Source of the DNA: a virus
Lineage: Duplodnaviria > Caudoviricetes
Virus record (IMG/VR): IMGVR_UViG_3300036823_000041
Location: 1 to 62,291 of that record
Direction: 5' to 3' (one strand)
DNA: 62,291 bases
Positions 1 to 62,291 of this stretch are shown here, piece by piece. Made by a program: the position numbers and the translations under genes. The notes under the pieces were generated by a model. The model did no database searches, was not told the DNA's origin, and saw only the letters and a list, made by a program, of their open reading frames with translations. Position 1 is the stretch's first letter. The number at the start of each line of letters is the position of its first letter.

Positions 1-2
1 TG

Positions 3-632
3 CCGATCGACGGCTCGGCAACCAATAACCTCACCTTCACGGTGAGCTATCTCTTCGGCTGGTCCGACCCGGTGGTCTTTGTCCCGCGCAAGGGCGAACT
101 GGTTCCGAACGTCGAGGGCCGCAAGTGGTCTTTCGACGACCTGGCGCATGCCGACCTGCTCTACCTGCCGCAGCGGTACCCGGACAGCGAAGTCGAATCG
201 GACGCGGACCTGAATTGCAATCTCGTCGCATTCGGATACGACGGCGCCATCTACACGCTCACCGAGGGCCAGTACTTCGACAACGACCATACCGGCGCGC
301 AGATTGGCTATTTCTGGAACTGGGAGGAGGTGCTCGGCCCGTCGCAGTCCTTGAACCTGCTGCAACTCGGCGGCGCGACCGTCGGCTGCACCGGAGCGGG
401 AAGCATCAATGTCTACGCGCGCGGCGACCAGGGCGAGAAGATCCCGCTCTCGAATGCGATCGCTCAACTCCAGCTCGTCGCCGGCAAAGAGACGAACGCG
501 GATTTCTGGGCTCAGGATTATTCGACTCGCTTCGCGCTCGGCTACGACAATGGCGGCGTCGCCGGAGTCTGGTGCGAGCTCCACATGGCGATACTCTATC
601 AACGGGTCTGGGAACAACTGCGCAGCGGATAA
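3..632 (+). CDS. 5'-truncated tail/head-closure protein (tail tubular B / P22 gp10-like C-terminal part)
   Basis: Frame is open from base 3 (PIDGSATNNLTF...), so the gene starts upstream of the window. Beta-rich sequence sits directly before tail and ejection genes. The call rests mainly on synteny. Confidence 0.5.
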   Translation, partial: PIDGSATNNLTFTVSYLFGWSDPVVFVPRKGELVPNVEGRKWSFDDLAHADLLYLPQRYPDSEVESDADLNCNLVAFGYDGAIYTLTEGQYFDNDHTGAQIGYFWNWEEVLGPSQSLNLLQLGGATVGCTGAGSINVYARGDQGEKIPLSNAIAQLQLVAGKETNADFWAQDYSTRFALGYDNGGVAGVWCELHMAILYQRVWEQLRSG

Positions 633-638
633 GAATGC

Positions 639-2102
639 ATGGCTAAAAATAACGTCATCGTCACGTCGAAGATCGAGGCCGCCTCCGCGGGCAACATGCA
701 GCTCAAGGAGACGCTCTACCAGATTGCGAAGAATCTGCAGCTCTCGGCGACGGTTCAGAACACGAGCAACAAGAACACGCCCGGCGAAGCGGTCGCGACC
801 GTCTCGGCCCTGGGCTCGAGCTACATCGTGCAGCTCGTCCTGCCGGGCACGCTCTCGCCGACCTCTGTGCTCCAGGGCGTGCAGGCCGCGGCCGCGCAGA
901 CGCAGCAGTCGAATACGACCGGCATTACCGCGGTCTATCATCAGATCCAGGCTGCGACGACGCCACGCTTCGATGCTGGCTCAGACCTTCATCAGTACGG
1001 CGGCAATACCGGCTCGGTGCAGCTCTACTGGAACATCACCGATCTGCCGACCGGGCAGTATTACTTTCGCAGCCGCTCGAGCTTCGACGGACAGAACTGG
1101 AATCTGTGGAAGCTCGCGAATGGCGGCAAGCCAGTCGGCGGCCGCGGCGAGTCGGTCACCCAGGAGACGGTCGTCAACGGCGTCTCGGCGGTCTTCACCC
1201 TGCCGGGGAAAGAGCTCGTCGCCTTTGTCGCAGGACTGGCGAATAACGGCGACTCGTTCACCCTGCCCGAGAACCTCTACAGCTCGGCGATGATGGCGAT
1301 CGCCGGACCCAACGGCTACAAGGACACTGGCCACCCGTCGCACGGCGTGCAGGAGTGCGACATCCTCATTCAAGACCTGGGCGAGTCGACAACCGGGCCG
1401 GCCGATTTTCCGATAAGTGTTGGGATGCTTTACCAGGATGGCAGCGGGAACTCCTGGGCGGGCTCGGCGAATTTCTTCGCGTTCGCGTTCGATCCGCTCG
1501 GCACCAACGTCTCGCTCGTCGTCGCCGGGCTCACCAACTGGGCAGTCTTCACGCTCCCCGGCGGCGGCAAGATGGCAGTCGGCGCCGGCAACGCAGCCGA
1601 CGGGACGACGATTACCCTGCCGCCGAACTTCGCCTGGGCCGATGCGCAATTCGTAGCTTCCCCGCAGAACGGATACTCGGCGCCCAACGAAGCGCATGGC
1701 GTATTCGCGTGCAGCATCTCCGGCACGGGCGTCGTCTCGATGAGCTTCAAGGACGGAGTCGGCAACGTCTGGACCGGCACCGCGCAATACCTCGTCATCG
1801 CCTTTTCGCCGGGCCTGCTCGACGCGAGCGGCTTTCACGAGATCAATACGCCGGGCGGCTCCCAGGTCGCCATCGGCTCAGGCACCGCGGCGAGCGGTAC
1901 CGTCATAGGATTGCCCGCCGGTTACGATTGGTCGAAGGCGCTGGTATTCGTGACGCCTAGCAGCTTCGTCGATACGGGCCATCCGTTCCACGGCATCGCC
2001 AACTGCTCGGCCAACCGCGGCATAGTACAGGCCGTCTACCAGGACGGCGAAGGCAATACTTGGTACGCGGGCGTCAACTGGATGGTCTTCGCGTGGCAAT
2101 AG
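639..2102 (+). CDS. tail/fibre-like structural protein with three tandem C-terminal beta repeats
   Basis: 487 aa, Gly/Ser/Thr-rich. The motif H..HG...C...(Y/F)(Q/K)DG.GN.W occurs three times. Confidence 0.6.
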   Translation: MAKNNVIVTSKIEAASAGNMQLKETLYQIAKNLQLSATVQNTSNKNTPGEAVATVSALGSSYIVQLVLPGTLSPTSVLQGVQAAAAQTQQSNTTGITAVYHQIQAATTPRFDAGSDLHQYGGNTGSVQLYWNITDLPTGQYYFRSRSSFDGQNWNLWKLANGGKPVGGRGESVTQETVVNGVSAVFTLPGKELVAFVAGLANNGDSFTLPENLYSSAMMAIAGPNGYKDTGHPSHGVQECDILIQDLGESTTGPADFPISVGMLYQDGSGNSWAGSANFFAFAFDPLGTNVSLVVAGLTNWAVFTLPGGGKMAVGAGNAADGTTITLPPNFAWADAQFVASPQNGYSAPNEAHGVFACSISGTGVVSMSFKDGVGNVWTGTAQYLVIAFSPGLLDASGFHEINTPGGSQVAIGSGTAASGTVIGLPAGYDWSKALVFVTPSSFVDTGHPFHGIANCSANRGIVQAVYQDGEGNTWYAGVNWMVFAWQ

Positions 2103-2527
2103 ACCCGCTGCACTGGAGACGGCGATCGCACGGTATAACCTGGCGCATTGCGGTGCCGGCCGACGACGACAAGCTGCGCGAGATCCATGCGCAGAAAGGC
2201 CGCCGGCTCAACGACTCCGAACTGCCTAACCTGTTCGCGGCGCCGGTGCGCCTGACGCTGGTCGGCGAGGATGAGCACGGGGAGATCGTCTACGGCGCAT
2301 ATGTCGAGAACGTCGCGCATATTCGAGCTATCGGCGTGCATAGAAATGGCCTGCGATCGCTGCTCGGGCTCAGGTCGGTTTTCGTTGCGTTCCTGCGCTC
2401 CGCGGGGTACCGGCTCTGCAAGATCAATTTCAAGCGCCAGATGACCGCCGCGGTCCGCGGTCCGCTGATCGAAGCCGGTTTTCGCCCGGAGGATAAACAG
2501 GGGCCGAATTTCACCTTCAGGCTTTAG
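2060..2527 (+). CDS. GNAT-fold-like virion-module protein (start uncertain, possibly near 2135-2153)
   Basis: ITWRIAVPADDDKLREIH...LIEAGF pattern. Its position between tail and internal-protein genes is typical of podoviral GNAT-like genes. Confidence 0.45.
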   Translation: MVRGRQLDGLRVAIDPLHWRRRSHGITWRIAVPADDDKLREIHAQKGRRLNDSELPNLFAAPVRLTLVGEDEHGEIVYGAYVENVAHIRAIGVHRNGLRSLLGLRSVFVAFLRSAGYRLCKINFKRQMTAAVRGPLIEAGFRPEDKQGPNFTFRL

Positions 2528-2546
2528 GTAGCCCCGCCGGTCCGGT

Positions 2547-2559
2547 TTTTGGTATGAGT
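2547..2559 (+). promoter_or_regulatory. putative late promoter motif TTTTGGTATGAGT (copy 1)
   Basis: Intergenic 13-mer, identical at 45024, 54996 and 55580, with one mismatch at 60805. Confidence 0.7.
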
Positions 2560-2577
2560 TCCCGCGCGAGGGAATCT

Positions 2578-3144
2578 ATGGGCGGCGACGCTGGAACCGA
2601 CGCAGCAAAGAGCGAAAATTCAGACGCGACGGACTGGGAAAATACAGGAGTCGGCAGCTATAACGCGGACCTCGGCAGCTATATGTCGAACGTCAACTCG
2701 GCGCTCGCCGCGGGCAATCCCTATCAGACCACGGCCTATAAGACCGCGCAGAACCTCGAAACGTCGGGCGCGGCCAATTCCGAAGACACTGCCGCGAAGA
2801 CCGCGACCAGGGGCGCCGCCTTGCGCACCGGGCTCAACTCGGCAGCCGTCAACGCGCAGGACTCCGAGAACCGCCTGGCGCAGACGCGCAACATCGACAG
2901 CTTCAACGCGACGCGCGATACCGCCAACGACCAGGCATGGGAGCAGGAACGGCAGGGGCTCATGGGCCAGCAACTCGCCGGAGCCAACTCGCAGGCGGCG
3001 GCAGACGCGGCCTACGGCCAGCAACGCAGTTCCGCTACCAGCGGCCTACTGACGCAGCAGGAAGAAGAAGATCAGATGTGGGCAGGCCTCGGCGAGACGG
3101 CAATGAAGGGCGCCGGAGCCGGATTGACCGCAGCTTTCGCATAG
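2578..3144 (+). CDS. internal virion / ejection protein (small, Ala/Gln/Asn-rich)
   Basis: GAGGG SD before ATG 2578 (MGGDAG...). Helical low-complexity body and Gly/Ala-rich hydrophobic C-terminus. First gene of the ejection cluster. Confidence 0.6.
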   Translation: MGGDAGTDAAKSENSDATDWENTGVGSYNADLGSYMSNVNSALAAGNPYQTTAYKTAQNLETSGAANSEDTAAKTATRGAALRTGLNSAAVNAQDSENRLAQTRNIDSFNATRDTANDQAWEQERQGLMGQQLAGANSQAAADAAYGQQRSSATSGLLTQQEEEDQMWAGLGETAMKGAGAGLTAAFA

Positions 3145-3154
3145 GGAGGACACG

Positions 3155-4564
3155 ATGGCCGCAGCAGATGTCGTGCCTTTTGTCGACGACGACGAAGACG
3201 AGGAAGCGCAGGCGCTCTACAAGGGACCGTCCAAGAGCGAGGACGACGACGCCGATACCGGCAAGTCGCAAGGGACCAAGGGCGCCTATGGCCCGTCTGG
3301 CTCCGGCAAGAGCGGCGGCAGTTCGCAGATGCCGTCGACCGTCGACGCGCCCGCGTCGGATGACCCGGACGAACAGGATCTCGTCGCCCCGAAGTACACT
3401 GCGCCGGATCGCTCCGCGCTGCAGGCTGCGCAGGCCAAACAGTCGACCGACGCAACGGCGATCGACCGCAACGCTCCAGGCGTCAAGCCGACGTGGAAAG
3501 ACCGCTTGCTCGGTGGGCTCGCCGGATTCATGTCGCAGGACGCGGCCGGCGGCGCGAGCGTCACGAATCGGAAGTACAACCAGGCCGTCGCGCAGCAGAA
3601 GGCGAACCTCAGCGCCGATCAGACCGTCGTCAATACGGAGCAGTCGAAGCTCGAGGCCGAGGGCCAGGATTTCGAGCATCAGCTTCAGGCAAACCGCGGC
3701 CAGGTAGCGACGGCAAATGCCAACTCGCTCACTGGCGAGCGCGCCGCCAAGGCTGCGAAGTACGACGCCGCGATCGACCCGAAGTCGATCCATCAGAACG
3801 ACGACGGCGAATGGGAGGGCACGACCTACGGCGGCAAGACGGTCCCGGCATCGCCGCCGGCCGGATTCAATAAGCCGCTTCCGCAGCCGAAGACCTACGA
3901 GGAGCTCGTCTCTGCGTCCGAGAATCCGCAGTACTCGGACGACCAGCGCGCCGGCTTCAGGCGCGCCGCGAAGACCATCCAGGGAACTGAGGTCAAAAAG
4001 TTCCAATCGACCGCGCCGCGGCAATCCGACGAGGAGCTATGGATCGCTGCTTTCAAGCGCGACAACGGACGCGCCCCGAATGCCGACGAACTCGAGCAGC
4101 ACAGCACCCGCAAGAGCTCGGCCGCGAGCGGCCGCACCGCGCGCTCGATCGACGACAAGGCCGCGACCGCCTACCAGGCCATCGAGAAGCAGATTTCCGA
4201 CGGCGATCTCGACCCGAACGTGCCCGAGGATGCGGCCAAGATCAAGAAGGCGAAGCAGAACGTCGAGGACCAGCGCCATCAGGACATGACCGACATCGGC
4301 GTGCAGCACACCCGTTTCGTCTACGACGATGCCAACAAGGGCCACAACGAAGGACCCTCACGGCAGGGACCAGGCAGCCAGCAACGGCAGGCCGCGACGC
4401 CCCCGCAGCAGGGCGGACCAGGCAAAGCTCCCAGGCCTGGCGCGCCGATCGACCGCGCCGGCATTCAGCACTATCTGCAGATGGCGGGCGGCGACAAGGC
4501 GAAGGCCCGCGATCTCATCAAGGCCGACAATTGGACGATTCCGGTATCTGGGAAGAAGGGGTAA
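3155..4564 (+). CDS. ejection (DNA transfer) protein
   Basis: 469 aa, GGAGG SD, acidic N-terminus, LLGGLAGF hydrophobic patch and coiled segments. C-terminal motif IDRAGIQHYLQMAGGDKAKARDLIKADNW. Confidence 0.6.
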   Translation: MAAADVVPFVDDDEDEEAQALYKGPSKSEDDDADTGKSQGTKGAYGPSGSGKSGGSSQMPSTVDAPASDDPDEQDLVAPKYTAPDRSALQAAQAKQSTDATAIDRNAPGVKPTWKDRLLGGLAGFMSQDAAGGASVTNRKYNQAVAQQKANLSADQTVVNTEQSKLEAEGQDFEHQLQANRGQVATANANSLTGERAAKAAKYDAAIDPKSIHQNDDGEWEGTTYGGKTVPASPPAGFNKPLPQPKTYEELVSASENPQYSDDQRAGFRRAAKTIQGTEVKKFQSTAPRQSDEELWIAAFKRDNGRAPNADELEQHSTRKSSAASGRTARSIDDKAATAYQAIEKQISDGDLDPNVPEDAAKIKKAKQNVEDQRHQDMTDIGVQHTRFVYDDANKGHNEGPSRQGPGSQQRQAATPPQQGGPGKAPRPGAPIDRAGIQHYLQMAGGDKAKARDLIKADNWTIPVSGKKG

Positions 4565-4567
4565 GCC

Positions 4568-5302
4568 GTGCCGGATCTTCTCGACGACGTGCATGCCGAG
4601 CAGGCCGCCGGCGACAAAGGCGCAGCCGGCGCTCCGCAGCCCTTGCAGGATGCGACCCGCGACCTCGGCGTCCAGTACCGGCCTGCGTCGACTGACCCGA
4701 ACATCCAGCGCGATGCCGTTGCCGGCAGCGAGAACTCGATCGCCGGCGTCGAAGAAAACGAGCCGCGCCAGGTCGAAGTCAACGACGAGGAGAAGTTCGA
4801 GAACAATGCCGACCAGGTGGTGCCGCATGAGCTCTACCACGTATGGGCGAACAATCTGCCGCCATCGGTCAGGGCGAAGATCCCCGCGAGCACCCAGGCC
4901 GATTATGCCGAGCCGACCGTCGATAGCGTGAACGCGCTCCATCGCCAGGGCAAGACGCTGCTCGACCTGCCCGGAGAGCAAGGCGCGCAGCTCATGGCGT
5001 GGTCCGCGATGCACCCCGACGACCGCAAGGTGCAGGCGGCGATGAAGCCTTATCTCGACGACATGCGCAACACATCGCTCTCGGTGATCCAGGCGACCGG
5101 CCCGCACGATAAGCAGATCAACACCACGCCGCGGGCTCCTGCGGGTCCGCGCGACGACATCCCTGGGATGGAAGGATTCCACATCACGCCCGGCCAAAAT
5201 AAACTCATCCGGCGGCCCGTTGCCGAGCAGTACGTCGACAAGGCCAAAGGCAACCCCGCTGTCGCCCGCATCATGGCGGCGCACGACGGTCACAGGTTCT
5301 AA
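4568..5302 (+). CDS. putative virion cargo protein with zincin HExxH motif
   Basis: 244 aa with VVPHELYHVW and a downstream E (PGEQGA). N-terminus MPDLLDDV is shared with the giant protein, and the C-terminal motif is shared with the upstream protein. Confidence 0.6.
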   Translation: MPDLLDDVHAEQAAGDKGAAGAPQPLQDATRDLGVQYRPASTDPNIQRDAVAGSENSIAGVEENEPRQVEVNDEEKFENNADQVVPHELYHVWANNLPPSVRAKIPASTQADYAEPTVDSVNALHRQGKTLLDLPGEQGAQLMAWSAMHPDDRKVQAAMKPYLDDMRNTSLSVIQATGPHDKQINTTPRAPAGPRDDIPGMEGFHITPGQNKLIRRPVAEQYVDKAKGNPAVARIMAAHDGHRF

Positions 5303-8300
5303 ATGCCCGATCTTCTCGACGACGTAGCCAGCGACCACGCGCAGCCAGATCTGCTCGACGATGTCGCATCGCAGCAACAGCCCGACCAGGGAGACGCCGC
5401 GGCCGCGCAGCAGATGCGCGAGGGACCGCCGCCGACGGCGAAGGGTCCGAGTATCCCCGACCCAGGCATGCGCGAGGAGTCGGTCGGGCGCGCCGTCTTC
5501 GGACCGGCGCAGGGTGCGGTCGATGCGGTAAAGCAGGTTCCCGGCGTAGGACTGCTCGGCGGCAAGAAGCTCAACGACCCGCTCACCGGCACGATCGACA
5601 CCGAGAAGCGCGGCGCCGCGACGTTCAAAGAGGGCCTCGATCTGCTCGGCCCGGACAACTTCGCCGACAACTCGGCCGAGGGGTTCAAGCGGACCGCGCG
5701 CGGCTTTACCAAGCTGGCCGATGGCGCCATGACCATGAGCTCGCCGGCGCTGGCCGCCGAGATGGGCGGAAACCCGGCGTCGATCATCCCGATCGCGAAG
5801 GGCATCATTACCGGCTCGATCACTGGCGCGGCCGCGCAGAAGATCACCAAGGCCGCCGGATTCTCGCAGGATTACCAGGATCTCGCGAAGACCGTCGGCT
5901 TCTTCATCCCGACCGCCGCCGGCGCCATGTTTGGTGCGACTGAGTCGCCCGTGAAATTCGGTGAGGGCACCGGCACGGTAACGGACTACGCCGCGCCGAA
6001 AGGGGCAACCGGACCCGGAAGCGGGCGCGTTTCAACGTTCACCGGCTCGAACCCGCAGGAGTTCACCGCCGGCGCCAGGGTGGGCGGCCGGACCTTCGGC
6101 ATCCGCATACCTCGCGGAAGGGCGGCCGCACCGGGAGCGGCAGGCCCGGACGTGCTGCCACCCCCGCCGAGCCCCGGCATGGCCCAGGCGGCGTCGGACG
6201 CCAAGGCGGCGGCGGCGGCGCTCAATGCCGACCAAGCTGCCACCCAGGCGGCGCAGCGCACGCAGGCAGGCATTCCCCCGCCCGAGCCTCCAAAGCCGGC
6301 AGGGATGGACCAGGGCGAGCTGCGGCCGGGCACCGTAAGCGATGCCGCCAAGCTCATCCAGATGGCGCCCGAGAACATGCGCGGGCCGATGATGCTCGAG
6401 GCGCACGGCAACCTCACCAAGTGGCTCGCGACCAACGGCAAAGTCATCATGCCGGACGGCAAGATCCAGATCATCGACTCGCCGGACAAGGCCGCCAAGG
6501 TCGCCCAGGATCTGCTCAATTCCGAGGTCGATCGCCATCAGCAGGCATTCGAGCAGCAGAAGGCCGATCGCCAGAAGGCCGCCGAGGATGCCGCCAAGCA
6601 ACAGCAGGAAGGCGAAGAGGCCACCATCGAGCAGGCCGGGCAGCCGGGCGGCGAGGAGGAGGAGGAGAATCCGGTCGTCGCCAGGGCGCGGACGATTCTG
6701 GCCGCCAACGCAAATGCCCCGCAATCGCGCCAGCTTGCCCTCCTGCAGCGCCAGCTCCGCGTCGGCCCTGGGATGGCTAACCAGCTTCTACGCCAGGCGC
6801 AGGCCGGCAAAGCCGCCGCAATGGCAGGCGGTATGGTGGGAAGTTCGACCGAGCCGGTGACGCCCGAGCCGAATGAGCAGGTCGACGCGCAGATCCAGTC
6901 GCTCGCCAAAGGGACGGTCCCGGTCGTGTTTCTGCCGGAAGGCTCGAAATACAAGCCGGCGATCCCGCCGGGTATGAAGGCGATCAAGGTATCGGGCGCG
7001 GATACTCCGGGCGCCGGCACCTACGTCTACAACCCGACGAAGATCCAGGCCGCGGCGATCAAAGAGGCGGCCAAGAACGGCACGCACGGCGACCTGCTCG
7101 GCCACATCAACGACAAGGGCGCGATCACCGGCATGAAGGTGCCGGCAATTCTGCAGGCAAAGACTGCGGACGGCACGCCGATCCAGGAGTCGGTCGTCGA
7201 CGGCGCGAATCCGCAGGAGGTCCGCGACCAGGCCGCGGCGCTGCGCGAACGGCACCCCGACGCCCACATCCAGATCCGCCATCCCGAGGCCGCGCTCAAC
7301 GAACGGGACCATCTCATCGCCAGGAGCGAAACCGGCGGCGGCGACATCTTCGACCACATCGCGCAGGAGCGCGGGAAAGGAGAAAGCAATGCCGTACAAA
7401 AGCAAGGCACAGCAAGGGTACTTTCACAGCCCGGCAGGGAAGAAGGCAGTCGGAGCCAAGGTAGTGAAGGAGTTCGACCAGGCGAGCAAGGGGCAGAAAA
7501 ACCTGCCACAGCGCGCGCCGGCGAAGCGGAAGTAAATCCAGTCGAGGGAGGTCCACGGAAGCCAGAGCCAGCGGAGCGCCGGCAGGATACAGAACGGCGC
7601 CGGCGCGTCGCTGAAATGTCGCCCGAGGAGATGCGGCAGGAGCTCCAGACATCCGAGAAAACCGGCCTGCCCAACCGCCGGGCATTCGAGGAAGCCGCGG
7701 ACAAAGGCGCGGTCGGCATGTCGGACGCCGACGGGCTCAAGGCGTTCAATGATCGCTTCGGATACGAGAGCGGCGACAAGCTGCTCCGCGCCAAGGCCGA
7801 CGCGCTGCGCGAGGCTGGCGTCGAGGCGTATCACGACAAGGGCGACGAGTTCCTCTACCGCGGCGAAACCCCCGAGAAGCTGCGCGCCGGACTGGACAAA
7901 GCGCGGGACATTCTGCGGGACAAAATCATCGAGGTAAGGGGAGCGGATGGCACAACCAAACAGTTCAAGGGCGCAGACTTCAGCCACGGCACCGGCAAGG
8001 ACATCGCCGAAGCCGAACGCGGGCTCAAGCAGCACAAAGCCGAGCGAGAAGACCGCGGGGAACGGCGGCGTGGGGAGCTTCGAGGATTTAATGAGGCTGG
8101 ACCCGAAACAGGTCAAGAGCGTGAAGGTGCTGCCATCAAGAAAGGCGACGCCGGAGTCCGATTCAAAGACGACAAGGGAGTCGAACGAGCGGGCACGGTA
8201 GCGCACACCAACGAGCGCGTGACCCGGCTCCGGGCCAACGACGGCAAGGAATACACCGTCAAAACGGCCGGGCTCAAGCCTGCGGCGGACATTACGCCGG

Positions 8301-11300
8301 GCTCGATTGGCGAGCTGCACTCGTCGCAGATCCACCTGGCGCCGAAAGACTTCCAGTACAAAGTCTCAAACATTGGCGCCGAGGGCGTCTCGTCCTTACT
8401 CGAGGGCTCGGAGTGGAACCCGGATCTGTCGGGCATCGTGAGCGTCTGGCGAGATCCCGAGAACGGCAAGTTCTATGCCGTCAACGGACATCACCGCACC
8501 CAGAGGGCGCGCCAGACCGGCGGCCAGACCCTCGCCGTGCGGCACCTGGTCGCCGAGAACCGGGCCGAGGCGCGGGCAATCGGCGCGCTCCAGAACATCG
8601 CCGAGGGCCGCGGCACCGCGGTCGACGCCGCGAAGTTCCTCCGCGACTCCGGCATCTCGCTCGAGGATCTCGAGAAGAAGGGCATCTCGATGGGCGAGGC
8701 GACGGCGCAGAACGGCGTCGCGCTATCCCGCCTCGAGCAGTCCCTCTTCGATCGCGTGGCAACCGGCAAGCTGTCCGAGCGCAAGGGCATCGCCATCGGC
8801 AGGGCGACCGACAACCCGGCGACGCAGGAGGCGATCGTCAAGATGATCGACAAGGCCGAAGCCCGCGGACGCCATGTCTCAGACGCTACGGTGCAAGAGC
8901 TCGCCAGGTTCGCGGCTTCCGCCGGCGAGAAAGAGCAAACCGTCTCTTCCCTTTTTGGCGACCGAGTGGAGACGCAGAATCTCGCGCTCGAGAAGGCCGA
9001 GGCGTCGGCCTACGTGCAGAAGCAACTGCGGGCCGAGAAAAGCCTCTTCGGCGCCGTGTCGAGCGAAGCCAGGGCGAAGACGCTGGCCCGGACCGGCAAC
9101 AAGATTACGGCCGAGAAAAACGCGAAGGAATCCGAGGCTGCAATGCAGGCGCTTGAGGTGTACGATCGCCTGAGCGCGCGGCGCGGGCCGGTCGATGACC
9201 TGCTCAACCAGGCCGCAAAGGATCTCGCCGATGGCAAGCCAGCCGCCCGTACCAAGTCCGAACTCTACGACGGAATCCGAGCCGCAGTACGCGAATCTCT
9301 CGGCGGTGTCCAAGGAAAGAGTCCTCGGCGAAGCGCACCGAGTGCTGACCGACCATCGAACGTCACCCCGGAAAAAGAAGAAGATGGAGACGGACGACTC
9401 TCTGCCGAAGAACTAGAGGCCGTCGGCCAGAACGGCCTCGCCTTCTCGCTCGAGCGCCCGACCTTCACCCGCGACAACGGACCCGTCAATCCTCCGCTGA
9501 CTCCTGCCGACCCGTTCTATCTCAAGAGCTCCCGCGTGGTAGCGCAGAAGATGCGCGGTCCGATGAAGGGCACCGACCTCATCAAGATGCTCGAAAACGC
9601 CGGCGTCAAGGCGGACGAGCTGAAATGGACTGGCCTGCAGGATCTCGTCGGTGAGGCGAAGGTGACGCCGGACCAGGTCCGCGAGGTGCTGAATCAGGAC
9701 CGCGTTGAGCTGATCGAGGATCTCAAGGGCGACATCCACAAAGACAATCTGCCCGACGGCTGGAAGATTCAGCCGAACGAGGACGGCGACGGCTACGAGG
9801 TGCTCGACAATCGCGGCGTCATGGTCGGCGACGGCCCAGACCGCCAGTCTGCACTCGAGCAGGCGCAGCGACAGAACCGCGCCAAGACGGCTATCAGCGA
9901 CACGTCGAAGTACTCCGGCTATCAGCTCCGCGGCGGCGAGAACTACCGCGAGATGCTGATGCAGATGCCGGCGCAAAAGGCCGAGCCGACGGCGCAAGAG
10001 AAGGCGCTGCTCGCGGACATCGACGCGAAGTACGTCCCCCTGTCTAAGGAATGGACGGCGCTCAACGCCTCGAGCAGCTATGAGAAATACCTCGAGGCGG
10101 GCAGCACGATCGCGCCAGATATGGCCCGCAACCTGGCACGGACGCGCGAGATCGAAGACATTCAGGAACGGCTAATCGCGCAGCAAAAGAGGACCGAGGA
10201 CGCCATAGAGAAGCGAGAGAGCGCGGCGAACTATAAGTCGCCGCACTGGGATGAGCCGAACGTCCTCACCCACATTCGATTCAACGACCGCACCGATGCC
10301 GACGGCCGCAAGCTGCTGCATCTCGAAGAGGTTCAGAGCGACTGGCACCAGAAGGGCCGCGACAAGGGCTACCGCGAGGGAGGCGAGCAACTCGCCCCGC
10401 GACCGACGATTGCGCGCATAGAGAAGAAGGACGGCATCGAATGGATCGCCTACGACGAAGCCGGCAAACTGCTGACTCATGTCGGCGCCGGGACCGAACC
10501 GACCGAAGAAGGCGCCCGCGAGTACATGGCGCGCTATCTCAACCGGCGCGCAGACGAGCGAGATGCAGATATGCGCCAGGAGAACTACGACAAGGTGCCC
10601 GACGCACCATTCAAGAAGACCTGGCACGAGCTGGCGCTGCGCCGCATGCTGCGCTACGCCGCCGAGAACGGATACGACGGCCTGAGCTGGACGCCGGGCG
10701 AGAAGCAGGCCGAGCGGTACGACCTGAGCAAGCAGGTCGGCCAGATCGACTACACCCAGCACAACCGCCTCATCGTTCACGACACCGGCCGGAACGTCAT
10801 CCACAACCAGGTAGTGCCGGAAGAGAAGCTCGAGGACTACATCGGAAAAGAGGCGACGCGCAAGCTGCTCGAGACTGAGCCACGCAATCATTCTGGGCTC
10901 GGCTCGGCTTTCGAGAAGTCGCGGACCTTGACCTCGCCCGACCTGAAGCTCGGCGGCGAAGGGATGAAGGGCTTCTACGACAAGATCATCCCCGACTATC
11001 TCGGCAAGTACGGCAAGCAGTGGGGTGCAAAGGTTGGCGAGACGAAGCTATCCATCCCGCTCGACAAGATGCGCGACAAATATGCGTATGAAGGCCCAGA
11101 GCGCACTCGCCAGGAAGTAGAGGCCGCCGAGGATGATCCTCATTCCCTGGCGATCGTAAACATGCAGTCAAGAGCCGTGGCCGCGCTGATGCGTCGCAAT
11201 CGCTCATTCTCTGAAGCGATGGCCGAAGAGGGCAGCCACACGCTCGCGGAGTATTTCGGCGGCAAGATGGTCGAGCCCGAGGGGACCAAGACGCAGGTCG

Positions 11301-14300
11301 CACCTTACCTGCCCGTCACCGACGCCATGCGCAAGAGCGTGATGGAAGAGGGCCAGCCGCTATTCTCCCGCGCTAAGCTCGACGCCACGCCCGAGCAGCA
11401 GGCGCGCGCGCAGCGGCTCACCACGTCCGACCCGAAGTTCCCGTATCTCGACCGGCCCGGCATCGCCAAGCTCTACCAGAAGAACCTGCGCGGCGTCCTG
11501 CTCGAGGGCGAGTCGGCCACACTGCCCGGCTTTGAACCGCACGTCGAGGAACATGAGAAGTCGGCGGCCGAGGTATCGAGCGGCGCGCTCGAGCAACGCG
11601 GCGTGAAGGACATCTCGCGGGCGACGCGGGAGATCGAGCAGAAGTCGCCACTGTTCGAGGGCTCGGCCGCGAACGACCAGGGCGCTCTCTTTTCTCGCCC
11701 GAAGCCGCCGCAGCCAGGCACCGGCCAGGGCGGCCTCGACTTCAGCAAGGCGGTCGAGGGCTCCGGCTTTAAGGAGATGAGCGAATCGCGCAGGGAAGCC
11801 TTCCAGCACGATCTGCATTTTCGGGCCAGTTCGCAGAGCATCGACCGCAACCTGGCCGGCGCAAAGGTCACAGTCCACCCGCCGGCGCGCGAGGGAGCGG
11901 CGCCGTTGACCGAGATCAACGCCGACGCCTACGTCTCGCTGCGCAAGCTGCTCCCTGAGTTCCGCGAGGTGGAATGGGCCGGCGTCTATATCAACCCGAA
12001 ATCGACGCAGATCCTCTACAAGAAGCTGATGATTTCAGGCTCTCAGCGCGACGGGGCGATGGAGCTATTCAAGCAGCTATCGGCCGGCGAGACGCCGAGC
12101 GGGTCGCTCGTCATCGTCCGCGCGGATGCGACCCTGGCCGCCGCCCGCGAGGAGTTGGCTCATTCCTGGTGGAATGACAACGTTGCGAAGCACGAGGACG
12201 GCGAGAATGCCCTGCTCGAGCATCTCCACAACGCGCCGCAATTCCTGCAAGGGCTCAAGATCCTCGACCGCCAGGGCTATCCGATCGACCGGATGCCGCA
12301 CGGCACCCTGCTAAACGAGATCGTCTCGAAGATGCTGGCCGATGCCGGCGGCTCGTCGATGCCCCTTTCGCCTGCCGACGTCAAGGCGTTCCTGGGCCAG
12401 ATGCTCGACGTCTACGCCAACACTTTCAGCACTGTTACTTTGGAGAAGGCTTTCGACACTCTGCCGGAGATTGCGCCGGAAGCGAAGCGTATCCTTGACG
12501 ACTGGAGAGCACAACATGCCGACAATCAACGGGATGCACTTTCTGCCCGCGGACCCGAAGAAGGACACAGCCTTGCGACTACTCAAGGCGATGGCGCAAG
12601 CGGCACGCGAGGCCCGCCAGCGGGGCAAGACTCCGGTCTTCTTTTCAGCCGCGAAAGGCAGCCCGGCGAATCCCGAGGGCGAGACGAAGTAGCGCGCCAG
12701 CGCGACCTGCCCGACGAGGGCGCAGACGAGGAGATGTCGCCGCTCGACAACTTTGTCGGCGCGCTCACCGACTACATCCGCTCGGATTCCGAGCTCGATA
12801 CCGGCAAGCTGCAACGCGGCATTATGCGCGAGACGCGCGGCCAGATGGACCGCCGCATCGCGCAGACCGCGGTCGCGCTCGACAAGGACCGTATGCGGTG
12901 GGCCGGCCGGTCGCATGATGCTTTCCTGAAATTTGCCGACGCCGTCGAAAAGGTCGGCGGCTCGACGGTTGCAGACCTGGACCCGAAGGACCAGAAGCTC
13001 GCGCAATATTTTCAAGATCAGTACTGGAAGCGTATCGAGACAATCCGCGCGCTCAAGGAAGGCGCGCTCCAGGATCTCATCGAGAACTACATCTCGCACA
13101 ACTGGGAGCGGCCAGGCGTCGCCGAAAAGGCGTTCAAGCAGGTTTTCAGCGGGCGCCGTCCGTTCGCCGGCAGAGGCTCTTTCCTCAAGCAGCGCACCAT
13201 CCCCACCATTCGCGAGGGCATCGAGCTCGGCCTGCGGCCGAAGACCTGGAACCCGGTCGAGGATTTCCTGCACAAGATCCTCGAGATGGACCGCTTCATC
13301 ATGGGGCACCAAACGCTCATGGGCATGAAGCAGGCCGGTACCGCGAAGATGATTCGCGTCGGCGATCGCGCTCCCGACGGATGGCTGCAGCTCGACGACC
13401 GCATCGGCACCGTGCAGTCGAAGTCGGAGGACGGCGGCCTAGTGGTCCGCGGCCACTACTACGCGCCGGCAGATGCGGCGAAGCCGTTCAATAACTTTGT
13501 CTCGCGCGGCATCGCCGGCAGGTCGAACATCTACGACGCGCTGCGGTGGGCCAACAACAACATCAACGCCCTGCAGCTCGGCATCTCCTTCTTCCACGCC
13601 ATGACGACGACGAATAACGCGATCGCGTCGGATGTCGGATTGTCGATCCAGGAGATGTCGAAGGGCCAGGTCATCTCGGGCGCCGGTCGCATGGTGCGCG
13701 CCGTAACGATGGTCCCGTCCGTGGTGCAGACGTTCCGCAACGGCTCGAAGCTGATGGCCGAGTACCTTTCGCCCGGCTCTTATGAGAAGTTCGCGAAGGA
13801 GGCCGACGCGCTCGCTTCCGCCGGCGGTCGCGTCAAGATGGATGTCGTCCAGCCGAAGCCACTACTCCAGATCGTGAGCCATTTCCGCAACGGCGAAGTA
13901 TTCCGCGGCGCCGGCAAATCGCTCGGCTCGATCATCCACGCGACCACTTACCCCGTGCTCGAGTACTGGGTGCCGCGCATGAAGGTCGGCGCGTTCTACG
14001 CCGACGCTCATTCGGTGCTGAAGTACGCCAAAGACAAGAACTGGACTCCCGAGCGAACCAGGATGGAGATGCAAAAGGCCTGGGATTCGGCCGATCATCG
14101 TTTCGGCCAGGTGGTCTACGACAATCTGTTCTGGCATAAGGCTCTGCGCGACGTGCTGCAACTCTCGCAGCGCGCGGTCGGATGGAACTATGGAACGGCA
14201 GCCGGCGTCGGCGGCGCCATCCCAGAGGCGGCCAGGGCCGCAGGGCGCGTGGCTACCGGCGACGTGTCCGAGTTCGGTACCCTCTTCGGCCGCGCGATGT

Positions 14301-15253
14301 CCTTTGTGGTCGGCATGACGGTGGCGACCGGACTCATCGGCGCCCTGCTCGAATATCACTGGAACGGACACGGGCCGCGGTCCTCGAAAGACTTCTTTTA
14401 CCCGCAGCGGGCAGACGGCCAGCGCGTCAACGTCCCCGGCTACATGAAGGACGTCGTCGCGTTCGCGCACGCGCCGGTGCAGACCGTGCTCAATAAGCTG
14501 GCGCCGGTCTTCTCCACCCTCGCCGAGCTCTACCAGAACAAGGATTTCTATCGCGTGGAGATCCGGCACGCCGACGACAACTGGCTGCAGCAATCGGAAG
14601 ACACCGGCAAATTCCTCGCGAAGTCGCTCGAGCCTTTCAGTGTGAGCTCGCAGCAGAAGATGATCCAGAACCAGGGCGCCGGCGTCGACACGGGTGTCGG
14701 CGGGATGTGGCGCGCCGTGCTCACGCATCCCGAGGACGCGGTACTCGGCCAGCTTGGCTTTCAGCCAGCGGCGGCCTATGTCCAGAACACCCCGGCGCAA
14801 AACCTGGCCTACGAGTTTTCTGTCTCCAACTCGCCGCCCGGCACGCGCACCCAGGCGCAATTCGAACGGTCGCAGGTCAAGCAGGCGATCACGGCGATGC
14901 ACCGCGCGGGAAAGGTCGACACGGCGCAGATCAACGAATACATCCGCTCGGGCAAAATCACCCGGCACGACGCCGACCTCGCGGCGAAGAATGCGAAGGT
15001 CGACCCGCTGGTCGGCACCGTCAAGCACGGCGAGCTCACTCTGCCGCAGATGCTCGACGTCTTCGACAAGGGCAATGCGCGGGAGCGCAAGCTGCTCCGT
15101 CCGATCCTCGAGCGCAAGGCTCAAACCTACAGCGAGCCGGACCGGGAGCGCCGGCTCGCGGTCAAGGCGAAGCTGCGTCAGGCGCTCGGACACAATCCGC
15201 CGCCGGTCACCGACTCCGACTCTCTCTGGGAGACGATTTCAACGCACCGCTAA
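5303..15253 (+). CDS. giant polyvalent internal virion/ejection protein (FtsK-gamma-like, GGDEF-like, ParB-like, degenerate zincin, helical C-terminal region)
   Basis: 3316-aa ORF. LLQRQLRVG near aa 475; TGLPNRRAF...DADGLKAFNDRFGYESGDKLL...KGDEF at aa ~787-850; VNGHHR at aa ~1061; a conserved-looking LEEVQSDWHQKGR/PDAPFKK/GMKGFYD block; EELAH at aa ~2283; hydrophobic segment near the C-terminus. Confidence 0.85.
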   Translation: MPDLLDDVASDHAQPDLLDDVASQQQPDQGDAAAAQQMREGPPPTAKGPSIPDPGMREESVGRAVFGPAQGAVDAVKQVPGVGLLGGKKLNDPLTGTIDTEKRGAATFKEGLDLLGPDNFADNSAEGFKRTARGFTKLADGAMTMSSPALAAEMGGNPASIIPIAKGIITGSITGAAAQKITKAAGFSQDYQDLAKTVGFFIPTAAGAMFGATESPVKFGEGTGTVTDYAAPKGATGPGSGRVSTFTGSNPQEFTAGARVGGRTFGIRIPRGRAAAPGAAGPDVLPPPPSPGMAQAASDAKAAAAALNADQAATQAAQRTQAGIPPPEPPKPAGMDQGELRPGTVSDAAKLIQMAPENMRGPMMLEAHGNLTKWLATNGKVIMPDGKIQIIDSPDKAAKVAQDLLNSEVDRHQQAFEQQKADRQKAAEDAAKQQQEGEEATIEQAGQPGGEEEEENPVVARARTILAANANAPQSRQLALLQRQLRVGPGMANQLLRQAQAGKAAAMAGGMVGSSTEPVTPEPNEQVDAQIQSLAKGTVPVVFLPEGSKYKPAIPPGMKAIKVSGADTPGAGTYVYNPTKIQAAAIKEAAKNGTHGDLLGHINDKGAITGMKVPAILQAKTADGTPIQESVVDGANPQEVRDQAAALRERHPDAHIQIRHPEAALNERDHLIARSETGGGDIFDHIAQERGKGESNAVQKQGTARVLSQPGREEGSRSQGSEGVRPGEQGAEKPATARAGEAEVNPVEGGPRKPEPAERRQDTERRRRVAEMSPEEMRQELQTSEKTGLPNRRAFEEAADKGAVGMSDADGLKAFNDRFGYESGDKLLRAKADALREAGVEAYHDKGDEFLYRGETPEKLRAGLDKARDILRDKIIEVRGADGTTKQFKGADFSHGTGKDIAEAERGLKQHKAEREDRGERRRGELRGFNEAGPETGQEREGAAIKKGDAGVRFKDDKGVERAGTVAHTNERVTRLRANDGKEYTVKTAGLKPAADITPGSIGELHSSQIHLAPKDFQYKVSNIGAEGVSSLLEGSEWNPDLSGIVSVWRDPENGKFYAVNGHHRTQRARQTGGQTLAVRHLVAENRAEARAIGALQNIAEGRGTAVDAAKFLRDSGISLEDLEKKGISMGEATAQNGVALSRLEQSLFDRVATGKLSERKGIAIGRATDNPATQEAIVKMIDKAEARGRHVSDATVQELARFAASAGEKEQTVSSLFGDRVETQNLALEKAEASAYVQKQLRAEKSLFGAVSSEARAKTLARTGNKITAEKNAKESEAAMQALEVYDRLSARRGPVDDLLNQAAKDLADGKPAARTKSELYDGIRAAVRESLGGVQGKSPRRSAPSADRPSNVTPEKEEDGDGRLSAEELEAVGQNGLAFSLERPTFTRDNGPVNPPLTPADPFYLKSSRVVAQKMRGPMKGTDLIKMLENAGVKADELKWTGLQDLVGEAKVTPDQVREVLNQDRVELIEDLKGDIHKDNLPDGWKIQPNEDGDGYEVLDNRGVMVGDGPDRQSALEQAQRQNRAKTAISDTSKYSGYQLRGGENYREMLMQMPAQKAEPTAQEKALLADIDAKYVPLSKEWTALNASSSYEKYLEAGSTIAPDMARNLARTREIEDIQERLIAQQKRTEDAIEKRESAANYKSPHWDEPNVLTHIRFNDRTDADGRKLLHLEEVQSDWHQKGRDKGYREGGEQLAPRPTIARIEKKDGIEWIAYDEAGKLLTHVGAGTEPTEEGAREYMARYLNRRADERDADMRQENYDKVPDAPFKKTWHELALRRMLRYAAENGYDGLSWTPGEKQAERYDLSKQVGQIDYTQHNRLIVHDTGRNVIHNQVVPEEKLEDYIGKEATRKLLETEPRNHSGLGSAFEKSRTLTSPDLKLGGEGMKGFYDKIIPDYLGKYGKQWGAKVGETKLSIPLDKMRDKYAYEGPERTRQEVEAAEDDPHSLAIVNMQSRAVAALMRRNRSFSEAMAEEGSHTLAEYFGGKMVEPEGTKTQVAPYLPVTDAMRKSVMEEGQPLFSRAKLDATPEQQARAQRLTTSDPKFPYLDRPGIAKLYQKNLRGVLLEGESATLPGFEPHVEEHEKSAAEVSSGALEQRGVKDISRATREIEQKSPLFEGSAANDQGALFSRPKPPQPGTGQGGLDFSKAVEGSGFKEMSESRREAFQHDLHFRASSQSIDRNLAGAKVTVHPPAREGAAPLTEINADAYVSLRKLLPEFREVEWAGVYINPKSTQILYKKLMISGSQRDGAMELFKQLSAGETPSGSLVIVRADATLAAAREELAHSWWNDNVAKHEDGENALLEHLHNAPQFLQGLKILDRQGYPIDRMPHGTLLNEIVSKMLADAGGSSMPLSPADVKAFLGQMLDVYANTFSTVTLEKAFDTLPEIAPEAKRILDDWRAQHADNQRDALSARGPEEGHSLATTQGDGASGTRGPPAGQDSGLLFSRERQPGESRGRDEVARQRDLPDEGADEEMSPLDNFVGALTDYIRSDSELDTGKLQRGIMRETRGQMDRRIAQTAVALDKDRMRWAGRSHDAFLKFADAVEKVGGSTVADLDPKDQKLAQYFQDQYWKRIETIRALKEGALQDLIENYISHNWERPGVAEKAFKQVFSGRRPFAGRGSFLKQRTIPTIREGIELGLRPKTWNPVEDFLHKILEMDRFIMGHQTLMGMKQAGTAKMIRVGDRAPDGWLQLDDRIGTVQSKSEDGGLVVRGHYYAPADAAKPFNNFVSRGIAGRSNIYDALRWANNNINALQLGISFFHAMTTTNNAIASDVGLSIQEMSKGQVISGAGRMVRAVTMVPSVVQTFRNGSKLMAEYLSPGSYEKFAKEADALASAGGRVKMDVVQPKPLLQIVSHFRNGEVFRGAGKSLGSIIHATTYPVLEYWVPRMKVGAFYADAHSVLKYAKDKNWTPERTRMEMQKAWDSADHRFGQVVYDNLFWHKALRDVLQLSQRAVGWNYGTAAGVGGAIPEAARAAGRVATGDVSEFGTLFGRAMSFVVGMTVATGLIGALLEYHWNGHGPRSSKDFFYPQRADGQRVNVPGYMKDVVAFAHAPVQTVLNKLAPVFSTLAELYQNKDFYRVEIRHADDNWLQQSEDTGKFLAKSLEPFSVSSQQKMIQNQGAGVDTGVGGMWRAVLTHPEDAVLGQLGFQPAAAYVQNTPAQNLAYEFSVSNSPPGTRTQAQFERSQVKQAITAMHRAGKVDTAQINEYIRSGKITRHDADLAAKNAKVDPLVGTVKHGELTLPQMLDVFDKGNARERKLLRPILERKAQTYSEPDRERRLAVKAKLRQALGHNPPPVTDSDSLWETISTHR
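7389..7535 (+). CDS. nested +1-frame small basic protein, 48 aa (MPYKSKAQQGYFHSPAGKKAVGAKVVKEFDQASKGQKNLPQRAPAKRK)
   Basis: SD AAAGGAG 6 nt before ATG. Codons end mostly in G/C in this frame while the host frame turns atypical. From memory it resembles small phage proteins beginning MP(F/Y)KSxAQ. Too short for the supplied ORF track. Confidence 0.7.
   Translation: MPYKSKAQQGYFHSPAGKKAVGAKVVKEFDQASKGQKNLPQRAPAKRK
7947..8201 (+). CDS. nested +1-frame small protein, 84 aa, overlapping the end of the GGDEF-like module
   Basis: TAAGGGGAG just upstream of ATG. Protein-like core SFEDLMRLDPKQVKSVKVLP. Host-frame codons are atypical at about 8040-8200. Confidence 0.45.
   Translation: MAQPNSSRAQTSATAPARTSPKPNAGSSSTKPSEKTAGNGGVGSFEDLMRLDPKQVKSVKVLPSRKATPESDSKTTRESNERAR
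9231..9416 (+). CDS. nested +1-frame small protein, 61 aa, after the ParB-like module
   Basis: AAAGGA 8 nt before ATG. Helical-looking core YANLSAVSKERVLGEAHRVL. Host-frame codons are atypical at about 9270-9420. Confidence 0.5.
   Translation: MASQPPVPSPNSTTESEPQYANLSAVSKERVLGEAHRVLTDHRTSPRKKKKMETDDSLPKN
12516..12692 (+). CDS. nested +1-frame small protein, 58 aa (MPTINGMHFLPADPKKDTALRLLKAMAQAAREARQRGK...), after the zincin-like module
   Basis: GGAG 8 nt before ATG. Amphipathic helix. Host-frame codons are atypical at about 12420-12690. Confidence 0.6.
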   Translation: MPTINGMHFLPADPKKDTALRLLKAMAQAAREARQRGKTPVFFSAAKGSPANPEGETK

Positions 15254-15282
15254 ATGTCGCCGTTGTTGCACAATAAGAGCGG

Positions 15283-15870
15283 ATGGCATCACGGAAGGCA
15301 ACGCGGCAAGCGGTGAGGGTGCCCAGGTCGGGCGAGGCGGCTATCTCCGACCAGGAGATGACCTTCTGCCATTACATGCTCGGCCACGATGCCGCCGGCA
15401 AGCGTTACACCCTGCTGGCATGCGCGGCGATGGCCGGGCTCGATCTCGACCAGGCTGGCGCGGAGCAGCTTTCAAATACCGCCCGCGTCCGCGAGTACTG
15501 TGCCGTCTACGCAAATGAGCTGGCGCGCCAGATGGCATGCCAGGAGTCGCTGCGCCGCGCGGAGTACGAGCTCTCGCCGATGGCGGTCGCGAGCGAACTG
15601 CTCTATCTGCTGAAATTCAGCAAGGACGATCGAGCTCGCGTTGCCGCCGGCGCCAGGCTGCTCGACTGGTTCGGCCCGCTCGACGACCGCCTCAAGAGGG
15701 CCTCGCGCGACGACCTGATGTACCTGGCCGCGCATGGTCGTTTCCCCGAGGAGCGGCTGCAGGCGCCGGCTCCCGAAGTCATGCCGCCGGCAGCGGCGAG
15801 TGCGCCGCACGGCGAGATTCTCGCGCCCATCGGAAAAGAGCAACCCGTCGAGGAGGAGTGGGCGCTATGA
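15283..15870 (+). CDS. terminase small subunit
   Basis: ISDQEMTFCHYM...ACAAMAGL HTH-like start and DRARVAAGARLLD motif. ATGA overlap with the terminase ATPase gene. Confidence 0.65.
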   Translation: MASRKATRQAVRVPRSGEAAISDQEMTFCHYMLGHDAAGKRYTLLACAAMAGLDLDQAGAEQLSNTARVREYCAVYANELARQMACQESLRRAEYELSPMAVASELLYLLKFSKDDRARVAAGARLLDWFGPLDDRLKRASRDDLMYLAAHGRFPEERLQAPAPEVMPPAAASAPHGEILAPIGKEQPVEEEWAL

Positions 15871-16631
15871 GCGGATACGTTTCGCGCCCGAGTCCGGTGC
15901 GGATGAACGTCTTTCTCCAGGCGATGGCGCGCCGGCGCCTGGCTCTCCGCGAACAGGAGCTCGCGATCGCGACCGACCGGCCAGCGGTCGAGGCCGAAGA
16001 GGACGTGCAGCACCAGGAGACGCTGGTGCGTTCCGCGATGGGCTCGGCGCATCATTGGCTGCTCAATCACACCATGACGTTCAACGAGCATTGGGCCGAC
16101 GAGGGTTTCGAGTCTCCCGAGGAGCCCTTTCCCGACTTTGAATACCTGCCGCTCGTGATGCAGTTACTCGAGGCGCAGGAGAAAGTCGTCTGCCTTGAAA
16201 AGTCGCGCGACCTGATGGCGAGCTGGATGTGCGTCGGCTACTTCACCTTCATGGCGCAGAAGCGGCCGCGCACGCAATGCGTCTTTCAGTCGCAGCAGAA
16301 GGAAAAGGCGTTCCAGCTCATCGACTACGCCAAGCAGCTATGGCGATCGCAGCCGAAATTTCTCCGCGATGCTTACCCGCTGACCAAGGACGTCGATGCC
16401 TTCTCTGAATCCGAGATGATTTACGCGCACGGCTCTCAGCTCTTTGCCATACCGGGCGGCAAGGACGGGCTACGCTCGTACCATCCCTGGGGATACATGA
16501 GCGACGAGGCTGGCTTCCAGCCGGAGGCCGGCGGCGCCTACGCGACGGCCCTGGCCGGCTGCAATAAGATCATTCTCAACTCGACGGCGAACGCATCCTG
16601 GTACGCCGATTTCCGAAATGACGCCTACTAG
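15867..16631 (+). CDS. terminase large subunit, ATPase part
   Basis: GAGGAGG SD. VCLEKSRDLMASW (Walker A-like), YMSDEAGF (Walker B) and ILNSTAN (coupling motif). Confidence 0.8.
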   Translation: MSGYVSRPSPVRMNVFLQAMARRRLALREQELAIATDRPAVEAEEDVQHQETLVRSAMGSAHHWLLNHTMTFNEHWADEGFESPEEPFPDFEYLPLVMQLLEAQEKVVCLEKSRDLMASWMCVGYFTFMAQKRPRTQCVFQSQQKEKAFQLIDYAKQLWRSQPKFLRDAYPLTKDVDAFSESEMIYAHGSQLFAIPGGKDGLRSYHPWGYMSDEAGFQPEAGGAYATALAGCNKIILNSTANASWYADFRNDAY

Positions 16632-17808
16632 CGACGACCGCATAACCCGCGCGATGGCCGAGCTCGACGGGCTCCCGCCGCAGACCTCGGTCGAGGTCGC
16701 CAAGGGCGTAGAGATCCGGCGCAAGGCCTCGGGCATTCTGGTCGTATCGCTTCACTACTCGGCTGATCCGCGGCGCGACCCTGAGACGCCAGAGGGGCAG
16801 GCGTGGGTCAAGGCCGAGCGTGCCGGCTATCCGACGCAGGGCGACTGGGACCGCGAGCAGGAGATTGACGACACGGCCGGCGGCGGCGAGCGCATGCTGG
16901 CGCCACTGCTGCAGGCCTACGGCGACAAGATCATCATCAGCGACCCGAACTGGATGCCCGATCCGCGGTGGGAGTGTGTCGAGGGCTTCGATCATGGCGT
17001 CTCGAATCCGACGGCCATGCTCAAAATGTACATAGACTTCAACGGCGATCGCTATCTCTGTGGCGAGTACTACAACTGGCGCCGTGATCCGAAGCCGAAC
17101 CGCGACGATCCAGGATGGGCAAACGAGATCAGCGATAACGCGCCGTACCTCATCGCGCTGCACAATCTCCGCAAGCCGCGCTGGTCACTCGCCGACCCGT
17201 CCATCTTCAACCAGAGGAACCAGGCGCAGAAGGACGGCAAGTTCACCTTCACCAGTGTGATTTACCGCGAGCAGGGTGTGCGATTCCTGTCGCCGTTCCC
17301 GAGCGAACTGCCGCGCGAGGACGAAACCTATATGACCCGGCTGCGCGAGCACTGGGGCGGCCTCGACGAAGAGGGCCAGCAGCCAACGCTCTACATCGTT
17401 TGCCGACCGCATCTCGATACCGGCTATCGCATTCCAGGCCTGCATCCCTACGACTGCCCCAATTTGCTGTGGGAGATGCGCCGGCGCAAGCGGGTCCAGC
17501 TCACCGACCGGCAACTCATGGCGCGCAATCAGTCAGAGAAGCTCGTCGACAAGGACAACCATGCTTGCGATGCCCACAAATACATGGAAATGAAGATGCC
17601 GCGGCCGACGCGCAAGCCGATCGAAATGCTCTACGAGGAGCAGGTCGCCGGCCCGATGCGGGAGATCCTCGCAGCGCGCGGTCAGGCGCCGATGAATCCG
17701 ATGTCTGAAGCGGTTGCGATGTCGCGCTATCTGGCTCTTGGCGGCGGCCAGCCTAAGAGGGGCGGCCAGGTGTCGACCCGAAACAGGCGCCGCATGCCTC
17801 TCCGGTAA
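16618..17808 (+). CDS. terminase large subunit, lid plus RNase H-like nuclease part
   Basis: LHYSADP...WDREQEID, then EGFDHGVSNPTA, LADPS and DKDNHACDA acidic nuclease motifs. Confidence 0.8.
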   Translation: MTPTSDDRITRAMAELDGLPPQTSVEVAKGVEIRRKASGILVVSLHYSADPRRDPETPEGQAWVKAERAGYPTQGDWDREQEIDDTAGGGERMLAPLLQAYGDKIIISDPNWMPDPRWECVEGFDHGVSNPTAMLKMYIDFNGDRYLCGEYYNWRRDPKPNRDDPGWANEISDNAPYLIALHNLRKPRWSLADPSIFNQRNQAQKDGKFTFTSVIYREQGVRFLSPFPSELPREDETYMTRLREHWGGLDEEGQQPTLYIVCRPHLDTGYRIPGLHPYDCPNLLWEMRRRKRVQLTDRQLMARNQSEKLVDKDNHACDAHKYMEMKMPRPTRKPIEMLYEEQVAGPMREILAARGQAPMNPMSEAVAMSRYLALGGGQPKRGGQVSTRNRRRMPLR

Positions 17809-17811
17809 AAA

Positions 17812-17856
17812 GCAGAAAGCTCCCGAGCGTTTTGGCCCGCTCGAGAGCTTTTCTGC
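17812..17856. terminator. hairpin between convergent genes (likely bidirectional terminator)
   Basis: GCAGAAAGCTCCCGAGCG...CGCTCGAGAGCTTTTCTGC imperfect inverted repeat. Confidence 0.6.
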
Positions 17857-17881
17857 CATGCCTACTTTCCCTGCAGCTATC

Positions 17882-18946
17882 TTACTCCGGCTGATGCTCG
17901 TGCGCCGCGCCGGGAGCCTGAAAGGGCCGTCCGGTGGGGTGCTCGGCATTTGCTTCGAAGGTTTCGCCCTGCACCGCGGCGCCGATTGTCTCCGAGCCGA
18001 CACTGCCTGGGTCCGTTGCCGCGCCTTCCATCGGCACCGCTCCGGTGCGATCGAAGCGCGCATCCTGGGGAACCTCGGCGCCCCGTTGCTGCAGGGCCGT
18101 GCGCTGGCGTGCGCGGTGCGCCTCGATCTCCTCCTCCGTGCTCGTTCCTGCGGGCGCAGGGGCAAGCGGCTTGCGGATGAGCTGGTCGACGGCCTGCGGC
18201 GTGTTCTCCGGCGCCTTGGGCGTCATCCTGCCCGCCTGTACGGCTCCGGTCGCGGTGGTATCTGCCTGCAGGTAATGCCCGGCATGGGTACGGATGGGAC
18301 CATAGCCCTCGCCGCCCTGTGCCGCTCTCTGCTGCTCCGCGTTCGCCAGCCGGCTTGCCTGGTCCTGATTCAGATCAAGGCCTTGGAGGGTGATAGCGTC
18401 ATCGACTGAGTCGGCTGGAATCAGGTCGACCCACACGACCGACTCCTGGCCAGCCTTGGCAGACGGCGCGGTGTGGTGGTGGATGGGACCGGTGCGGGTG
18501 AAGGCCTTGTGCCAATCCGGGCCGCCGAGCAGCTCCGCATCGGACGAGTGGCACCATGCAACGCTCAGGTAGGGTTCGCCGTTTTCGCCCTGGCGATTCT
18601 CGTCCAGGTTGGAAACGCCGGTGACGGTTCCGAATTTGGCGCTTACCACGCCGCCGGATTCGATGACCTGCAGGCGGACGGTATCGCCGCGCCGCGGACT
18701 GATGGCCTGCTTCTCGCGTCCGAGCTGGTCGCTCTCTCGCGCGGTCATGGCTGCGGTATCTGATCCAGAGTGCCGGGAATGGATGACGGCGCGCTGGCTA
18801 TCGGTGAGCGGCTTGCGACCTTCCGCATCGGCTTCTACAGGTGCGTCTGCGCCGGTCATGCGCTCATGCTCCAAGGCCGCGATGCGGTGCTCTGGCTCGA
18901 GCTCGTGCTGGAACTGTGGTTTCTGGTTTGGCGTTTCGCTGTTCAT
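17882..18946 (-). CDS. hypothetical protein (central beta domain, disordered termini)
   Basis: 354-aa ORF with protein-like composition that fills the gap between two terminators. Confidence 0.65.
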   Translation of the reverse strand: MNSETPNQKPQFQHELEPEHRIAALEHERMTGADAPVEADAEGRKPLTDSQRAVIHSRHSGSDTAAMTARESDQLGREKQAISPRRGDTVRLQVIESGGVVSAKFGTVTGVSNLDENRQGENGEPYLSVAWCHSSDAELLGGPDWHKAFTRTGPIHHHTAPSAKAGQESVVWVDLIPADSVDDAITLQGLDLNQDQASRLANAEQQRAAQGGEGYGPIRTHAGHYLQADTTATGAVQAGRMTPKAPENTPQAVDQLIRKPLAPAPAGTSTEEEIEAHRARQRTALQQRGAEVPQDARFDRTGAVPMEGAATDPGSVGSETIGAAVQGETFEANAEHPTGRPFQAPGAAHEHQPE

Positions 18947-19048
18947 GGGACTCGTGCTGCCTATGTTTGGATTTTTTTGCGGTGATAGCGAGCCTTTCCA
19001 GGCTCCATGCAGGGATTAGATGGCGCCCCGCGGCCCTATAGCAAGGGG

Positions 19049-19082
19049 AAAAAGAAACGGCGCGCCACAGGTGGGCGCGCCG
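19049..19082 (-). terminator. intrinsic terminator of the leftward operon
   Basis: CGGCGCGCC/GGCGCGCCG stem followed on the minus strand by TTTCTTTTT. Confidence 0.7.
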
Positions 19083-19096
19083 CGGGGTGGACCAAC

Positions 19097-19729
19097 TCAG
19101 TGCAGAAGCGCCGCGCCGCGCGCCTTCTGCGCCTTCGGCGTGTTGTCGCGGACAGGAGCGCCGAGGCCGAGCGAAGCCTGATTGTCGGGCTTCTTCTCCT
19201 CTTTGGCCTGATGCGCGACCGGCACACTATCGAAGTCGATGACCTGCTGGCCCTGCGAGAACGCCGCGGCGAACTGCTGGTGGAAGTGACCGTGTAGCCA
19301 CTGATGAAGCTGGAGCGGGTCGGCGCAACGGACCTGCCAGCTCAGCCAGAATTTCGTCTTCTCTTCGAGGCCTTCGCGCTCGAGCGTAAACTTCGCGAAC
19401 TCGCACGCGGTCAGGAGCAGTGCGCGCTCTTTCGTGTCGGCCGTCGCATAGACCTCGATCGTCATGCCCGGCATCGTGCGGCTCTTGTTGAACGTAACGC
19501 GGCCGGCTCCGGTATCGTCTTCGGCGATGAAGTCGATCGCGTTACCCACCCATCCGGGCATGCCGGTCGCCGCCTCGCCGGTGAGCTCCATCGCAAGCAT
19601 GAGTTTCTTCTGCGACAGTGCGCCGTCGCCGTCCTTGTCACCGCGGCCGCGCAGCGGGACGTAGTTGTCGAGGTAGAGGTATTTGCGGACGCCGGGAAAG
19701 AATGTGCGGCCAAGCGGATTAAGTTCCAT
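19097..19729 (-). CDS. hypothetical protein
   Basis: 210 aa, GGAGGCAC SD, last gene of the leftward operon. Confidence 0.7.
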   Translation of the reverse strand: MELNPLGRTFFPGVRKYLYLDNYVPLRGRGDKDGDGALSQKKLMLAMELTGEAATGMPGWVGNAIDFIAEDDTGAGRVTFNKSRTMPGMTIEVYATADTKERALLLTACEFAKFTLEREGLEEKTKFWLSWQVRCADPLQLHQWLHGHFHQQFAAAFSQGQQVIDFDSVPVAHQAKEEKKPDNQASLGLGAPVRDNTPKAQKARGAALLH

Positions 19730-19743
19730 GTGTGTGCCTCCGT

Positions 19744-20211
19744 TTAGAAATCTGGATCGAAGTCGAGTTTAGCTGGCGCGCGGTACGCCGGCACGGGCTT
19801 GGTGGATTTCTGGACACTTTTCTCGGCCTTCAGGCGGCGCCATCTTTCGTGCTTGGCGTGATGGCCGTTGCGGATACTGTCCTCGAGCACTTGCCAGTCG
19901 CGCGGCGTCATTTCCAGGCGCAGGGCCATGAGCAGCCGGAATCCCTCGCCGGTCATGTTGCCCTTGAGGATGTTGCAGTCCTTGCAGCAGGGCAGCAGGT
20001 TGTCGAGCTCGTAACTGCCATGCTGCCCGCGCGGGATCATATGGTCGAGGGTGAGGTTGAGGATGTCGATGGGCCGGTTGCAGCCATACGGGCACATGCG
20101 CGCCTTGAGCGCGTCCGCCGATGGCCCGGCGCCGCCTCCCATCGCGCGCCAGAGCCAGAGGGTGAGCTGGTCGCGGGTGAACGGCAGGCGATAGCCGTCC
20201 TTCTTCGCCAT
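19744..20211 (-). CDS. HNH endonuclease
   Basis: CPYGC...LTLDHMIP...NLLPCCKDCNILKG. The frame stays protein-like up to about 20268, so the true start may be further upstream. Confidence 0.85.
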   Translation of the reverse strand: MAKKDGYRLPFTRDQLTLWLWRAMGGGAGPSADALKARMCPYGCNRPIDILNLTLDHMIPRGQHGSYELDNLLPCCKDCNILKGNMTGEGFRLLMALRLEMTPRDWQVLEDSIRNGHHAKHERWRRLKAEKSVQKSTKPVPAYRAPAKLDFDPDF

Positions 20212-20264
20212 GCCGCGCTGCGAGTCATAGAGCGCCTTCGCGCGGTCGTCGAACGCAAACTCGT

Positions 20265-21959
20265 CTAGCGTAAGGCCTCCGCGAGACGCACTGCGTCCCC
20301 GTCTACGACGACGATCATCTTGCCCTGGAGCCGCTGGATGTATGCGTTCCTGGTCGACCGTTTGTAGTCAGTGATCGCGGTGATCTCTTCCCGAGTCACA
20401 AAGGGCTCTTGCGCGATGCACTCGAGCACCTTGCGTTCACCCTCCGGCACCCGCGCCATCCACCACGCAAGCAGCGCGCGGCCCTCTGGCAGCGGCTCAA
20501 AGTTGCCCAGTGCGACCATTCCCTCCTGCGTCGCCTTGAGCGGCTCGGCGCCAAGGCTGAGATAGCCCTTGCCCTGCAGCCGCTGGATATAGGCATTGCG
20601 CGTCGATCTCTTGTAGCCGGTAAGCGCCGTGACGGTTTCGCGGTTCAAGCCTGTGCCGTACTGCGCGAACGCGGTGAGCACGATGCGCTCGCCGGGCGGC
20701 ATCTCTTCGCCGTCGTCCGCGGGGGTCGCGAGGACGCGCGCAGGCGTCGGCGCGGGCACGGCGCGCACGTTCTTTACCTGCGGCGCGGGCGCCGGCGGAA
20801 GCGACTTTATAGCCCGGTTGACTGCGGCGTACCGTTCGCGCAAATCCTTGAGGATGCCCGCGAACTCGAGCATTTTCGCCTCGACGGTATTGAGGAGCCC
20901 GGCGTAGAGCTCCGAGTCCTTGGACAGCGCCTCCTGCAATACTCTGTTTTCCTCGGCGTAGCTGGCTACCTTGGCACGCGCGTCGGCCAGCGCACTACTC
21001 GCGAGCCCGTCGTTGTTCATTGACCCGCGCTCGAGCTCGGCGATGCGACGCTTCAGCACCGCGGGATCGTTCGCGCGCTTCTGCTCGACGGTCGCGGCGA
21101 TCTGTTTGCCGAGCTTCGCCAGGTCGACCTCCTGCAGCTCGCGAGGCTTCTCTGCTTCCTTGCCGGGCTCAGGCGTGGCGCTCGAGTCGAACGTGACGCG
21201 CTTGCGCACCTTGGCCCGCTGGAACACTTTCAGGCTCGGCGCCCAGAACCAGGCCTCGCCGGTCGGCAGGCTCGGCAGCGAGTCGACCATCTCCTTCGCC
21301 TGCTCGGTGCTGGCCTGCGATTGCATCCAGAGCTTCACCGCGCCGATGTCCAGGTTGTGCGACATCCGCATGGCGATGAGTACCTCGCACTGCGTAAGGA
21401 CATCCTTCGCGATCGCCTGCGGCCGTTGCGTGACCAGGGCGCAGCCGAGCCCGCGAGCCCGACCGCGGCGCACGAGGAACTGCATCGCTCCCAGGCATGC
21501 CGGCCCGTTGCCGGACGTGGCGCCCTGCGGCGCGAACATATCCGCCTCGTCGACGATGACGTAGCAGCTCTCGCGATGGCGCGCCTTCAGCCGATAGAGC
21601 TCGTGCAGGAACGAGCCAACAAAGCGCAGCCCGTCGCTATTTGTCATGTCCGACGTGTCGAGGATGAGCGAGAAGCGATGCTCGACGACGGCCTTCGCCA
21701 GCTCCTCGCCTGATGCCGGCGACAGCGGGAGATCCTGGTGCTCGCCGCCGAAGATGGGGAGCGAGAAGCCGCTCTTGAGCCCGTACATCACGCCGACGGG
21801 GTCGATGATGACGACCTGCTGCTTCAGCGAGAGCAACTCCTCGGCAATGACCGACGCCGTGTACGTCTTGCCGGCGCCGCGGTTCGCGAGCACGGCCGTC
21901 GCTAAAGTCATCAGGTTCAGATCGAGCCGCACGCCGTCGGCGATGTTGAGATGCTTCAT
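20265..21959 (-). CDS. HerA/FtsK-superfamily (DUF87-type) ATPase with tandem C-terminal winged-helix repeats
   Basis: ANRGAGKT Walker A, IIDPVG, IVDEADMFAP Walker B, RGRARG arginine finger and VTQRP. YKRSTRNAYIQRLQGK occurs twice. Confidence 0.85.
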   Translation of the reverse strand: MKHLNIADGVRLDLNLMTLATAVLANRGAGKTYTASVIAEELLSLKQQVVIIDPVGVMYGLKSGFSLPIFGGEHQDLPLSPASGEELAKAVVEHRFSLILDTSDMTNSDGLRFVGSFLHELYRLKARHRESCYVIVDEADMFAPQGATSGNGPACLGAMQFLVRRGRARGLGCALVTQRPQAIAKDVLTQCEVLIAMRMSHNLDIGAVKLWMQSQASTEQAKEMVDSLPSLPTGEAWFWAPSLKVFQRAKVRKRVTFDSSATPEPGKEAEKPRELQEVDLAKLGKQIAATVEQKRANDPAVLKRRIAELERGSMNNDGLASSALADARAKVASYAEENRVLQEALSKDSELYAGLLNTVEAKMLEFAGILKDLRERYAAVNRAIKSLPPAPAPQVKNVRAVPAPTPARVLATPADDGEEMPPGERIVLTAFAQYGTGLNRETVTALTGYKRSTRNAYIQRLQGKGYLSLGAEPLKATQEGMVALGNFEPLPEGRALLAWWMARVPEGERKVLECIAQEPFVTREEITAITDYKRSTRNAYIQRLQGKMIVVVDGDAVRLAEALR

Positions 21960-22393
21960 TGCTTTGGGCCTTTCACGTCGAGATCGTCGAATGCCGCTTT
22001 GGCGCGGTCCTTCTCGCTCTGATCCTTCATCTCTTCGAAGACGCTATTGAACATCTCGAAAGCGCCCGTCATGACCTGATTGGTTGCCGGATTCTGCAGC
22101 ATGCCCTGCGCGATCGCAAACATGATGCAGGCCAGACAGCCCCCGGCCTTCGACTGGTTGACGATGGTCGGAAGCTGCGGGCCGAACTCGGGCACGGCGT
22201 AAGGCGCTTTGACGATAAGCGCGCCCTGGAAGATGCAGGCGTGAACGCCGTATCGCTCGGTCAGCGCCTCAAGCTCATGGTTGAAATCCTCCCACGCCTG
22301 ATTCGCTTTTTCCAGGTTCGCGTACTCGCGGCCGGACGGTACATGCTTGGTATCGGCCGGCAGCTTGAGCTCCTTCACTATCTGGTCCGTCAT
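21956..22393 (-). CDS. hypothetical protein with GxH...GGCxxC motif
   Basis: Start MTDQIVKEL overlaps the stop of the upstream gene. Similar to the 24735-25148 product. Confidence 0.6.
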   Translation of the reverse strand: MTDQIVKELKLPADTKHVPSGREYANLEKANQAWEDFNHELEALTERYGVHACIFQGALIVKAPYAVPEFGPQLPTIVNQSKAGGCLACIMFAIAQGMLQNPATNQVMTGAFEMFNSVFEEMKDQSEKDRAKAAFDDLDVKGPKQ

Positions 22394-24246
22394 TGTGCGC
22401 CCGTCCTTGCCTGCTCCGTTGCGACTGTATGGCCGTTGACCATATCGAGCCGGTAGAAGACTGTCCCCGGCGCCCGCGGCGCTTCGACCTTCTCGTCGGT
22501 GAGGAGCAGGATGGCCTGCTCTATACGCTCGTCGCTCCATAGCTGGTTGAACAGGATCGAGCGCCCATCTGGCGTGAGCGTGTCGACCTCGTCGATGACG
22601 GCGAAGCCTACGCCGAGATGCACTGCGAGCGCGATCTGAAAGGCGATGCCGAATCGCAGCTTTTCGGACTCCGAGGCCAGGTCGAGCTCAATCTGCCAGC
22701 GCATGTCTTTGCGCTCGAGTTTGAAAGAATAAGGCTCCATCGTCACGTCGATGCCGTAGTCCCATGCCTGGAGCAGCGCGTTCATGCGACCGACGAACTG
22801 CGACAGGTACTTATCGAGGATCTGGACGCGCGCGCCTTTCGGCCCGAGCACTTCGCAGGCGCGATCGAGCTTCGCCTTCTCGACGTCCATTTCCTTGCGT
22901 TCCGTCCAGGCTTTTTCGGAGTCGATCTTGCGCTGCGCTGCCATGCTGGCCTCGCGGTGCATCGTCCAGCCGCGCTCGATGCGCGTCTCGAGGTCGGAGA
23001 TCGCCGTGTCGATGGCGCTGGTGTCGAGCGCATCGACAGCCGCCGGCATGCCGGCCAGCTTCTCGCGGATAGTGGCGAGCCGCGCCTTCGCCCGGTCGAT
23101 GCTGGCATCGGACCGCTGGACGCCGACCTTTGCCTGCGCGTGCTTCTCGATCTTCGACTCAGCCTCGCCGAAGTCGGCCTCGATGCAATCGAGCGCATTA
23201 AGCGCGGCCTGCGTCGCGTCGCGCTCCTGTATGGCTCGATTGTTAGCCTCGATCATGGGTGAGTACATCGCCTGGCGCACTTCGGCGGTAACGGCCTGCC
23301 CGCAGGTTGGGCACATGTCGAGCGCCTCGAAGTTGGCGCCGTCGAGCGTTTCGGCGGCCGTCGCGGCGATAGAGGTCTGCTCGCCGAGCTTGCGCGAGAG
23401 CGTCTTCCATTCGTCGCGCTTGCCAAGGACGGCCTTCTGCTTGGCGAGATCCTCTTTACTGAGCACGTCGCCGGCATAGATCGCCCGGTCGCGTGTTGCG
23501 GCCGTGAGCTCGCCCTGCTCTTTCTTCGCGTCGGCTTCGAGGTCGGCGCGGTCCTTGTCTCCGGCAGAGCCGCCGAGCATGCGGGCGCGGTCCGCGCGGC
23601 GCGCATCGAGTTCCTCCTGGCGCGTCTTTATTTGCGCCTTCACCGCGTCGGGGTCGATGTCGGAGTCCGACGCCTTCGCCGGCTCGCGCCAGTCGCGGAT
23701 ACGGCGACTCAGCTCCGTGCGCTGCTCGAACGCGACCTGGTAGCCGTCGCCGATCTCCTTGAGCACATCGCCGCTCTTGCCGCGGTATGCCTCGCCGAGC
23801 ATCTCGATCAGTTCCTCGGGGAACGGGATGTCTTTCGGCACGACCAAGCCGGCGAGCAGGTCGCGCTGGTCTTCGGGTTTCATGCGTGCGAAGTAGCGGG
23901 TCGAGCATAGGCACGACCAGACATCGCGGGATAGTTCCGGCGCGGCGCCGTTCTTTGCCTGGAACTGGCGGCCGCCCTTTGCGGTGAGCGACGCGCGCAT
24001 CTTCGCGCCGTCGGCGAGCTCGAGCGTGACGACTGCCTTGTCGGCGCCTTTCTGGATCAGCCGATCCATGCCCTGCCCGTTTGCGCCGGTGGTCATGGTG
24101 CGAGCGGCGAAGAGAAAGCCGAGCGCCTCTTCGACCGAGCTCTTGCCGACCGAGTTCGCGCCGCGCAGCACGGTGATGCGCTCGAGCTCGAGCCTTGTCT
24201 CTTTGTGGGACCGGAATCCCTCGATAAGCAGCGTTTTAATCTTCAC
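22390..24246 (-). CDS. Rad50/SbcC-like SMC-family ATPase
   Basis: GGAGG SD before GTG 24246. IEGFRSH, GANSVGKS Walker A, coiled coil with CPTCGQ zinc hook, ASESEK signature and VIDEVD Walker B. Confidence 0.88.
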   Translation of the reverse strand: MKIKTLLIEGFRSHKETRLELERITVLRGANSVGKSSVEEALGFLFAARTMTTGANGQGMDRLIQKGADKAVVTLELADGAKMRASLTAKGGRQFQAKNGAAPELSRDVWSCLCSTRYFARMKPEDQRDLLAGLVVPKDIPFPEELIEMLGEAYRGKSGDVLKEIGDGYQVAFEQRTELSRRIRDWREPAKASDSDIDPDAVKAQIKTRQEELDARRADRARMLGGSAGDKDRADLEADAKKEQGELTAATRDRAIYAGDVLSKEDLAKQKAVLGKRDEWKTLSRKLGEQTSIAATAAETLDGANFEALDMCPTCGQAVTAEVRQAMYSPMIEANNRAIQERDATQAALNALDCIEADFGEAESKIEKHAQAKVGVQRSDASIDRAKARLATIREKLAGMPAAVDALDTSAIDTAISDLETRIERGWTMHREASMAAQRKIDSEKAWTERKEMDVEKAKLDRACEVLGPKGARVQILDKYLSQFVGRMNALLQAWDYGIDVTMEPYSFKLERKDMRWQIELDLASESEKLRFGIAFQIALAVHLGVGFAVIDEVDTLTPDGRSILFNQLWSDERIEQAILLLTDEKVEAPRAPGTVFYRLDMVNGHTVATEQARTGAQ

Positions 24247-24512
24247 CTTGGCTTGCCTCCCTGAGAATGCAGATACTTCATCGAATTGGCCTTCGCCTTC
24301 TTGCGCTTGAACTCGGCGCCGTCCGGGCAGGTTGCGAAGTGCGACATCACGGGCGACTCGTCGTTCGGCATCTCGTCGTAGGGGCAGGGCCGCTTGTTGG
24401 GCGACATCCACCACTCCATCATCCGGCTGCAGTTCCGCCCGGAGCAGAGGCCGCGCGACGAAAAGGTGTAGCCGGCTGCGATGAGCTCGGCTCTAGTGGT
24501 GGGTGCGGGCAC
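24243..24512 (-). CDS. small Zn-binding phage protein
   Basis: GGAGGCACC SD before GTG. CSGRNC...SHFATCP motif. Confidence 0.65.
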   Translation of the reverse strand: MPAPTTRAELIAAGYTFSSRGLCSGRNCSRMMEWWMSPNKRPCPYDEMPNDESPVMSHFATCPDGAEFKRKKAKANSMKYLHSQGGKPR

Positions 24513-24738
24513 GGGTGCCTCCTGACATCTTCTCGACTGCGCGCTTTGCGTCGGACAGTTTGACGGCGAGCGCCTCGGAAATCTTGCGGCGGTCGAGGAT
24601 CGCGGCCGGCGGGCAGACCGACTCACCGCAGGACGCCTCCCGCATCGCGTTCTTCTCGTCCTCCGCGAACAGGTGGCGTATCTGCTCCCAGGTCTGCACG
24701 GTGACGAGGATCATCTGGTCGGGCGTCTCGTCGGTCAT
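24493..24738 (-). CDS. hypothetical protein
   Basis: 81 aa, translationally coupled within the operon. Confidence 0.55.
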   Translation of the reverse strand: MTDETPDQMILVTVQTWEQIRHLFAEDEKNAMREASCGESVCPPAAILDRRKISEALAVKLSDAKRAVEKMSGGTRARTHH

Positions 24739-25148
24739 GCGTGGCCCGTCCCTGGCTGCTTCGCCATATGGTCGACCAGTGATTGCTCGAGGGCTTCATT
24801 GATCTTCGACATCGCAGAATTTGTGTAGGTGCGCTCGACCTCGGGCTCTGTCGAAACAACCTTCAGCACGCCGACGTGAATCGCGTAACCGCCGCACGAG
24901 CGGCAACCGCCGAGAATCCCTTTCGTGCGTAGCCCCTGGTCGTCCGGCAGGCTCGCGACCATGAAAAAGCAGTGGAGGCCGGCGGCGCGCGCCATCTCGG
25001 ACGCCTTCTGCAGCACGTCGTCGAGGCGCTGATGGGCCTCTTCCATGGTTTCTGCCGGGCGAGTGCTCGAGACGCTCTCGACGTAGTGCTTGCGCATCCA
25101 CGCGATCTGCTCGGCTTCGGTCATCTTGTCGAGGTCGGGCTTATCCAT
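24735..25148 (-). CDS. hypothetical protein with GxH...GGCxxC motif
   Basis: Start MDKPDLDK. AAGLHCFF...ILGGCRSCGGYAI. Confidence 0.6.
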   Translation of the reverse strand: MDKPDLDKMTEAEQIAWMRKHYVESVSSTRPAETMEEAHQRLDDVLQKASEMARAAGLHCFFMVASLPDDQGLRTKGILGGCRSCGGYAIHVGVLKVVSTEPEVERTYTNSAMSKINEALEQSLVDHMAKQPGTGHA

Positions 25149-26367
25149 AAAATTCCTCGTCTGCCGGCGCATCGCCGATGTTCCGCGCGGTGAGCCCGGT
25201 CTTGGTCTTGGTGACGGTGCGCAGCATCGGCTCGAGCTCGTGCCGCAGGCTCGCGCGCTTCTGGGTGTCGAGCTTCGACTTGAGCCCGGTCGAGGACAGA
25301 TTGATCGAAGCGGCGAACGCCTGGTCGCCAGTCGCCGTGCACCACTCCTGGATGACCGGCAGGCACTCCTGCGCGGGATAGCTCTTGGATTCGCTGGCCG
25401 ATACGCCGAAGCTCAACTCGGTGCCGTTGTCGTCGGTGACCACAATCGGACCGCCGCGCGCCTGGACTACGTTCTTGAGAAATCCCCTGATAAAATCACG
25501 GCGTTTTTCAAGAAACTGCAGCTCGTGCGTGAGATCCTCGGGCGACTGGTTGTTCGGGTTGACGTTCGCGACCGGGCACTCGCCCATCGAAAGCAGCGGG
25601 CAGTAGTGGCAGCCGGCGTGCGGGATGGCCGCGAGTGCGTCGAGCCCGCCCTCGTCATAGGTGGCGTGCATGCCGATCTGCCGATTGCGATACCGCTGCA
25701 TCTCGTCCATCATCTTCGGCAGCTCGGCGCGCTTCCATGTCACGGACCGCCGGCAATTGCGATACCGCACAAAGGTGAGCTGAAAGGTGACGAGCTCGAG
25801 CCAGGGCATTTTCTGGAACAATAGCACCGGATACATGAGCGACTGCGGCGTGTCGGCCTCGAATGGCACCGGGTGGCTCTTGTAATCGTCGATGAGCGCA
25901 TGCGTCTCCGTGAGCCCGTAGATCACATCGAGCGTGCCGGCGTAGGCCGTCTCGATAGGTTGAGGAAACTGTATTTCGGGGTTGTCGAGATAGATGGCGC
26001 TCAGGCCGCGTGGCAGGCTTGGCTGCTGGAATTGGGCATCGAGCTCGATCGTCTCCTCGGTCGCGAGCAGATGATCGTAGTCGACCGTGAACCAATCGCG
26101 CATCCCGTCGCAGATGCGGCCAGCTTCGATCGACACGCGCTCGGCGATACGGTCGAATGCTGCCCAGTCAGCCGATACCTTGCGCGTGCCGCAGTGCGCG
26201 GCGTAGGCCCGCATGACCTCGTGGACCTCGCCGCCGCGGTAGCTTTGCTCGGATGGCGCCGAGCGGATGCCGTCGATGAACTGCGCTCCGTAGGAATGCG
26301 GGCAAGCCATGGATTCCACAAGACTCTGCCTCGTAGCCGGTACTACTGTGCTTGTTGCTTTTTCCAT
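25141..26367 (-). CDS. PD-(D/E)XK exonuclease, Cas4/AddB-like with probable Fe-S cysteines
   Basis: N-terminal CP, GTLDVIY...IDDYKS, Q...Y motif and C-terminal CHYCP....CP. Confidence 0.85.
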   Translation of the reverse strand: MEKATSTVVPATRQSLVESMACPHSYGAQFIDGIRSAPSEQSYRGGEVHEVMRAYAAHCGTRKVSADWAAFDRIAERVSIEAGRICDGMRDWFTVDYDHLLATEETIELDAQFQQPSLPRGLSAIYLDNPEIQFPQPIETAYAGTLDVIYGLTETHALIDDYKSHPVPFEADTPQSLMYPVLLFQKMPWLELVTFQLTFVRYRNCRRSVTWKRAELPKMMDEMQRYRNRQIGMHATYDEGGLDALAAIPHAGCHYCPLLSMGECPVANVNPNNQSPEDLTHELQFLEKRRDFIRGFLKNVVQARGGPIVVTDDNGTELSFGVSASESKSYPAQECLPVIQEWCTATGDQAFAASINLSSTGLKSKLDTQKRASLRHELEPMLRTVTKTKTGLTARNIGDAPADEEFYG

Positions 26368-26816
26368 CGTCCTCGTCCTTTCTCTAGCATGTCGGCCATG
26401 TTGTCGGCCTGCGTGCCCGCGAAGAGATGCTCTGGCCGGCAGCACGGTGGGTAGTCACAGTGATGGCAAACGTTCGGTTTGCCTTCGGGCAGCGGTCCTT
26501 TAGTCAGCAGATAGGCGATTACGTGCGCAAGCATGGGCCGCCGCTGCTCTGGATGCCATACCTGCCCGTAGTTGTTGGGGTTGCGCGACATCTTCCAGCT
26601 CCAGCATTCGCCCCGCGGCCCTTGGCCTGGCGTCTTGTCGACGAAGAGCCAGAACCGCTCGACGAATGGCAGCAGGAGATGCTTGCGAACCATGTTCGCG
26701 CGGCGCTTCGCCTTGCGCTTGTCAGCGCAGCAGACCTTACAGAAGCGATGCCCGTCTGACTTAACGTAGGCATGCTCCTGCATGGAGTGTCCGCGCTGAC
26801 AGGTATCGCCCATCAA
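26343..26816 (-). CDS. HNH homing-type endonuclease with N-terminal Zn module
   Basis: CQRGH...CKVC; ECWSW...YG...AHVIAY...CHHCDYPPCCRPEHLFAGTQADN. Confidence 0.88.
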   Translation of the reverse strand: MMGDTCQRGHSMQEHAYVKSDGHRFCKVCCADKRKAKRRANMVRKHLLLPFVERFWLFVDKTPGQGPRGECWSWKMSRNPNNYGQVWHPEQRRPMLAHVIAYLLTKGPLPEGKPNVCHHCDYPPCCRPEHLFAGTQADNMADMLEKGRGRWKKQQAQ

Positions 26817-27892
26817 AAATCAAACCCCGCAGTCTTCTTCGCCGGATCAGCCGCCGGCTCGGGCTTCGCTTCCTGTTTTGCTACATCGCTCGCGGGCTCG
26901 GCCTGCGCCTCGGCTGCGGGCTTCGCGGCGGGCTTGGCCTCTTTCTTCGCCGGCGCGGACGTGGACACCCCGGCGCGCTCGGCCTTGTCGATCTCGGTCT
27001 TGAGATACGCCAGGTGCTCGGCTGGCCGGCCCTTGAACGACATCCGGCTCGCCGTCTTCTGGCCCTCGTTCCACTTGAGCTGCGCCATCGCTGCCTCGAT
27101 GTTGGCCGACTCGAGGGAGCCGAATACGTCGTCGATCGACTTCTCGCCCGACATCACTTCTTTTTGCATGACCTTCAGCGCGAGGAATTTGTCGCCGACG
27201 ATGTCCTGCACGCCCTGAACGCTCAGGGTATTGAAAAGCATCTCGCCGGTGATGCCGGCCTGCTTGGCCCACTCGAGCACGGCGGTGCGCTCTTTGACGA
27301 CCGACTCTGCCGAGCCGATGGCGACCTTCTGCGTCTCCATCCAGGTAGCGAACCAGACGCCCTTGCCGATGCCGTTGAGCACCGCGTTGCGAAAGGCAAT
27401 CGACGCCGCGGCGTTCCCGGTGACGCCGATCATGTCCTGGTTGAACCGGCGCCCGTCCGAGCCGGTGATGCGCCGGGCGACCTCGCGGCCATGCCTGTAG
27501 TTAGACTCGCAGTCGAAATAGATGCCCTGCGCCCTCACCCACTCCTGATCTGCGCCGACGACCCGGCACATGCTCATGTTGTTGCCCCATGACGCGGCCA
27601 GGATCTCGGCGAAGCGCGAGCTCGCGCCGGTGATCTGCTTGCCGCCGCGCGGAAGCGAGTACGTCATCTCGAGCGCGATGGCCTGGTTGTAGCAGGTCCG
27701 GCTTTTGAGCGTCGCCATGACCTTATCCATCGACCGCGGGAACTTCCGGGCAAATTCCATCTGCATTTCGAGCTCGCCCTTGTTGAGCCGGACAAGCGCC
27801 TGCGAGTCTTCGATCTCGCGGTCCTCCTGCTCGTCCATGTTGTCAGGTGGAAGTACTTCGGGCTCCGGCTGCGTGCTGCGATGTGATGCCAT
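26813..27892 (-). CDS. putative single-strand annealing recombinase
   Basis: ARKFPRS...YSLPRGGKQITGASSRFAE...WGN...AASIAFRNAVL core with a disordered tail ending in FDF. Lies next to the exonuclease, as in Red-type pairs. Family assignment is inferred. Confidence 0.55.
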   Translation of the reverse strand: MASHRSTQPEPEVLPPDNMDEQEDREIEDSQALVRLNKGELEMQMEFARKFPRSMDKVMATLKSRTCYNQAIALEMTYSLPRGGKQITGASSRFAEILAASWGNNMSMCRVVGADQEWVRAQGIYFDCESNYRHGREVARRITGSDGRRFNQDMIGVTGNAAASIAFRNAVLNGIGKGVWFATWMETQKVAIGSAESVVKERTAVLEWAKQAGITGEMLFNTLSVQGVQDIVGDKFLALKVMQKEVMSGEKSIDDVFGSLESANIEAAMAQLKWNEGQKTASRMSFKGRPAEHLAYLKTEIDKAERAGVSTSAPAKKEAKPAAKPAAEAQAEPASDVAKQEAKPEPAADPAKKTAGFDF

Positions 27893-27896
27893 AGGC

Positions 27897-28250
27897 TTAG
27901 GCCGCCTCCTCGGGCGGAAAGAATGCGTCGATAAAGCAATTGCGGTGGTAGTGGCCGGCGAACGCCATGTCGCGCTGCGGGCGGCGCTCGCGTGGCTTGT
28001 TAAAGAATATGAGCTCGTAAAACTCGCCCGTCTCCGGTCCGGCGCCGACGAACTCGCGGCCGTCTGGATGCCCGTCGTAAACCGGCTCGTTGCATGCCTC
28101 GCAGATGGGCAGGCAGCTCAAGTGGTGGATCTGGCGGTCGACGCTCTCGTGATCCTCGGTGATGTCGACGGCATAGCCGCAGCCGCCGCAATTGTCGATG
28201 ATCGCAGTCTGATAAAAGTCGTGCGGATTGCCCTGGTGAGTCTTCAGCAT
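27897..28250 (-). CDS. Cys/His-rich Zn-finger protein
   Basis: CGGC, HxxC, CEAC and HxxC motifs; GGAGGCAC SD. Confidence 0.65.
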   Translation of the reverse strand: MLKTHQGNPHDFYQTAIIDNCGGCGYAVDITEDHESVDRQIHHLSCLPICEACNEPVYDGHPDGREFVGAGPETGEFYELIFFNKPRERRPQRDMAFAGHYHRNCFIDAFFPPEEAA

Positions 28251-28279
28251 GACGTGCCTCCTAAGCGGTCACATGAAGC

Positions 28280-28296
28280 GTACACGGATAGTGTAC
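28280..28296. promoter_or_regulatory. operator GTACAC-N5-GTGTAC
   Basis: GTACACGGATAGTGTAC, intergenic, directly downstream of the RHH gene. Confidence 0.7.
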
Positions 28297-28300
28297 AGCT

Positions 28301-28495
28301 CTACAGTTCGATTTTTGGAACTATATCGTTCTCGAATTTGGCCTCGACGAGATCGCGCAGAAACTGGCGGCTGCCGACTCTGTTCTTGGTGGCCTGGCGC
28401 TCCAATCCTTTGAGTGCGGCCGTCGATACCCGGAAGGTAAAGGGGACGCGGCCAGTAGGCTTTTTCTTCGGTGCTGGCTTTACGACTGATGGCAT
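28301..28495 (-). CDS. Arc/Mnt-like ribbon-helix-helix repressor, 64 aa
   Basis: AGGAGGAG SD before ATG 28495. PFTFRV strand followed by two helices (AALKGLERQATKN, SRQFLRDLVEAKF). Confidence 0.75.
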   Translation of the reverse strand: MPSVVKPAPKKKPTGRVPFTFRVSTAALKGLERQATKNRVGSRQFLRDLVEAKFENDIVPKIEL

Positions 28496-28518
28496 GGGTG
28501 ACTCCTCCTGTGTTGTTT

Positions 28519-28535
28519 GTACACTAGCCGTGTTC
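28519..28535. promoter_or_regulatory. operator-like site upstream of the RHH gene
   Basis: GTACACTAGCCGTGTTC, one mismatch to the palindrome. Confidence 0.6.
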
Positions 28536-28838
28536 TTACGGGTGGACGCCGTTCTTGATCGCCCAGATGACGTAGAGCACAATGCCGACCGCGAGCAGGA
28601 TGATGGTCGCATTGAGCATCTGGGTGGGGGTCGACGCGGTGAATTGCTCGCCCTCGCGCCGGTTGGCCTCGTCGCAGGCGATGCAGATGCACCGGCCCGT
28701 CTCGTCGCATTGCGAGCCGGGGACCATGCAGGCGCCGCAGGTATCGGCCTGGCATTGCAGGCAGATGTAGCCGTGATAGTACTCGGGACCGCGCTTGCCG
28801 CAGAGGTCGCAGACTTGGGCGAATTGAACGTATGTCAT
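28536..28838 (-). CDS. Cys-rich protein with C-terminal transmembrane helix
   Basis: Several CxxC pairs, then IILLAVGIVLYVIWAI. Confidence 0.6.
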   Translation of the reverse strand: MTYVQFAQVCDLCGKRGPEYYHGYICLQCQADTCGACMVPGSQCDETGRCICIACDEANRREGEQFTASTPTQMLNATIILLAVGIVLYVIWAIKNGVHP

Positions 28839-28957
28839 CGGGGGGATCTCCGTTGCTGCGCGAGCTTCGCCTTCGCTTTCGCGATCTTCAGCCGGCAGCG
28901 CATGCACCGCTTGAATTGCGGGTTGGGGTTGGGCAGGTGGCAACGATTGCAGATCAT
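28835..28957 (-). CDS. small basic Zn-ribbon protein, 40 aa
   Basis: MICNRC...CMRC, with ATGA-type overlaps on both sides. Confidence 0.5.
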   Translation of the reverse strand: MICNRCHLPNPNPQFKRCMRCRLKIAKAKAKLAQQRRSPR

Positions 28958-29214
28958 GGGCGCCAGGCCTCCGCGGCCTGCTTGGCGTCCGCGATGTGCC
29001 GGAAGCCGCGCCCGTTCTTGTCGAGGATGCGATCGCCGGCGGGCGTCACGATGTATAGCGGGAAGTTGGCCGTCGGATGGCCGCAGTGGTGGATCTCGCA
29101 GCCGTTCTCGTGCAACCACCAGGTGCCGAGCTTGCCGAGCTCGGACCCGAATCGCTGCCAGGGATCGACGGGCGCGGGCTTTAGCTCGAGCTCGAGGAGC
29201 GTGAGCTGCGTCAT
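28954..29214 (-). CDS. hypothetical protein
   Basis: 86 aa, coupled to neighbours, HCGHPTANFP motif. Confidence 0.6.
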   Translation of the reverse strand: MTQLTLLELELKPAPVDPWQRFGSELGKLGTWWLHENGCEIHHCGHPTANFPLYIVTPAGDRILDKNGRGFRHIADAKQAAEAWRP

Positions 29215-29363
29215 TATTTACCCCCGTTCAAGTAGTGGACGCGGGCCGCAGCTTCCGCATCTGTGCGGTGGTCGCTCTCGGGGTGCCATTCGCCGTCGGG
29301 CGAGTAAAACCCGACGACGTAGCAGCCGCCGGTACTTGAGTAAAAGTACAGCCAGCAGCTCAT
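29214..29363 (-). CDS. small phage protein, 49 aa (VGFYSPDGEWHPESDH...AAARVHYLNGG)
   Basis: Read from the sequence (below the ORF-track cutoff). Overlapping start/stop with both neighbours. Confidence 0.7.
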   Translation of the reverse strand: MSCWLYFYSSTGGCYVVGFYSPDGEWHPESDHRTDAEAAARVHYLNGGK

Positions 29364-29602
29364 ATCGAGAGCCTCCCGGTGCAGTTATCGCTAATGGCGC
29401 ACATTTTGTCGGCTGCGGCGCGTGCGTCGATCTGCTCGCGCAGCGGGCCGTGCTTCTCGCAGCTCAGGCCGTTGACGCCGGCGCATAGATACCGGCAGCA
29501 GAGGGCGCCCTGGCCGACCAGGCAAACCATCTTTGCCCAGTCGCCATCGGGCGGCGTGTGGCGATCGCCGACAATCTCGGCGACGATAAACGGGCGCTTC
29601 AC
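29360..29602 (-). CDS. small Cys-rich hypothetical protein
   Basis: GTG start overlaps the upstream stop. VCLVGQGALCCRYL motif. Confidence 0.55.
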   Translation of the reverse strand: MKRPFIVAEIVGDRHTPPDGDWAKMVCLVGQGALCCRYLCAGVNGLSCEKHGPLREQIDARAAADKMCAISDNCTGRLSI

Positions 29603-29892
29603 ACACGCCTCGGCGCGTCGTGCTCGTCGCGCGGCTGCCCGACGACGGTTGCGGCTACAGTCCTCGATGGCACCGCGCGGTAGAACGTCTCGCACTGCAG
29701 TGGCCCGATAAAGGCGAGCGCCTCGCGCAGATCCTTCGCGCTCAGTGCGGCCAGATCATGTTCGTCTGGCAACTTTGGCCCGATGCGCTCGAGAATCTCT
29801 GCGGCGATGCGGATAGATGCGCGGAGGGAGCCGAGCTTGCCGGCATTCTCCCACCCTTCAATGATGTACCCGTTGTGGCTGGTCACGTCCAT
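29599..29892 (-). CDS. hypothetical protein, first gene of the leftward arm
   Basis: 97 aa, GGAGGCA SD. Confidence 0.6.
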   Translation of the reverse strand: MDVTSHNGYIIEGWENAGKLGSLRASIRIAAEILERIGPKLPDEHDLAALSAKDLREALAFIGPLQCETFYRAVPSRTVAATVVGQPRDEHDAPRRV

Positions 29893-29910
29893 GTAATGCC
29901 TCCGTATTCC

Positions 29911-29982
29911 GTTTTAGTACACGGACCGTGTACGGCGCAAGTAGAAAGCGCGTTGCGCCGTTACCGTACACCGCTGTACACT
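29911..29982. promoter_or_regulatory. divergent promoter region with operator GTACACGGACCGTGTAC (29917-29933)
   Basis: Perfect 8-1-8 palindrome inside a leftward TTGCGC-N18-TAAAAC promoter-like spacer. The rightward TTGCGC-N18-TACACT (29953-29982) carries two more GTACAC half-sites. Confidence 0.7.
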
Positions 29983-30059
29983 GGCCGGCGTGCGGGCGGA
30001 TGGGGCGCCGAAGTCAAAGAGCGGCGCCTTCGCAGATTCATCTGCCCGCGCTGCGATTC

Positions 30060-30443
30060 ATGTCTCTTGAGCTCGCCCATCTCGTGCTCGAGCGGTGCCC
30101 GCTCCGCGGCCAGCTCTTTCGCGCCCTGCTAATCCTGGCGCTCGACGCCGACGACGACGACCTGGTCATCACATCGCATCTGCGCCTGGCGCGGTGGGGA
30201 CGTTTCACGGTAGCGCGCGCCCAGGAGATGCTCGAGCGGCTGCGCGCCGAGGGATGGATTGCGATGCCGCGGAGAGGGCGGCGCCGCCTCAACCGCCGCC
30301 GGCTGCTGCAATGCGCTGTCCTGCCTGGCAAACCCCCGCAAAAGCCGGCTGGAGTGCGTAGGACGGCGCTCGAGCTCCGCGTACAGCATCGCGCACGCCA
30401 GATGGCCGAGGATCTGCGGCAAATCCACTTTCCCGCAAAATAA
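30060..30443 (+). CDS. winged helix-turn-helix protein
   Basis: FRALLILALDADDD...SHLRLARWGRFTVARAQEMLERLRAEGWI pattern. Confidence 0.6.
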   Translation: MSLELAHLVLERCPLRGQLFRALLILALDADDDDLVITSHLRLARWGRFTVARAQEMLERLRAEGWIAMPRRGRRRLNRRRLLQCAVLPGKPPQKPAGVRRTALELRVQHRARQMAEDLRQIHFPAK

Positions 30444-30456
30444 TGCACATTTGCAC

Positions 30457-30485
30457 TTGAGCGGTTACGTTCGCTGGATTACATT
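30457..30485 (+). promoter_or_regulatory. sigma70-like promoter for the replication operon
   Basis: TTGAGC-N17-TACATT in an intergenic stretch. Confidence 0.45.
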
Positions 30486-30529
30486 CGTGTCTGCCTTCTT
30501 GGGCGGCCTGCGGACTGATCCCCGCCGGT

Positions 30530-30674
30530 TTCGAGAGCTGGCCGCGGGTTCATCAGCCCCGCGGCCAGCTGCTTCGAATAGCTGATGAAACGCTGTAAAA
30601 ACGCTCTCAGAAAGCTGATGCACCCCTATGCCGTGGTATTTCCCTCGCCCGTGCGGCTGCCTAGCGCACACGGG
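30530..30674 (+). other. structured leader RNA candidate
   Basis: Perfect 13-bp stem 30536-30548/30558-30570 whose 9-nt loop is complementary to 30581-30589. Second hairpin at 30648-30674. Confidence 0.45.
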
Positions 30675-30770
30675 ACCATTCTGCCTATCGTGGCGTGAGC
30701 GCCGCATCCTTCAGCCTGGCGAGTGCTGCCCCTGCCGGTGCCACCCGCAACTGCTTGAGCGGAAGGTCGC

Positions 30771-31178
30771 ATGAGCCTCACCGTGAGCCCCGCCCAACGC
30801 CGGCAGGACCGCCGCGACCTCGCGAAGTTGCGGAATATGGCCTGGAACCGTGTCACATGCTGGTACTGCGGGTGCCTGCTCGATCGCGAGAACCGCAGCC
30901 GGGACCACGTCCAGCCGGCCTGCAAAGGTGGGTCCAACTCGCCCGACAACATCGTCGAGTGCTGCCAGCCATGCAACGGGCGGAAGCGCAGCCTCACGCT
31001 CGAGGAGTACCGCGCCAGGTGCTACGTTCGCACGCCGGCACGCCGCAGCGCCCGAGCCCTGCGTGAGCTTCTGGACTCGGGAGAGCTTCACGAGCGCCAC
31101 GTCGCGGCCGTGCGGGCTCTGCTCGTGGTCCTCGACGACGACAGCCCTTACCTCTTCGCCGGGGAGCTTGGCCTATGA
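30771..31178 (+). CDS. HNH endonuclease
   Basis: CWYCG...SRDHVQPACKGGSN...NIVECCQPCNGRK. Confidence 0.88.
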   Translation: MSLTVSPAQRRQDRRDLAKLRNMAWNRVTCWYCGCLLDRENRSRDHVQPACKGGSNSPDNIVECCQPCNGRKRSLTLEEYRARCYVRTPARRSARALRELLDSGELHERHVAAVRALLVVLDDDSPYLFAGELGL

Positions 31179-31420
31179 GCGAGACGCGGAAAGAAGCCGC
31201 GGTAAAAGCCGCGCTGATGTCGGTCGCTGGCGCGGCAGATGTGGCCTTGCGGCTTTCCAAACGACTCCAGCTTTGCTGCGAGTATGGCGCTCAGGACGCC
31301 CAGATCGCCGATTATGACGACGCCCACGTCGAGGAGGAACTCCTGCTCATCCGGGCCTATTTGCGCCAGGCGCGCGATTTTGAGCGGCTCGCATACCTCG
31401 AGAAATTGGGGGAGCGGTGA
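31175..31420 (+). CDS. hypothetical protein
   Basis: 81 aa, coupled overlaps with both neighbours. Confidence 0.6.
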   Translation: MSETRKEAAVKAALMSVAGAADVALRLSKRLQLCCEYGAQDAQIADYDDAHVEEELLLIRAYLRQARDFERLAYLEKLGER

Positions 31421-32682
31421 GGGTCGCCAAGCGCCTGCGCGACATCCTGGCCCTTGACCTGGACCCTGTCCAGAGGTTTATCCTCATCGTCTTGGTCAAC
31501 GCCGGAGCAGCCGACTCGCCAGTCGAGTGCTCCCAGGGTGACCTCGTAGAACTCAAAATCGCCTCTGAGCGGCATCTGCGCCGGGCATTAACAGCACTGC
31601 AAGAGCAGGGGTACCTGGTGAGAAGTTACCCCGGCGGCAACGGAACGCGCGCTTTTTTGCAGGTCAATCTGAGCAGGTTCACCCCGGTCGCCATGTCCGG
31701 GGTTCAAGAGCCCGAAGATGGCCCTGAGAATCGCCTTCCGACCCCGGACACCATGTCCTCCCCGGACATAGCTGACACCACCCCGGACACCATGTCCCCG
31801 GTCGCCATGTCCACCCCGGACACCATGTCCCCGGTCGCCCTCGCGCAGTCTCTTAACTCTAGTGTTGTTAAAACACACAAAAATAGTGAGTTATATGTAG
31901 ATCCTCTGCAACAACAACACCTAAGGATCTCTGATAAAACTAACAGCGCACACGTAGAAAAATCGCCAAGGCGCAGCTCGCAGCAGGCCGATTCTGGCCT
32001 CTTTCCCAACCCAAAATCTGACGCAGAAATCGCACGCGAAATCAACGCGGAATTTGTTCGCAAATATCCACGCCGCGATGATCGAAAACCAGGCTTCGAA
32101 ATGGCCGTCCTCTGGGCGCATGTCGTCGAGCTTCAAAAAGCAAACGGCCAGACAATCGAGAGCGCAGCCCGGTATCTCATGGCTCGGCTCGAGCTGCACA
32201 TGGAAGCATGGGCGACCCGGCCCGACTCCGAAAACCAGTACATCCCGAGCATTCGCACCTTCCTCGAGCTGCGTCCCGCCGATCACAAGCAAGGCCCAGG
32301 ACGCCGCTACGAAGACCCACCAGCGTTTACGCCCACAGGAGGCACCAGCAATGGCAACAGTGCAGCAACTCAAGCCGCAGAATCAGGCCGAGGACGCCGT
32401 ACAAGGCGTTTTGGCACACCAGCAGACCCTGCAGAGCTACAGGCAGCTCTCGATGCACTCAACAACCAGGCAGAGCCGACTGAATGGAATCAACAGGATG
32501 TACCAGCGACTAGCCCGATTCTTCCAGGTGGAACCAGACCCGCTTCACATGGTGGCGTACCCGACGGCGCTCGAGAGCCTGCCGGACGACCTGCTGGTCC
32601 TGGCGTTCGAGAGAGCCGAGGAGCAAATAACCGCGTTCTGCCCTTTACCGGGAAAGCTGCGGGAGCTGGTCGCCTCCGATAA
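31417..32682 (+). CDS. replication initiator (lambda O-like organisation)
   Basis: N-terminal wHTH (SQGDLVELKIASERHLRRALTALQEQGYL), internal iterons plus AT-rich tract, and a KYPRR...QYIPSIRTFL C-terminal motif. Confidence 0.75.
   Translation: MRVAKRLRDILALDLDPVQRFILIVLVNAGAADSPVECSQGDLVELKIASERHLRRALTALQEQGYLVRSYPGGNGTRAFLQVNLSRFTPVAMSGVQEPEDGPENRLPTPDTMSSPDIADTTPDTMSPVAMSTPDTMSPVALAQSLNSSVVKTHKNSELYVDPLQQQHLRISDKTNSAHVEKSPRRSSQQADSGLFPNPKSDAEIAREINAEFVRKYPRRDDRKPGFEMAVLWAHVVELQKANGQTIESAARYLMARLELHMEAWATRPDSENQYIPSIRTFLELRPADHKQGPGRRYEDPPAFTPTGGTSNGNSAATQAAESGRGRRTRRFGTPADPAELQAALDALNNQAEPTEWNQQDVPATSPILPGGTRPASHGGVPDGAREPAGRPAGPGVRESRGANNRVLPFTGKAAGAGRLR
31681..31960. repeat. iteron array plus AT-rich tract (putative replication origin)
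   Basis: ACCCCGGACACCATGTCC at 31741, 31780 and 31813. CCCCGGTCGCCATGTCC at 31682 and 31796. AT-rich from about 31851 to 31960. Confidence 0.8.
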
Positions 32683-33025
32683 CGCAGCCCAGATCGAGGA
32701 GCTCTGGCGCCACGAGTGGATGCAACTACTGCCGGCGATCAAGGCGCATGGCCGTGTGTGGCGCGATAAGAGCCGTTTAGACCTGTCGAACCCCCGGCAG
32801 CCCAAGAACATCCCCATCAAGCCGCCAAGCCTCACCCAGGCCATGCAGCGGGCCATCCAGGTGCTCGGCGGGACCAACGATTGGCGCGACGGCATCCAGC
32901 ACATCCAATTCCACCCGTTTTTCTACGGCACCGAGCCGGGCGACTTTCCTGGCCCGGATAGCCCGCGGCTGGCAGCAGACCGCATCGAGAAGAAGGTCCG
33001 CGATCTTTGGGAGGTCTACAGGTGA
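32351..33025 (+). CDS. putative helicase loader / replication accessory protein
   Basis: GGAGGCACC SD. ALESLPDDLLVLAFERA...FCPLPGKLRE motif. Follows and overlaps the initiator. Confidence 0.6.
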   Translation: MATVQQLKPQNQAEDAVQGVLAHQQTLQSYRQLSMHSTTRQSRLNGINRMYQRLARFFQVEPDPLHMVAYPTALESLPDDLLVLAFERAEEQITAFCPLPGKLRELVASDNAAQIEELWRHEWMQLLPAIKAHGRVWRDKSRLDLSNPRQPKNIPIKPPSLTQAMQRAIQVLGGTNDWRDGIQHIQFHPFFYGTEPGDFPGPDSPRLAADRIEKKVRDLWEVYR

Positions 33026-33201
33026 GCCCAGACAAAGCCGCATACGCCGCAGCAGACGAGATCATCGCAGACATGGCCGGACGCATCGGGCTCGGCTCGA
33101 CCTGGTCAGAATGCCCGCTGATGGCGCGGGCGAAGATCCGCGCAGCATGGGCGGCGATCATCCTCAAGGCGCTGTACGAGGAAGCGGAGAATAACCGATG
33201 A
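33022..33201 (+). CDS. hypothetical protein
   Basis: GGAGG SD, GTG start, coupled overlaps. Confidence 0.55.
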   Translation: MSPDKAAYAAADEIIADMAGRIGLGSTWSECPLMARAKIRAAWAAIILKALYEEAENNR

Positions 33202-33434
33202 GAGAATCCTCACTCCACGCAGCCGCGGTCGATGCCTACATCGCCGGGCTCACCTTAGAGCAGGCAACCGTGCTATTCCAGGCCGAGCTCATCCGCGTGA
33301 CCATGACGCGCAACAACGGCCGGCGCGAGGTCGCGGCTAGGCGCCTCGACGTGCACCGCAATACGCTACTCCGGCACGCGATTAAAAACGGGCTTTATGT
33401 GCACCCGCGGCGGAAAGCAGAGGCGCAGCCATGA
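33198..33434 (+). CDS. Fis-family helix-turn-helix protein
   Basis: FQAELIRVTMTRNNGRREVAARRLDVHRNTLLR matches the Fis/NtrC C-terminal HTH pattern. Confidence 0.8.
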   Translation: MRESSLHAAAVDAYIAGLTLEQATVLFQAELIRVTMTRNNGRREVAARRLDVHRNTLLRHAIKNGLYVHPRRKAEAQP

Positions 33435-33628
33435 GCGCCGAGCCGCTGAAAGTCGCGCGCGTCTGCCCTGGGTGCCATCGCCGTTCGATCGCGCCAGCGT
33501 TCGACGTGTTCTCGCTTCGTTTCCAGCGCACCATCTACGAGTGGAGATGTCGCCACTGCAACTTGAAACGCCCGATACGTCTCACCCGCAACGAAATTGC
33601 GGCGCGTCCGACCCCGAAGCTGTACTAA
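33431..33628 (+). CDS. Zn-ribbon protein
   Basis: CPGC...CRHC. Confidence 0.6.
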   Translation: MSAEPLKVARVCPGCHRRSIAPAFDVFSLRFQRTIYEWRCRHCNLKRPIRLTRNEIAARPTPKLY

Positions 33629-33648
33629 GCTGTACACCGGAGGTACAC
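33622..33648. promoter_or_regulatory. tandem GTAC(AC) half-sites
   Basis: GTAC at 33622 and GTACAC at 33632 and 33643 (10-11 bp period), overlapping the SD of the 33654 gene. Confidence 0.4.
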
Positions 33649-33653
33649 GGCAA

Positions 33654-34190
33654 ATGAAAAAAGACACGCGCGTCGCTCTCACCGCGGCCGGCTCGGTCGC
33701 GGTACTCATCATCGGCGGGATCACCGGCGGCTCGATCGCACTGCATAAGCTCGACGGCGACGACAACCCTGCGGCAAAAATCGTCGTCCGCACCCAGGAC
33801 AACCGGACAATCGAGGTCGACTGCAGCGGCGGCTGCTACACGCATCGCAGCGAAGACGAGTTCGTTGTCATCCCGTGGAAGGTGCAGATCGAGCCAGGCG
33901 AGACGGCGCTCGAACTGCAACGCGCGATCGACGCCCAGGCCTGCGCTTACGCCCGCGGCTGCGCCGTGAGCCCGATCGACTACCGCCAGCAGATCAACCT
34001 TGAGCCAAGCGCAGATGCCGAAATAGGCGGCAACCAGTACCTCGGCGGCATTGAGGCTGATACGGTCAGAGGCGACATGAGTCCTGGCGTTGCACTCGAC
34101 CCGCGCCAGGAGCTCGAGACGCCTGAGTTCACGCCGGCGCCGCACACGGAGCCATGCTCGTTTAACCCGAAATACACTTGCGTCAAGTAA
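33654..34190 (+). CDS. membrane-anchored/exported hypothetical protein
   Basis: N-terminal hydrophobic segment and paired cysteines. Confidence 0.6.
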   Translation: MKKDTRVALTAAGSVAVLIIGGITGGSIALHKLDGDDNPAAKIVVRTQDNRTIEVDCSGGCYTHRSEDEFVVIPWKVQIEPGETALELQRAIDAQACAYARGCAVSPIDYRQQINLEPSADAEIGGNQYLGGIEADTVRGDMSPGVALDPRQELETPEFTPAPHTEPCSFNPKYTCVK

Positions 34191-34207
34191 CAACCGGAGG
34201 CACCACA

Positions 34208-34723
34208 ATGCGAAAGAACGGCAAACCAGAACCACCCCGCACGATCGACGCCAACGGCACCAACCTCTCCCTCTCCATGATGGACCGCGCACTCAACGGC
34301 CTTGGCTGGCACGAGGACACCCGCGTCTATGTATCGACCGAACGCTGGCCGCAGCTAGTGGCGCTTTATGGCGGCTATATCCTCGAGCGCATTCGCAAGC
34401 AGCCGGAGCTCGCGCCCTACTCCCTCGTCGTCTGCCGCGGCTACAGCCCGAAAGACCCGATCGACATGCCGCCCGTGGAGAAGATCGAGTGCATCGTGTC
34501 GAATATCGGCAACCTCGCCAGCGAAGACCCGCGCACGCACGAGTCGGCCGAGCCGGATGCGCGAAAAGTTACAGATGTTACAGAAGACTCGCTCGGTCCG
34601 GTCGGGCCAGACATCTCGATCGACGGAGTGAAGGTCGTCGTCAACCGCATGCTCGATACCGCGACGATTCAGGTATCGGCCGACGTGTGGGAGAGGATGG
34701 TAAAACGTGGCGCAGCTTGTTGA
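34208..34723 (+). CDS. hypothetical protein
   Basis: GGAGGCACC SD before ATG 34208. Confidence 0.65.
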   Translation: MRKNGKPEPPRTIDANGTNLSLSMMDRALNGLGWHEDTRVYVSTERWPQLVALYGGYILERIRKQPELAPYSLVVCRGYSPKDPIDMPPVEKIECIVSNIGNLASEDPRTHESAEPDARKVTDVTEDSLGPVGPDISIDGVKVVVNRMLDTATIQVSADVWERMVKRGAAC

Positions 34724-35012
34724 CACGACGACCGACCTGCAAAAGCGATACCTGCAGATGCTCAGAATATGCGGATGGGAGCAGGCGCGCGACCTCGATG
34801 TGCGCGTTGCTCCAACCGTGCCGCTCGACGTGGCGTTCCGGGCCGTGGAGCTGATGGAGCAGGATCTCTGGCGACGCGTCGAAGCCGCCCAGGCATATGC
34901 GATGGATCTCATAAAGCTGTCTCCCGTGCCTCCGATCGTCGTGCCTCGCGGCTCGATCGACCTCGGCCTGTTTCCCAACGAGGCGGCGAAGATCACGGAG
35001 AAGCCGGAATGA
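34707..35012 (+). CDS. hypothetical protein
   Basis: 101 aa, in-operon overlap. Confidence 0.55.
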   Translation: MAQLVDTTTDLQKRYLQMLRICGWEQARDLDVRVAPTVPLDVAFRAVELMEQDLWRRVEAAQAYAMDLIKLSPVPPIVVPRGSIDLGLFPNEAAKITEKPE

Positions 35013-35257
35013 ATCGCCCGTACACCCTGCCGAAGAACGCAAACCCGAAGGAGCTCGACGTGCGGCACGAGACGGCGCGGCGGGCTCTGCTCAAAGAGGC
35101 CGGCGACCTGGTCATCTTCGCGGCGCGCACTCTCGATCTCGACCTGAACGTCTACGCCCGGAAGACGATGCGGCTGCACATCGCCGAGCTTCAGCGGGCG
35201 CTCGATCGCTTTGAGTTCCTCGAGTCGGCCGTAAACGACAAAAGCAAGGTATCTTAG
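35009..35257 (+). CDS. hypothetical helical protein
   Basis: GGAG SD, ATGA overlap. Confidence 0.55.
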   Translation: MNRPYTLPKNANPKELDVRHETARRALLKEAGDLVIFAARTLDLDLNVYARKTMRLHIAELQRALDRFEFLESAVNDKSKVS

Positions 35258-35274
35258 GTACACCGACCGTGTAC
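35258..35274. promoter_or_regulatory. operator GTACAC-N5-GTGTAC
   Basis: GTACACCGACCGTGTAC, intergenic. Confidence 0.7.
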
Positions 35275-35342
35275 GGATCGCTTAGGCGGGCTCCTAGCGC
35301 GTCGTTTTGGAGGCATTTCAGGCTATGTGGTGCAACTACAGC

Positions 35343-35573
35343 ATGGAAGCGAAGCTGCGCAACGGGACGACGATCAGCGTCGGACCGAGCACACAGCTTA
35401 CCGCGCCACGCGGCGAGTTCCTCGAGATCGAGATCCAGATTCCGCGCAGGCTGCTCTCTCTCGACCAGGGCGAATATGCCGAGGCTGTAAAGGCTGCACT
35501 GCTCGCCTTCGCCGCGGGCATCGACGCGGCGCAGCCGAAGAGGCGAAAGAAGGCGCTCCGTGCCGGCGTATAG
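35343..35573 (+). CDS. hypothetical protein (start uncertain)
   Basis: Protein-like ORF leading into the ASCH gene. Confidence 0.5.
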   Translation: MEAKLRNGTTISVGPSTQLTAPRGEFLEIEIQIPRRLLSLDQGEYAEAVKAALLAFAAGIDAAQPKRRKKALRAGV

Positions 35574-35913
35574 CTTTAAGCCGCGATTCCGCACGCCCAT
35601 CCTGGCCGGCGAGAAGAGGCAGACCATCCGGGCGAAACGAGCTCGAGCGACCAAGGTCGGCGATACCCTGCATCTGTTCTGCGGGATGCGGACCAAACGC
35701 TGCGAGAAGCTCGGCACCGCGGTCTGCACCAGGGTCGAAGACATCGCGATTTATGAATGGTCGGTCCGCATCGACGGCCGCATCCTCTTCGTGATCGAGT
35801 GCGAGCGCCTGGCGCGGCGCGACGGGTTCAAAACCTTTGCGCAGATGATGGAGTTTTGGAAAGGGCGCCTGCCATTCCGCGGCGACATCATCCACTGGAA
35901 AGAGCTGCTATGA
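35560..35913 (+). CDS. ASCH/PUA-like domain protein
   Basis: SFKPRF...ILAGEKRQTIR...GDTLHLF...LARRDGF. Confidence 0.8.
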   Translation: MPAYSFKPRFRTPILAGEKRQTIRAKRARATKVGDTLHLFCGMRTKRCEKLGTAVCTRVEDIAIYEWSVRIDGRILFVIECERLARRDGFKTFAQMMEFWKGRLPFRGDIIHWKELL

Positions 35914-36149
35914 GCTGCGCTTACTGCCATCACGTCGAAAAGAAGCATTGTAAGGGCGAGGTCCGCCACCAGAATTACAAAGATGCGATGCGCCAGGTGC
36001 CGAACTCGCGCACCACCATCTGTCACACTCGGCACTGCGAGGAGCCGCTTTGCGACTGCCTCGGCTATGTCGAGGCCGCGATCGTTGCGCCGGCGGCGGC
36101 GACTGCTACGACCGTGCCAGCACCGAAGCCGGGCATCTTCGATTTTTGA
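35910..36149 (+). CDS. Cys/His-rich small protein
   Basis: CAYCHH...HC...HCEEPLCDC, ATGA overlap. Confidence 0.55.
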   Translation: MSCAYCHHVEKKHCKGEVRHQNYKDAMRQVPNSRTTICHTRHCEEPLCDCLGYVEAAIVAPAAATATTVPAPKPGIFDF

Positions 36150-36159
36150 AAGGAACGCG

Positions 36160-37320
36160 ATGGGCTATCAGATTCTCGAGGGCGATGTAATCGACCGGCT
36201 GCGCGAGATGCCGGCAGAGAGCGTGCATTGCGTCGTGACCTCGCCGCCCTATTGGGGACTGCGCGACTATGGCGTCGCCGGGCAGATCGGGCTCGAGCCG
36301 ACGCCCGATGCATTCGTCGCGCGACTCGTCGACGTTTTCCGCGAAGTGCGCCGGGTGCTGCGCAACGATGGCACTCTCTGGATGAATCTTGGTGACAGCT
36401 ACGCAACCGGAACGACCGCAGACAGAGCGGCGACTGCCACCGGCCAACACGGCTACTGGGAAAACCCTGCTGTCAATAAGCGAATCAACGGGCGCGAGGC
36501 AGGCCTCAAGCCGAAAGACATGGTCGGCATCCCCTGGCGCGTGGCGTTCGCGCTCCAGGCCGACGGCTGGTACTTGCGGCAAGACATCATCTGGGCCAAA
36601 CCGAATCCGATGCCGGAAAGCGTAACCGACCGCTGCACCAAAGCGCACGAGTATCTCTTCCTGCTATCCAAGAGCGAGCGCTATTTCTTCGACCAGGACG
36701 CGATCAAAGAGCGCGTGAGCGGGACGGCACACGCCCGCGGTACAGGCGTCAATCCGAAGGCGAAGGCAGTCTCCGGCTGGATGAACGGCGCGGGCTCGCA
36801 TAGCGCGCCGGATCATAATCAGGATCAGGTGCACCCGAAGACCTTTGAGCGCATCGGCAAAGAGGGACCAAATTCACGCATGCACCAGGACCGCGATCCG
36901 GCGCACCCGACCGCCAGAAAGCCGCGCAACAAGCAAAACGAATCATTCAGCGCCGCCATCTCCGGCAACCAACTCGAGTACCGCAACAAGCGCGACGTGT
37001 GGGAGATAGCGACCGAGGCTTTCCCCGAGGCACACTTCGCGACGTTCCCGACCGAGCTCGTAAAGCCCTGCATCCTGGCCGGATCTCCGGTCGGCGGTAC
37101 GGTGCTCGACCCGTTCTCGGGCTCTGGCACGACCGGAATTGTGGCCCTGCGGCATCACCGCGCGTATATTGGCGTCGAGTTAAATCCAGAATATGCAGAG
37201 ATGAGCAGGAGACGGATCGGCGGCGATGCGCCATTATTTAATTGCGAGTCTCAACCTGAACCGGAGGCACCGACCAATGCGCAGGAAACTCTTATCGCTT
37301 CTAGCCCTCTCGATTTTTAG
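36160..37320 (+). CDS. orphan DNA amino-methyltransferase (N4-C/N6-A, beta class)
   Basis: VVTSPPY catalytic motif precedes the VLDPFSGSGTT SAM motif; AHFATFP. Confidence 0.92.
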   Translation: MGYQILEGDVIDRLREMPAESVHCVVTSPPYWGLRDYGVAGQIGLEPTPDAFVARLVDVFREVRRVLRNDGTLWMNLGDSYATGTTADRAATATGQHGYWENPAVNKRINGREAGLKPKDMVGIPWRVAFALQADGWYLRQDIIWAKPNPMPESVTDRCTKAHEYLFLLSKSERYFFDQDAIKERVSGTAHARGTGVNPKAKAVSGWMNGAGSHSAPDHNQDQVHPKTFERIGKEGPNSRMHQDRDPAHPTARKPRNKQNESFSAAISGNQLEYRNKRDVWEIATEAFPEAHFATFPTELVKPCILAGSPVGGTVLDPFSGSGTTGIVALRHHRAYIGVELNPEYAEMSRRRIGGDAPLFNCESQPEPEAPTNAQETLIASSPLDF

Positions 37321-37720
37321 CCTGACCGCCCATGCCGCAACCGCAGCGCCGTCGACCGCGGTCAATTGGACATGGCTCGCGCCGGTGAATCCGTACCCGC
37401 CGTGCACGACAACCGTCAAGGTCGCGTGCAATGACTACTACGTGCCGGCCGATGTGACGCCTGGGGGCGCGTTCACGATCTCGGACCATATCGCCGTCAC
37501 CGCGACCAGCTACACCGAGAAGCTGCCCGCGGGCAACGCCTACACCACCCGGCAATTCACACTCACCCTGATGTACAAGGACGTGAGCGGCGCCGAGCAG
37601 ACTGGCCCGGTGGCGACCTGCGGATCTAGCAATACGCCGCCGCCCTGCACCGTCTCGAGCATCATCCCCAACCCGCCGCCGAACGTGACCGGGCTCACCG
37701 GCACACCCGTCTCGCAGTAG
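37277..37720 (+). CDS. secreted beta-rich protein
   Basis: GGAGGCACC SD, signal peptide MRRKLLSLLALSIFSLTAHA, four Cys. Confidence 0.7.
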   Translation: MRRKLLSLLALSIFSLTAHAATAAPSTAVNWTWLAPVNPYPPCTTTVKVACNDYYVPADVTPGGAFTISDHIAVTATSYTEKLPAGNAYTTRQFTLTLMYKDVSGAEQTGPVATCGSSNTPPPCTVSSIIPNPPPNVTGLTGTPVSQ

Positions 37721-37740
37721 AAACCAGAGGAGGCACCACA

Positions 37741-37947
37741 ATGCAGGCTTACCAGCAGAGAGTCGTCGACGAGAAGAAAGACCTCGACCACAAGCTCGAG
37801 AAACTCGACGCATTTCTCACGACCGCGCAATCGGGCGGCCTGTTCGATAGCCTCCCGCAAGAGGACAAGACGCTGCTCCAGCACCAAGGGGTAGCGATGC
37901 GGGAATACAGCCAGATCCTTAAAAAACGCATCGCGCGTTTCCAATGA
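37741..37947 (+). CDS. small helical-hairpin phage protein (crAss001_48-like)
   Basis: YQQRVVDEKKDLDHKLEKLDAF...QGVAMREYSQILKKRI. Family recalled from the motif. Confidence 0.7.
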   Translation: MQAYQQRVVDEKKDLDHKLEKLDAFLTTAQSGGLFDSLPQEDKTLLQHQGVAMREYSQILKKRIARFQ

Positions 37948-38375
37948 CACGGCCGACCAAGACACCCGAGGGGATGACGGCGCTGCTTTGCCTGGGCGCC
38001 GTCCTCATCGCGACCATCCTCTGCTGCCTCGGCGGATGCGGCTCTACTAGCTCGCCGCCGCCGGTGATCGTCCCGCCCCCGCCCGCGCTCACCTACATCG
38101 GCATCGACTTCTCCTGGCCGAAGCCGGCGCTCACCCTGCCGGCCTGCAACCACGAAACAGATGCCGCGGGATTCCCATGCCAGCAATACGCGCTCATCGA
38201 CCAGGCCACGGGCAAGGTGATAGCCAACCCGCCTTTGACGGCAACGACCTATCGGCTTACCCCGGCGCCGGCAGCCTGGCCGCACAGCTACGCGATGGTG
38301 GTGCAGAACTTCGACCAAAATGGCACAATGACGCAGTCGGCGGTGCCGGATCTCGTCACCGTGACGGTAAAGTAG
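37944..38375 (+). CDS. putative lipoprotein
   Basis: Hydrophobic N-terminus, LGGC lipobox-like motif, Ser/Pro linker. Confidence 0.6.
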   Translation: MTRPTKTPEGMTALLCLGAVLIATILCCLGGCGSTSSPPPVIVPPPPALTYIGIDFSWPKPALTLPACNHETDAAGFPCQQYALIDQATGKVIANPPLTATTYRLTPAPAAWPHSYAMVVQNFDQNGTMTQSAVPDLVTVTVK

Positions 38376-38393
38376 CAAACGGAGGCACGACCG

Positions 38394-38744
38394 ATGGAAC
38401 GCAGAAGCGCAATCGTCGCTTTGCTTGGCTTTATGTATGCCGCGCTGGTGCCGCTCAAGGCGCAGCAGGAGTCGGCCGGTCGTATCCTCGCGGCCGACAA
38501 GGGCCACGAGATCGCAGACAGTCCGGTCGAGCTGCTACCGGCGCAGTCGTTTATCTTCATGCTCGACAGCATCCGAGACTTTCGCCTGGAGCGCACTGTC
38601 GACGGAAAACAGCAGGAAGTTGTACTCTCGATCGACGAAATTTGGCAGGCACTCAAGGAGAAACCCGATGAGAAATTCGAATGTAGTCATTGCGGCACTG
38701 GTGAGTCTCGGGATGACGTTCCCCCTGCTCGCCCAAACCTGTAA
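38394..38744 (+). CDS. exported hypothetical protein
   Basis: MERRSAIVALLGFMYAALVPLKA-Q signal-like start; GGAGGCAC SD. Confidence 0.55.
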   Translation: MERRSAIVALLGFMYAALVPLKAQQESAGRILAADKGHEIADSPVELLPAQSFIFMLDSIRDFRLERTVDGKQQEVVLSIDEIWQALKEKPDEKFECSHCGTGESRDDVPPARPNL

Positions 38745-39000
38745 GCCAGGCGCACACCCGGAAGGAACGCCGGCGAAATGCGTCGCCGACCATCCTCCGG
38801 TCGAACCCATGTTTCGCCAGTCTGCGGCCGGGGGTTGGGATATGTATTGCCCGGCAAATACCGAAGTGACCAGGACCACGCCGAAGCCGGTCTGCATCCT
38901 GGGCGCGAAGACCATCGACCGCAAGCCGAACTCGATGGAGCTCATCTGTCGCTCGATCGGCGCGCAGCCGAAGCTGCCCACCTGTGCGGTCACAAAATGA
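38668..39000 (+). CDS. secreted Cys-rich protein
   Basis: AAGGAG SD, signal ending PLLA-Q, six Cys. Confidence 0.6.
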   Translation: MRNSNVVIAALVSLGMTFPLLAQTCKPGAHPEGTPAKCVADHPPVEPMFRQSAAGGWDMYCPANTEVTRTTPKPVCILGAKTIDRKPNSMELICRSIGAQPKLPTCAVTK

Positions 39001-39167
39001 AGGCGCAGGGCCATCGCAAGCGGCTGCGGCTGCTCGAGGATCTCGACAAGGCAATGAACGACGGCGGGCAATGGCTACCGATGGCAACCGGGCGCGAGGA
39101 TCTGCGCTTGCGACTCAAGAAAGCCATCGAAAAAGAGCGCCGCGCCTGTAACAAAAACGGCGTCTAA
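38997..39167 (+). CDS. small basic hypothetical protein
   Basis: ATGA overlap, 56 aa. Confidence 0.45.
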   Translation: MKAQGHRKRLRLLEDLDKAMNDGGQWLPMATGREDLRLRLKKAIEKERRACNKNGV

Positions 39168-39190
39168 TTGCCCTGAGAGGATTCCCCGAC

Positions 39191-39634
39191 ATGGACCAGC
39201 GCGAAAAGCAGCACCAGGAGCAGATGCTCCAAGAGTTTCATAGCCTTGAGCTCTCACCCCTGGGCCGCCTGTTTTACGAGATGGTCCGCAACCAGTTCCG
39301 CATCATCAACCGGCTCGACGTCGTGATCGAGCAGAATGAGAAGATTATGGCAACCCAGGCAGACCTCGACGCGGCCCTTCAGGGTGAAGGCACCGACCTC
39401 GCAAGCGCAACCGCAGCATTGACCGCACTCGAAGCAAAGCTCTCGAGCATCACCCCCGGACAGCCGGCACCTGATCTGTCGTCCGAGATCGCAACCATCG
39501 GCACTTTCCGCTCGGCACTGCAGACGATGGCAGCCAACCTCGGCACCGATGCTTCGAACCTCGGCAGCTCGGGCGGGACGGACACCGGAAGCGCACCGCA
39601 GGCCTCGGCCAGCGCGGCACGCAAGGCGGTCTAA
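39191..39634 (+). CDS. coiled-coil hypothetical protein
   Basis: 147 aa, GAGG SD, followed by a terminator. Confidence 0.65.
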   Translation: MDQREKQHQEQMLQEFHSLELSPLGRLFYEMVRNQFRIINRLDVVIEQNEKIMATQADLDAALQGEGTDLASATAALTALEAKLSSITPGQPAPDLSSEIATIGTFRSALQTMAANLGTDASNLGSSGGTDTGSAPQASASAARKAV

Positions 39635-39660
39635 AGCATTCATCCGCGGTAGTGCAGACG

Positions 39661-39689
39661 GGGTCGGCGAAAGCCGGCCCTTTCTGTTT
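39661..39689 (+). terminator. intrinsic terminator
   Basis: GGGTCGGC-GAAA-GCCGGCCC-TTTCTGTTT. Confidence 0.8.
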
Positions 39690-39717
39690 GCCCTGCCGTA
39701 CACGGTCGGGGTACAGT
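39688..39717 (+). promoter_or_regulatory. promoter TTGCCC-N18-TACAGT containing operator GTACACGGTCGGGGTAC (39698-39714)
   Basis: The reverse complement of this operator differs by one base from the 35258 site. Lies right after a terminator. Confidence 0.65.
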
Positions 39718-39737
39718 GACAGCGGAGGCTTTACCCT

Positions 39738-39968
39738 ATGCGCGCTTACGCATTCATCACTTCCGGCGACAACGAGGAGCTCGAGGCTGCCCGGTCCGTC
39801 GACGACCGGCCCGTTGGCCATCGCCACTCATTCGACTCGGCAATCCCCGGCTCACACGTCTACGAGGGCAAGAAGAGATTCGCTTTCGTTTGCGTCTGCG
39901 GGGCGCTCATGGTCTACAACGCGTACTGCGGCGAAGGCAAGCTAGACCTGTCGCAGGCGAGCGTATGA
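39738..39968 (+). CDS. hypothetical protein
   Basis: GGAGG SD, 76 aa. Confidence 0.6.
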   Translation: MRAYAFITSGDNEELEAARSVDDRPVGHRHSFDSAIPGSHVYEGKKRFAFVCVCGALMVYNAYCGEGKLDLSQASV

Positions 39969-40171
39969 GGCTGCTCAAGCGTAAGTTGGCGGGGCATGTC
40001 CTTCTGCCTTCGGGTCCAGGAGGATGGTCGTTCTGCTCGTGCGGAGAGAAGACTGGACCTCTGGGAACATTTAAGAAGCAACGCGAATGGCACCAACACT
40101 ATAAGGCCGACATGATCGACAGATCCGTGATTTGCGGAGTGGATGACAGAGGACGCGAGGTGCAACCGTGA
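39965..40171 (+). CDS. small Zn-binding hypothetical protein
   Basis: H...CSCG...WHQH, coupled overlaps. Confidence 0.5.
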   Translation: MRLLKRKLAGHVLLPSGPGGWSFCSCGEKTGPLGTFKKQREWHQHYKADMIDRSVICGVDDRGREVQP

Positions 40172-40650
40172 GCGCGAAGGATGAGGAGCTGGTGATACCC
40201 ACGGACTTGGTGACTCACTATGAAAAGGCACAGAGCCATGTAGAGCACGCAGTGTGGGACGCATGGACTAGCGAATTCGTAATTGAACTCATCGAACGCA
40301 TCGCCCGACTCACCGAGGACCGGAAGGCGCGCCCCGTCTTCAGCGGGGAGAGGATGGTCGCTTCGCTCAACATTGCCGGCAACGCGGTCGACCTGCATTT
40401 CGCGATGGAGATATGCGGCGCCGTCCAGGGCCGCGGCCCGCTCTACCAGTTTGTCTGCGTGGCCTGCCGGACCGAGAGCCCGCGCGGTCGTAACGAGTGG
40501 GCGTCGAAGAATACGTTCCTCGACGATGCCGACGAAGAGACGCGCGAGCGGCTGAATGCGGCGATGGTCGAGGCGAGTGAGCACGCGCGGATGCACGAGC
40601 TGATTGCGGCCTGGGCCGCGAAGATCCTGCAGCCTGGGCCGACCGTATGA
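40168..40650 (+). CDS. hypothetical protein
   Basis: 160 aa, GAGG SD, coupled overlaps. Confidence 0.55.
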   Translation: MSAKDEELVIPTDLVTHYEKAQSHVEHAVWDAWTSEFVIELIERIARLTEDRKARPVFSGERMVASLNIAGNAVDLHFAMEICGAVQGRGPLYQFVCVACRTESPRGRNEWASKNTFLDDADEETRERLNAAMVEASEHARMHELIAAWAAKILQPGPTV

Positions 40651-40946
40651 ACCGCCGCAACTTTCTGAAGTTGGCGAGCGCCGCGTTGGCGTATCGCATC
40701 GTGCCAGTGAAAGCGGCGCCGCTCGTGCGGCCGTTGTCAGTCGACGCTCTAGACCTGCGGAATTGGGGGAGGGTCGAGATCGGGCGCGCGCCGTTTTGGT
40801 ACGAACCCGCGGGCGTTTCGCTGTCCGGCCTGCCGTACTGGCTCGTCATGCCGCCCTGGATCGCCGACACCTACGGCGGGATATCGCGCGTGCCATTAAC
40901 CACTCGAATATCGGACGGCGGCATCGAACGCGGAGGCAAGCCATGA
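40647..40946 (+). CDS. protein with twin-arginine-like N-terminus
   Basis: MNRRNFLKLASAALA. Confidence 0.55.
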   Translation: MNRRNFLKLASAALAYRIVPVKAAPLVRPLSVDALDLRNWGRVEIGRAPFWYEPAGVSLSGLPYWLVMPPWIADTYGGISRVPLTTRISDGGIERGGKP

Positions 40947-41221
40947 GCATGAATCTCTCGAACTCTGCACAGATCGCAATTGCGCTCGAGTCGATGGTGC
41001 TGCCCAACGGCTTCGCCATCTACCGCGACCAGAACGAGCAAAGCGTCTTCCCGTTCATAAAGCCGGACGGTCATCCCGCAGACACTTTCATCATCGTGCT
41101 GCTCGGTCCGACGAAAACCAAGAGGCTCGGCTACGTGCAGCGATGGCTCGACTTCCCTGACAACGTGACAGCGAACGAGCTCGAGAGCTACATTCGCCAG
41201 GTAATCGAGGCGTGGGTATGA
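40943..41221 (+). CDS. hypothetical protein
   Basis: GGAGG SD, ATGA overlap. Confidence 0.6.
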   Translation: MSMNLSNSAQIAIALESMVLPNGFAIYRDQNEQSVFPFIKPDGHPADTFIIVLLGPTKTKRLGYVQRWLDFPDNVTANELESYIRQVIEAWV

Positions 41222-41436
41222 GCGCACAATTCAACCCGGACGCGCCATGCTGCCCGCTCTATCCCGAGCACGTCGGAATCGCGGCCGCGCTGCACGGCTG
41301 GCAGCCCTACCAGATCGACATCTTGATCTATCGCGAAGGCTCACCGCTGGCAGGGCCGCATCAGCGAATGGTTAACCCTGCTTACCTGCGCGGCATGCTT
41401 GCGGATAAGAATTTGCGCCTGGTGAAACTGCCATGA
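41218..41436 (+). CDS. hypothetical protein
   Basis: ATGA overlaps at both ends. Confidence 0.5.
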   Translation: MSAQFNPDAPCCPLYPEHVGIAAALHGWQPYQIDILIYREGSPLAGPHQRMVNPAYLRGMLADKNLRLVKLP

Positions 41437-41621
41437 CCTGCAACTGCATCGCACCGGAATCGCACCACGCGCCCTGCACCAATCCTGCCGGGCCGATAGG
41501 CATCTGCTCGACCTGCGAACTCTGCTGGAACCTGCTCGGCCAGTGCGCGCCGCCAGAAAGGAAGCAAGACGATGAAGACCTACCCCGACCCGACACAAGC
41601 GATGCAACCCGCGGGCTCTGA
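41433..41621 (+). CDS. small Cys-rich hypothetical protein
   Basis: 62 aa, coupled start. Confidence 0.4.
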   Translation: MTCNCIAPESHHAPCTNPAGPIGICSTCELCWNLLGQCAPPERKQDDEDLPRPDTSDATRGL

Positions 41622-42021
41622 CATTTGGGGCGACTCGGCATATAAGCCGCCGGCAATGAGCTATGCCGGCGAGACGAGGCCGTCGCCGTTGCCTTACGAG
41701 GTCGCGCAGGAGAAGGAACGCATCAACGACGACGTGCTAGACGCTGAGGCCTTCCCTACACCGCAGCCCGGTCGGTTCTTCGGTATGCCTGAGATCCGCG
41801 TCGACGAGAGCGTCCCGCCGGGCGCCATCCTGTACGTCGGTCGCGACGAATACGGCAAGCCGAAGATCGTCGGCGCGATCTACAACCTGTGCCGCGAGTG
41901 CGGGAAGTTCGGCTGCGAGCTCGGCGCCGGGCATCCTTCCGACCACTTCGCCAAGTCGATCAACTATCCCGGCAGGTACGTTGTCCTCGACGATACCGGC
42001 TGGGTTTTGAGGGTCGTCTGA
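41572..42021 (+). CDS. hypothetical protein
   Basis: 149 aa, C-terminal CRECGKFGC...H...H. Confidence 0.55.
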   Translation: MKTYPDPTQAMQPAGSDIWGDSAYKPPAMSYAGETRPSPLPYEVAQEKERINDDVLDAEAFPTPQPGRFFGMPEIRVDESVPPGAILYVGRDEYGKPKIVGAIYNLCRECGKFGCELGAGHPSDHFAKSINYPGRYVVLDDTGWVLRVV

Positions 42022-42425
42022 TGCCCGGCAAATCGTTTACGACCGCGTGGCACAACTCGCTGATGCGCTTCGAGCCATCCTTCATCTCGCAGAGCTGCTA
42101 CGCATTCGCGGTCGAGCGCGGCTATGAAGAGGAGTATCACTTCCGGCAGGCGTGGAGCGCGGACTATTACCGCTTTCACGGCTCCGACTTCTACATGCCG
42201 CTCGTGGTTCGCATCTGGATGAAGGTCATCGAGAGGCACGGCATCACGCTCCCGCAGTACATGCCGTATGTGGTCCTGCCGCCCTACACCGGCACGCAGA
42301 TGGTCGACATCATCACCGCGATCGACGAGAGCCGGCGCCAGCGAACGTACTCTCAAGCGCAGATGGAAGGCTTCCTCTCTATGCTGGATCACCGCCGCGC
42401 GATCGAGAACCCAGGCCTCGAATGA
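42021..42425 (+). CDS. hypothetical protein
   Basis: TGATG overlap, GAGGG SD. Confidence 0.55.
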   Translation: MPGKSFTTAWHNSLMRFEPSFISQSCYAFAVERGYEEEYHFRQAWSADYYRFHGSDFYMPLVVRIWMKVIERHGITLPQYMPYVVLPPYTGTQMVDIITAIDESRRQRTYSQAQMEGFLSMLDHRRAIENPGLE

Positions 42426-42518
42426 GGCACCGCCTGCTGATGTCCCGCACAAAACACGAAGAAACCCGGTAGTCTCGCCCCGTAATCCCGTGATAAACAA
42501 GGGAGCGGGAGGCGAGCG

Positions 42519-42689
42519 ATGGCGTATCCGTGGTGGCTACGATTGTGGGACTGGGCATTCTCGAGCCCGATGAAAACGTGCCTGAGATGCGGCGCCCGCA
42601 AATGGCGCGAGACGATGGTGCATTATCCCGGCGTCGGATTCTTCTGCAACGTTGACGAGTACGAGCTCTTTCGATGGATTCATCGGTGA
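42519..42689 (+). CDS. small Trp/Cys-rich protein, 56 aa (MAYPWWLRLWDWAF...)
   Basis: GGGAGG SD; stop overlaps the next GTG. Read from the sequence. Confidence 0.5.
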   Translation: MAYPWWLRLWDWAFSSPMKTCLRCGARKWRETMVHYPGVGFFCNVDEYELFRWIHR

Positions 42690-43045
42690 GCGATGCCGCG
42701 GCCGTGGCGGCCATCCCGAAAGGGCTTATCCCCTACTTCTCGGCCCGCTGGCTCTGCATGCAATGCGGCAAATACCTGGCCGGCTATCGCAACCCGCCGC
42801 CACAAGTAGTGAAATGCCATCACTGCGGGCAGCCGGCCATGCTCGACGCGATGTGTCTCGGATACACCGGACGCAAGCTGCCATTCTTCGATAAGCCGCC
42901 ACACGGCAACTTCTTCGGAAAGATCGACCAGCCCTACTGGCAGCAGCAACCCGTGCGGCGCATCCATCGCAAAGGGTATAAGCGCAAAGCTGGTGAAAAA
43001 GACAAGCTAAATGGGTATCATCGCGAAAAGCAGGACGACGATTAG
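42686..43045 (+). CDS. Zn-ribbon protein
   Basis: CMQCG...CHHCG. Confidence 0.55.
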   Translation: MSDAAAVAAIPKGLIPYFSARWLCMQCGKYLAGYRNPPPQVVKCHHCGQPAMLDAMCLGYTGRKLPFFDKPPHGNFFGKIDQPYWQQQPVRRIHRKGYKRKAGEKDKLNGYHREKQDDD

Positions 43046-43068
43046 TAAACCCCCAGGAGGCACCACCG

Positions 43069-43275
43069 ATGGACCTACAGCACATTTTTAGCTACCACGC
43101 ACCGCAGGGCGACCAGCTCGAGCGGTATAACCGCATCCGCACCGCGGCGCTCGTATTCGCGCAGGCAATCGTCGACGACACGCCGGCAGGCGCCGACCAG
43201 ACTGCGGCCGTCCGTAAGATCCGGGAAGCCTCGATGACCGCGAATGCTGCGATCGCGCTGGACGGGCGCCTGTGA
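43069..43275 (+). CDS. Acb2/Tad1-like helical-hairpin protein (candidate signalling-nucleotide sponge)
   Basis: FSYHAP...QLERYNRIR...A..I...P...DQTAAVRKIREASMTANAAIA. Family recalled from the motif; GGAGGCACC SD. Confidence 0.6.
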   Translation: MDLQHIFSYHAPQGDQLERYNRIRTAALVFAQAIVDDTPAGADQTAAVRKIREASMTANAAIALDGRL

Positions 43276-43457
43276 TTGCCGACCCGTCAAACCGCGAAGA
43301 GCTGGAAAACCTGCACTTAAAGGCGCTGGCCGAGGAGCAAAGGGCTCGCTCGCGCATGTGGGACGCGATCGCGCTCGGCGTGACCGCTCTCGTGGATCTC
43401 GCGAAGAAGGCATTCGCCGACGAGGCAGAGCGCCGGAAGATTCGAGGTGGCCGATGA
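43272..43457 (+). CDS. hypothetical protein
   Basis: 61 aa, coupled overlaps. Confidence 0.5.
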   Translation: MIADPSNREELENLHLKALAEEQRARSRMWDAIALGVTALVDLAKKAFADEAERRKIRGGR

Positions 43458-43771
43458 AGTTTGGAGGATTGCGCAGAGCGCGCGAATCGCAGGTAAAGCG
43501 CCGCGGCGACGGCTCGGTCATCGGCCAGGACGACGGTCGACCGCCAGGCATGACCGGCCGGCAGTGGAAGCGGCTGCGGAAGGCCGAGCACGCCTTGCGC
43601 CTACTTCCATTGGGCGGACACCCCAACATCGACGCGGCGCGAATCGAGTGCAGAAAGCGCATCGACGGCGCGCACCGTCTCGCCGAACTTCGCGCATTAA
43701 CGCCCGGCGTTAAGTTCCGCCCGAGCCGGCCGCCGTGGAAGCGATTCAAAGCTGCAGAGGCGCAGGGATGA
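43454..43771 (+). CDS. basic hypothetical protein
   Basis: GAGGT SD, ATGA overlaps. Confidence 0.5.
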   Translation: MKFGGLRRARESQVKRRGDGSVIGQDDGRPPGMTGRQWKRLRKAEHALRLLPLGGHPNIDAARIECRKRIDGAHRLAELRALTPGVKFRPSRPPWKRFKAAEAQG

Positions 43772-44115
43772 CCTGCGCCATCGGCCTTCTACTGCTTCTC
43801 TTCGCCGGGCACGCGCTCTGCGACTACCCGCTGCAAGGCGACTTTCTATCCCGCGGCAAGAACCATAAGACGCCCATCCCCGGCGTGCCCTGGTATCAGT
43901 GCCTCGGCGCGCACGCGCTGATTCATGCCGGCGCGGTCCTGCTCATCACGCACAACGTCTGGCTCGCGCTCGCCGAGCTGGTGATTCACGCCGCAGTCGA
44001 CTACGCGAAATGCGATGGCCGGCTCACCTTCAACCAGGACCAGGCCATCCACTACATCTGCAAAGTGCTGTATTGGCTGATCCTCACATCGCATACCATG
44101 AGGCTTCCATCATGA
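43768..44115 (+). CDS. DUF3307-like membrane protein
   Basis: HALCDYPLQ...HALIH...IHAAVDYAK...DQAIH motifs in hydrophobic helices. Confidence 0.8.
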   Translation: MTCAIGLLLLLFAGHALCDYPLQGDFLSRGKNHKTPIPGVPWYQCLGAHALIHAGAVLLITHNVWLALAELVIHAAVDYAKCDGRLTFNQDQAIHYICKVLYWLILTSHTMRLPS

Positions 44116-44405
44116 GCACAGCATTTCAAGCACCCGCGCCCGGCAGGGCCATAGGCTCAGGGAATCAGGCGTCGCGACCAGGCGACAGCGAAACACTCGT
44201 CGGAGTACTAGCCAACTGCGAAGACATTTTCTCCGAAGCCTCACGCAGTCTGGACCAGGTCTGCGGCGCAATCCTCGGCGCGGCACCGGAGCCTAGCGAG
44301 GCGACGGTCACCGGCGACCATGCGATGGATCGCGCCCTGCGGCTGCGCGCAAGGCTGAATATCATGTCGCAGATCTTGGCGCAGCTCTCCTCCCGAACGT
44401 CGTGA
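44112..44405 (+). CDS. hypothetical protein
   Basis: ATGA overlap, helical. Confidence 0.55.
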   Translation: MSTAFQAPAPGRAIGSGNQASRPGDSETLVGVLANCEDIFSEASRSLDQVCGAILGAAPEPSEATVTGDHAMDRALRLRARLNIMSQILAQLSSRTS

Positions 44406-44417
44406 TAACTTAGCAGT

Positions 44418-44492
44418 CAGCGCCCACGGCTTTCAGCCAATAGGTGCCTCCGACCGGAGCCCTGACCCGCCCGCAAGGGCGCTCAGGGCTTT
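44418..44492 (+). ncRNA. candidate small RNA carrying anti-RBS seed GGUGCCUCCG
   Basis: Intergenic. TGnTAACTT extended -10 at 44403-44411, seed at 44443-44452, strong 3' hairpin 44459-44490 followed by TT. Confidence 0.3.
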
Positions 44493-44511
44493 GGTGTATA
44501 ACGGGACCGAA

Positions 44512-44757
44512 ATGTCCATCCCCACCACCCGCCGCGTCCCCTATCTGTTCGCCATCGCCCTACGCCGGCGCTGCACCGCGTTCGCGGTCTTCTATCCGCG
44601 CATCTATGACAATGCGCTCGGGGAGTCGGACGAGCGGCGTCACGTCCTGCCAGTCGAGGATCTCGCCCGGCGCAACGCCAACCAGCAGATGGAGAAAGTC
44701 GAGCGCGACGCGCAGATCCTTGCATGCGCCGGCCTTCACCATGTCGCCATGCTGTAA
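44512..44757 (+). CDS. hypothetical protein, possibly leaderless
   Basis: TATAAC lies 9 nt before ATG 44512; no SD. Confidence 0.5.
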   Translation: MSIPTTRRVPYLFAIALRRRCTAFAVFYPRIYDNALGESDERRHVLPVEDLARRNANQQMEKVERDAQILACAGLHHVAML

Positions 44758-44768
44758 AGGGGGGATAC

Positions 44769-44945
44769 ATGCCGCTCATCGTGTTGATTCTGCTCATCCT
44801 GATTCTGGTCGGAGGGATCGGATACCCGTTTTTCGCGCCGCTCCACCACGCCGCATACGGCTACGGCGGCCAGGGTATTTTCCTGGTCCTGCTGGTCGCT
44901 CTGCTGCTTTATTACTTCGCCGGACCCTGGACGCGGCGGCTATAA
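44769..44945 (+). CDS. DUF3309-like two-helix membrane microprotein
   Basis: LIVLILLILILVGGIGY...YGYGGQGIFLVLLVALLLYYFAG; AAGGGGGG SD. Confidence 0.65.
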   Translation: MPLIVLILLILILVGGIGYPFFAPLHHAAYGYGGQGIFLVLLVALLLYYFAGPWTRRL

Positions 44946-44981
44946 TTCGCAGCAACCCACATTGCGTGGGCAGATGTCGGC

Positions 44982-45011
44982 GGCGAAGCCTTTACGGGCT
45001 TCGCCCTTTTT
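44982..45011 (+). terminator. intrinsic terminator ending the early/middle arm
   Basis: GGCGAAGCC/GGCTTCGCC stem followed by CTTTTT. Confidence 0.8.
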
Positions 45012-45023
45012 CGTGGGTCGCGC

Positions 45024-45036
45024 TTTTGGTATGAGT
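45024..45036 (+). promoter_or_regulatory. putative late promoter motif (copy 2)
   Basis: TTTTGGTATGAGT directly after a terminator and 16 nt before ATG 45053. Confidence 0.7.
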
Positions 45037-45052
45037 TCCCGCGGCGGAACCC

Positions 45053-47287
45053 ATGACCCATCGAATCCTGCGACTTGCCGGCCTGCTCCTCGTCCTCATC
45101 GCTTCCGCGCAGCTCGCGCTCGCGCAGTCGAAGATCCCGCTCATCGGCCACTTCGGCGGCGTCGGCCCGAATCCCGGCAACCCCACCACCTACCAGGTGA
45201 AGTTTGACCTCGCCTACTGCGGCTCGAATATCCCCCGGATCTTCGGCGTGCTTACCCCGTCGGCGACGACCGCGACCTATACCGCGGATTCGACCGGGCT
45301 CATCTCGAGCACCATCTGGCCGAATGACGACATAACCTGCGGGAGCACGATCGGCGGCACGCGCTACAACGTGACGTATCTGGTCAACGGCTCGGCCATC
45401 GGCCCGGTGACCTGCTACCAGGTGCTCTCGACGGTCGGCACCTTCAACCTCGACGCGGCGATTCCCTGCGCGGTGACGCCACCCCCGCCGCCGCCCCCGC
45501 CGCCCTACGTCGACGCAGAATTTCGCAACATGACGCTCTCGGGCGACCTGTTCGCCAACAACGGGACGTTTTACGGCCAGCTCAATGGAATTTTCTATTC
45601 GCATCCCGGCGACACCATCGCCTCGATCGAGGCCGAATGCGCGAACGCCTGCACCTACGTGGTGACCATGCCGCAGACCTTCACCCTTTCCGGCGACCAT
45701 ACCCTCGCCGCGAACGTGAACCTCGACTTCGAATCCTTCGGAAGCTGGACCATCTCGGGCGGCACGCTCACCATCCCCGCAATGGTTCGAGGGACGATGG
45801 CGAAGCACTTCTCCGGCTCTTTCAAGATGGGCATGATGCAGGCGCGGCTGCCCTTTGAGTGGTTTGGCGCGGTCGGGGACTGGAACGGAACGACCGGGAC
45901 CGATAACACCGCGTTCATGCAGGCCTGCCTCAATGCGCTTTATGCCGGCCAGTGCGTCATGCAGGCGAAGACCTACCGCACGACCGCGCCGCTTACGATC
46001 ACTCGATCCTCGATCGGCATCACCGGCACCGGGACAACGTTCGCCTTCCACTCTGTTTTCCCGAATGGCGTCCCGCCGGGCTCTACCATCATGACGACCT
46101 CGGCCTCGGCCGACCAGATCGACGTCTCGGGCGTGAGCGGCTCGAATGCCATCGCCTTCGGCGAGTTCGATCATTTCAACCTCGCGCGCAACCAGGCGCC
46201 GAGCGGCGCGGCGGCCGGCATTGCGCAAAACTACACCTTCTCGATGAGCCTTCACGACCTCACGCTCGAAGACGACATCTACGGCTTCTATCTCCACGGG
46301 GTCGGCGCTTCTTCAAGCGGTCGCCTTGAAAATCTCTCTGTTCTCTTCGGCCAGCGCGGATTCACCGAGGGCGCCGGAAATTATTACGGGTTTTTCATCG
46401 ACTCCTCGGATGGCAAGGCGAGCCCGTCTCTGCGCATCCGCTACACGGACGTGGATGCCTCGGCGGTGACCGGCGGCGCTGCCGTGGTCTACGGCCTGGC
46501 GACCATCGGAACCGCCATCAATGACCTGATGGCGTGGAATTTTGAGACGGCCTCCTGCACCTACGGGGAATGGATTCAGCAGACCGGGCCAGGTTCGGCC
46601 ATCGCGAGCTCGGATATTCACTTTTACGGAGCTATCAACGACGGATGCGTGAATAGTTGCGTGGTCATCCAGGGGACCACCCTCACGGGCGGCGCCGGCG
46701 TCGAGTACCAGGGCGGATACAACACCTTTGCCGTGGGCACATCGCCGGTCTTCGATATTTTGAATGCGGTCAACGTCCGCATCTCCAGCGTCCAGATCGG
46801 CATCGCGCTGAATACCCTGGCGTCGGCGGCCATCGCCGCGCAGAACTCCTCGAACATCACCCTCACGGCGAACCAGATTCAGGGCATCCGCAACGTCGGC
46901 ATCCTGTTCAACGGGGTGACGCAGGCCTCGATCACCGCGAACATACTCACCGGCAACGGGTCTGCCAACGGCCTCATTCTGCTGCAGAACGGGACCACCA
47001 ACGTTGCCGTCAACAGCAACACCCTGAGCACCCTGAGCGGCACCGGCCTGAGCATCTTCGAGGACAACACCAGTCACGGAAACCGCGGTTTTGAAACGAA
47101 TACCATCGCGTCGACCCTCACCGCGCCATCCCTGCTCGGATCGACCTCCATCCAGATCATGACGACCGCGCCGAGCGGCACCTGTGTCGCCGGCTCGTAT
47201 GTGATCAACACCTCCACAACCGCGGGCACGTACACCAGCTACAACTGCAAGGGCACCGCCTGGGTAGGGAACGGAACGCCGTACTAA
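45053..47287 (+). CDS. tailspike-like right-handed beta-helix protein with Sec-type signal peptide
   Basis: MTHRILRLAGLLLVLIASAQLALA-Q; poly-Pro linker; EWFGAVGD...TDNTAFMQACLN beta-helix cap motif; Asn-ladder repeats. Confidence 0.8.
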   Translation: MTHRILRLAGLLLVLIASAQLALAQSKIPLIGHFGGVGPNPGNPTTYQVKFDLAYCGSNIPRIFGVLTPSATTATYTADSTGLISSTIWPNDDITCGSTIGGTRYNVTYLVNGSAIGPVTCYQVLSTVGTFNLDAAIPCAVTPPPPPPPPPYVDAEFRNMTLSGDLFANNGTFYGQLNGIFYSHPGDTIASIEAECANACTYVVTMPQTFTLSGDHTLAANVNLDFESFGSWTISGGTLTIPAMVRGTMAKHFSGSFKMGMMQARLPFEWFGAVGDWNGTTGTDNTAFMQACLNALYAGQCVMQAKTYRTTAPLTITRSSIGITGTGTTFAFHSVFPNGVPPGSTIMTTSASADQIDVSGVSGSNAIAFGEFDHFNLARNQAPSGAAAGIAQNYTFSMSLHDLTLEDDIYGFYLHGVGASSSGRLENLSVLFGQRGFTEGAGNYYGFFIDSSDGKASPSLRIRYTDVDASAVTGGAAVVYGLATIGTAINDLMAWNFETASCTYGEWIQQTGPGSAIASSDIHFYGAINDGCVNSCVVIQGTTLTGGAGVEYQGGYNTFAVGTSPVFDILNAVNVRISSVQIGIALNTLASAAIAAQNSSNITLTANQIQGIRNVGILFNGVTQASITANILTGNGSANGLILLQNGTTNVAVNSNTLSTLSGTGLSIFEDNTSHGNRGFETNTIASTLTAPSLLGSTSIQIMTTAPSGTCVAGSYVINTSTTAGTYTSYNCKGTAWVGNGTPY

Positions 47288-47304
47288 AAAAACGAAGGAG
47301 CTCC

Positions 47305-50300
47305 ATGCGTCTGAAGATTCTTGCTCTCGTCGCCCTGCTGGTCGCCGTACCGCTTGCCGCCTCGGCGCAATATCAGGGATGCCGGCAGATGTTCCCCGGC
47401 GTGAGTGTCGACCAGGCCTGCATCCAGCTATCGGCAAATATGCTGCTCGGCCCGAACGGCCTGCCGCTTACCGCCGGCAAAGTGGTCCTGACCGTGACCG
47501 ACGCGAGCGGCACTCCCATCAGCTACACCCCGCAGGGCGGCACGAGCTCGAGCGGCGTCTTCACCGCGCAGGTCGTCGACGGTGCCATCCAGAATATCGG
47601 CGGCTATCCCTACACCATCGTCAACTCGCTTACGAGCTCGCCGGCGAACCCGAACCTGTATTTCCATTACCAGCTCGAGTCGACCGACGGCTCGCAGGTT
47701 TATCTCGACGCGCCGCTCCTGAATATCTTCTCCTCGACCGGCGGCTACGCTCTCGATGCCTACGCTGCCGGCGCCGGCACTTCGATCAGCGGATTGCAGC
47801 CGCCGCGCGTGCTCTGCGCGCCGTCGGCGAAGTACACCCAGACCGACGCACCCGCGGGCGCGAAACCCTGGATCTGCTCGCATCTCTGGCGCACTGACAA
47901 CTCGAACCAGTGGACCCAGAACCCGTCGGCAAACACGCAATGCCCCTACGGACAGGCGGTCGTCTCTCCGCGCGTCGGGAACGCCTATTGCATCCAGCCG
48001 GAGAACGCCTTCGCGCTTCCTGGCGAGGGATTCCAGAATCAGGCAAACGTGCCTGGCCCGATTAGCATCGAGCCCATTAACGGCTCGGGCGGCGGCTCGG
48101 CGTTGCCGCTCGGCATCCCGCAGCAGGACAGCCTCGGGCCGCCGGAACCCCCGGCACGTACCGCGGGCGCGCTCGATCTGATCGCAACCGGAACCACCTT
48201 GCACCCGCAGTGGATGAGCTTTACGCCGGCGATCATCACCCAGACCCTGATCGACACCAAGTTCAACGAGGGCTCGGCCGGCGCTCCAGTCATCGGCACC
48301 GCGCCTGCGATCAATGTGCCTGGCAATAGCTGGATCGGCGTCGGCGGCACCTTCGCGAGCGCGCCGGCGTTTGTCTCGGGCGGCGGCATGGCATGGACCT
48401 CGGCCGGCTCGCAGCTCATGCTGATAAATATCGGCAGCTACGGCGGCGACGTCACCTACAAGAATCTGGTAAACCCGGCCTTCGGCTTCACTCTCATCGG
48501 GTTGTCGGACGCTACCGGCGCCAACCAGGTGCAGATGCAGCTCGTCGGCACAAGCCTGCAAATCAGCAAGGTCGTCGCGAACATCTTCACCAATATCGGC
48601 AACCTCACCGTCGCGCCGACCGGAACCGATACCTGGGATTTCATCGTCTCCGGGCAGACCATGTCGGTGAAGCTCAACGGCGCGAGCGTGGGATCGGTAA
48701 CGCTGCCCTCGGGCACCCCTATCACCACGAACCAGTACTGGGGCGTGGGATTCGGCGCGCCGAACCCGGTGCTCGGCGAGTTCATCTACACCGGCACGAC
48801 GACGGTGACGAATCCGATTCCCGCGGTCGGAACCTTCTGCCTCCTCGGCGGCAACGGGAAATGCGGCCCGCTGGTCCCGAATCAGGGCATGGCGCCGCGC
48901 ACCGACGGCTACGTCTCGAGCGTTCCCGAGATCGGCTATTCGACCAACAGCGACGGCACCTCGAGCATCGCCTGGCGCGAGGATCGCAACAGCGGTCAAT
49001 TCGACGTGCGGCGCCCGCGCAACGGAGTGACCTGGGCGAGCGACCCGAATACGGCCTTCGCGAATACCGTGAACGATGCCGTCTGCACGACGATCGCGAC
49101 GCATATCCTGCCGACGGTCAATCTGCCGGCGGGAATCTTTCACGTCACGAATCTGCAGGCGCCTCCGACCCTGACCATCAACGGCGTCAACACGCAGCCG
49201 AACCAGCAGGGGACCACCCTGTTCAATACCAATGCGGCCAACGCGGTCATGGTCGGCGTCCCGAGTTACACGACGAGCTGCAATGGCGTCACGACCACCT
49301 TTGCCGGCATCGGCACCGTCATCCGGTACATAGATTTCGAAGGCCTGGGCGCGACGGCCGCGACCGACATCGGCCTGACGGTGACTCAGTCGACCGGCAA
49401 AGTGGAGTACGACTCCTTTAACAACTTCGGCGGTCCCGGCTTCCGCGTCACCGGCATCAACAACGCCGGCGACCATCTTTTCCTAAATGGCGATCTGGCC
49501 TGGTATTACAATTCGCCCTCCTACAATCCCTCCGGCTTCACCGATACGGCCTATCATGCCGCCGCCGAGCTCGGCAGCCAGGACGGCCAGTATCACGACA
49601 TCTTCCAGACGGGATGGCAGCCCTCTGCCTTTGTCGCGGGCCAGGGCTACTACAACCGCTGGTATCTCTGCGGCGTGCTGCTCGAGGGTTCGCCGAGCTA
49701 TCCCTTCACGAACAGCTTTGTCCAGGTAAACGCCAACGATCTGTGCCTCGGCCAGCAGGGCATCGGCGGCTACATCGTGACGAACAACCGCTTCGACCTG
49801 GCCCATTTCAATTCCGTGCGACTGCCTACGGGTCCGGCGCCGCAGCAGGCCATCGTCCGCAACAACGAGATGACGACCGCCTGCACCTCGCCGACGCTGA
49901 ACCCGGCGAACTTCCCGAGCGATCCCGGCGGCGTCTCGCCTGATCCAAACTGCGCCAACATCCGCGTCGAAGAGGCGTATCTCACCTCGCAAATCGGGCC
50001 GAATGAATACACCGGATCGTTTGTGCCGTCATGGCCGGTGGGCGCCGTGTTCTTCGAGCAGAACGTCTCAGGCCAGCTACCGGGCCGCGCAGATGAGCCA
50101 GGGCAGACCGTCATCGGGCAGACTGGCGGCGACCCGGTCGACGGCAATCAAGGCGTGGACGTCTCGCAGAGCATGGTCGGCGAAACCAGGGTGACCTTCG
50201 GACCCGGAGCGCCGGTCATTCCGATGAATCAATACCGCTCGATTCATCTGTCGAGCAGCACGGCGACGAGCTGGACCTCGGCATCGGTCGAGTATCTGGA

Positions 50301-51291
50301 CACCATCCGCTATATCGACGTAGGGCCAAACGACACCATCGTGAACGGCAACAACCTGGCGCTTTGCGGCGGTCTGAACATCACCGGCGACACGTCGCAC
50401 GTCCTGCACGAGTTTTACTTCTGGCGCGGCAACCTGGTCGAGTTTGGCTGCGGCGGCTCCGGCACCGGCGTGCTCTATCCGAGCGCCACGCAGAATGCCC
50501 TGCCGCGCGCAAATATCGTCGGCGGCGTGACCTCGCTTGAGGATTCAGCATTTGGGGACGACGGTTTCAACTCCTCGACGAGCGAGCCCTTCTACAGCCC
50601 ATCGAGCTACGAGCGCGCCACGGGAACCGCGACCTCGTCGCAAAACTACGTTTCTGGAGTTACGAATTACATCGTCAGTTATTGGGACACGTCGACCGCA
50701 GCCGCGGTCGGCGTCGCCTGGAGCGTCTACGGATGGGTGGCGCAGGGCGCATCGCCGCCGGCGACCGTGCTCACCTACTACTGCCCGACCGGCCTGCCGA
50801 GCTGCGCGGTGCTTTATGCGATCGACCCGGCGCTGCTTGCGACGAGCTCCCAGAACTACGCTTCGCCGAAGCTCAAGGTACGCGGCGCATGCTGGAACGG
50901 CACCACCTCGGTGCTCGACGACTGGAACATCCAGGGCGTACCCGGCACCGGCGCAAACCCGAGCGAGACGCTGGTGTTCTCCCACTCAGGATGCGGAGGG
51001 GCTACGGTCACGCTCGAGATGCCTGGGCTCAAGGTCGACGGGCTCTCGGCGATCGGCTCGGGAGTCGCGACAAATTCAGACATCGACGGCGAGTTCGCGT
51101 TCTCGGCTGCGACGACCGCGACCTACACCTGGCAGAACTCCTACGTCTCACATCCTGAATGCGTCCCTGAGCCGCAATTCTCGACGACGGTTGCCCACTG
51201 GGTTACCTATACCGGCGTGACATCGTTCACCATCAACTTTGCTTCGGCCGTTACCGGCAACGTGGGTTATCTATGCTTGTCCAGAAACTAA
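47305..51291 (+). CDS. large multidomain spike/fibre-like protein (lectin-like plus beta-helix) with signal peptide
   Basis: 1328 aa, MRLKILALVALLVAVPLAASA-Q, VNLPAGIFHV beta-helix entry motif, many Cys. Confidence 0.7.
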   Translation: MRLKILALVALLVAVPLAASAQYQGCRQMFPGVSVDQACIQLSANMLLGPNGLPLTAGKVVLTVTDASGTPISYTPQGGTSSSGVFTAQVVDGAIQNIGGYPYTIVNSLTSSPANPNLYFHYQLESTDGSQVYLDAPLLNIFSSTGGYALDAYAAGAGTSISGLQPPRVLCAPSAKYTQTDAPAGAKPWICSHLWRTDNSNQWTQNPSANTQCPYGQAVVSPRVGNAYCIQPENAFALPGEGFQNQANVPGPISIEPINGSGGGSALPLGIPQQDSLGPPEPPARTAGALDLIATGTTLHPQWMSFTPAIITQTLIDTKFNEGSAGAPVIGTAPAINVPGNSWIGVGGTFASAPAFVSGGGMAWTSAGSQLMLINIGSYGGDVTYKNLVNPAFGFTLIGLSDATGANQVQMQLVGTSLQISKVVANIFTNIGNLTVAPTGTDTWDFIVSGQTMSVKLNGASVGSVTLPSGTPITTNQYWGVGFGAPNPVLGEFIYTGTTTVTNPIPAVGTFCLLGGNGKCGPLVPNQGMAPRTDGYVSSVPEIGYSTNSDGTSSIAWREDRNSGQFDVRRPRNGVTWASDPNTAFANTVNDAVCTTIATHILPTVNLPAGIFHVTNLQAPPTLTINGVNTQPNQQGTTLFNTNAANAVMVGVPSYTTSCNGVTTTFAGIGTVIRYIDFEGLGATAATDIGLTVTQSTGKVEYDSFNNFGGPGFRVTGINNAGDHLFLNGDLAWYYNSPSYNPSGFTDTAYHAAAELGSQDGQYHDIFQTGWQPSAFVAGQGYYNRWYLCGVLLEGSPSYPFTNSFVQVNANDLCLGQQGIGGYIVTNNRFDLAHFNSVRLPTGPAPQQAIVRNNEMTTACTSPTLNPANFPSDPGGVSPDPNCANIRVEEAYLTSQIGPNEYTGSFVPSWPVGAVFFEQNVSGQLPGRADEPGQTVIGQTGGDPVDGNQGVDVSQSMVGETRVTFGPGAPVIPMNQYRSIHLSSSTATSWTSASVEYLDTIRYIDVGPNDTIVNGNNLALCGGLNITGDTSHVLHEFYFWRGNLVEFGCGGSGTGVLYPSATQNALPRANIVGGVTSLEDSAFGDDGFNSSTSEPFYSPSSYERATGTATSSQNYVSGVTNYIVSYWDTSTAAAVGVAWSVYGWVAQGASPPATVLTYYCPTGLPSCAVLYAIDPALLATSSQNYASPKLKVRGACWNGTTSVLDDWNIQGVPGTGANPSETLVFSHSGCGGATVTLEMPGLKVDGLSAIGSGVATNSDIDGEFAFSAATTATYTWQNSYVSHPECVPEPQFSTTVAHWVTYTGVTSFTINFASAVTGNVGYLCLSRN

Positions 51292-52418
51292 TCCTGCTCG
51301 CGCTGCTCCTGATCCTGCCGCGATCGCTGATGCTCCAGAACGTCCAGGGCGCGAGCGGCGTGCGCGGCGTGGCGATCGGCAATCAGACCGGCGCAACCCC
51401 GCCAACTTCCGGGCTCATCTACTCGCCCGTCGCCGGCCACTACACCAGCGCGCAGAGCGTCGGCGTCACCTATAACCCGAGCTCGAGCGGCATCGCCGTC
51501 TTCTACACGCTCGACGGCTCGGCGCCATCCGCAGCCTCGGCGCGCTTTACCTCGAATCTTTCGATCTCGTCCAACACCACGATGAATACGTTGGCCGAGG
51601 CGATCGGCTCGGTGCGCCAGGAGACGCAGGCGACCGGCTCGCTCTGGAAAATCTGCACGCCGGTGGGCGGCGGTCCCGGCACGCCGACCTCGGTCAAATG
51701 CGGCGGCGTGGGATCGACGCAGCCCTCCGGCTGGACCGTGACCTATGGCGCGACGGAATCCATTTCCGTGTCCGCGACCTCCGGCGCGCCGCAGATCCTC
51801 ATCACGCTCGGCGGCTCCGGCTGCGACTCCTGCACCAACATCACGATGGACAAGTGGATTCAGCCACTCAATAATCCCAACCCGAACGTCGAGAACCACG
51901 AGCACGACGCCTGGCACAACAACGGCGCCGGCAACCGCCTCCATATGGGCGGCCTGCAGTGCAACCAGCAGACGGCCTTTCTGCAATGGCAGTACGACAA
52001 CGAGCAGGGCTCGTGGCAGAACCACGTGCCGGCGATCACCCAGGGATGCCCGCTCTCGACGACACTCTGGACGCACATCATCTGGAAATTGCACTGGTTG
52101 GGCGCAAGCGACGATGGCTGCGGCGACGGCCACTCTCCGAGCGTGCATGGCGGACTCGGCTGCACCTATTACGACTCGCTCTCGATCGGCACCGCGACCT
52201 CGCCGGCAGTCGGCGCCACCATGACCGCCTACGCCATCAACGCGACGCTCGAGAACGATAACCCTGGATGGGGCGGCGGCTGCGCCGACCAGGACCAGGT
52301 CGACCTGCGGCCGGGCGGAACCTTCCCGAAAACAGGCGGCGTCAAGGTCCAGCACAACAACGTGACATGCTCGACGGGCACAGTAGCAACGGCCTCGGCC
52401 GCGTACACGATTCCATAA
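51273..52418 (+). CDS. exported protein with chitobiase/Fn3-associated Ig-like domain and a beta-sandwich domain
   Basis: Hydrophobic N-terminus; SPVAGHYTSAQSV...FYTLDGSAPS...ISSNTTMNTLA; Cys-rich. Confidence 0.7.
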   Translation: MLVQKLILLALLLILPRSLMLQNVQGASGVRGVAIGNQTGATPPTSGLIYSPVAGHYTSAQSVGVTYNPSSSGIAVFYTLDGSAPSAASARFTSNLSISSNTTMNTLAEAIGSVRQETQATGSLWKICTPVGGGPGTPTSVKCGGVGSTQPSGWTVTYGATESISVSATSGAPQILITLGGSGCDSCTNITMDKWIQPLNNPNPNVENHEHDAWHNNGAGNRLHMGGLQCNQQTAFLQWQYDNEQGSWQNHVPAITQGCPLSTTLWTHIIWKLHWLGASDDGCGDGHSPSVHGGLGCTYYDSLSIGTATSPAVGATMTAYAINATLENDNPGWGGGCADQDQVDLRPGGTFPKTGGVKVQHNNVTCSTGTVATASAAYTIP

Positions 52419-52432
52419 GGAGAATCACGAAG

Positions 52433-53455
52433 ATGAGAGGCAAATGGAAATTGCTGCTTGCCCTGGCTATATCGCTTCCGCTGGCCGCGCAGCTCGGCGG
52501 TCCGAACGAGAATCGCCTGGCTTATGTCGATACCGGCGGCGGGTTCACTCTCTGGAACGCGGTCACCGACCCGGCGACGCCGCCGTATCCGATGCGCGGC
52601 ATCAATCTCTGGTGCCAGAACGGAGCTACGGTAGGGCATTGCAACCCATCCGGCGGGCCAGGAGGAAGCACCTCCATCACGTCATCTGATAGCAGCCTCA
52701 CCGTGAACCCTAGCCCGCTGACTGGCACCGGGACTATCAACCTGAATCTCGCGCACACAAATATTTTCACTGCGGCGCAGACCTTCAATGCCGGCATTAC
52801 CTCGCAGTTCAACGGCAACGCGCTTGCGATGGCCGACGCCACGGGCGGGCAAGGTCTTTTCACCGTCAACTTGAACCAGGTCGGGACCGACTCCTACGCG
52901 CGCGTCTACTCGGCTTTCAATAACGCATACCTCAAGGCCAGCACGAACTCGGGCAGCGGAGTCGCCGCGTTGCAGCTCGGCACCTCGGCGGTATCGCATA
53001 ACGTGCTCGCGGTCCCCGGCGGCGCGGGCGTGGGGCTCTCCGATTCGGTCATCGGCGATACCCTGCTGCTCGCGAGCGCCGGCAACCGCATCCTCATCGG
53101 AACGACCGGCGCCTCAAACGTGCAGGTCAGCAACGCGCAAATCTCAACCACGCCGAAGACCATCACCGCGAGCGCGACTCCGGCCATCTCGGCGACCGAC
53201 AGCAACCTGCAAATCATCACCCTGTCGGCAAATGCAACGCCGACCATAGCGAATATCGCCGCCGGCCAGCGAATCATCCTGAGCATCTGCCAGCCGGCAA
53301 CCGGTGGCCCTTTTACCTGGACATGGCCGGCTGCGTTTCATGGCGGCATGACCATCGGAACGACCGCCAGCACCTGTTCGCAGCAGGCATTCGACAATTT
53401 CAACGGAACCACCTATCGCGCGGAGAATGCGGGGGTTGCCAATGTCGCACCGTAA
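52433..53455 (+). CDS. fibre-like protein with signal peptide
   Basis: TAAGGAG SD; MRGKWKLLLALAISLPLAA-Q; NIFTAAQTF fibre motif; C-terminal Q.ATGG..TWTWP domain. Confidence 0.7.
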   Translation: MRGKWKLLLALAISLPLAAQLGGPNENRLAYVDTGGGFTLWNAVTDPATPPYPMRGINLWCQNGATVGHCNPSGGPGGSTSITSSDSSLTVNPSPLTGTGTINLNLAHTNIFTAAQTFNAGITSQFNGNALAMADATGGQGLFTVNLNQVGTDSYARVYSAFNNAYLKASTNSGSGVAALQLGTSAVSHNVLAVPGGAGVGLSDSVIGDTLLLASAGNRILIGTTGASNVQVSNAQISTTPKTITASATPAISATDSNLQIITLSANATPTIANIAAGQRIILSICQPATGGPFTWTWPAAFHGGMTIGTTASTCSQQAFDNFNGTTYRAENAGVANVAP

Positions 53456-54989
53456 AGCGTTCGCCGCCCTGCTGCTGCTTTTCTCGGGAGCCGCCTGCGC
53501 GCAGACCTCGGTCAACGGCGTGTCTGGGCAGGCGGTCGGCAGCACCTATATCGGCCTGGTGACGACGCGCAACGAGATGCAGGAATCGCTGAACGCCTCG
53601 GCGACCTGGTCGATGGGCCGCGTCATGCAGTACGCGCGCCGCCCGATTGCCGCCAACACGATGAAGATCGTCTTCGGGAACTTCTACGTCCCGAGCACCA
53701 ACGTCGAGACGAGCCCCGGCACCGGAACCTATAAGGTGAGCGTCGAGTATCCGCTCGGCACCTTTGCCGCCTGCACCTTCGCCGGATCTGCGACGGGATC
53801 GGTGACGGGCATCGGCCTGGCGACGACCGACGCCTGCGGCCCTGCTATCCCCGACGGCGCGCGGTTCTGGATTCGCGTGCTCTACACCAACCCTGCCGGC
53901 ATGATCTACACGGCCGGAGGCTCCAACCATTACGGGTTGCAGTTCCAGACCGCGCAAGGAGACGCATTCATCTTCGGCACCGGCACCGCGGCGGACTACA
54001 CCGCAGGCACCGCCGTCGGCTCCGGCTCTCCGGTCTTCTCTGCAGCGACAACGGCGCTCATGGCGCCGGTGGCCGTGCTGGCGCCTACCAATCAGGCGAC
54101 CGTGGTGCTGGTGGGCGACTCGCGCTGCGTCGGGAACGGTGACACGGTCAGCGACCAGTCGGCCGACCAGGGCGAACTCGCGCGGCCCGTCGGCATGCAG
54201 TTCGCCTACTCGAAGCTCTGCGCGCAGTCGGGCACCGCGGCGGCCTTTGTGACCAGCACCAACTCGGCCGAGCGCCAGATCCTCATCAATTCCGTAATTC
54301 ATCCGACGCTGGTCATCGACAGTTACGGGGTGAATGACATCTTCACCGGCGGCGCCGTTGCGACGCTTATCACCAATCTCAATGCGATCGCCGCGCTCTG
54401 GCCCGCGATCGAGACATGGGGGACGACCATACCGCCGGAGACGACGACGGCAAGCCTGACACTCACGGCGGCCGGCACGGCATCGGGCGGCGTCACCGCC
54501 TACGTCGGTACCTTCCCCAACTGCGGGACAAATGCCTGCGTGGGCGCGTTCTTCACCGTCGCAGGCTTCACGAACGGAGCCAATAACGGCACCTGGGCGG
54601 CGACGGCCTCGACGACGACGGCTCTCACCCTGGCAAATACGGCGGGAGTCGCGGAGACGCATGCCGGCACGGCAACCGACAATTGGGGCACAACCGTCAA
54701 TCAGGCCTCGGTGAACGCCGGGCAGACCTCGAACCTCTACTCGTTTAACTACGTGTTTGCAATGCGCGGCTCGATTTTCAATGAGCGGCGGGTGCTCGAC
54801 ATCAACCAGATTTTTGACCCCGGAAATACCGGGCTCTGGCCGGTATCGGCGCTGAATGGGCAGACGGTCAACGCGCAGCGCACCAACTACGCGACGACCG
54901 ACGGAGTTCACGAGTCGTACCAGGGCAACCAGCTCATCGCGAATCGGCTGGTGAATGCCTTCGCAGCTCTCGCGCGGGTGAACCCCTAA
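53442..54989 (+). CDS. SGNH/GDSL esterase-domain protein with signal peptide
   Basis: MSHRKAFAALLLLFSGAACA-Q; VLVGDS, YGVND and DGVH catalytic blocks. Confidence 0.82.
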   Translation: MSHRKAFAALLLLFSGAACAQTSVNGVSGQAVGSTYIGLVTTRNEMQESLNASATWSMGRVMQYARRPIAANTMKIVFGNFYVPSTNVETSPGTGTYKVSVEYPLGTFAACTFAGSATGSVTGIGLATTDACGPAIPDGARFWIRVLYTNPAGMIYTAGGSNHYGLQFQTAQGDAFIFGTGTAADYTAGTAVGSGSPVFSAATTALMAPVAVLAPTNQATVVLVGDSRCVGNGDTVSDQSADQGELARPVGMQFAYSKLCAQSGTAAAFVTSTNSAERQILINSVIHPTLVIDSYGVNDIFTGGAVATLITNLNAIAALWPAIETWGTTIPPETTTASLTLTAAGTASGGVTAYVGTFPNCGTNACVGAFFTVAGFTNGANNGTWAATASTTTALTLANTAGVAETHAGTATDNWGTTVNQASVNAGQTSNLYSFNYVFAMRGSIFNERRVLDINQIFDPGNTGLWPVSALNGQTVNAQRTNYATTDGVHESYQGNQLIANRLVNAFAALARVNP

Positions 54990-54995
54990 CCCGCG

Positions 54996-55008
54996 TTTTG
55001 GTATGAGT
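54996..55008 (+). promoter_or_regulatory. putative late promoter motif (copy 3)
   Basis: TTTTGGTATGAGT, 9 nt before ATG 55018. Confidence 0.7.
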
Positions 55009-55017
55009 GTCTGCGAC

Positions 55018-55317
55018 ATGAAACGGCTCCCCAGATTCGGCCCGTTTGTACTCGTGGCAGGGTGCCTTTTTACATCCGCAGCTCCGCGCCGGTCCCCCGG
55101 CCAGATGCGGCATCACAGCGATCGCGATTTCGAAAAGCTCGAAAAGACGCAGGACGACATCCAGAAGCACGTCGAGAACACCGACAAGAATGTCCTAGAT
55201 AACAAAGAGCAACTGCTGAAAATCGAGACGATCGCGGAGTGCTTCATGTGGATCGGCGGCTTTGTAGGATTCGGCGGTCTGGCGGCATTTATACGGAAAA
55301 AAGGAGATTCGGCTTGA
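55018..55317 (+). CDS. lysis-module membrane protein (lipobox-like N-terminus, coiled coil, C-terminal TM)
   Basis: MKRLPRFGPFVLVAG-C; FMWIGGFVGFGGLAAFI-RKK. Confidence 0.6.
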   Translation: MKRLPRFGPFVLVAGCLFTSAAPRRSPGQMRHHSDRDFEKLEKTQDDIQKHVENTDKNVLDNKEQLLKIETIAECFMWIGGFVGFGGLAAFIRKKGDSA

Positions 55318-55556
55318 CGATTGCATCCAATCCTTTCGAGGAGGGCTATCCTGTGCATGTACTCCCACGGAGTCACTCCCCCCGGCCCAAGGCCACGCTC
55401 GTTGAATTTCAGCAAAGCGGGGGAACCAAACCCATGAGCGACGTGTTGCTCTGGAAGCGCATTCGAAACCGCATCCTTTTCGGGATAAGCATCCTCGGCG
55501 CATCCGGCTGCCTGGTCGGCCTGCTCTATTCGGCGGCGCCTCTGATCCGGCACTGA
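55314..55556 (+). CDS. small membrane protein (start TTG 55314 or ATG 55434)
   Basis: C-terminal hydrophobic helix ILFGISILGASGCLVGLLY. Confidence 0.45.
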   Translation: MTIASNPFEEGYPVHVLPRSHSPRPKATLVEFQQSGGTKPMSDVLLWKRIRNRILFGISILGASGCLVGLLYSAAPLIRH

Positions 55557-55579
55557 AGCGCATAGACCGCTTGGCGCGG

Positions 55580-55592
55580 TTTTGGTATGAGT
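55580..55592 (+). promoter_or_regulatory. putative late promoter motif (copy 4)
   Basis: TTTTGGTATGAGT, 9 nt before ATG 55602. Confidence 0.7.
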
Positions 55593-55601
55593 TCCCCCGA
55601 T

Positions 55602-56132
55602 ATGGGGAACCCTGCCATTCCGCACTCTGCAATGCTGGCGCTCTGCCAGAAGCACGGCCCGGAGCTCAAGACCGCGGCCGGCATCGACGGCGTCACCCTG
55701 ATGGCCGCGATCGCGCAGAACGAATCGACGTTTGGCGAGAACGTCACCCCGCGGCACGAATCGGCTTACGACTTCGCCGGCTTCTACTCTTCCAATCCCG
55801 ACCAGGCCGCCCTGCTCCAGAAGTACGGCTCGAAGGCGGCCTATAGTTACGGTCCCTGGCAGACGCTTCCCTGTAACGCCATGAGCACTTCGCCAGACCT
55901 GCTCGAGTCAGACCTCGAGATTGCGGCCGCGGCTTTCGTGCTCGACTTCAACCGACGTGTCGCACCCCGCGGCCATTCCCTTTTCCAGTATGCCCAGATT
56001 TACAACGGCGGCCACGTCGCCAGGAATCCGCTCCCCGGCGTGATCCGCTACGCCGACGAACTCGCAGCCAACTACGCGATATGGGCGAAAGCCCTCGAAC
56101 CGGAGGCAACCGATGCACCTTCCCTCTCTTAG
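55602..56132 (+). CDS. endolysin, lysozyme/transglycosylase-like fold
   Basis: AIAQNES catalytic Glu, SYGPWQ, and YNGG...Y motifs. Confidence 0.8.
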   Translation: MGNPAIPHSAMLALCQKHGPELKTAAGIDGVTLMAAIAQNESTFGENVTPRHESAYDFAGFYSSNPDQAALLQKYGSKAAYSYGPWQTLPCNAMSTSPDLLESDLEIAAAAFVLDFNRRVAPRGHSLFQYAQIYNGGHVARNPLPGVIRYADELAANYAIWAKALEPEATDAPSLS

Positions 56133-56469
56133 TCAAGTGCTCATCTACGCCTGCGGCTACGTGACCGGCGCGTCGGTGCTCTGCAATGTACTGCCAAAGG
56201 ACACGGTTTTCGATGCTTACCCCCGCGTTAAAACAGCGTATGGCACAGTTGTCCTCATTCTGGCGTCGTCGGCGTTCAACCTCCGCAAGTTCACCCCCGC
56301 CGCCAACCTCAAAATCCCTTTCCTCGGTTTCGGAGACTACGAAAAGCAGCACCCCGAACTCTTCGGAGCCGTCCTCGTCTCTCCCGGCGTCGGAGCAAGC
56401 CCCGAGGCCGCAATCAAAGACGCAGCCGCCAACGCTGCCCAAACCGGAGGCAACAGCCCCAGGAGCTAA
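56113..56469 (+). CDS. putative holin
   Basis: Two hydrophobic segments; overlaps the endolysin end. Confidence 0.5.
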   Translation: MHLPSLSQVLIYACGYVTGASVLCNVLPKDTVFDAYPRVKTAYGTVVLILASSAFNLRKFTPAANLKIPFLGFGDYEKQHPELFGAVLVSPGVGASPEAAIKDAAANAAQTGGNSPRS

Positions 56470-56476
56470 TTTCGTC

Positions 56477-57004
56477 ATGGCATTCTCATTCGCATCGGCA
56501 GGTCACGCAATCGGCTCGGCTCTCCAGGATGTCGCGAAGGGCGCGGAGTGGCTCATCAAGGAAGCGCAGACCGTCGTCCAGCCCACAGAGAAAGGCGTCG
56601 AGAGCGTTACCGCTCTGATTGCGCAATTCCTGCCGCAAGCCAACATGGCGCTCATCATCGAGAAGGTCGGCTATGGCGCGCTCGGCATCATCATCGCCGG
56701 ACTGCAGTCGGGCGACGCGGCTTTCCGGCAGAACCTGCTCAACGCGGGCGCCGACGAGTCGTTCATTCAGCAGGTCGAGGCGATCATCGAAGCATTCCCG
56801 GCGCTCATCTCCGGCGCCAAGGCGCAGTTCGAGGCGCAGTCGCCGGCCACCACTGCGGCAACCGCCAAGGCCTCGCTCGCGAGTGTCCACACCATCACCG
56901 TGCCCAAGGGCGCGGCCGTCGTCGACAAGACCCCGGCATCGCCGGTATCGGCAACTGTAGAGAAAGAGCTCCACGCCGGCCTCGCGCCGGCGGCAACGAA
57001 GTAA
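56477..57004 (+). CDS. hypothetical amphipathic protein
   Basis: AGGAG SD before MAFSFASAG; followed by a terminator. Confidence 0.6.
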   Translation: MAFSFASAGHAIGSALQDVAKGAEWLIKEAQTVVQPTEKGVESVTALIAQFLPQANMALIIEKVGYGALGIIIAGLQSGDAAFRQNLLNAGADESFIQQVEAIIEAFPALISGAKAQFEAQSPATTAATAKASLASVHTITVPKGAAVVDKTPASPVSATVEKELHAGLAPAATK

Positions 57005-57016
57005 CACCGTACTGAT

Positions 57017-57049
57017 CCCGCGGGCTTCGCAAGGCCCGCGGGCATTTTT
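57017..57049 (+). terminator. intrinsic terminator
   Basis: CCCGCGGGC/GCCCGCGGG stem followed by CATTTTT. Confidence 0.75.
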
Positions 57050-57069
57050 CGATCACAGGAGCGGCGGCG

Positions 57070-57348
57070 ATGAAAAGCGCAAACCCGAAACCGATGGGAC
57101 CAGGCGGCTCGCAGAAGGACCGCATCGGCGAAGACGAAAAGGATATGAGGCGGCCGGCAGTCACCGTCGGCGGCAAGTCGACGACCGGCATCAACCAGGC
57201 GAGCGCCGCCACCCAGGCCGGCACCGACCCGACGATGGCGCAGATTTTCAAGCCCTCGAAGCGCGTCGGCATGGACAACTCGGTGAAGCCGGCGCCAGTG
57301 CAGCCCAAGGCCAAGCGCCGTTTCAAAATCGGACGAGAGGAGTACTAA
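57070..57348 (+). CDS. small basic hypothetical protein
   Basis: AGGAG SD, 92 aa. Confidence 0.6.
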   Translation: MKSANPKPMGPGGSQKDRIGEDEKDMRRPAVTVGGKSTTGINQASAATQAGTDPTMAQIFKPSKRVGMDNSVKPAPVQPKAKRRFKIGREEY

Positions 57349-57349
57349 C

Positions 57350-57712
57350 TTGCCTTTCCCAAATCCAAGCACCGGAATCGACCCGTCGCCACGCAAATAC
57401 ACCCTGCCAGCCGGCGGCGGCCTCGTCGACATCCCTGCGACCAAGTTCGCGCGCCGCGTCGAGATCATCGAGGACGGCAACGTGGCGGCATTCGCCGGCT
57501 TCTCGCTGAAGTATCCGAACGGCAACACCATCGGCTACACCCCGGACCAGCAGCCAGCCGTCATCGAGGACTCGCCCAAGCGCGGCAACGCGGGCGGCAA
57601 CTTCCTCGCCGAGCCGGCACAGGAGGGCTATCCTGGCCCGCGGGCGGCGGATCTCTACTGCCAGGCGAGCTCGACTGCGGGAACCATCATCGTCGTTAAA
57701 GAGCTGGAATAG
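57350..57712 (+). CDS. small beta-rich (possibly virion) protein
   Basis: GAGGAG SD, TTG start, 120 aa. Confidence 0.6.
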   Translation: MPFPNPSTGIDPSPRKYTLPAGGGLVDIPATKFARRVEIIEDGNVAAFAGFSLKYPNGNTIGYTPDQQPAVIEDSPKRGNAGGNFLAEPAQEGYPGPRAADLYCQASSTAGTIIVVKELE

Positions 57713-57721
57713 AGGAGCGGC

Positions 57722-58228
57722 ATGGGCTTCCGCGACTGGTTTGTGACGGCAGCGCATCATCGCGAAGTCTGCGCGCTCTACGAGCAGCGCCTGGTCGTCG
57801 CCGCAGATATGGCGACGCGGGCCGAGGAGCGCGCAGCTCGCGAAGTCGAGATCCGGCAGGAGCTCGAGAAGAAGCTCGTCGACAGCCTGTTCGCGAAGCC
57901 GGAGAAGGTCGAGCAACGTCCGCGGCTGAAGCCGTCCGAGAAAACGGAGCGGGTCCAGGTTCCGCTCTCGCTCGACGATCCTGCCTCCATCATCCGCCAG
58001 GCCGTCAAGGAAGTAGGCGGCCGCAATGGCAATGCAGTCGCGGCCAGGGCGCAACGCATCATGGACAACCTCAACCGCGGCCGCACACAAACCCGCACCG
58101 CCGTGCTCAAGATGCCCGAGCGCGCCGAGGCGATGAGAATCATCGAGGACGCGACCAGGGAAGCCGAGGCCGAGGCCTACCAGCGGTCGGTCGACGCAGC
58201 CGCAGCCGCGCGCGAAGCAGCAAGCTAG
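57722..58228 (+). CDS. helical hypothetical protein upstream of portal
   Basis: GAGGAG SD, 168 aa. Confidence 0.65.
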   Translation: MGFRDWFVTAAHHREVCALYEQRLVVAADMATRAEERAAREVEIRQELEKKLVDSLFAKPEKVEQRPRLKPSEKTERVQVPLSLDDPASIIRQAVKEVGGRNGNAVAARAQRIMDNLNRGRTQTRTAVLKMPERAEAMRIIEDATREAEAEAYQRSVDAAAAAREAAS

Positions 58229-58240
58229 AAGGGGTAAGGA

Positions 58241-60787
58241 TTGGCAGAGCCGACATCCATTTCGGTCGATACACCGGACCAGACCAAAGCCATCGTCCGC
58301 ATCGACCCGCAAGCCGCCGGGCTCGAGCAGACCGCCTCCGACGACCCGACGCCATTTGCGCCGGCCACGCCGAAGTCTCAGGAGGACAAGGACGCGGTCG
58401 AGCGCATGTCGCAGCGCATCACCGACGCGCTGCGCGAAGTGCGCCGGCAGTTCCTCACCGCCGATTCGGCCGAGTACAACTCCTACCTTCGCCGCATCAC
58501 CCGCTGCTTTGAGACGTTCAAAAATAACCCGTACATTCTCTACAACGACACCACGGGCACGACCGACACCATCTCGCAGATCATGCGCTCGCAGAATGTC
58601 GATACGAGCGACCAGATCGACCTCTATCAGTACAACGACAACGTCTACCAGATGCTCGGCCTTACGCTCATTGCCGCGCTAGGCGAGGACATCCCGCGTT
58701 GCCGCTACCAGCCCACCGATGCCGAGAACGAAGCCGACATCCTCATCGCCGAAAAGGCCTCGCTTATCCAGGCCGACAACGAGCGCAAGAACGGAGTCGC
58801 CGCTCTCCAGAAGAAGGAGCTCCTCTACTTCTGGTGCACCGGCTCGTATTTCAAGTACACGCGCAACGTCGTCGATGCGAACCGCGCCGGCGTAACCCGG
58901 CAGCCCGTCGTCGCGATGAAGCCGACCGAGACGGCTCCGGCCCGCTACATCTGCCCGGATTGCGGCGAGGCGACTCCCGAGGCCGACTTCAACCAGCGGC
59001 CAGGCTCGCCGATGGCGCTTGCCGGCGGCGATCAGGGCATGGGCCAGGGCGCGCCGGACGATCAGGGCATCCAGTGCCCGCAGTGCAACGCGCAGATGGG
59101 CGATGCGGACTGGCACGAGCCTTTCAATATGGACATGCCGCAGCGCGTCGGCGAAAAGGTCGTGCCCAACTCGATGTGCGCGATCGACGTTTATTGCGGC
59201 GCCTCGGTTCGGATCAATCCCAAGGCCGAGGATCTCTACGAATCGAAGTATCTGGATCTTTCCGGCGAGGTCGATGCCGGCACCGTGCGCGCCGCGTACC
59301 CGGATTTCTGGGATCAGATCGGCGGCAACAAGGGCGAGAACGCGGACCCGAGCGATCAGCAGGGCGTCACCGTGCGCCGGCGCATCGGCTCGCCATCCGG
59401 CACCGATACCGCCCTGAGTTCCACGCTCAATGGCACCTACTCGCGGTGCTGGCTGCAGCCGGAGGCGTTCAATATCCTCGATGACCGCGATCTCGCCGGC
59501 GACCTGCAGCGGCTCTTTCCCGAGGGTGCGAAGCTGGTTTTGTGGGGCGACACGCTGGTGCTCGATGCGGTGCCCGACAAGATGATGGACCACTGGACCC
59601 AGGCCCGCACCATCAAGGGGCTCGGCGCGTATCCGTTCGGCATCGGCGACGCGGCGCTCGACATCCAGGCGCGCATCAACAGCACCGCGAATACCATCCA
59701 CGCCTACATGGACCGCCTGGCATTCGGGACCATCCTGGCCGACGCGGAGCAGATCGACGTAGAGCGGCTGACCGACAAGGCCTTGCATCCGGGCAACTTT
59801 ACGGAGATTTACCGCAAAGACGAGAGCGGGATGCTGGACAAGCGGCTCGAGGACATCCTCTACCAGCCCGAGTTCCACATCGACTCCCATATTTTCCAGT
59901 ACCAGCCGCAGCTCATTCAGCTCGCCCAGGTCATTGCCGGCGTGCAGCCGCAGACCTTCGGCGGCTCGGACCCGAATGTCCAGACCGCGGCCGGGCAGGC
60001 GCAGATGCTTCGCCAGGCGATGGGCCGCATGAAGCTCTTTTGGGACCAGATCCGCGAGGAGCATGCCGCCGCCGCAGAAAACAGTGTTCGCTGCACCGTC
60101 CAGAACATGGACGCGCAAATGAAGATCGTCACCGAGGGCTCGAACCCGGACAGCTATCAGACCGTCGTGCTGCTCAAAAACCAACTCGTCGGCGACTTCA
60201 TGGCGTACCCGGAGACGGAAGAGGGCATGCCGGCCTCCTACGACGAGATGCGCGCGAACCTCATGCAACTGCTCGAGCAGGCGCAAAAGAGCCCGTTCCT
60301 CTCGGCCGTGCTCTCCGAGCCGGACACGATGAAGCTGGTCGCGCGCTACATCCTGCCCTACGGCGCGAAGATGCCGGGAGATGCCGAGCGCGCGCGCATC
60401 AAGACGGTCATCGGCCAACTCTCGAAGCAGGCACCCCGCCAGGTGCCGCCGCCGCCGCAACAGCCAGGGGCGCCGCCCGCGCCGCCGCAGTTCATCTCGT
60501 CGCAGGTACCGTCGCCCGATTACGACGACTACGGCATGATTGTGGAAATAGCGACGGAATGGCTGCAGGAAAACTGGCAGATTGCGCAGACGCCGGGCTT
60601 CATCAACGTGCTGCTCTACATGAAGGAAGCGAAGTCTCAGGCGACCTTGAATGCGATCAAGATGCAGCAACAGGCCGCCGCGGCGCTGCCCCCACCGCCT
60701 GCCGCCGGATCTGGCCCGAAGCCGCCGGGAGGGCCGCCGCCCGGCCTTCCCGCGGGCCATCCCCCAGGTCAGCAAGCTATCCAGTAG
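58241..60787 (+). CDS. portal protein
   Basis: 848 aa with P22-like portal organisation (PTDAENEADILIAE..., PFGIGDAALDIQARIN, IAGVQPQTFG...TAAG) and a Gln/Pro-rich tail. Precedes a scaffold-like gene. Confidence 0.8.
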   Translation: MAEPTSISVDTPDQTKAIVRIDPQAAGLEQTASDDPTPFAPATPKSQEDKDAVERMSQRITDALREVRRQFLTADSAEYNSYLRRITRCFETFKNNPYILYNDTTGTTDTISQIMRSQNVDTSDQIDLYQYNDNVYQMLGLTLIAALGEDIPRCRYQPTDAENEADILIAEKASLIQADNERKNGVAALQKKELLYFWCTGSYFKYTRNVVDANRAGVTRQPVVAMKPTETAPARYICPDCGEATPEADFNQRPGSPMALAGGDQGMGQGAPDDQGIQCPQCNAQMGDADWHEPFNMDMPQRVGEKVVPNSMCAIDVYCGASVRINPKAEDLYESKYLDLSGEVDAGTVRAAYPDFWDQIGGNKGENADPSDQQGVTVRRRIGSPSGTDTALSSTLNGTYSRCWLQPEAFNILDDRDLAGDLQRLFPEGAKLVLWGDTLVLDAVPDKMMDHWTQARTIKGLGAYPFGIGDAALDIQARINSTANTIHAYMDRLAFGTILADAEQIDVERLTDKALHPGNFTEIYRKDESGMLDKRLEDILYQPEFHIDSHIFQYQPQLIQLAQVIAGVQPQTFGGSDPNVQTAAGQAQMLRQAMGRMKLFWDQIREEHAAAAENSVRCTVQNMDAQMKIVTEGSNPDSYQTVVLLKNQLVGDFMAYPETEEGMPASYDEMRANLMQLLEQAQKSPFLSAVLSEPDTMKLVARYILPYGAKMPGDAERARIKTVIGQLSKQAPRQVPPPPQQPGAPPAPPQFISSQVPSPDYDDYGMIVEIATEWLQENWQIAQTPGFINVLLYMKEAKSQATLNAIKMQQQAAAALPPPPAAGSGPKPPGGPPPGLPAGHPPGQQAIQ

Positions 60788-60804
60788 TTGCAACACTTAC
60801 AGGG

Positions 60805-60817
60805 TTTTGTTATGAGT
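60805..60817 (+). promoter_or_regulatory. putative late promoter motif (copy 5, TTTTGTTATGAGT)
   Basis: One mismatch to the consensus; 9 nt before ATG 60827. Confidence 0.65.
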
Positions 60818-60826
60818 GGCCGCGAT

Positions 60827-62291
60827 ATGGCAACCCCTGTAGTCACTCCAGCCGCTCCGGCCGCAGCCTCCGCTGCAGGTCCGGCAGCCGCCGCCGCTCC
60901 CGCCGCCGCTCCTGCGACAACTGCCACGCCGGCAACTCCTGCGGTCGCCACCCCCGCGGTTGCGCCTGCGACTACGGCAACACCGGCGCCCGATAAATTC
61001 GAGGGCATGTCGACCGAGGAGCGCATCGCCGCGACTCTCAAGGACCGGCTCGAGTTCGACGACAAGGGAAATATCACGAATGCGGACGAGGCCGTCCAGC
61101 ATCCCGAGCAGGTCGAGGAAGCGAACAAGGTCGAGGAGCCGAAGCCGGGCGAACAGGTTGAGCAGACGGCCGAAGAGAAGGCCGAAGGCGCTGCGAAGGA
61201 AGGCACCGAAGATGGCGAGGATTACTATGCGCCGAACGAGGGCATCGCGGCCAAAGACCTCCGCGCAAAGATCGAAGCAGACCCGGCGCTCAAGTCAGCG
61301 ATTGACAAGAATCCCGAGCTGCGCAATCAAATTTTCGCGAATGCACGTCTGGCCGCGCGCATAGGCGAATACGAAACCATCTTCATGTCGCCGGCCGAGG
61401 CCGCAGTCGCCGCCGAGCGGCATGGCACCTACAGCATGCTCTCCGGCCTGCTCGGCTCGGTCGACTACGCGAAGCCGGAGACAGGCGACGCATTTGCCCG
61501 CGCGCTGATCGAGCAGACCTATCTGCGCGACGAAGACGGCAACGTACTCAAGAACGACAAGGGCGCGCCGAGAACGTCGGGCGCCGTCGGTCGATTCATC
61601 AAGGGTCGTTTCGCCGTGAAGCTCGGCGGCGAGCTCGACTCGCTGCAGAGCCAGCTCGAGGACGCGCAGCGGCGCGGCGATGACGACCAGATCGAAGAGA
61701 TTTCCCGCAACATGGAGCACGCGCAATGGGTCGCGGCGAGATTTGGATTGCGCCCGACCGCCGGGGCCGAGGAAGACTCATTGCCGGAGGAAGTGAAACG
61801 GGAGAAAGCCGCGATCGCAGAGCGCACCAAGGCGCTCGACGACCGCGAAACCGCAGCCCGACAACAGCAGGCGCAAGCCTTTGACGAAGCGGTAGAGGTC
61901 GGCACCCAGAAGGTATTCGATGCCGAGCTCGAGAAGTATCTGGCGAAAGCGAGCGGACTGGACGAGCACAACCGTGCCGTTACCATCCGCAATATCAAAG
62001 TCGCCCTCTCTGAAGCGATTGACGGCAACCAGTTTTATGCGGATGCCTACGATCGCATCATGAACGCCGCGCGCGTCAATGGATTCACGCCGAAGCTGCA
62101 GCAGAAGCTCATCACTCTAAACCTGGAGACGTTGAGAGAAGCACTGCGCAAAGGGGTTGCAAAACCGGCCGTCGAGGCTGCGGGCGCTCATGTGATCGCC
62201 AAGCAGGCCGAGGCCGACACCGCACAGGCCGCTCGTGAGAGCGCGAGCCGCGGAGATACGCGCACTGCGATGGGTGGAGTTCGACCCGCTG
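60827..62291 (+). CDS. capsid scaffolding protein (3'-truncated by the window)
   Basis: MATPVVTPAAPAAASAAG... Ala/Pro/Thr-rich start, then acidic coiled coil. I found no stop before the window end, which explains its absence from the ORF track. Follows the portal. Confidence 0.65.
   Translation, partial: MATPVVTPAAPAAASAAGPAAAAAPAAAPATTATPATPAVATPAVAPATTATPAPDKFEGMSTEERIAATLKDRLEFDDKGNITNADEAVQHPEQVEEANKVEEPKPGEQVEQTAEEKAEGAAKEGTEDGEDYYAPNEGIAAKDLRAKIEADPALKSAIDKNPELRNQIFANARLAARIGEYETIFMSPAEAAVAAERHGTYSMLSGLLGSVDYAKPETGDAFARALIEQTYLRDEDGNVLKNDKGAPRTSGAVGRFIKGRFAVKLGGELDSLQSQLEDAQRRGDDDQIEEISRNMEHAQWVAARFGLRPTAGAEEDSLPEEVKREKAAIAERTKALDDRETAARQQQAQAFDEAVEVGTQKVFDAELEKYLAKASGLDEHNRAVTIRNIKVALSEAIDGNQFYADAYDRIMNAARVNGFTPKLQQKLITLNLETLREALRKGVAKPAVEAAGAHVIAKQAEADTAQAARESASRGDTRTAMGGVRPA

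Follow-up and report, generated by a model that had tools for sequence, protein, structure and literature searches.

A giant phage protein and the small zincin-like protein encoded just before it begin with the same short peptide, PDLLDDV, which the giant carries twice. Our preferred explanation, not far short of probable, is that PDLLDDV is one lineage's form of a tandem N-terminal short linear motif on giant proteins of the polyvalent, DarB-like type in many uncultured phages, where it would act as a docking or capsid-targeting pair. Comparison of related giants indicates that the tandem tag pair is a family-wide feature with a sequence peculiar to each lineage, and comparison with relatives also supports a function for the tag on the two different proteins. 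A preliminary description of this DNA had proposed a shared, functional N-terminal tag, which we retain, together with a receptor half and a chain linking the three proteins A, B and C, which we do not.

The DNA analysed (the window, 62,291 nt) is record IMGVR_UViG_3300036823_000041, from a virus (Duplodnaviria; Caudoviricetes). Three of its genes adjoin on the + strand (3155-4564, 4568-5302 and 5303-15253) and encode P0001 (protein A), P0002 (the zincin-like protein, B) and P0003 (the giant, C), with the following features:

3155..4564, + strand: P0001, protein A, 469 aa; syntenic in related loci L005 and L008
4430..4540, + strand: C-terminal helical hairpin of P0001, aa 426-462 (hairpin HMM E 3e-17)
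4568..5302, + strand: P0002, zincin-like protein, 244 aa; GTG start, 3 nt past the P0001 stop
4571..4591, + strand: tag copy 1, PDLLDDV, zincin aa 2-8
4826..4840, + strand: HELYH (HExxH), zincin aa 87-91
5180..5299, + strand: C-terminal helical hairpin of the zincin, aa 205-244 (helices 216-225 and 230-239)
5303..15253, + strand: P0003, giant, probably multidomain protein (polyvalent type), 3316 aa
5306..5332, + strand: tag copy 2, PDLLDDVAS, giant aa 2-10 (PDLLDDV at 5306-5326)
5345..5371, + strand: tag copy 3, PDLLDDVAS, giant aa 15-23 (PDLLDDV at 5345-5365)
7343..7363, + strand: internal tag-like DIFDHIA, giant aa 681-687, upstream of the GGDEF-like stretch
7661..7816, + strand: GGDEF-like stretch, giant aa 787-838 (Pfam 22.4 bits, below the cut-off of 23.8)
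8282..9301, + strand: phrog_21 region, giant aa 994-1333 (match at 6e-69)

Tandem motifs at the start of giant proteins

The zincin gene opens with one copy of PDLLDDV and the giant gene with two, and the whole 62-kb record encodes no other. The repetition had been pointed out before, and it is well beyond chance: a 20-nt tag pattern allowing up to three mismatches matched these three sites and none in 100 shuffles. The 17 identical bases reported at the two gene starts are also present; copies 1 and 2 use the same codon at 5 of 7 positions, and their shared bases include CTT (6% of Leu codons) and GAT (25% of Asp codons). The two copies within the giant match in just 3 of 9 codons. The zincin gene had been given an ATG start; its start codon is GTG. 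The similar DIFDHIA, placed earlier near aa 680 of the giant, is found at aa 681-687 and is retained as GGDIFDHIAQ at aa 749 of the L005 giant orthologue. A search of the giant's first 66 aa in Pfam at E <= 10 gave one chance-level match only.

Related giants were scored for a pair of similar peptides within the first 80 aa, counting a pair at a score of at least 31 and using internal 80-aa windows as controls. Of the 21 giants, 16 had such a pair and the other five had none; among the control windows the figure was 10 of 890. In two cultured relatives no pair was seen by eye. In all 16 paired giants the first copy begins at residue 2-8, and the motifs, 7-10 aa long, have 16 different sequences. 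Judged from codon use, protein-level selection maintains the likeness of the two copies: of the 106 residues on which they agree, over 13 loci, 64 have the same codon (49.4 expected from codon usage) and 42 have different codons. Most motifs, set in a low-complexity N-terminus, join an aromatic or large hydrophobic residue to acidic ones, and Pro or Gly is frequent too.

Similar motifs also occur outside the N-terminal pair. The zincin and the giant of the window share PDLLDDV within one genome (score 35), those of L004 carry DALDEL and DALDDL, and in L005 the likeness is weaker (L.P.EV). Among 14 loci with a clear pair, the lineage motif was matched on neighbouring gene starts in the window only, and on none outside the window's clade, so a tag common to several genes is a local and not a general arrangement. 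Internal copies, several hundred residues into the giants, were noted in P0003, P0024, P0026, P0027, L006 and L008, and in P0003, P0026 and P0027 they stand shortly upstream of the GGDEF-like module.

In some relatives the zincin domain is fused to a larger body. Counting among 96 zincin relatives, we found a pair no more than 100 aa past the domain in 13 of 32 proteins with an N-terminal zincin (4 of 94 in the control), and at the N-terminus in 10 of 14 with a C-terminal zincin. These counts indicate that the order zincin, tag pair, body is the same whether the elements are fused or split. In the AF2 model of one fused relative, P0036, the pair (209-228) lies inside a segment, 208-301, with pLDDT under 50 and is probably disordered; when the same model was used to ask whether the pair docks onto the zincin in cis, the pair was low-confidence, which speaks neither for binding in the cleft nor against it. 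Taken together, the length of 7-10 aa, the 16 variants, the low-pLDDT stretch in P0036 and the residue identity despite synonymous divergence are those of a short linear motif. The first copy is N-terminal, as is a capsid targeting sequence, and its bearer would then be an internal head protein.

The tagged proteins and their setting

Outside the tag, P0003 matches known domains in the sub-cut-off GGDEF-like stretch and the phrog_21 region alone. The latter shares 27-33% identity with giants of cultured phages, among them Prochlorococcus P-SCSP1 and Ruegeria 45A6 besides two other records, and the relatives P0024-P0027 carry PF00990, PF13563, PF13871, PF13872, PF18763, PF04851 and PF05175 (precomputed matches). 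In the cultured, T7-like P-SCSP1g the homologous giant comes after gp11, gp12 and three smaller genes; this position and the same-strand gene block of the window are the synteny that bears on a possible delivery of P0003 from the virion. The giants are probably injected from the phage, and the tagged proteins would then be located in the virion. Structural genes of the window had no usable match to named families in PHROGs, Pfam and PDB sequence searches, structural proteins of the phages P-SCSP1g and 45A6 (Ruegeria) had no phmmer match at E <= 1 among window, L005 or L008 proteins, and DNA and protein searches of a cultured-phage collection with 2500-8500 and the C-terminal 916 aa gave no match. 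The P0001 family has an acidic, conserved N-terminus (VPFV.D.ED..), and an atlas search with P0001 returned unnamed viral clusters only (score 0.89, a lead only). We also considered the window as a split form of the zincin-fused proteins and set this aside: the N-terminal domain of the giant had no homology at E <= 1e-3 to the fused bodies.

The case for P0002 as a zincin comes from its motif and its model. HELYH sits within a helix of the model (81-95), its His, Glu and His are kept in every row of alignment A1 that covers the stretch, and the invariant E137, in helix 136-148, is the putative third zinc ligand. The AF2 model (mean pLDDT 74.7) had no Foldseek match at E <= 0.001; in VIA-align the top match was 6h56_B (Z 8.0, rmsd 4.0, 131 aligned), within the range, Z 7-8, that is usual for unmatched models; zinc peptidases made up the majority of the 50 rows, over P0002 residues 1-172. 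Curated families gave no match in Pfam (E <= 0.1) or PHROGs (E <= 0.01), and a scan for zincin relatives found none among genome contigs and one 1.2-kb contig among metagenomes.

In the explanation that we favour, the tags would be docking or capsid-targeting signals for zincin and giant alike, a single copy heading the small zincin-like protein just upstream in the window's clade. Both proteins would be brought to one common, co-evolving and probably oligomeric phage partner during head assembly, with two copies on the giant providing avidity. The shared modules may then be read as shared addresses rather than as plug and socket.

The motifs could instead be recognition or cleavage sites, at which the zincin or a prohead protease would cut the modules of a polyprotein apart. 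We consider this unlikely. The pair directly past the zincin domain in fused relatives and the internal copies just before the GGDEF-like module speak for it, zincin-like peptidases have been proposed to process polyvalent proteins, P1 DdrB being processed (PMC5512222), and so close an association with a protease domain fits a role in cleavage as well as it fits docking. However, a cut at residues 2-8 would free a tiny peptide only, and where the zincin is C-terminal it lies ~750 aa from the N-terminal pair. The A1 zincin profile matched no frame of 15 distinct further loci (L006-L024 minus the near-duplicates L019 and L023), where most giants are paired, and each lineage would need another specificity. 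Cleavage and docking would be joined in one explanation if the peptide served for targeting first and were then cut off.

C-terminal hairpins and the doubled junction

In the chain proposed in the preliminary description, the C-terminal hairpin of one protein would bind, as its receptor, the N-terminal peptide of the protein encoded next, and A, B and C would be linked head to tail. The starting point of this proposal was a similarity between the ends of P0001 and the zincin. The P0001 end had been quoted as finishing in NWTI; seven further residues, PVSGKKG, follow the hairpin module. The ungapped match (9 of 31 identical, BLOSUM62 score 28) is marginal on single sequences, its score being reached in 71 of 5000 cases when the 60 C-terminal residues are shuffled; another 31-mer scores higher when the whole proteins are compared, and that best score was itself reached in 201 of 300 shuffles. 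Profiles made the relation clear: hhalign of three P0001-type ends against ten zincin ends gave 91% probability (P 1e-6, 35 columns), the zincin relative P0101 is intermediate in sequence, and the two motifs are, on this comparison, homologous helical hairpins, 29% identical. In the model the zincin hairpin is preceded by a low-confidence linker, and Pfam at E <= 10 matched neither hairpin.

Several observations are as a chain would have them. The two hairpins are homologous; the same junction occurs twice in tandem, as had been described, with a tag-starting gene directly after each hairpin, likewise in L004; the hairpin has basic residues and the tag is acidic; and in all three cases of a hairpin on protein A the zincin start is of the DLLDDV type. 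An SH3-like end on protein A goes with an LHPDEVEDQ-type start in 2 of 2, one pairing being tentative, and this perfect co-occurrence of ends and starts reflects two clades only and counts as a single evolutionary event.

The distribution of the hairpin argues against the chain, which we regard as very unlikely. Only 11 of the 96 zincin relatives have it. On protein A it is present in 2 of 10 P0001 family members and the L004 fragment and absent from the other eight, including L005, whose zincin nevertheless keeps its N-terminal tag; L005 and five other P0001 relatives (the sister clade) end protein A with an SH3-like module. In L008 protein A directly adjoins the giant, with no zincin and no hairpin between. 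The hairpin HMM found none in the same 15 further loci (next best E = 2), where most giants keep their pairs. Between the window and L005 the zincin hairpin differs at few residues, while the giant tag that follows it changes wholly, from PDLLDDVAS to TLDPSEV. Complex prediction without controls for zincin aa 198-244, built on A1, with the first 45 aa of the giant gave 0.04 and 0.02 (mark 0.32), scores that count neither for nor against the chain.

The docking explanation instead treats the hairpin as a separate, mobile end-module, which would be ancestral to a subset of zincins and on P0001 would have taken the place of the SH3-like end. Most likely the doubled junction arose by recombination, a hairpin-stop-start-tag segment being copied from the zincin/giant boundary to the P0001/zincin boundary.

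The motifs might also act after ejection, recruiting a host hub protein in the periplasm or cytoplasm that would pull in or position the giant, much as the disordered translocation domains of colicins recruit host proteins. Short, paired motifs of the composition and setting described above would suit this, and their lineage specificity could follow the host. We think it improbable: nothing points to a host partner, motif sequences of such extreme diversity would be expected no less from a phage partner that co-evolves fast, and a tag shared with the zincin is left unexplained. Least probable is that the copies have no function and were left behind where recombination or gene conversion acted on module boundaries, which would account for their origin and not for their maintenance. 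Although copies 1 and 2 share 17 bases with their CTT and GAT, and one copied junction would suffice where the window subclade differs from its sister clade at both the A end and the B start, the pairs are identical in protein with synonymous sites largely randomised (64/106 vs 49.4; window 3/9), they recur in 16 of 21 giants in 16 sequences, and with hairpins only 29% identical a single recent copy cannot account for both halves of the junction.

Relation to known capsid-targeting signals

To our knowledge, N-terminal capsid-targeting signals are known from few model phages only, T4 and P1 (DarB). The T4 signal is a single one and is removed by the prohead protease. Like the tag, it is a short N-terminal signal on several proteins, and it can carry foreign cargo; unlike it, the tags are paired on the giant, and the sequences are unrelated. 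The cargo-loading peptides of encapsulins and the helix-turn-helix coat-binding end of P22 scaffolding protein likewise direct proteins into the interior of an HK97-type shell, but these are C-terminal and again unrelated in sequence.

The T4 internal-protein capsid targeting sequence is cited in PMC9024508. In P1, a reporter is loaded into capsids once it bears the N-terminal 30 residues of DarB, and the Dar proteins are incorporated in order, several internal proteins being dependent on one another (PMC9024508, PMC12810830), with no common N-terminal consensus among them (PMC9024508). As in DarB (~250 kDa, anti-restriction-type), where the loading peptide has fewer than 30 residues, an N-terminal peptide heads a giant protein here, and loading would be analogous; unlike in DarB, one motif is found on two genes and twice on the giant, and by eye the first 70 aa of P1 DarB and DdrB have no tandem pair and no similar motif. 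The concept of polyvalent proteins, with processing by zincin-like peptidases, covers phages and conjugative elements (Iyer et al. 2017, PMC5512222). P0003 resembles them as a giant, probably multidomain protein with a GGDEF-like stretch and an associated putative HExxH peptidase, and its relatives have helicase, ParB-like and 2H-phosphoesterase families; as a difference, the zincin in the window has no Pfam model match. In the passages of PMC5512222 consulted, neither N-terminal peptide pairs nor the C-terminal hairpin are mentioned, and, supplements apart, the literature searched contains no account of such pairs on proteins of this kind.

A broader, more speculative possibility is that in many uncultured phages giant multi-enzyme cargo, and in some clades the products of other, separate cargo genes, would enter the head by a lineage-specific, two-copy N-terminal address code read by one co-evolving receptor, that the code could be transferred to foreign cargo, and that the C-terminal hairpin and SH3-like ends form a second address layer. 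The kept order of zincin, tag pair and body helps to read the architecture of the giant proteins. If recognisable, the paired lineage-specific tag would be a sequence handle for predicting the packaged or injected proteins of uncultured phages; if it is a real signal, its receptor may be found through co-variation, and the tag would show how foreign proteins might be designed to enter phage heads.

Gene arrangement and the tag in the window

The window spans a linear virus record of 62,291 bases, for which completeness is estimated at 48%. Three genes abut on its plus strand, and the peptide PDLLDDV, referred to here as the tag, is encoded three times within them.

Genes and tag copies in the window
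3155-4564, + strand: protein A (P0001), 469 aa
4568-5302, + strand: zincin-like protein (P0002), 244 aa; start codon GTG, 3 nt past the P0001 stop
4571, + strand: start of the PDLLDDV copy in the zincin
5303-15253, + strand: giant multidomain protein (P0003), 3316 aa; ATG immediately after the P0002 stop
5306 and 5345, + strand: starts of the two PDLLDDV copies in the giant

A 20-nt PDLLDDV pattern allowing up to 3 mismatches matched three times in the real sequence and never in 100 shuffles, and no further copies were found elsewhere in the 62,291-base record. The preliminary description had quoted these proteins correctly in general, although P0001 extends 7 residues beyond its quoted end; the peptide at the start of the zincin, given as MPDLLDDV, was right, but the start codon is GTG. 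A conserved acidic N-terminus, VPFV.D.ED.D. (window 3155-3200), marks the P0001 family; it has a tag-like flavour (hydrophobic, then acidic), yet is a different motif.

Tag pairs on giant and zincin-family proteins

Searches with the giant's N-terminal 420 aa gave 4 relatives, and the related protein P0026 led to 19 IMG/VR loci. Each giant was scored for a tandem pair by taking, over its first 80 aa, the non-overlapping 8-mer self-match with the highest BLOSUM62 score, with a cut-off of 31. Rows L019 and L023 were dropped from the count, and L012 and L015 were read from the first ATG instead of an upstream TTG. At the N-terminus, 16 of 21 giants scored at least 31; further inside these proteins, 10 of 890 windows of 80 aa did so, mostly Pro/Ala-rich runs, one being a true internal tag pair. 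No pair was found in the other five giants (L013, L016, L017, L020 and, at the cut-off of 31, L018). The pair is a peptide of 7-10 aa in tandem whose sequence differs lineage by lineage.

Examples of N-terminal pairs (each peptide occurs twice)
TLDPSEV; DIFDQV; DLLDQIAD; PDLVSE[YF]E; QIVGEEPIP; IQ[LM]DETL
NQDFS.FF; NPFDDP.Y; KPFSYE.A; NW.DFTP; WEHVDSDP

Internal copies occur in P0003 (the tag-related DIFDHIA at aa 681), P0024 (aa 749), P0026 (aa 464), P0027 (two, from aa 507), L006 (two, ~aa 485-505) and L008 (~aa 767), and those of P0003, P0026 and P0027 lie shortly upstream of a conserved segment that opens a GGDEF-like module. The giant of L014 (5204-5380) starts with a tandem unit of ~25 aa, FD[IV]AKARA..K.DTQIA.YL, in place of the short peptide; this unit has a weak HTH_23 match (E 0.008) and gave no match to the HMM of the C-terminal hairpin described below.

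Inside the window's clade, the lineage's tag is carried by neighbouring genes. In the related locus L004, MDALDEL starts the zincin and DALDDLV occurs twice in the giant; in L005 the likeness is weaker and under the score cut, with LHPDEV in the zincin and LDPSEV twice in the giant. Outside the clade this was not seen: of 18 loci scanned for the tag on other gene starts, 14 had a clear pair (self-score at least 25), and among these the lineage's tag had a strong match at another gene's start in the window alone, the remaining matches being inside the giant, or weak (24-26) in unlikely frames. Among the loci examined, the zincin is confined to the window, L004 and L005, and the P0001 family to these and L008, where the P0001 relative directly abuts the giant. 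Three phages (window 3-3144; L005; L008) keep one order of genes, 903 aa, 488 aa, ~190 aa, P0001 family and giant, and searches by sequence gave no named family or solved structure for the proteins of this block.

We tentatively propose that the tags are docking or targeting peptides which would dock on a single co-evolving, probably oligomeric phage partner, two copies giving avidity. As described in two reports on phage P1, the first 30 residues of DarB carry a reporter into heads, and the order of Dar protein entry is fixed (PMC9024508, PMC12810830). DarB is the closest experimental precedent for an N-terminal loading signal, although, unlike the window's giant, its N-terminus has no tandem pair by eye.

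The zincin profile, searched against 1.84 billion representatives, retrieved 96 proteins at E <= 1e-3. Where an N-terminal zincin was followed by a body of 150 aa or more, a pair lay at most 100 aa past the domain in 13 of 32 proteins, against 4 of 94 later windows used as a control; where the zincin started beyond residue 300, 10 of 14 proteins had an N-terminal pair. These counts point to two module orders, zincin-pair-body and pair-body-zincin, and the window shows the first, interrupted by a hairpin and a stop/start. Homology of the fused relatives' bodies to the giant's N-terminal domain could not be demonstrated. For the fused relative P0036, AF2 models the zincin core with confidence, and the pair (209-228) falls within a segment, 208-301, with pLDDT under 50. 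A conserved segment, PLS...PT.P....IN[TM].PR.P..P, closes the zincin domain, and the gene boundaries and fusions of the family coincide with it: stand-alone zincins, of which P0035, P0046, P0062, P0068 and P0075 are examples, end just past it and fused zincins run on into the pair.

Because the pair adjoins the protease domain in the fused proteins, the serious rival to docking is that the tags are cleavage sites, which we consider less likely. By analogy with T4, in which the targeting peptide is cut off, docking and cleavage could be combined.

The C-terminal hairpin and the repeated junction

The shared C-terminal motif of P0001 and P0002 that was noticed earlier is marginal when judged from the two single sequences (9 of 31 residues identical; when the last 60 aa were shuffled 5000 times, 71 shuffles reached the score, and the match is not the top-scoring 31-mer between the whole proteins), but it becomes clear with profiles, three P0001-type ends aligning with ten zincin ends over 35 columns (91% probability, P 1e-6). 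P0101, a relative of the zincin, has an intermediate sequence. AF2 models P0002 with a mean pLDDT of 74.7 and folds the motif into two helices, 216-225 and 230-239. The linker before them is of low confidence (pLDDT under 50 at 174-181 and 190-207), and in some relatives an entire extra domain is inserted in it, which makes the motif an independent helical-hairpin end-module. In the model, residues 1-172, the zincin core, appear similar to zinc metallopeptidases, with a top VIA-align Z of 8.0 and zinc peptidases making up most of 50 rows; Foldseek gave no match for the P0002 model at E <= 0.001, and no Pfam or PHROG model matches the protein.

The inserted domain, of roughly 110-150 aa, occurs in two forms (P0008/P0009 and P0010/P0013), and the ends of P0029, P0050 and P0095 resemble it (GEHLGKFDNP..ADAYA..LHNRG). 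Zincin hairpins end in a near-invariant HDGH.F (window 5282-5299, aa 239-244), in which H239 is invariant and D240 and H242 are present in 90% of sequences or more. P0001 has ADNWTI at the end of its hairpin instead. HDGH.F could be a metal-binding or latency tail.

The preliminary description had proposed that each hairpin is the receptor for the next protein's tag, linking the three proteins in a chain from A to B to C. The distribution of the hairpin among relatives makes this improbable: it is present in 2 of 10 P0001-family proteins plus an L004 fragment, and in 11 of 96 zincin-family representatives (at the extreme end in 10 of the 11), and its HMM matched no frame of L006-L024 (without L019 and L023, which nearly duplicate L015 and L021). 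Among P0001-family members without it, six share a conserved SH3-like stretch as their end, and two, including the outgroup P0023 of L008, have other beta-rich ends. From this distribution, the hairpin of P0001 took the place of an SH3-like end late, within the window's subclade. Many zincin-family members, such as P0028, P0031, P0052, P0055, P0077 and P0085, also have short beta-rich, SH3-like ends, so the alternation recurs in a second protein family.

The stop/start junction reported to occur twice is indeed present, both genes starting with the tag (17/17 bases), and is best explained as a copied hairpin-stop-start-tag segment. Its halves diverge unequally: the hairpins share 29% identity against 17/17 bases for the tags, which implies that the tag end has been homogenised or constrained since copying. 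Within the pairs of 13 loci, 106 residues are identical from copy to copy (Met and Trp excluded), with the same codon at 64, against 49.4 expected from codon usage; in the P0003 pair the codon is the same at 3 of 9. By this measure, the tandem copies are old at synonymous sites and have been held identical as protein. By contrast, zincin copy 1 and giant copy 2 share 5 of 7 codons, among them CTT, which makes up 6% of Leu codons, and GAT, which makes up 25% of Asp codons; this could reflect a more recent copying event in the DNA or a common preference at gene starts.

The probable virion context of the tagged proteins

Precomputed annotation assigns helicase, ParB-like, 2H-phosphoesterase and methylase families to the giant's relatives, and P0003 has a GGDEF match slightly below the Pfam cut-off. 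The giant appears to be of the polyvalent-protein type of Iyer et al., for which packaging and zincin-mediated processing are proposed in that paper (PMC5512222). Residues 960-1340 of P0003 are 27-33% identical to giant proteins in 21 phage records. In Prochlorococcus phage P-SCSP1g a homologous giant is encoded behind the capsid gene, gp11, gp12 and another three, smaller genes. The internal core proteins of T7 occupy the corresponding position. We infer that the window's proteins are located in the virion. For two of these cultured phages, P-SCSP1g and Ruegeria phage 45A6, no tag pair was seen by eye within the giant's first 90 aa; the giant of 45A6, 3912 aa long, starts (L027 6781-7050) with a helical-looking KFPQYDDLSDQQLADALH stretch. 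Elsewhere in the window (45053-52418), a 744-aa protein that weakly matches a NosD-type beta-helix, a 1328-aa protein whose start resembles a signal peptide and a 381-aa protein with a chitobiase C-terminal domain (E 4e-10) together are probably the tail spike or fibre block.

That the tags act through a host hub we consider improbable, and that they are a pure by-product of recombination, highly improbable. No description of paired N-terminal peptides on giants or zincin proteins was found in the literature, supplements being outside the scope; those of PMC5512222 may hold relevant alignments. With docking as the favoured reading, the tag pairs would be akin to known capsid-targeting or docking signals.

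Follow-up and report, generated by a model that had tools for sequence, protein, structure and literature searches.

The window, i.e., the whole analysed stretch of 62,291 nucleotides, is a contig of an uncultivated phage and contains one giant open reading frame, which is read in what is termed frame 0 here. The modules of the encoded protein were placed by tblastn against related contigs. Four short ORFs are located within the giant gene, all of them in the +1 frame relative to 5303-15253, and each is preceded by a Shine-Dalgarno (SD)-like element. In the following list, anti-SD pairing energies are given in kcal/mol together with their rank within the set of 43 ATGs that the giant gene contains in the +1 frame.

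5303..15253, + strand: giant ORF (frame 0), 3316 amino acids, polyvalent-type modular protein
7376..7382, + strand: SD-like AAAGGAG, 6 nt 5' of the ORF1 ATG (-8.7, rank 1)
7389..7535, + strand: ORF1 (p1), +1 frame, 48 amino acids, 'MPYKS..VKEFDQASKG.KLP' family
7574..8092, + strand: GGDEF-like module (aa 758-930), motif KGDEF, kept in 17 contigs
7935..7943, + strand: SD-like TAAGGGGAG, 5' of the ORF2 ATG (-8.3, rank 2), rare codons GTA-AGG-GGA
7947..8201, + strand: ORF2 (p2), +1 frame, 84 amino acids, overlapping the 3' end of the GGDEF-like module and the next linker
8070..8135, + strand: conserved core of ORF2, 'VGSFEDLMRLDPKQVKSVKVLP'
8282..9301, + strand: ParB-like module (aa 994-1333), matching phrog_21 (6.2e-69) and phrog_723 (0.03)
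9217..9222, + strand: weak SD-like AAAGGA of ORF3 (-5.4, rank 11)
9231..9416, + strand: ORF3 (p3), +1 frame, 61 amino acids
9279..9347, + strand: conserved core of ORF3, 'EPQYANLSAVSKERVLGEAHRVL'
12504..12507, + strand: SD-like GGAG, 8 nt 5' of the ORF4 ATG (-6.4, rank 5; -9.3 in the homologue L002)
12516..12692, + strand: ORF4 (p4), +1 frame, 58 amino acids

All four ORFs and their upstream SD-like elements, which had been described in an initial annotation, were found again, and its remark that they would escape standard annotation is fair. Longer forms exist for ORF3 (9195-9416, 73 amino acids) and ORF4 (12342-12692, 116 amino acids); L002, the closest homologue, keeps the position of the internal ATGs at 9231 and 12516. 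The start codon of each ORF reads NAT-G in frame 0. The module label ParB-like is supported by the two phrog matches, and homologues of this module are present in 21 contigs. The label GGDEF-like is supported weakly, as the match to Pfam GGDEF (22.4 bits, E 1.1e-4) is below the cut-off of 23.8; comparison with solved diguanylate cyclases gave an E of 2.5e-4.

The giant gene has a GC content of 0.68, 0.46 and 0.82 at codon positions 1, 2 and 3, while frame-0 GC3 is 0.41, 0.60, 0.47 and 0.51 within ORF1 to ORF4, respectively. A blind scan of around 329 windows of 30 codons flagged 22 windows with a GC3 below 0.62, 21 of which fall within the four ORF regions (clusters at aa 681-770, 901-960, 1311-1380 and 2381-2450); the lone window outside these clusters is at aa 1921. 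Compared to synonymous randomisation, the dips have z values of -7.3 (ORF1), -5.4 (ORF2 core), -7.0 (ORF3) and -5.8 (ORF4). They are seen again in L002 (z -2.6 to -5.3), and the dip at the ORF2 core is also found in seven further contigs (z -2.4 to -5.3). The codon shift of the giant ORF at the four ORFs, as noted at first inspection, is real and specific in a frame-specific scan.

An open +1 frame by itself is no proof of a gene, because hydrophilic linkers leave this frame stop-free by chance: given the frame-0 protein and the codon usage of the gene, the probability is 0.85 for ORF1, 0.44 for ORF2, 0.52 for ORF3 and 0.85 for ORF4. The four ORFs could be functionless by-products of such linkers, in which +1 stops cannot arise because codons with T at position 2 are missing. 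The giant gene contains 18 +1-frame ORFs of at least 40 amino acids, and GGAG-like strings are natural in linkers rich in G, E and R, so that the SD-like elements could be by-products as well. However, this would not explain GC3 dips with z values of -5 to -7 that are repeated in homologues, a conservation of the +1 frame that exceeds that of frame 0, start codons and SD-like sites composed of rare codons, the homology of ORF1 to a protein family (E 2e-12) or the fact that 58 of the 60 stand-alone ORF1 genes have the giant frame closed. Chance is highly improbable as an explanation, and for ORF1 it is already contradicted.

ORF1 matches 101 database proteins of 45 to 80 amino acids, E being below 1e-3 for 79 of them (2.3e-12 for the best; identity 50-76%). 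Relatives are encoded at no fewer than 297 viral loci. Most of the relatives are stand-alone genes located next to those for terminase and portal in phages that lack the neighbouring domains, and their protein-level similarity spans genomes with a GC content of 33 to 68%. ORF1 begins with Met-Pro-Tyr-Lys-Ser, which is identical in the stand-alone relatives; no Pfam match at E ≤ 1 was found for ORF1 itself. Judged by this homology, ORF1 fully belongs to a small-protein family that is widespread among phages. It is nested in a giant ORF at six of 66 non-duplicate loci, each time in the +1 phase, and these giant ORFs are otherwise unrelated and have only the overlapped linker in common. L075 and L105, two of the six nested loci, might show no more than a partial overlap, as ORF1 is located close to the 5' end of the long ORF there.

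An HMM derived exclusively from 59 stand-alone copies was used to score eight nested copies, namely those of the six nested loci, the window and L002. Seven reached 73.8 to 82.4 bits, which is the stand-alone range (window, 81.4), and L002 scored lower (52.4). Across the ORF1 core, the giant-like frame is open in all six nested copies, whereas only two of 60 stand-alone genes have it open; for the other alternative frame, this number is 26 of 60. To judge from these copies, the giant frame across ORF1 must be held open by selected codons. The SD-like site consists of the rare frame-0 codons AAA-GGA-GAA in the window and reads AAAGGAGGA in L002 (energy -11.6); AAGGAG is also present at ORF1 in L075 and L095. 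In the comparison of the window with L002, the two frames are not separated at ORF1 (1.27 vs. 1.24).

It had been proposed that the small proteins are cognate inhibitors or chaperones of the adjacent domains and travel with them. The distribution of ORF1 argues against the cognate-inhibitor idea: ORF1 is not a specific partner of the GGDEF-like module, because it is mostly stand-alone and is nested in otherwise unrelated giant ORFs. Joint travel holds, in a physical sense, for ORF2, which occurs together with the GGDEF-like module in the window and 14 other contigs, and for ORF3, which is found with the ParB-like module in 18 contigs besides the window.

The ORF2 start is co-located in nine of 12 loci, with SD-like sites of -7.6 to -8.2, and both signals are formed from rare frame-0 codons (Tyr TAT in 9/9 loci and Gly GGA in 8/9, the gene-wide shares of TAT and GGA being mostly 0.13-0.33). 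In the window, this common start is lost, and a new ATG and SD are located 13 codons upstream. The +1 signal of ORF2 is confined to the subset of nine contigs with alignable linkers, in which identity by frame-0 codon position is 0.47/0.53/0.62 in the core versus 0.77/0.82/0.40 in the domain and the BLOSUM score is 2.08 in the +1 frame versus 1.05 in frame 0; in an alignment of the full set of 17 GGDEF-module contigs, the +1 frame exceeded frame 0 in no window. A profile search with ORF2 retrieved 48 proteins at E ≤ 1e-3. In the fetched loci, ORF2 and ORF3 profile matches are all located in short +1 ORFs of 34 to 140 codons, none being in frame with the giant ORF. Elsewhere, the ORF2 peptide forms an in-frame C-terminal tail on TPR, receiver and HNH proteins; the ORF3 motif likewise occurs in frame on these and other proteins.

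At ORF3, the +1 frame exceeds frame 0 in only four of 38 windows, which are adjacent (aa 1324-1353) and have a nucleotide identity of 0.39/0.73/0.66 by frame-0 codon position. A further 18 contigs, with a frame-0 identity of 36-51%, keep the motif '..KLSPE...VL..LK' in the +1 frame. When 17 diverse contigs with the ParB-like module are compared, the two frames score approximately equally in the ORF3 core (frame 0, 0.65; +1, 0.71), and positional identity is flat (0.435/0.486/0.486). The ORF4 comparison is based on one homologue, L002. Here, aa 2405-2435 show a nucleotide identity of 0.39/0.68/0.65 and a BLOSUM score of 1.71 in the +1 frame versus 1.06 in frame 0, and the region is one of only three runs of at least three windows, among 337, in which +1 exceeds frame 0. 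The SD-like site of ORF4 reads TGG-AGA in the window and TGG-AGG in L002, and AGR accounts for 0.08 and 0.05 of the Arg codons of the respective genes; in both genomes, the codons that form SD and ATG are the rare AGR and NAT. The end of ORF4 is the exact end of the homology of the preceding module to L002 (aa 2463). No called homologue of ORF3 or ORF4 was found in a set of 5.8 billion proteins, and ORF4 had no match in the ESM Atlas (recognition 1690).

The conserved stretches might also be non-coding nucleotide elements of the linkers, for example RNA structures or joints at which modules are shuffled by recombination, given that they are located at module boundaries where contig architectures differ and that the last 28 codons of ORF4 are approximately 0.8 identical to L002 at all three codon positions. 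This is exceedingly improbable: identity has a three-base periodicity with frame-0 position 1 least conserved, +1 amino acid replacements are conservative, protein relatives of ORF1 extend over the whole GC range given above and an Rfam search gave no match. At the level of sequence comparison, protein-level selection on the +1 frame is demonstrated for all four regions, and the codon data likewise demonstrate that the putative start signals are maintained by rare frame-0 codons.

A different route to +1 peptides would be programmed +1 frameshifting near the end of a module, which would yield truncated products with a conserved +1 C-terminal tail. Indeed, the ORF2 core is such a tail, in frame, in P0102, P0121, P0124 and P0137, which terminate two to four residues past its 'VLP', and in P0129 a GGDEF-like domain continues in frame into the core; moreover, the nested ORFs terminate right past the motif, and +1 conservation starts near each domain's end. 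Frameshifting would, however, require neither the start that ORF1 shares with stand-alone relatives nor the rare codons holding ATG and SD of ORF2 and ORF4, nor the turnover of the start in the window. In L002, +1 stops are present eight to nine codons 5' of the ORF3 and ORF4 ATGs. A conserved slippery site was not seen, the candidate CTT-CGA falls within the conserved 'GSFEEL' motif and the Rfam result speaks against this mechanism, too. We therefore regard frameshifting as unlikely. Very unlikely, in our estimation, are fossil frames, i.e., unexpressed relics of the tails of separate genes that were fused into one ORF by frameshifts. In favour of such relics, in-frame versions are found elsewhere, ORF ends coincide with module boundaries, the stand-alone GGDEF-like genes of L008, L011 and L014 lack ORF2, and the ParB-like module of L122 ends at a stop and lacks ORF3. 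Relics would not be expected to keep conservative substitutions at only 36-66% frame-0 identity, with +1 position 3 being most variable, nor to remain translatable after start turnover, as ORF2 does in the window, and seven of the eight nested ORF1 copies score like stand-alone ones, L002 being lower.

The best explanation is probably that the four regions are true dual-coding stretches, in which nested small genes have their own internal starts. Frame 0 would read them as hydrophilic linkers between the modules of one giant protein, and the +1 frame would encode four small proteins of approximately 50-85 amino acids, each initiated at an internal SD and ATG of its own on the giant-gene mRNA. 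The proposal of dual-coding linkers with real small genes is upheld by the ORF1 family, by the better conservation of ORF2 and ORF3 in the +1 frame and by the rare-codon SD and ATG sites. The small genes or peptide modules may be the older layer, and the giant gene may have been put together by reading through them in a different frame; the long gene would then overprint the short one. Their products might be virion-assembly or docking-type microproteins rather than inhibitors specific for the neighbouring domain, because ORF1 is usually found in head and packaging modules and effector-like proteins carry the ORF2 and ORF3 motifs as portable tails.

In prfB and dnaX, programmed frameshift sites combine an internal SD-like element in the coding frame with a nearby change of frame. 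Unlike in these genes, a slippery site or in-frame stop is absent here, and the SD-like elements are at initiation distance from conserved ATGs. The lambda spanin genes Rz/Rz1 are a further parallel: a larger gene fully encloses a small one, which has its own start and is read in the +1 frame, and both proteins are made. Rz/Rz1 are, however, one pair whose products are known partners, whereas the window has four small ORFs in the inter-domain linkers of one gene of 3316 codons, and at least one of them, ORF1, is a presumably older, widespread stand-alone gene. ORF1 resembles DUF3008 (PF11450), a family of short viral or bacterial proteins: among the ESM Atlas clusters with a name, the one closest to it is 'putative DUF3008' (score 0.89, 100% viral), and PF11450 is matched by one of 34 ORF1-family members (E 0.0039). 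The giant protein itself resembles the multi-domain polyvalent proteins of phages and conjugative elements, for which GGDEF and DdrB-like ParB domains have been named (Iyer et al. 2017, PMC5512222). The main text of that article contains none of the words 'frameshift', 'overlap' and 'linker', and embedded second-frame genes are not described in it. Modules of the 2H-phosphoesterase type occur in relatives of the window. The classic example of overprinting is gene E of phiX174, which is nested in gene D, and internal overlaps are reported to be +1 in the majority of cases (PMC8227390). As in E/D, the nested genes lie in another frame of a phage gene; however, the phiX174 genome has 5 kb, compared to more than 62 kb of the contig, in which there is no obvious need for compression. 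Furthermore, the nested gene of phiX174 is taken to be the new one, whereas in ORF1 the nested gene would be old and the linker of the long gene the new reading.

One giant gene of the window appears to hide four conserved small genes. The gene encodes a modular protein, and the +1 frame is named relative to its own reading frame (frame 0). All four +1-frame ORFs reported in the initial annotation were found again, each lying wholly inside the giant ORF; longer forms of ORF3 and ORF4 start at 9195 and 12342, respectively. The features are as follows:

5303-15253, + strand: giant ORF, frame 0, 3316 aa
7389-7535, + strand: ORF1, +1 frame, 48 aa
7947-8201, + strand: ORF2, +1 frame, 84 aa
9231-9416, + strand: ORF3, +1 frame, 61 aa
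12516-12692, + strand: ORF4, +1 frame, 58 aa
about 9420-9480, 11350-11365, 11680-11700 and 12620-12640, + strand: LLFSR-type motif, frame 0, recurring at module ends

The window spans an entire IMG/VR virus record (62,291 bp), with a G+C content of about 64% and an estimated completeness of about 48% (CheckV). Its giant protein contains GGDEF-like and ParB-like modules, to which a 2H-phosphoesterase module is added in relatives; the remaining modules gave no family match. The GGDEF-like stretch (aa 787-838) matches Pfam with an E-value of 1.1e-4 over model positions 7-69 only, scores 22.4 bits against a PF00990 gathering cut-off of 23.8, carries the motif KGDEF instead of GG[DE]EF and matches solved diguanylate cyclases with an E-value of 2.5e-4. 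Judged by its sequence, the first module would be termed GGDEF-like rather than a member of PF00990. Residues 994-1333 strongly match phrog_21 (6.2e-69), but only the C-terminal part of this 1362-position 'portal protein' profile, and the ParB-like profile phrog_723 matches the giant protein weakly (E 0.03). The module preceding ORF4 had no match, and the label 'zincin-like' that had been attached to it is therefore unsupported. The same holds for the label 'ejection protein', since a PHROG scan of the genes flanking the giant ORF (1-5302 and 15283-17808) gave no match at E <= 1e-3; the phage lineage thus seems to be poorly represented in reference families. In cultured-phage records, no match to 6800-13300 was found by blastn and none to ORF1 or its family member P0056 by tblastn. 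Promoter-like sites were absent from 5000-15500.

Viral-contig scans detected the GGDEF-like module at 13 loci, then at 5 more, and the ParB-like module at 21 loci. The closest relative, contig L002 (68% identity across conserved modules), is the only one that covers all four regions, and the long ORF keeps one frame through these regions in all relatives. At the start of the GGDEF-like module, the Met of 'AEMSPEEM' (frame 0, window 7610-7640) is conserved in most aligned contigs, including those in which a short gene of its own encodes the module (L008), and could be an in-frame internal start for a module-only product. A 2H-phosphoesterase module directly follows nested ORF1 in L075 (giant protein aa 169-286; Pfam 2_5_RNA_ligase2 2.7e-8, Acb1 5e-4) and in L002 (6340-6900, marked by two H.T motifs), precedes the GGDEF-like module in the giant proteins of L004 and L010 and is absent from that of the window. 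Modules of the giant protein repeatedly have the frame-0 motif '(G/P)LLF(S/K)R' or 'LFSR' at or close to their end (about aa 1380, 2018, 2128 and 2440). The motif is also repeated in the giants of L004 and L010 and may be a processing or docking site.

The mere existence of four open +1 frames is unremarkable. A +1 stop requires T at the second position of a frame-0 codon, and hydrophilic linkers lack such codons, so that openness is likely there. The giant gene holds 18 +1-frame ORFs of at least 40 aa, and synonymous randomisation gave probabilities of 0.85, 0.44, 0.52 and 0.85 for a stop-free +1 frame over the spans of ORF1 to ORF4, for which reason openness was dropped as evidence for coding. 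The proposed shift to A/T-ending codons in the ORF regions was borne out, GC3 being 0.41-0.60 inside the ORFs compared with 0.82 gene-wide; frame-0 GC1, which is the third position of the +1 frame, is 0.74-0.80 there. A blind scan found GC3 below 0.62 in 22 of about 329 windows, 21 of which form four clusters coinciding with the four ORFs. These dips reach z-scores of -5.4 to -7.3 against synonymous randomisation and are seen again in L002 and, at ORF2, in seven further contigs. When all alignable sequence of the window and L002 was scanned (337 windows), the +1 frame was better conserved than frame 0 in runs of at least three windows only at ORF1, ORF3 and ORF4; ORF2 gave one window, and about ten single windows were scattered elsewhere. 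Selection on the nested gene is indicated by family homology for ORF1 and by conservation of the +1 frame above frame 0 for ORF2, ORF3 and ORF4. In the regions of the latter three, frame-0 position 1 is the least conserved; the excess of +1 over frame 0 is weaker in the widest alignments. None of the four peptides matched Pfam or PHROGs.

ORF1 belongs to a family of small proteins referred to here as 'MPYKS'. A search with ORF1 returned 101 proteins (45-80 aa) that gene-calling programs had annotated as separate genes (79 at E<1e-3; best database match E 2.3e-12; identity range 50-76%), the best matches sharing 70-76% identity over 85-98% of the length of ORF1. The family pattern reads MPYKS.AQ..F(F/A)H...VKEFDQASKG.KLP, followed by a K-rich tail, and ORF1 aligns over its full length, with the N-terminal MPYKS..Q and VKEFD.ASKG.KLP. 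At least 297 viral loci encode a relative, and G+C ranges from 33 to 68% among the 80 loci kept; in prokaryote genomes, the family alignment found only two MAG loci. Ten large genes adjoining stand-alone copies were compared with PHROGs, and six had a match (three terminase large subunit, one portal protein, one 'virion structural protein', one head decoration). The nearest named family, as a lead, would be DUF3008 (PF11450): it matches one of 34 relatives (E 0.0039), and the corresponding ESM Atlas lead scores 0.89. ORF1 itself stays below the gathering score, with no Pfam match at E <= 1, and a full-text search found no literature on DUF3008. In some phages, the ORF1 domain forms the N-terminus of longer proteins (131-571 aa), in which Pfam and PHROGs found nothing but a weak Rubrerythrin match in L080:

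L091:4550-6262, longer ORF1-domain protein
L043:512-904, longer ORF1-domain protein
L085:5001-5432, longer ORF1-domain protein
L080:5001-5414, longer ORF1-domain protein

Fourteen of the 80 loci were left out of the counts, as peptide and flanks were the same as in another locus. Among the 66 non-duplicate loci, six have ORF1 nested within a longer ORF (665-2063 codons), every time in the +1 phase. Its position in L075 and L105 is close to the 5' end of the long ORF, and these cases may be partial overlaps. The eight ORF1-nesting giant proteins have almost nothing in common outside the overlapped linker, the exceptions being the pairs window/L002, L002/L075 and L056/L081. Over the 42-codon ORF1 core, the giant-like frame is open in all six nested copies compared with two of 60 stand-alone copies, in 26 of which the other alternative frame is open. 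Nesting therefore uses a frame that is normally closed and needs selected codons; the Phe codon in EF(D/N) is TTC in 3/3 nested copies, and stand-alone copies have 18 TTT and 11 TTC. An HMM built from 59 stand-alone copies only (L072, with a variant N-terminus, was left out) gave 73.8-82.4 bits for seven nested copies, among them that of the window (81.4), and 52.4 for the eighth, that of L002, with a training range of 67-93.5; giant-frame readings of the same DNA reached at most 1.2 bits. Furthermore, the window, L002, L075 and L095 have a strong Shine-Dalgarno (SD) sequence (AAGGAG) ahead of the nested ATG. As selected codons keep the giant frame open and nested ORF1 retains both its family fit and its SD sequence, both frames are under selection. 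Each of the four products had been proposed to be an inhibitor or chaperone of its adjacent domain; for ORF1, the evidence points away from a domain-specific inhibitor.

In the ORF2 region, conservation of the frame-0 alignment declines after 'GERARGELRGI'; the sequence in +1 is 'VGSFEELLKLDPKQVKSVKVLP', and its changes are conservative. The statistics of the ORF2 core cover the nine contigs with alignable linkers, eight of 17 having been left out because the linker was unalignable or the core weak; with all 17 contigs aligned, no window of the region had the +1 frame above frame 0.

Conservation of the two frames: identity at frame-0 codon positions 1/2/3 and BLOSUM score
GGDEF-like domain (9 contigs): identity 0.77/0.82/0.40; BLOSUM 3.52 in frame 0, 0.91 in +1
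ORF2 core (9 contigs): identity 0.47/0.53/0.62; BLOSUM 1.05 in frame 0, 2.08 in +1
aa 2391-2404 (window vs L002): identity 0.64/0.57/0.36; BLOSUM 2.71 in frame 0, 0.43 in +1
aa 2405-2435 (window vs L002): identity 0.39/0.68/0.65; BLOSUM 1.06 in frame 0, 1.71 in +1

The ORF2 ATG lies at the same place in nine of 12 loci, each with an SD-like site (-7.6 to -8.2 kcal/mol) about 12 nt upstream. These start signals are built from the Tyr codon TAT (9/9 loci) and the Gly codon GGA (8/9), whose gene-wide shares are mostly 0.13-0.33. The window has lost the shared signals (CAC and GGC instead) and has a new ATG with TAAGGGGAG 13 codons upstream, a turnover that argues for internal initiation. The stand-alone GGDEF-like genes of L008, L011 and L014 lack ORF2. 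Among 1.84 billion representative proteins, 48 matched a profile of ten ORF2 peptides at E <= 1e-3; some of them are further calls of this nested ORF in other sequences (about 52 aa) and are not independent evidence. The core forms an in-frame C-terminal tail in the database proteins P0102 ('TPR repeat protein'), P0121 ('response OmpR family regulator'), P0132 ('McrA'), P0124 and P0137, and in P0129 ('GGDEF domain-containing protein') the domain continues in frame into the core. ORF2-like and ORF3-like motifs are joined in one frame in P0107 and P0128. Weaker profile matches with several matched stretches are ordinary TPR proteins, and the core thus resembles half a TPR repeat. A contig scan with a narrower alignment found no contigs beyond those already known. 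The giants of L004 (3172-3600) and L010 (3133-3600) begin with three or four 'Y(S/E)DVP.GYKVLP' repeats, and the +1 core of ORF2 ends in 'VKVLP'; the resemblance may reflect one shared short motif or be coincidental.

Since other proteins carry the ORF2 core as a C-terminal tail, a +1 frameshift may append the peptides of ORF2, ORF3 and ORF4 as tails. Visual inspection of the ORF2 and ORF3 codon alignments revealed no conserved slippery codon with a slow A-site codon or stop and a stimulator close by, and Rfam gave no match at E <= 1. A CTT-CGA +1 slip site at the ORF2 core was rejected, as it lies inside the conserved 'GSFEEL' of the in-frame tails.

For ORF3, 38 sliding windows over six contigs (excluding L010, a near-duplicate of L004) showed the +1 frame above frame 0 only in four adjacent windows, aa 1324-1353, and nucleotide identity in this core is 0.39/0.73/0.66. 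Thirteen more contigs with the ParB-like module (36-51% identity) have a gap-rich G/A/R/E linker in frame 0, and their +1 frame retains '..PT..S.P...KLSPE...(V/I/M)L..LK..'. The ORF3 profile matched the window and 18 other contigs; all matches lie in short +1 ORFs (52-140 codons), most of which end with the motif. ORF3 is absent from three ParB-module contigs (L122, where the module ends at a stop, L128 and L129). In the widest set, frame 0 and +1 have about equal scores (0.65 vs 0.71), and identity by codon position is flat (0.435/0.486/0.486) compared with 0.58/0.66/0.36 in the domain, which fits a double constraint but is weaker evidence. Of 16 loci, 11 have an ATG no more than three codons from the profile start, and another has a GTG there; SD-like sites are modest across loci. 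Single-sequence viral scans with the ORF3 and ORF4 regions found no relative, and a set of 5.8 billion proteins held no candidate for either.

ORF4 could be compared with L002 alone, where start and stop are in the same places and a +1 stop lies 8 codons before the ATG. The switch from frame-0- to +1-dominant conservation between aa 2391-2404 and aa 2405-2435 coincides with the ORF4 ATG. The SD sequence and start codon derive from TGG-AGA..CAT in the window; L002 has TGG-AGG..AAT at this place. Among Arg codons, the share of AGR is 0.08 in the giant gene of the window and 0.05 in that of L002. Identity is about 0.8 at each codon position over the final 28 codons. As the end of ORF4 overlaps the recurring frame-0 'LLFSR' (+1 reads 'TPVFFS'), both frames may be constrained there. 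Searches with the ORF4 module found only the contig of L002 among viral contigs and nothing in metagenome contigs, the ORF4 peptide likewise found nothing in metagenome contigs, and the ESM Atlas returned nothing usable for ORF4.

All four ATGs have the form NAT-G in frame 0. Each ORF had been described as led by an SD sequence: SD and ATG are indeed kept by rare frame-0 codons, but the start signal of ORF3 is weak. Internal initiation is the best-supported route of expression suggested by these sequences, given that ORF1 has its native N-terminus, that rare codons make up the start signals, that a start has turned over and that +1 stops lie upstream. The nested products would loosely fit assembly or docking microproteins.

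A GC3-dip scan of related giants flagged further regions, and several read as protein-like +1 ORFs without a Pfam or PHROG match:

L006:8003-8284, further +1 candidate
L006:6887-7111, further +1 candidate
L012:6752-6937, further +1 candidate
L012:7295-7594, further +1 candidate
L004:8312-8563, further +1 candidate
L004:9263-9448, further +1 candidate

An example in L006 is a 94-aa ORF, one in L012 reads 'GGFKVTSESGKNLSKP..', and a +1 ORF of L004 has 'PVVQAFN.AL.E.R' in common with the tail of P0132. It is conceivable, though on balance doubtful, that giant polyvalent genes were built by second-frame reading across older small genes, with linkers as mobile dual-coding cassettes. In frame 0, each cassette would act as a flexible joint; in +1, it would encode a microprotein that is translated on its own. 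Such microproteins would be adaptors for docking or packaging and relatives of the C-terminal tails of free effector proteins. The ORF1 cassette would have been transferred, its phase unchanged, to giant genes with no other relationship to one another.

Overlapping genes are a textbook matter for tiny phages and are treated as rare in large double-stranded DNA phages, Rz/Rz1 being a known nested example, and gene callers discard embedded ORFs. If the small genes described here are real, counts of small proteins in phage metagenomes are too low, the 'linkers' of polyvalent proteins hold information in their own right, and giant multi-domain genes might form when small genes are read across instead of being deleted; silent knock-outs would then offer a clean design for studying microprotein function. 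A full-text literature search yielded no account of embedded genes in polyvalent or giant virion proteins, and Iyer et al. 2017 (PMC5512222) use none of the words 'frameshift', 'overlap' and 'linker' in their main text. Internal overlaps are described for phiX174, and overlaps are reported to be predominantly +1 (PMC8227390).

Follow-up and report, generated by a model that had tools for sequence, protein, structure and literature searches.

The window analysed here, a 62 kb stretch of a soil tailed phage on a contig cut at both ends, contains five consecutive + strand genes, p1 to p5 (45053-54989), all of which open with hydrophobic leaders. We tentatively propose that they encode Sec-exported tailspike- and tail-fibre-type proteins that act free in the periplasm or after lysis, independently of the phage particle. 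Receptor-binding proteins and depolymerases set the host range of phages and their passage through slime, and both their synthesis and their attachment are taken to be cytoplasmic. To our knowledge every tailed phage studied assembles its virion in the cytoplasm, and with particles forming inside the cell, export signals on spike- and fibre-like genes are unexpected; literature searches retrieved no tailed phage whose tail fibres were described as carrying leaders. The five genes are as follows (a slash marks the predicted cleavage site):

45053..47287, + strand: p1, 744 aa; leader 1-24 (ALA/Q), Cys-containing N-domain at about 25-140, poly-Pro linker, right-handed β-helix at about 180-690.
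47305..51291, + strand: p2, 1328 aa; leader 1-21 (ASA/Q), mature N-terminus QYQGCRQ, GAAGGAG Shine-Dalgarno motif.
51273..52418, + strand: p3, 381 aa; atypical hydrophobic leader with a possible VQG/A site, CHB_HEX_C_1/Fn3-associated domain at 52-111, Cys-rich C-terminal part.
52433..53455, + strand: p4, 340 aa; leader 1-19 (LAA/Q), low-confidence extended middle, C-terminal tip domain at 232-338.
53427..54989, + strand: p5, 520 aa; leader ACA/Q, N-terminal β-rich part, SGNH/GDSL-type blocks; the database call P0038 begins 5 codons later.

The window belongs to a tailed phage, since it encodes a P22-like portal protein, assigned with very high confidence:

58241..60787, + strand: portal protein (P22-like), 848 aa; 21 of its 30 matches fall in P22_portal clusters.

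The portal gene marks the start of the virion module. Relatives of the portal occur in 55 of 401 Terriglobia genomes, and the host is likely to be a member of the Terriglobia (Acidobacteriota).

The leaders of p1-p5 are neither chance occurrences nor the result of mis-called starts. Those of p1 (...SAQLALA/QSK), p2 (...PLAASA/QYQ), p4 (...SLPLAA/QLG) and p5 (...SGAACA/QTS) are of the canonical Sec/signal-peptidase-I type: the n-region is basic, the core hydrophobic, and positions -3 and -1 are taken by small residues. The leader of p3 (MLVQKLILLALLLILPRSLMLQNVQG/ASG) shares the hydrophobic core but lacks A-x-A and has an Arg in its c-region. Leaders were called by a heuristic, rule-based scan for Sec/signal peptidase I features, which p1, p2, p4 and p5 pass and p3 fails on account of its Arg; the original prediction, five genes with leaders of which four end in A-Q, is confirmed from sequence with p3 as its atypical member. 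Leader-like starts were called in 11 of the 65 ORFs of the window, and Gln occupies +1 only in p1, p2, p4 and p5. That prediction had left room for true starts lying beyond the leaders and for leaders that are not conserved, and neither was found. In none of p1, p2 and p3 does an in-frame ATG, GTG or TTG with a Shine-Dalgarno-like motif follow the leader within 70 codons; the p4 start at 52433 carries an AAGGAG Shine-Dalgarno motif and agrees with the database gene call P0067, the longest ORF opening at 52268. The leader is kept in 30 of 36 relatives of p1 (the others being three fragments and three proteins without leader), in 5 of 5 of p2, in both full-length relatives of p5 and in at least 97 of the 149 members of the p4 tip-domain family, which comprises 19 fragments and 33 leaderless proteins besides. 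Another contig, 17,618 bp long, encodes relatives of p1, p2, p4 and p5 at 45-62% identity, every one of them with a leader. A +1 Gln can be reached in 25 of the 30 leader-like p1 relatives and in 79 of the 97 of p4, and the n-h-c layout, the small residues at -3 and -1 and the +1 Gln are preserved across families at only 30-60% identity. This conservation runs against the tailspike norm of cytoplasmic synthesis without export signal, only 3 of the 36 p1 relatives being leaderless.

The style of the leaders also appears to fit the likely host. In 400 kb of an Acidobacteriaceae genome a strict rule puts Gln in joint first place among +1 residues (15% against a background of 3.9%), and a looser rule allows a +1 Gln in 34% of the leader-like ORFs of the single genome scanned. 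The glutaminyl cyclase family PF05096 occurs in 9 of 41 sampled Acidobacteriaceae genomes, so that pyroglutamate capping of p1, p2, p4 and p5 at the +1 Gln is possible. Taken as a prediction, Sec export of the five proteins is well supported.

The cysteines point in the same direction. The five proteins hold 56 Cys in 3313 aa (1.7%), compared with 20 in 6805 aa (0.29%) for the 12 ORFs of the virion module (57070-62290 plus 3-15253), a reference set that includes a 3316-aa ORF with zero Cys. Pairs are conserved: C196/C200 of p1 in 20 and 18 of 21 sequences, C213/C229 of p2 in 5 of 5 and C286/C315 of p4 in 43 and 42 of 43. The many, often closely paired Cys noticed originally are thereby borne out, and their pattern would fit folding outside the cytoplasm. 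Among the p1 relatives the median content is 1.71% in leader-bearing proteins and 0.69% in the three leaderless ones. This difference argues against the view that the leaders are unused for export, the proteins staying in the cytoplasm and joining particles unprocessed, or the hydrophobic N-terminus having another role. The general knowledge that tailed phages assemble in the cytoplasm and the atypical leader of p3 lend that view something, but the conserved leader architecture at low identity and the match of the motif to exported proteins of the host make it very improbable.

As to what is exported, p1 is by its modelled fold a predicted polysaccharide-active, tailspike-like β-helix enzyme. 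Residues 180-690 of the model have pLDDT mostly above 90, the confidence in the N-domain being low. The best structural matches of the helix are the A-modules of Azotobacter AlgE4/AlgE6 (E about 4e-7, TM up to 0.64 on the target); Foldseek also aligns it with the tailspike depolymerases of Sf6, HK620, CBA120 (TSP2/3) and Klebsiella Depo32 at E 7e-6 to 2e-4, and NosD or Beta_helix Pfam matches were found in 13 of the 33 p1 relatives scanned. p2 is, judging by its alignment, a large modular protein with a conserved N-domain (about 22-250) that holds three conserved Cys pairs and a variable C-terminal part of 1000 aa. Its β-helix is represented by one weak profile match (probability 19.6%), and of the two β-helix spikes originally proposed p1 stands by model, Foldseek and the Pfam matches of its relatives, while p2 is no more than a candidate. 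The other three assignments hold: the Ig-like/β-sandwich protein is p3, whose Fn3-like domain matches CHB_HEX_C_1 at E 4.4e-10 and for which no relatives were retrieved; the fibre-like protein is p4, by the fold of its tip domain 232-338; and the SGNH esterase is p5. The p4 tip is modelled at pLDDT 95-98 and contains the invariant pair C286/C315. Its best structural match is the tailspike of Acinetobacter phage Solidus (Z 8.6, rmsd 2.2 over 85 residues), followed by a chaperone-substrate complex (Z 6.7) and CBA120 TSP4 (Z 6.5). Against BFVD it gives 166 matches at E <= 0.001, the best 50 of which are mostly uncharacterised proteins of uncultured tailed phages, with several named tail fibre proteins, and one p4 relative carries the Pfam domain Gp53-like_C. 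The model thus supports p4 as a probable tail-fibre-type protein with a phage fibre-tip fold. p5 is a predicted SGNH/GDSL-type esterase: the blocks G230-D231-S232-R233, G301-V-N303-D304 and D492-G-x-H495 are invariant in an alignment of three sequences (p5, P0039 and P0040), though its Pfam SGNH match stays under the cut-off (E 0.0049, 17.8 vs 32.9 bits). It also holds an inserted repeat domain of about 75 aa (about 343-420) common to many leaderless phage proteins.

The surroundings of the five genes in the window argue for independence from the particle. The following features flank them:

44982..45005, + strand: terminator-like hairpin directly upstream of p1; 10-pair stem with 7 GC pairs, then a T-run.
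55003..55317, + strand: 104-aa ORF, candidate unimolecular spanin or lysis protein; N-terminal lipobox-like LVAG/C, C-terminal transmembrane segment, weak phrog_1193 match (E 0.0068).
55587..56469, + strand: two ORFs (181 aa and 118 aa), putative endolysin and holin by position alone.
57017..57042, + strand: second strong terminator-like hairpin, 11-pair stem with 9 GC pairs, closing the unit that starts at p1.

Thus p1-p5 and the putative lysis genes are enclosed by two strong terminator-like hairpins, separate from the portal-led module, and this grouping counts for a function apart from the virion. The 104-aa ORF may be a unimolecular spanin or lysis protein and the other two an endolysin and a holin; family searches gave no significant hits for the 181-aa and 118-aa ORFs, and the weakness of the lysis-gene assignment counts on the other side. 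Viewed as a possible moron or lysogenic-conversion cassette, p1-p5 have terminator-like hairpins around a larger unit that takes in the putative lysis genes, no sigma-70-like promoter was found upstream, and their third-position GC resembles that of the phage as a whole. Particle independence is further suggested by the relatives. One relative of the p2 N-domain (1369 aa, with leader) is encoded in ordinary chromosomal surroundings, and the roughly 20 kb on each side showed no phage genes; Pfam revealed no known virion-attachment domain in p1-p5 or in 67 relatives; and the five share no common N-terminal anchor. Leaderless tail-protein candidates are present on related phage contigs, e.g. L007:7386-8672, which has a tail-fibre PHROG match, and a single phage may carry one leader-bearing and one leaderless relative, as P0015 (with leader) and P0019 (without), 42% identical over 412 aa, are each reported on a 22,685-bp ENA contig.

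Other gene contexts point towards the particle. At least seven other phage contigs (L006, L007, L008, L010, L060, L061 and L062) have leader-bearing relatives embedded in their structural modules: between portal and major head protein in L060, between head and tail genes in L061, and directly 3' of ejection-protein genes in L007 and L010, which we take to be the tailspike position of the P22 gene order. They also adjoin terminase and portal genes in chromosomal islands of Acidobacteriaceae. These contexts, which count against particle independence, would be explained if p1-p5 were receptor-binding proteins that are exported, folded with disulfides in the periplasm and docked onto spike-less particles once lysis merges the compartments, an extracytoplasmic last step of assembly. 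We regard this as a less probable but serious alternative. It agrees with folds and modules that are those of tailspikes and fibres, including the modelled tip of p4; with the conserved N-domains and swapped C-termini of p1 and p2 among their relatives, a pattern typical of virion-anchored receptor-binding proteins; and with the mature parts of P0004 (with leader) and P0011 (without), which open with the same kind of N-domain, so that the same architecture seems to work by both routes. Within the 62 kb of the window, cut at both ends, no leaderless receptor-binding candidate is visible, and P22 heads take up tailspikes in vitro as the last step of assembly. The tail protein at 639-2102 starts without a leader, as originally claimed. 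Docking after lysis nevertheless has no tailed-phage precedent in the literature found, would lose efficiency by dilution at lysis, and has to accommodate the grouping with lysis genes between terminators, the p2 N-domain in a non-phage chromosomal gene and the lack of a known attachment domain.

A third explanation, rather unlikely, is that infected or lysogenic cells display p1-p5 on their surface, or that the proteins act there, and that they would in this way alter glycans or adhesion or exclude other phages. The succession of leader, conserved β-rich N-domain and variable tip is the layout of the Bdellovibrio MAT fibres as described in PMC10769870, and the chromosomal, non-phage relative of the p2 N-domain is compatible with such a role. 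The early region of the window encodes further exported-type proteins (37277-37720, with a leader; 37944-38375, with a lipobox; 40647-40946, with a weak TAT match), and PMC10367356 mentions P. gingivalis phages with Q-rule signal-peptide genes of unknown function. Surface display is at odds, however, with an orientation and third-position GC (0.74-0.86 in p1-p5, like the rest of the phage) shared with late genes, with relatives in structural operons, normally silent in lysogens, and with the failure to see an outer-membrane anchor, lipobox or known secretion-system tag in p1-p5 or an integrase or repressor adjoining them.

According to our preferred reading, free action in the periplasm or after lysis, p1-p5 would be made late, as one unit with the lysis genes. 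Host Sec would move them into the periplasm, where signal peptidase I would remove the leader, four times before Gln, disulfides would form and the N-terminal Gln may cyclise. The proteins would then function apart from the particle, in the periplasm and, following lysis, in the surrounding slime, cutting or de-esterifying polysaccharides of the host envelope itself (nascent EPS or O-antigen-like chains), which would keep progeny from being trapped and destroy receptors on debris. Where the host has two membranes, a plain Sec leader leads to the periplasm and not to the exterior; hence, barring another secretion system, secreted means released at lysis. Since the periplasm has no outside access before lysis, the gain over a free cytoplasmic enzyme would be only folding chemistry or periplasmic substrates. 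The original interpretation is supported in part: the spike/fibre-like proteins bear conserved export leaders and disulfide folding agrees with the Cys pattern, while its two proposed destinations, union with particles at or after lysis and secretion to clear capsule, differ only slightly in probability. There are precedents: WceF is an exported bacterial enzyme with a tailspike fold that trims EPS (PMC7949094), Sec-exported endolysins exist (PMC6116005) and signal peptides are given for 5% of soil-prophage CAZymes (PMC13507307).

These data describe a whole class of spike/fibre-type proteins with conserved export signals, present across many uncultured soil phages. As free enzymes they would give the phages of slime-rich soil bacteria an export-dependent toolkit for release or receptor destruction, and annotation pipelines would wrongly label such proteins as virion parts. 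Mounting after lysis would add a further branch, so far unknown for tailed phages, to the textbook route of assembly, and the host Sec, Dsb and signal peptidase would be needed for infectivity in phages of Terriglobia and perhaps of other soil bacteria. On either reading, signal-peptide filters are unsuited for excluding phage origin, and a +1 Gln preference beyond the Bacteroidetes is hinted at.

The closest known systems each share some of these properties. With the tailspike depolymerases of Sf6, HK620, CBA120 (TSP2/3) and Klebsiella Depo32, p1 shares the right-handed β-helix, modularity, variable ends and relatives in structural modules. The tailspikes we know of lack a signal peptide, are assembled in the cytoplasm and possess defined particle-binding N-domains, whereas p1 has a cleavable-looking Sec leader, conserved Cys pairs and no recognised particle-binding domain. 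The A-modules of the extracellular, alginate-modifying mannuronan epimerases AlgE4/AlgE6 have the fold of the p1 helix, but these are not phage genes, are 13-15% identical to p1 and are exported by a different route; a common fold does not show a common reaction. Lambdoid phages carry exported cargo (Shiga toxin genes; lom, bor) in the interval from the late promoter to the lysis genes, likewise signal-peptide proteins of late or structural regions made in lytic growth and freed by lysis, which are, however, neither spike/fibre-like nor conserved as a multi-gene set across phages. WceF of Pantoea stewartii is an exported trimeric tailspike-like β-helix that cuts the cell's own exopolysaccharide and is speculated to act during periplasmic transfer (PMC7949094); it is a bacterial gene of an EPS biosynthesis cluster with a Tat signal, while p1-p5 are phage-borne, bear Sec-type leaders and form a set of five. 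In all MAT fibres of Bdellovibrio, which sit on the cell surface, the signal peptide is followed by a conserved domain of about 130 aa (PMC10769870), and p1 and p2 resemble them by layout: signal peptide, conserved β-rich domain, swappable tips. The MAT fibres are predator chromosomal genes, surface-shown, and several end in an S74 chaperone domain, not seen in p1-p5. Sec-exported and SAR endolysins (fOg44 Lys44 and others) are also late phage proteins exported by host Sec before lysis, although those described (PMC6116005) are cell-wall hydrolases of the lysis pathway and not spikes or fibres. Finally, in the Bacteroidetes Q-rule and the Q-rule proteins of P. gingivalis phages, signal peptidase I exposes a Gln and phage genes copy the leader style of the host (PMC5837995, PMC10653852 and PMC10367356), as they may do in p1-p5; the rule is described there as Bacteroidetes-specific, whereas the likely acidobacterial host shows only an enrichment of Gln, 15% (strict) or 34% (loose) in one genome.

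Export is the best-supported step for p1 to p5, five consecutive tailspike/fibre-like genes that are enclosed, together with the next four ORFs, by two strong terminator-like hairpins. The features of the region are as follows.

44982-45005, strong terminator-like hairpin upstream of p1
45053-47287 (+), p1, 744 aa
47305-51291 (+), p2, 1328 aa
51273-52418 (+), p3, 381 aa
52433-53455 (+), p4, 340 aa counted from the start at 52433
53427-54989 (+), p5, 520 aa
55003-55317, spanin-like ORF with a lipobox and a C-terminal membrane segment (weak phrog_1193 match)
57017-57042, strong terminator-like hairpin before the portal-led module
58241 (start), portal-like ORF of 848 aa resembling P22-type portals

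Leaders (N-terminal hydrophobic export signals) were called throughout by a rule-based scan, which is a heuristic. In p1, p2, p4 and p5 the N-terminus runs from a basic segment through a hydrophobic core to an A-x-A motif, with Gln next; p3 also has such a core and lacks the canonical cleavage motif. Four of the five pass the scan, p3 being the exception; the original observation of a hydrophobic leader on each of the five holds, that of p3 being atypical. The same scan marks 11 of 65 window ORFs as leader-like, with Gln at +1, the residue right after the predicted cleavage site, only in p1, p2, p4 and p5. In p2 and p4 a Shine-Dalgarno motif lies upstream of the start that includes the leader; in p1 to p3 the in-frame starts located after the leader all lack a motif of this kind. 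Three more small exported-looking ORFs lie in the early region (37277-37720, 37944-38375 and 40647-40946, all +): one has a Sec-type leader, one is lipoprotein-like (…LGGC) and one has a twin-arginine-like start, MNRRNFLK, with a weak TAT_signal match (E 0.0054).

The leaders of p1, p2, p4 and p5 are kept in relatives that share only 30-60% identity. Among 36 relatives of p1, 30 are leader-like, with Gln reachable at +1 in 25 of these, three are fragments and three have no leader. The leader is present in all five relatives of p2, four of which have the mature start QYQGCRQ in common, and in both full-length relatives of p5; the remaining 20 p5 matches, all leaderless, share just a 75-residue inserted domain. 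The C-terminal 110 residues of p4 are shared by a family of 564 representative proteins (E <= 0.001); among the 149 listed, query excluded, the scan marks 97 as leader-like, 79 of them with Gln, while 33 are leaderless and 19 fragments. Leader-bearing relatives of p1, p2, p4 and p5 also occur together on another contig (17,618 bp). Scanning IMG/VR with p1 as single query gave no match, nor did the p2 alignment there; in one metagenome scan the sole match of the p2 alignment was a 2,097-bp contig. The mature parts had also been described as rich in often paired Cys, and this is borne out: Cys content is 1.7% in p1 to p5 versus 0.29% in 12 virion-module ORFs, and the residues are arranged as pairs whose members are conserved together. 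In p1 relatives the median is 1.71% in the leader-bearing proteins versus 0.69% in the three leaderless ones. Leader conservation and the Cys pattern, both read from sequence, are compatible with export and oxidative folding, with cleavage itself predicted.

The predicted structure of p1 is, with high confidence, a right-handed beta-helix at residues 180-690, resembling both the modules of alginate epimerases and phage tailspikes (Sf6, HK620 and CBA120). Two beta-helix spikes had been proposed; p1 is one, and for p2 the profile comparison with p1 was too weak to make the call. In p2 an N-domain of 230 residues is conserved and the remainder is variable, and p3 contains a chitobiase-type Fn3-like domain. 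The fibre-like assignment of p4 agrees with its tip domain (232-338), which matches an Acinetobacter phage tailspike (Z 8.6) and gives 166 matches in BFVD (E <= 0.001); the 50 of these listed are mostly uncharacterised proteins of uncultured tailed phages, several being named tail fibre proteins. Elsewhere this domain sits after GDSL esterase, beta-helix or pectate-lyase-like modules. The SGNH blocks expected of an esterase are retained in p5, with a Pfam score below the cut-off. Its inserted domain (residues about 343-420), of pattern …TGT..GG..N.F.G..FTVAGF…NNG.F.C.ASS.TTLTL.N..G..ETHAG…, is found, as one copy or as tandem copies, in many phage-like proteins without leaders (P0041-P0056), and also at the related loci L064, L065 and L067. 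Comparison of the five proteins with each other revealed no common domain, PHROGs gave no match for any of them, and PDB sequence searches with p1, p3, p5 and the p5 profile gave none of meaning.

The record, 62,291 bases with ORFs running off both ends and no terminal repeats, also holds phage-like HNH, methylase and nuclease genes. Its portal has relatives (22-31% identity) in 55 of the 401 genomes searched, all of Terriglobia, the class to which an Acidobacteriaceae genome belongs; three of the 55 are unpublished. The best genomic relative of p1 is in an Acidobacteriaceae genome, in 400 kb of which Gln is over-represented at +1 among ORFs with leader-like N-termini, and the glutaminyl cyclase PF05096 is found in 9 of 41 Acidobacteriaceae genomes. 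For these reasons a Terriglobia host is likely. Searches by tblastn with the portal, p4 and p1 gave no match among 50,697 GenBank phage records, and the portal found nothing meaningful in a PDB sequence search. A Terriglobia prophage (G426:C3, L080-L083) has only the related portal in common with the window; its structural region likewise closes with a leader-bearing ORF, of 1178 aa (…APAFG|Q, 19 Cys).

Elsewhere in the window, a giant ORF of 3316 aa without Cys (5303-15253, +) matches phrog_21 at residues 994-1333 (E 6e-69) and weakly a GGDEF-like domain at 787-838; the motif PDLLDDV opens both this ORF and the preceding one of 244 aa (4568-5302). The giant ORF probably encodes an internal protein of several domains that is ejected. 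Genes proposed for the small and large terminase subunits (15283-17808, +) were assigned from motifs and weak PHROG matches (E 0.29 and 0.028), the large one apparently split over two overlapping ORFs (15537-16631 and 16618-17808); the split may be genuine or may reflect a frameshift or a fault in the assembly. The segment 20265-26445 (-) encodes a DNA-end-processing set of HerA-like ATPase, SbcC/Rad50-like ATPase and PD-(D/E)XK nuclease; for the ATPase at 20265-21959 (-) a phrog_2666 match suggests a terminase, a reading rejected because HerA helicases are its matches in the PDB (E 8e-12). A 487-aa ORF (639-2102) gave no usable protein-atlas match.

Downstream of p5, the product of 55003-55317 would, in our reading of its sequence, be like a one-piece spanin; the other ORFs of the four had no Pfam or PHROG matches, and a 181-aa ORF found nothing meaningful in a PDB sequence search. 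The portal-led module begins beyond the second hairpin. Just upstream of the first hairpin are a DUF3307 membrane protein (43735-44115, +; phrog_2470, E 6e-27) and a very small ORF of high hydrophobicity (44770-44945, +).

We lean towards p1 to p5 acting independently of the particle, in the periplasm and after lysis, because the genes are linked to putative lysis genes, because a leader-bearing protein of 1369 aa related to the p2 N-domain (37% identity) is encoded in an ordinary chromosomal setting, because no known particle-attachment domain was found among 67 relatives, and because one contig, of 22,685 bp, may carry a leader-bearing and a leaderless paralogue together. The chromosomal relative also speaks against a role that is viral alone. 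Almost as probable is mounting on particles after lysis, given the conserved N-terminal and swapped C-terminal parts and the positions of leader-bearing relatives in other phages. In seven IMG/VR contigs such relatives lie inside structural modules as clusters of one to four large neighbouring genes, several contigs having small leader-bearing ORFs in addition: between head genes and a tail protein (L006), directly after adaptor, head-closure and DNA-ejection genes (L007 and L010), between portal and major head protein (L060), as a run of three (L008) and as runs of four (L062, and L061 between head and tail genes). These counts exclude L011-L013, where the beta-helix match is not within a clean ORF, the weak or short matches L002-L005, L014-L024 and L063-L068, and L009, a duplicate of L008. 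In the first set of related loci p1 is the only gene shared with the window.

The p4 tip domain is present in 8 of 81 Acidobacteriaceae genomes, and in the five contexts examined it ends a leader-bearing ORF (329-1674 aa) adjoining a small capsid module, with terminase and portal by PHROG in L055, the one island scanned, and a similar content by eye in the other four. These chromosomal islands (L054-L058) are small and conserved, with terminase, portal, protease-like, capsid-like, connector and XRE-type regulator genes and no visible tail tube or tape-measure gene; each has one giant leader-bearing fibre (808-1674 aa), with a 329-aa ORF in L058. Such islands could be satellites or elements resembling gene-transfer agents.

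No description of tailed-phage tail fibres or tailspikes with signal peptides was found in the literature, although supplements might list predictions, and a term search of the Tunturi acidobacterial phage paper (PMC11924767) finds none of 'signal peptide', 'tail fiber' and 'tailspike'. Phage DGR target proteins are stated to have no signal peptides, unlike bacterial ones (PMC6199706), 5% of soil-prophage CAZymes carry them (PMC13507307), and P. gingivalis phages have genes of unknown function with Q-rule signal peptides (PMC10367356), the rule being described in PMC5837995 and PMC10653852. WceF (PMC7949094) and exported endolysins (PMC6116005) are further systems on record. Beside particle-independent action and mounting after lysis, a third option would be, by analogy, surface display similar to that of the Bdellovibrio MAT fibres (PMC10769870).
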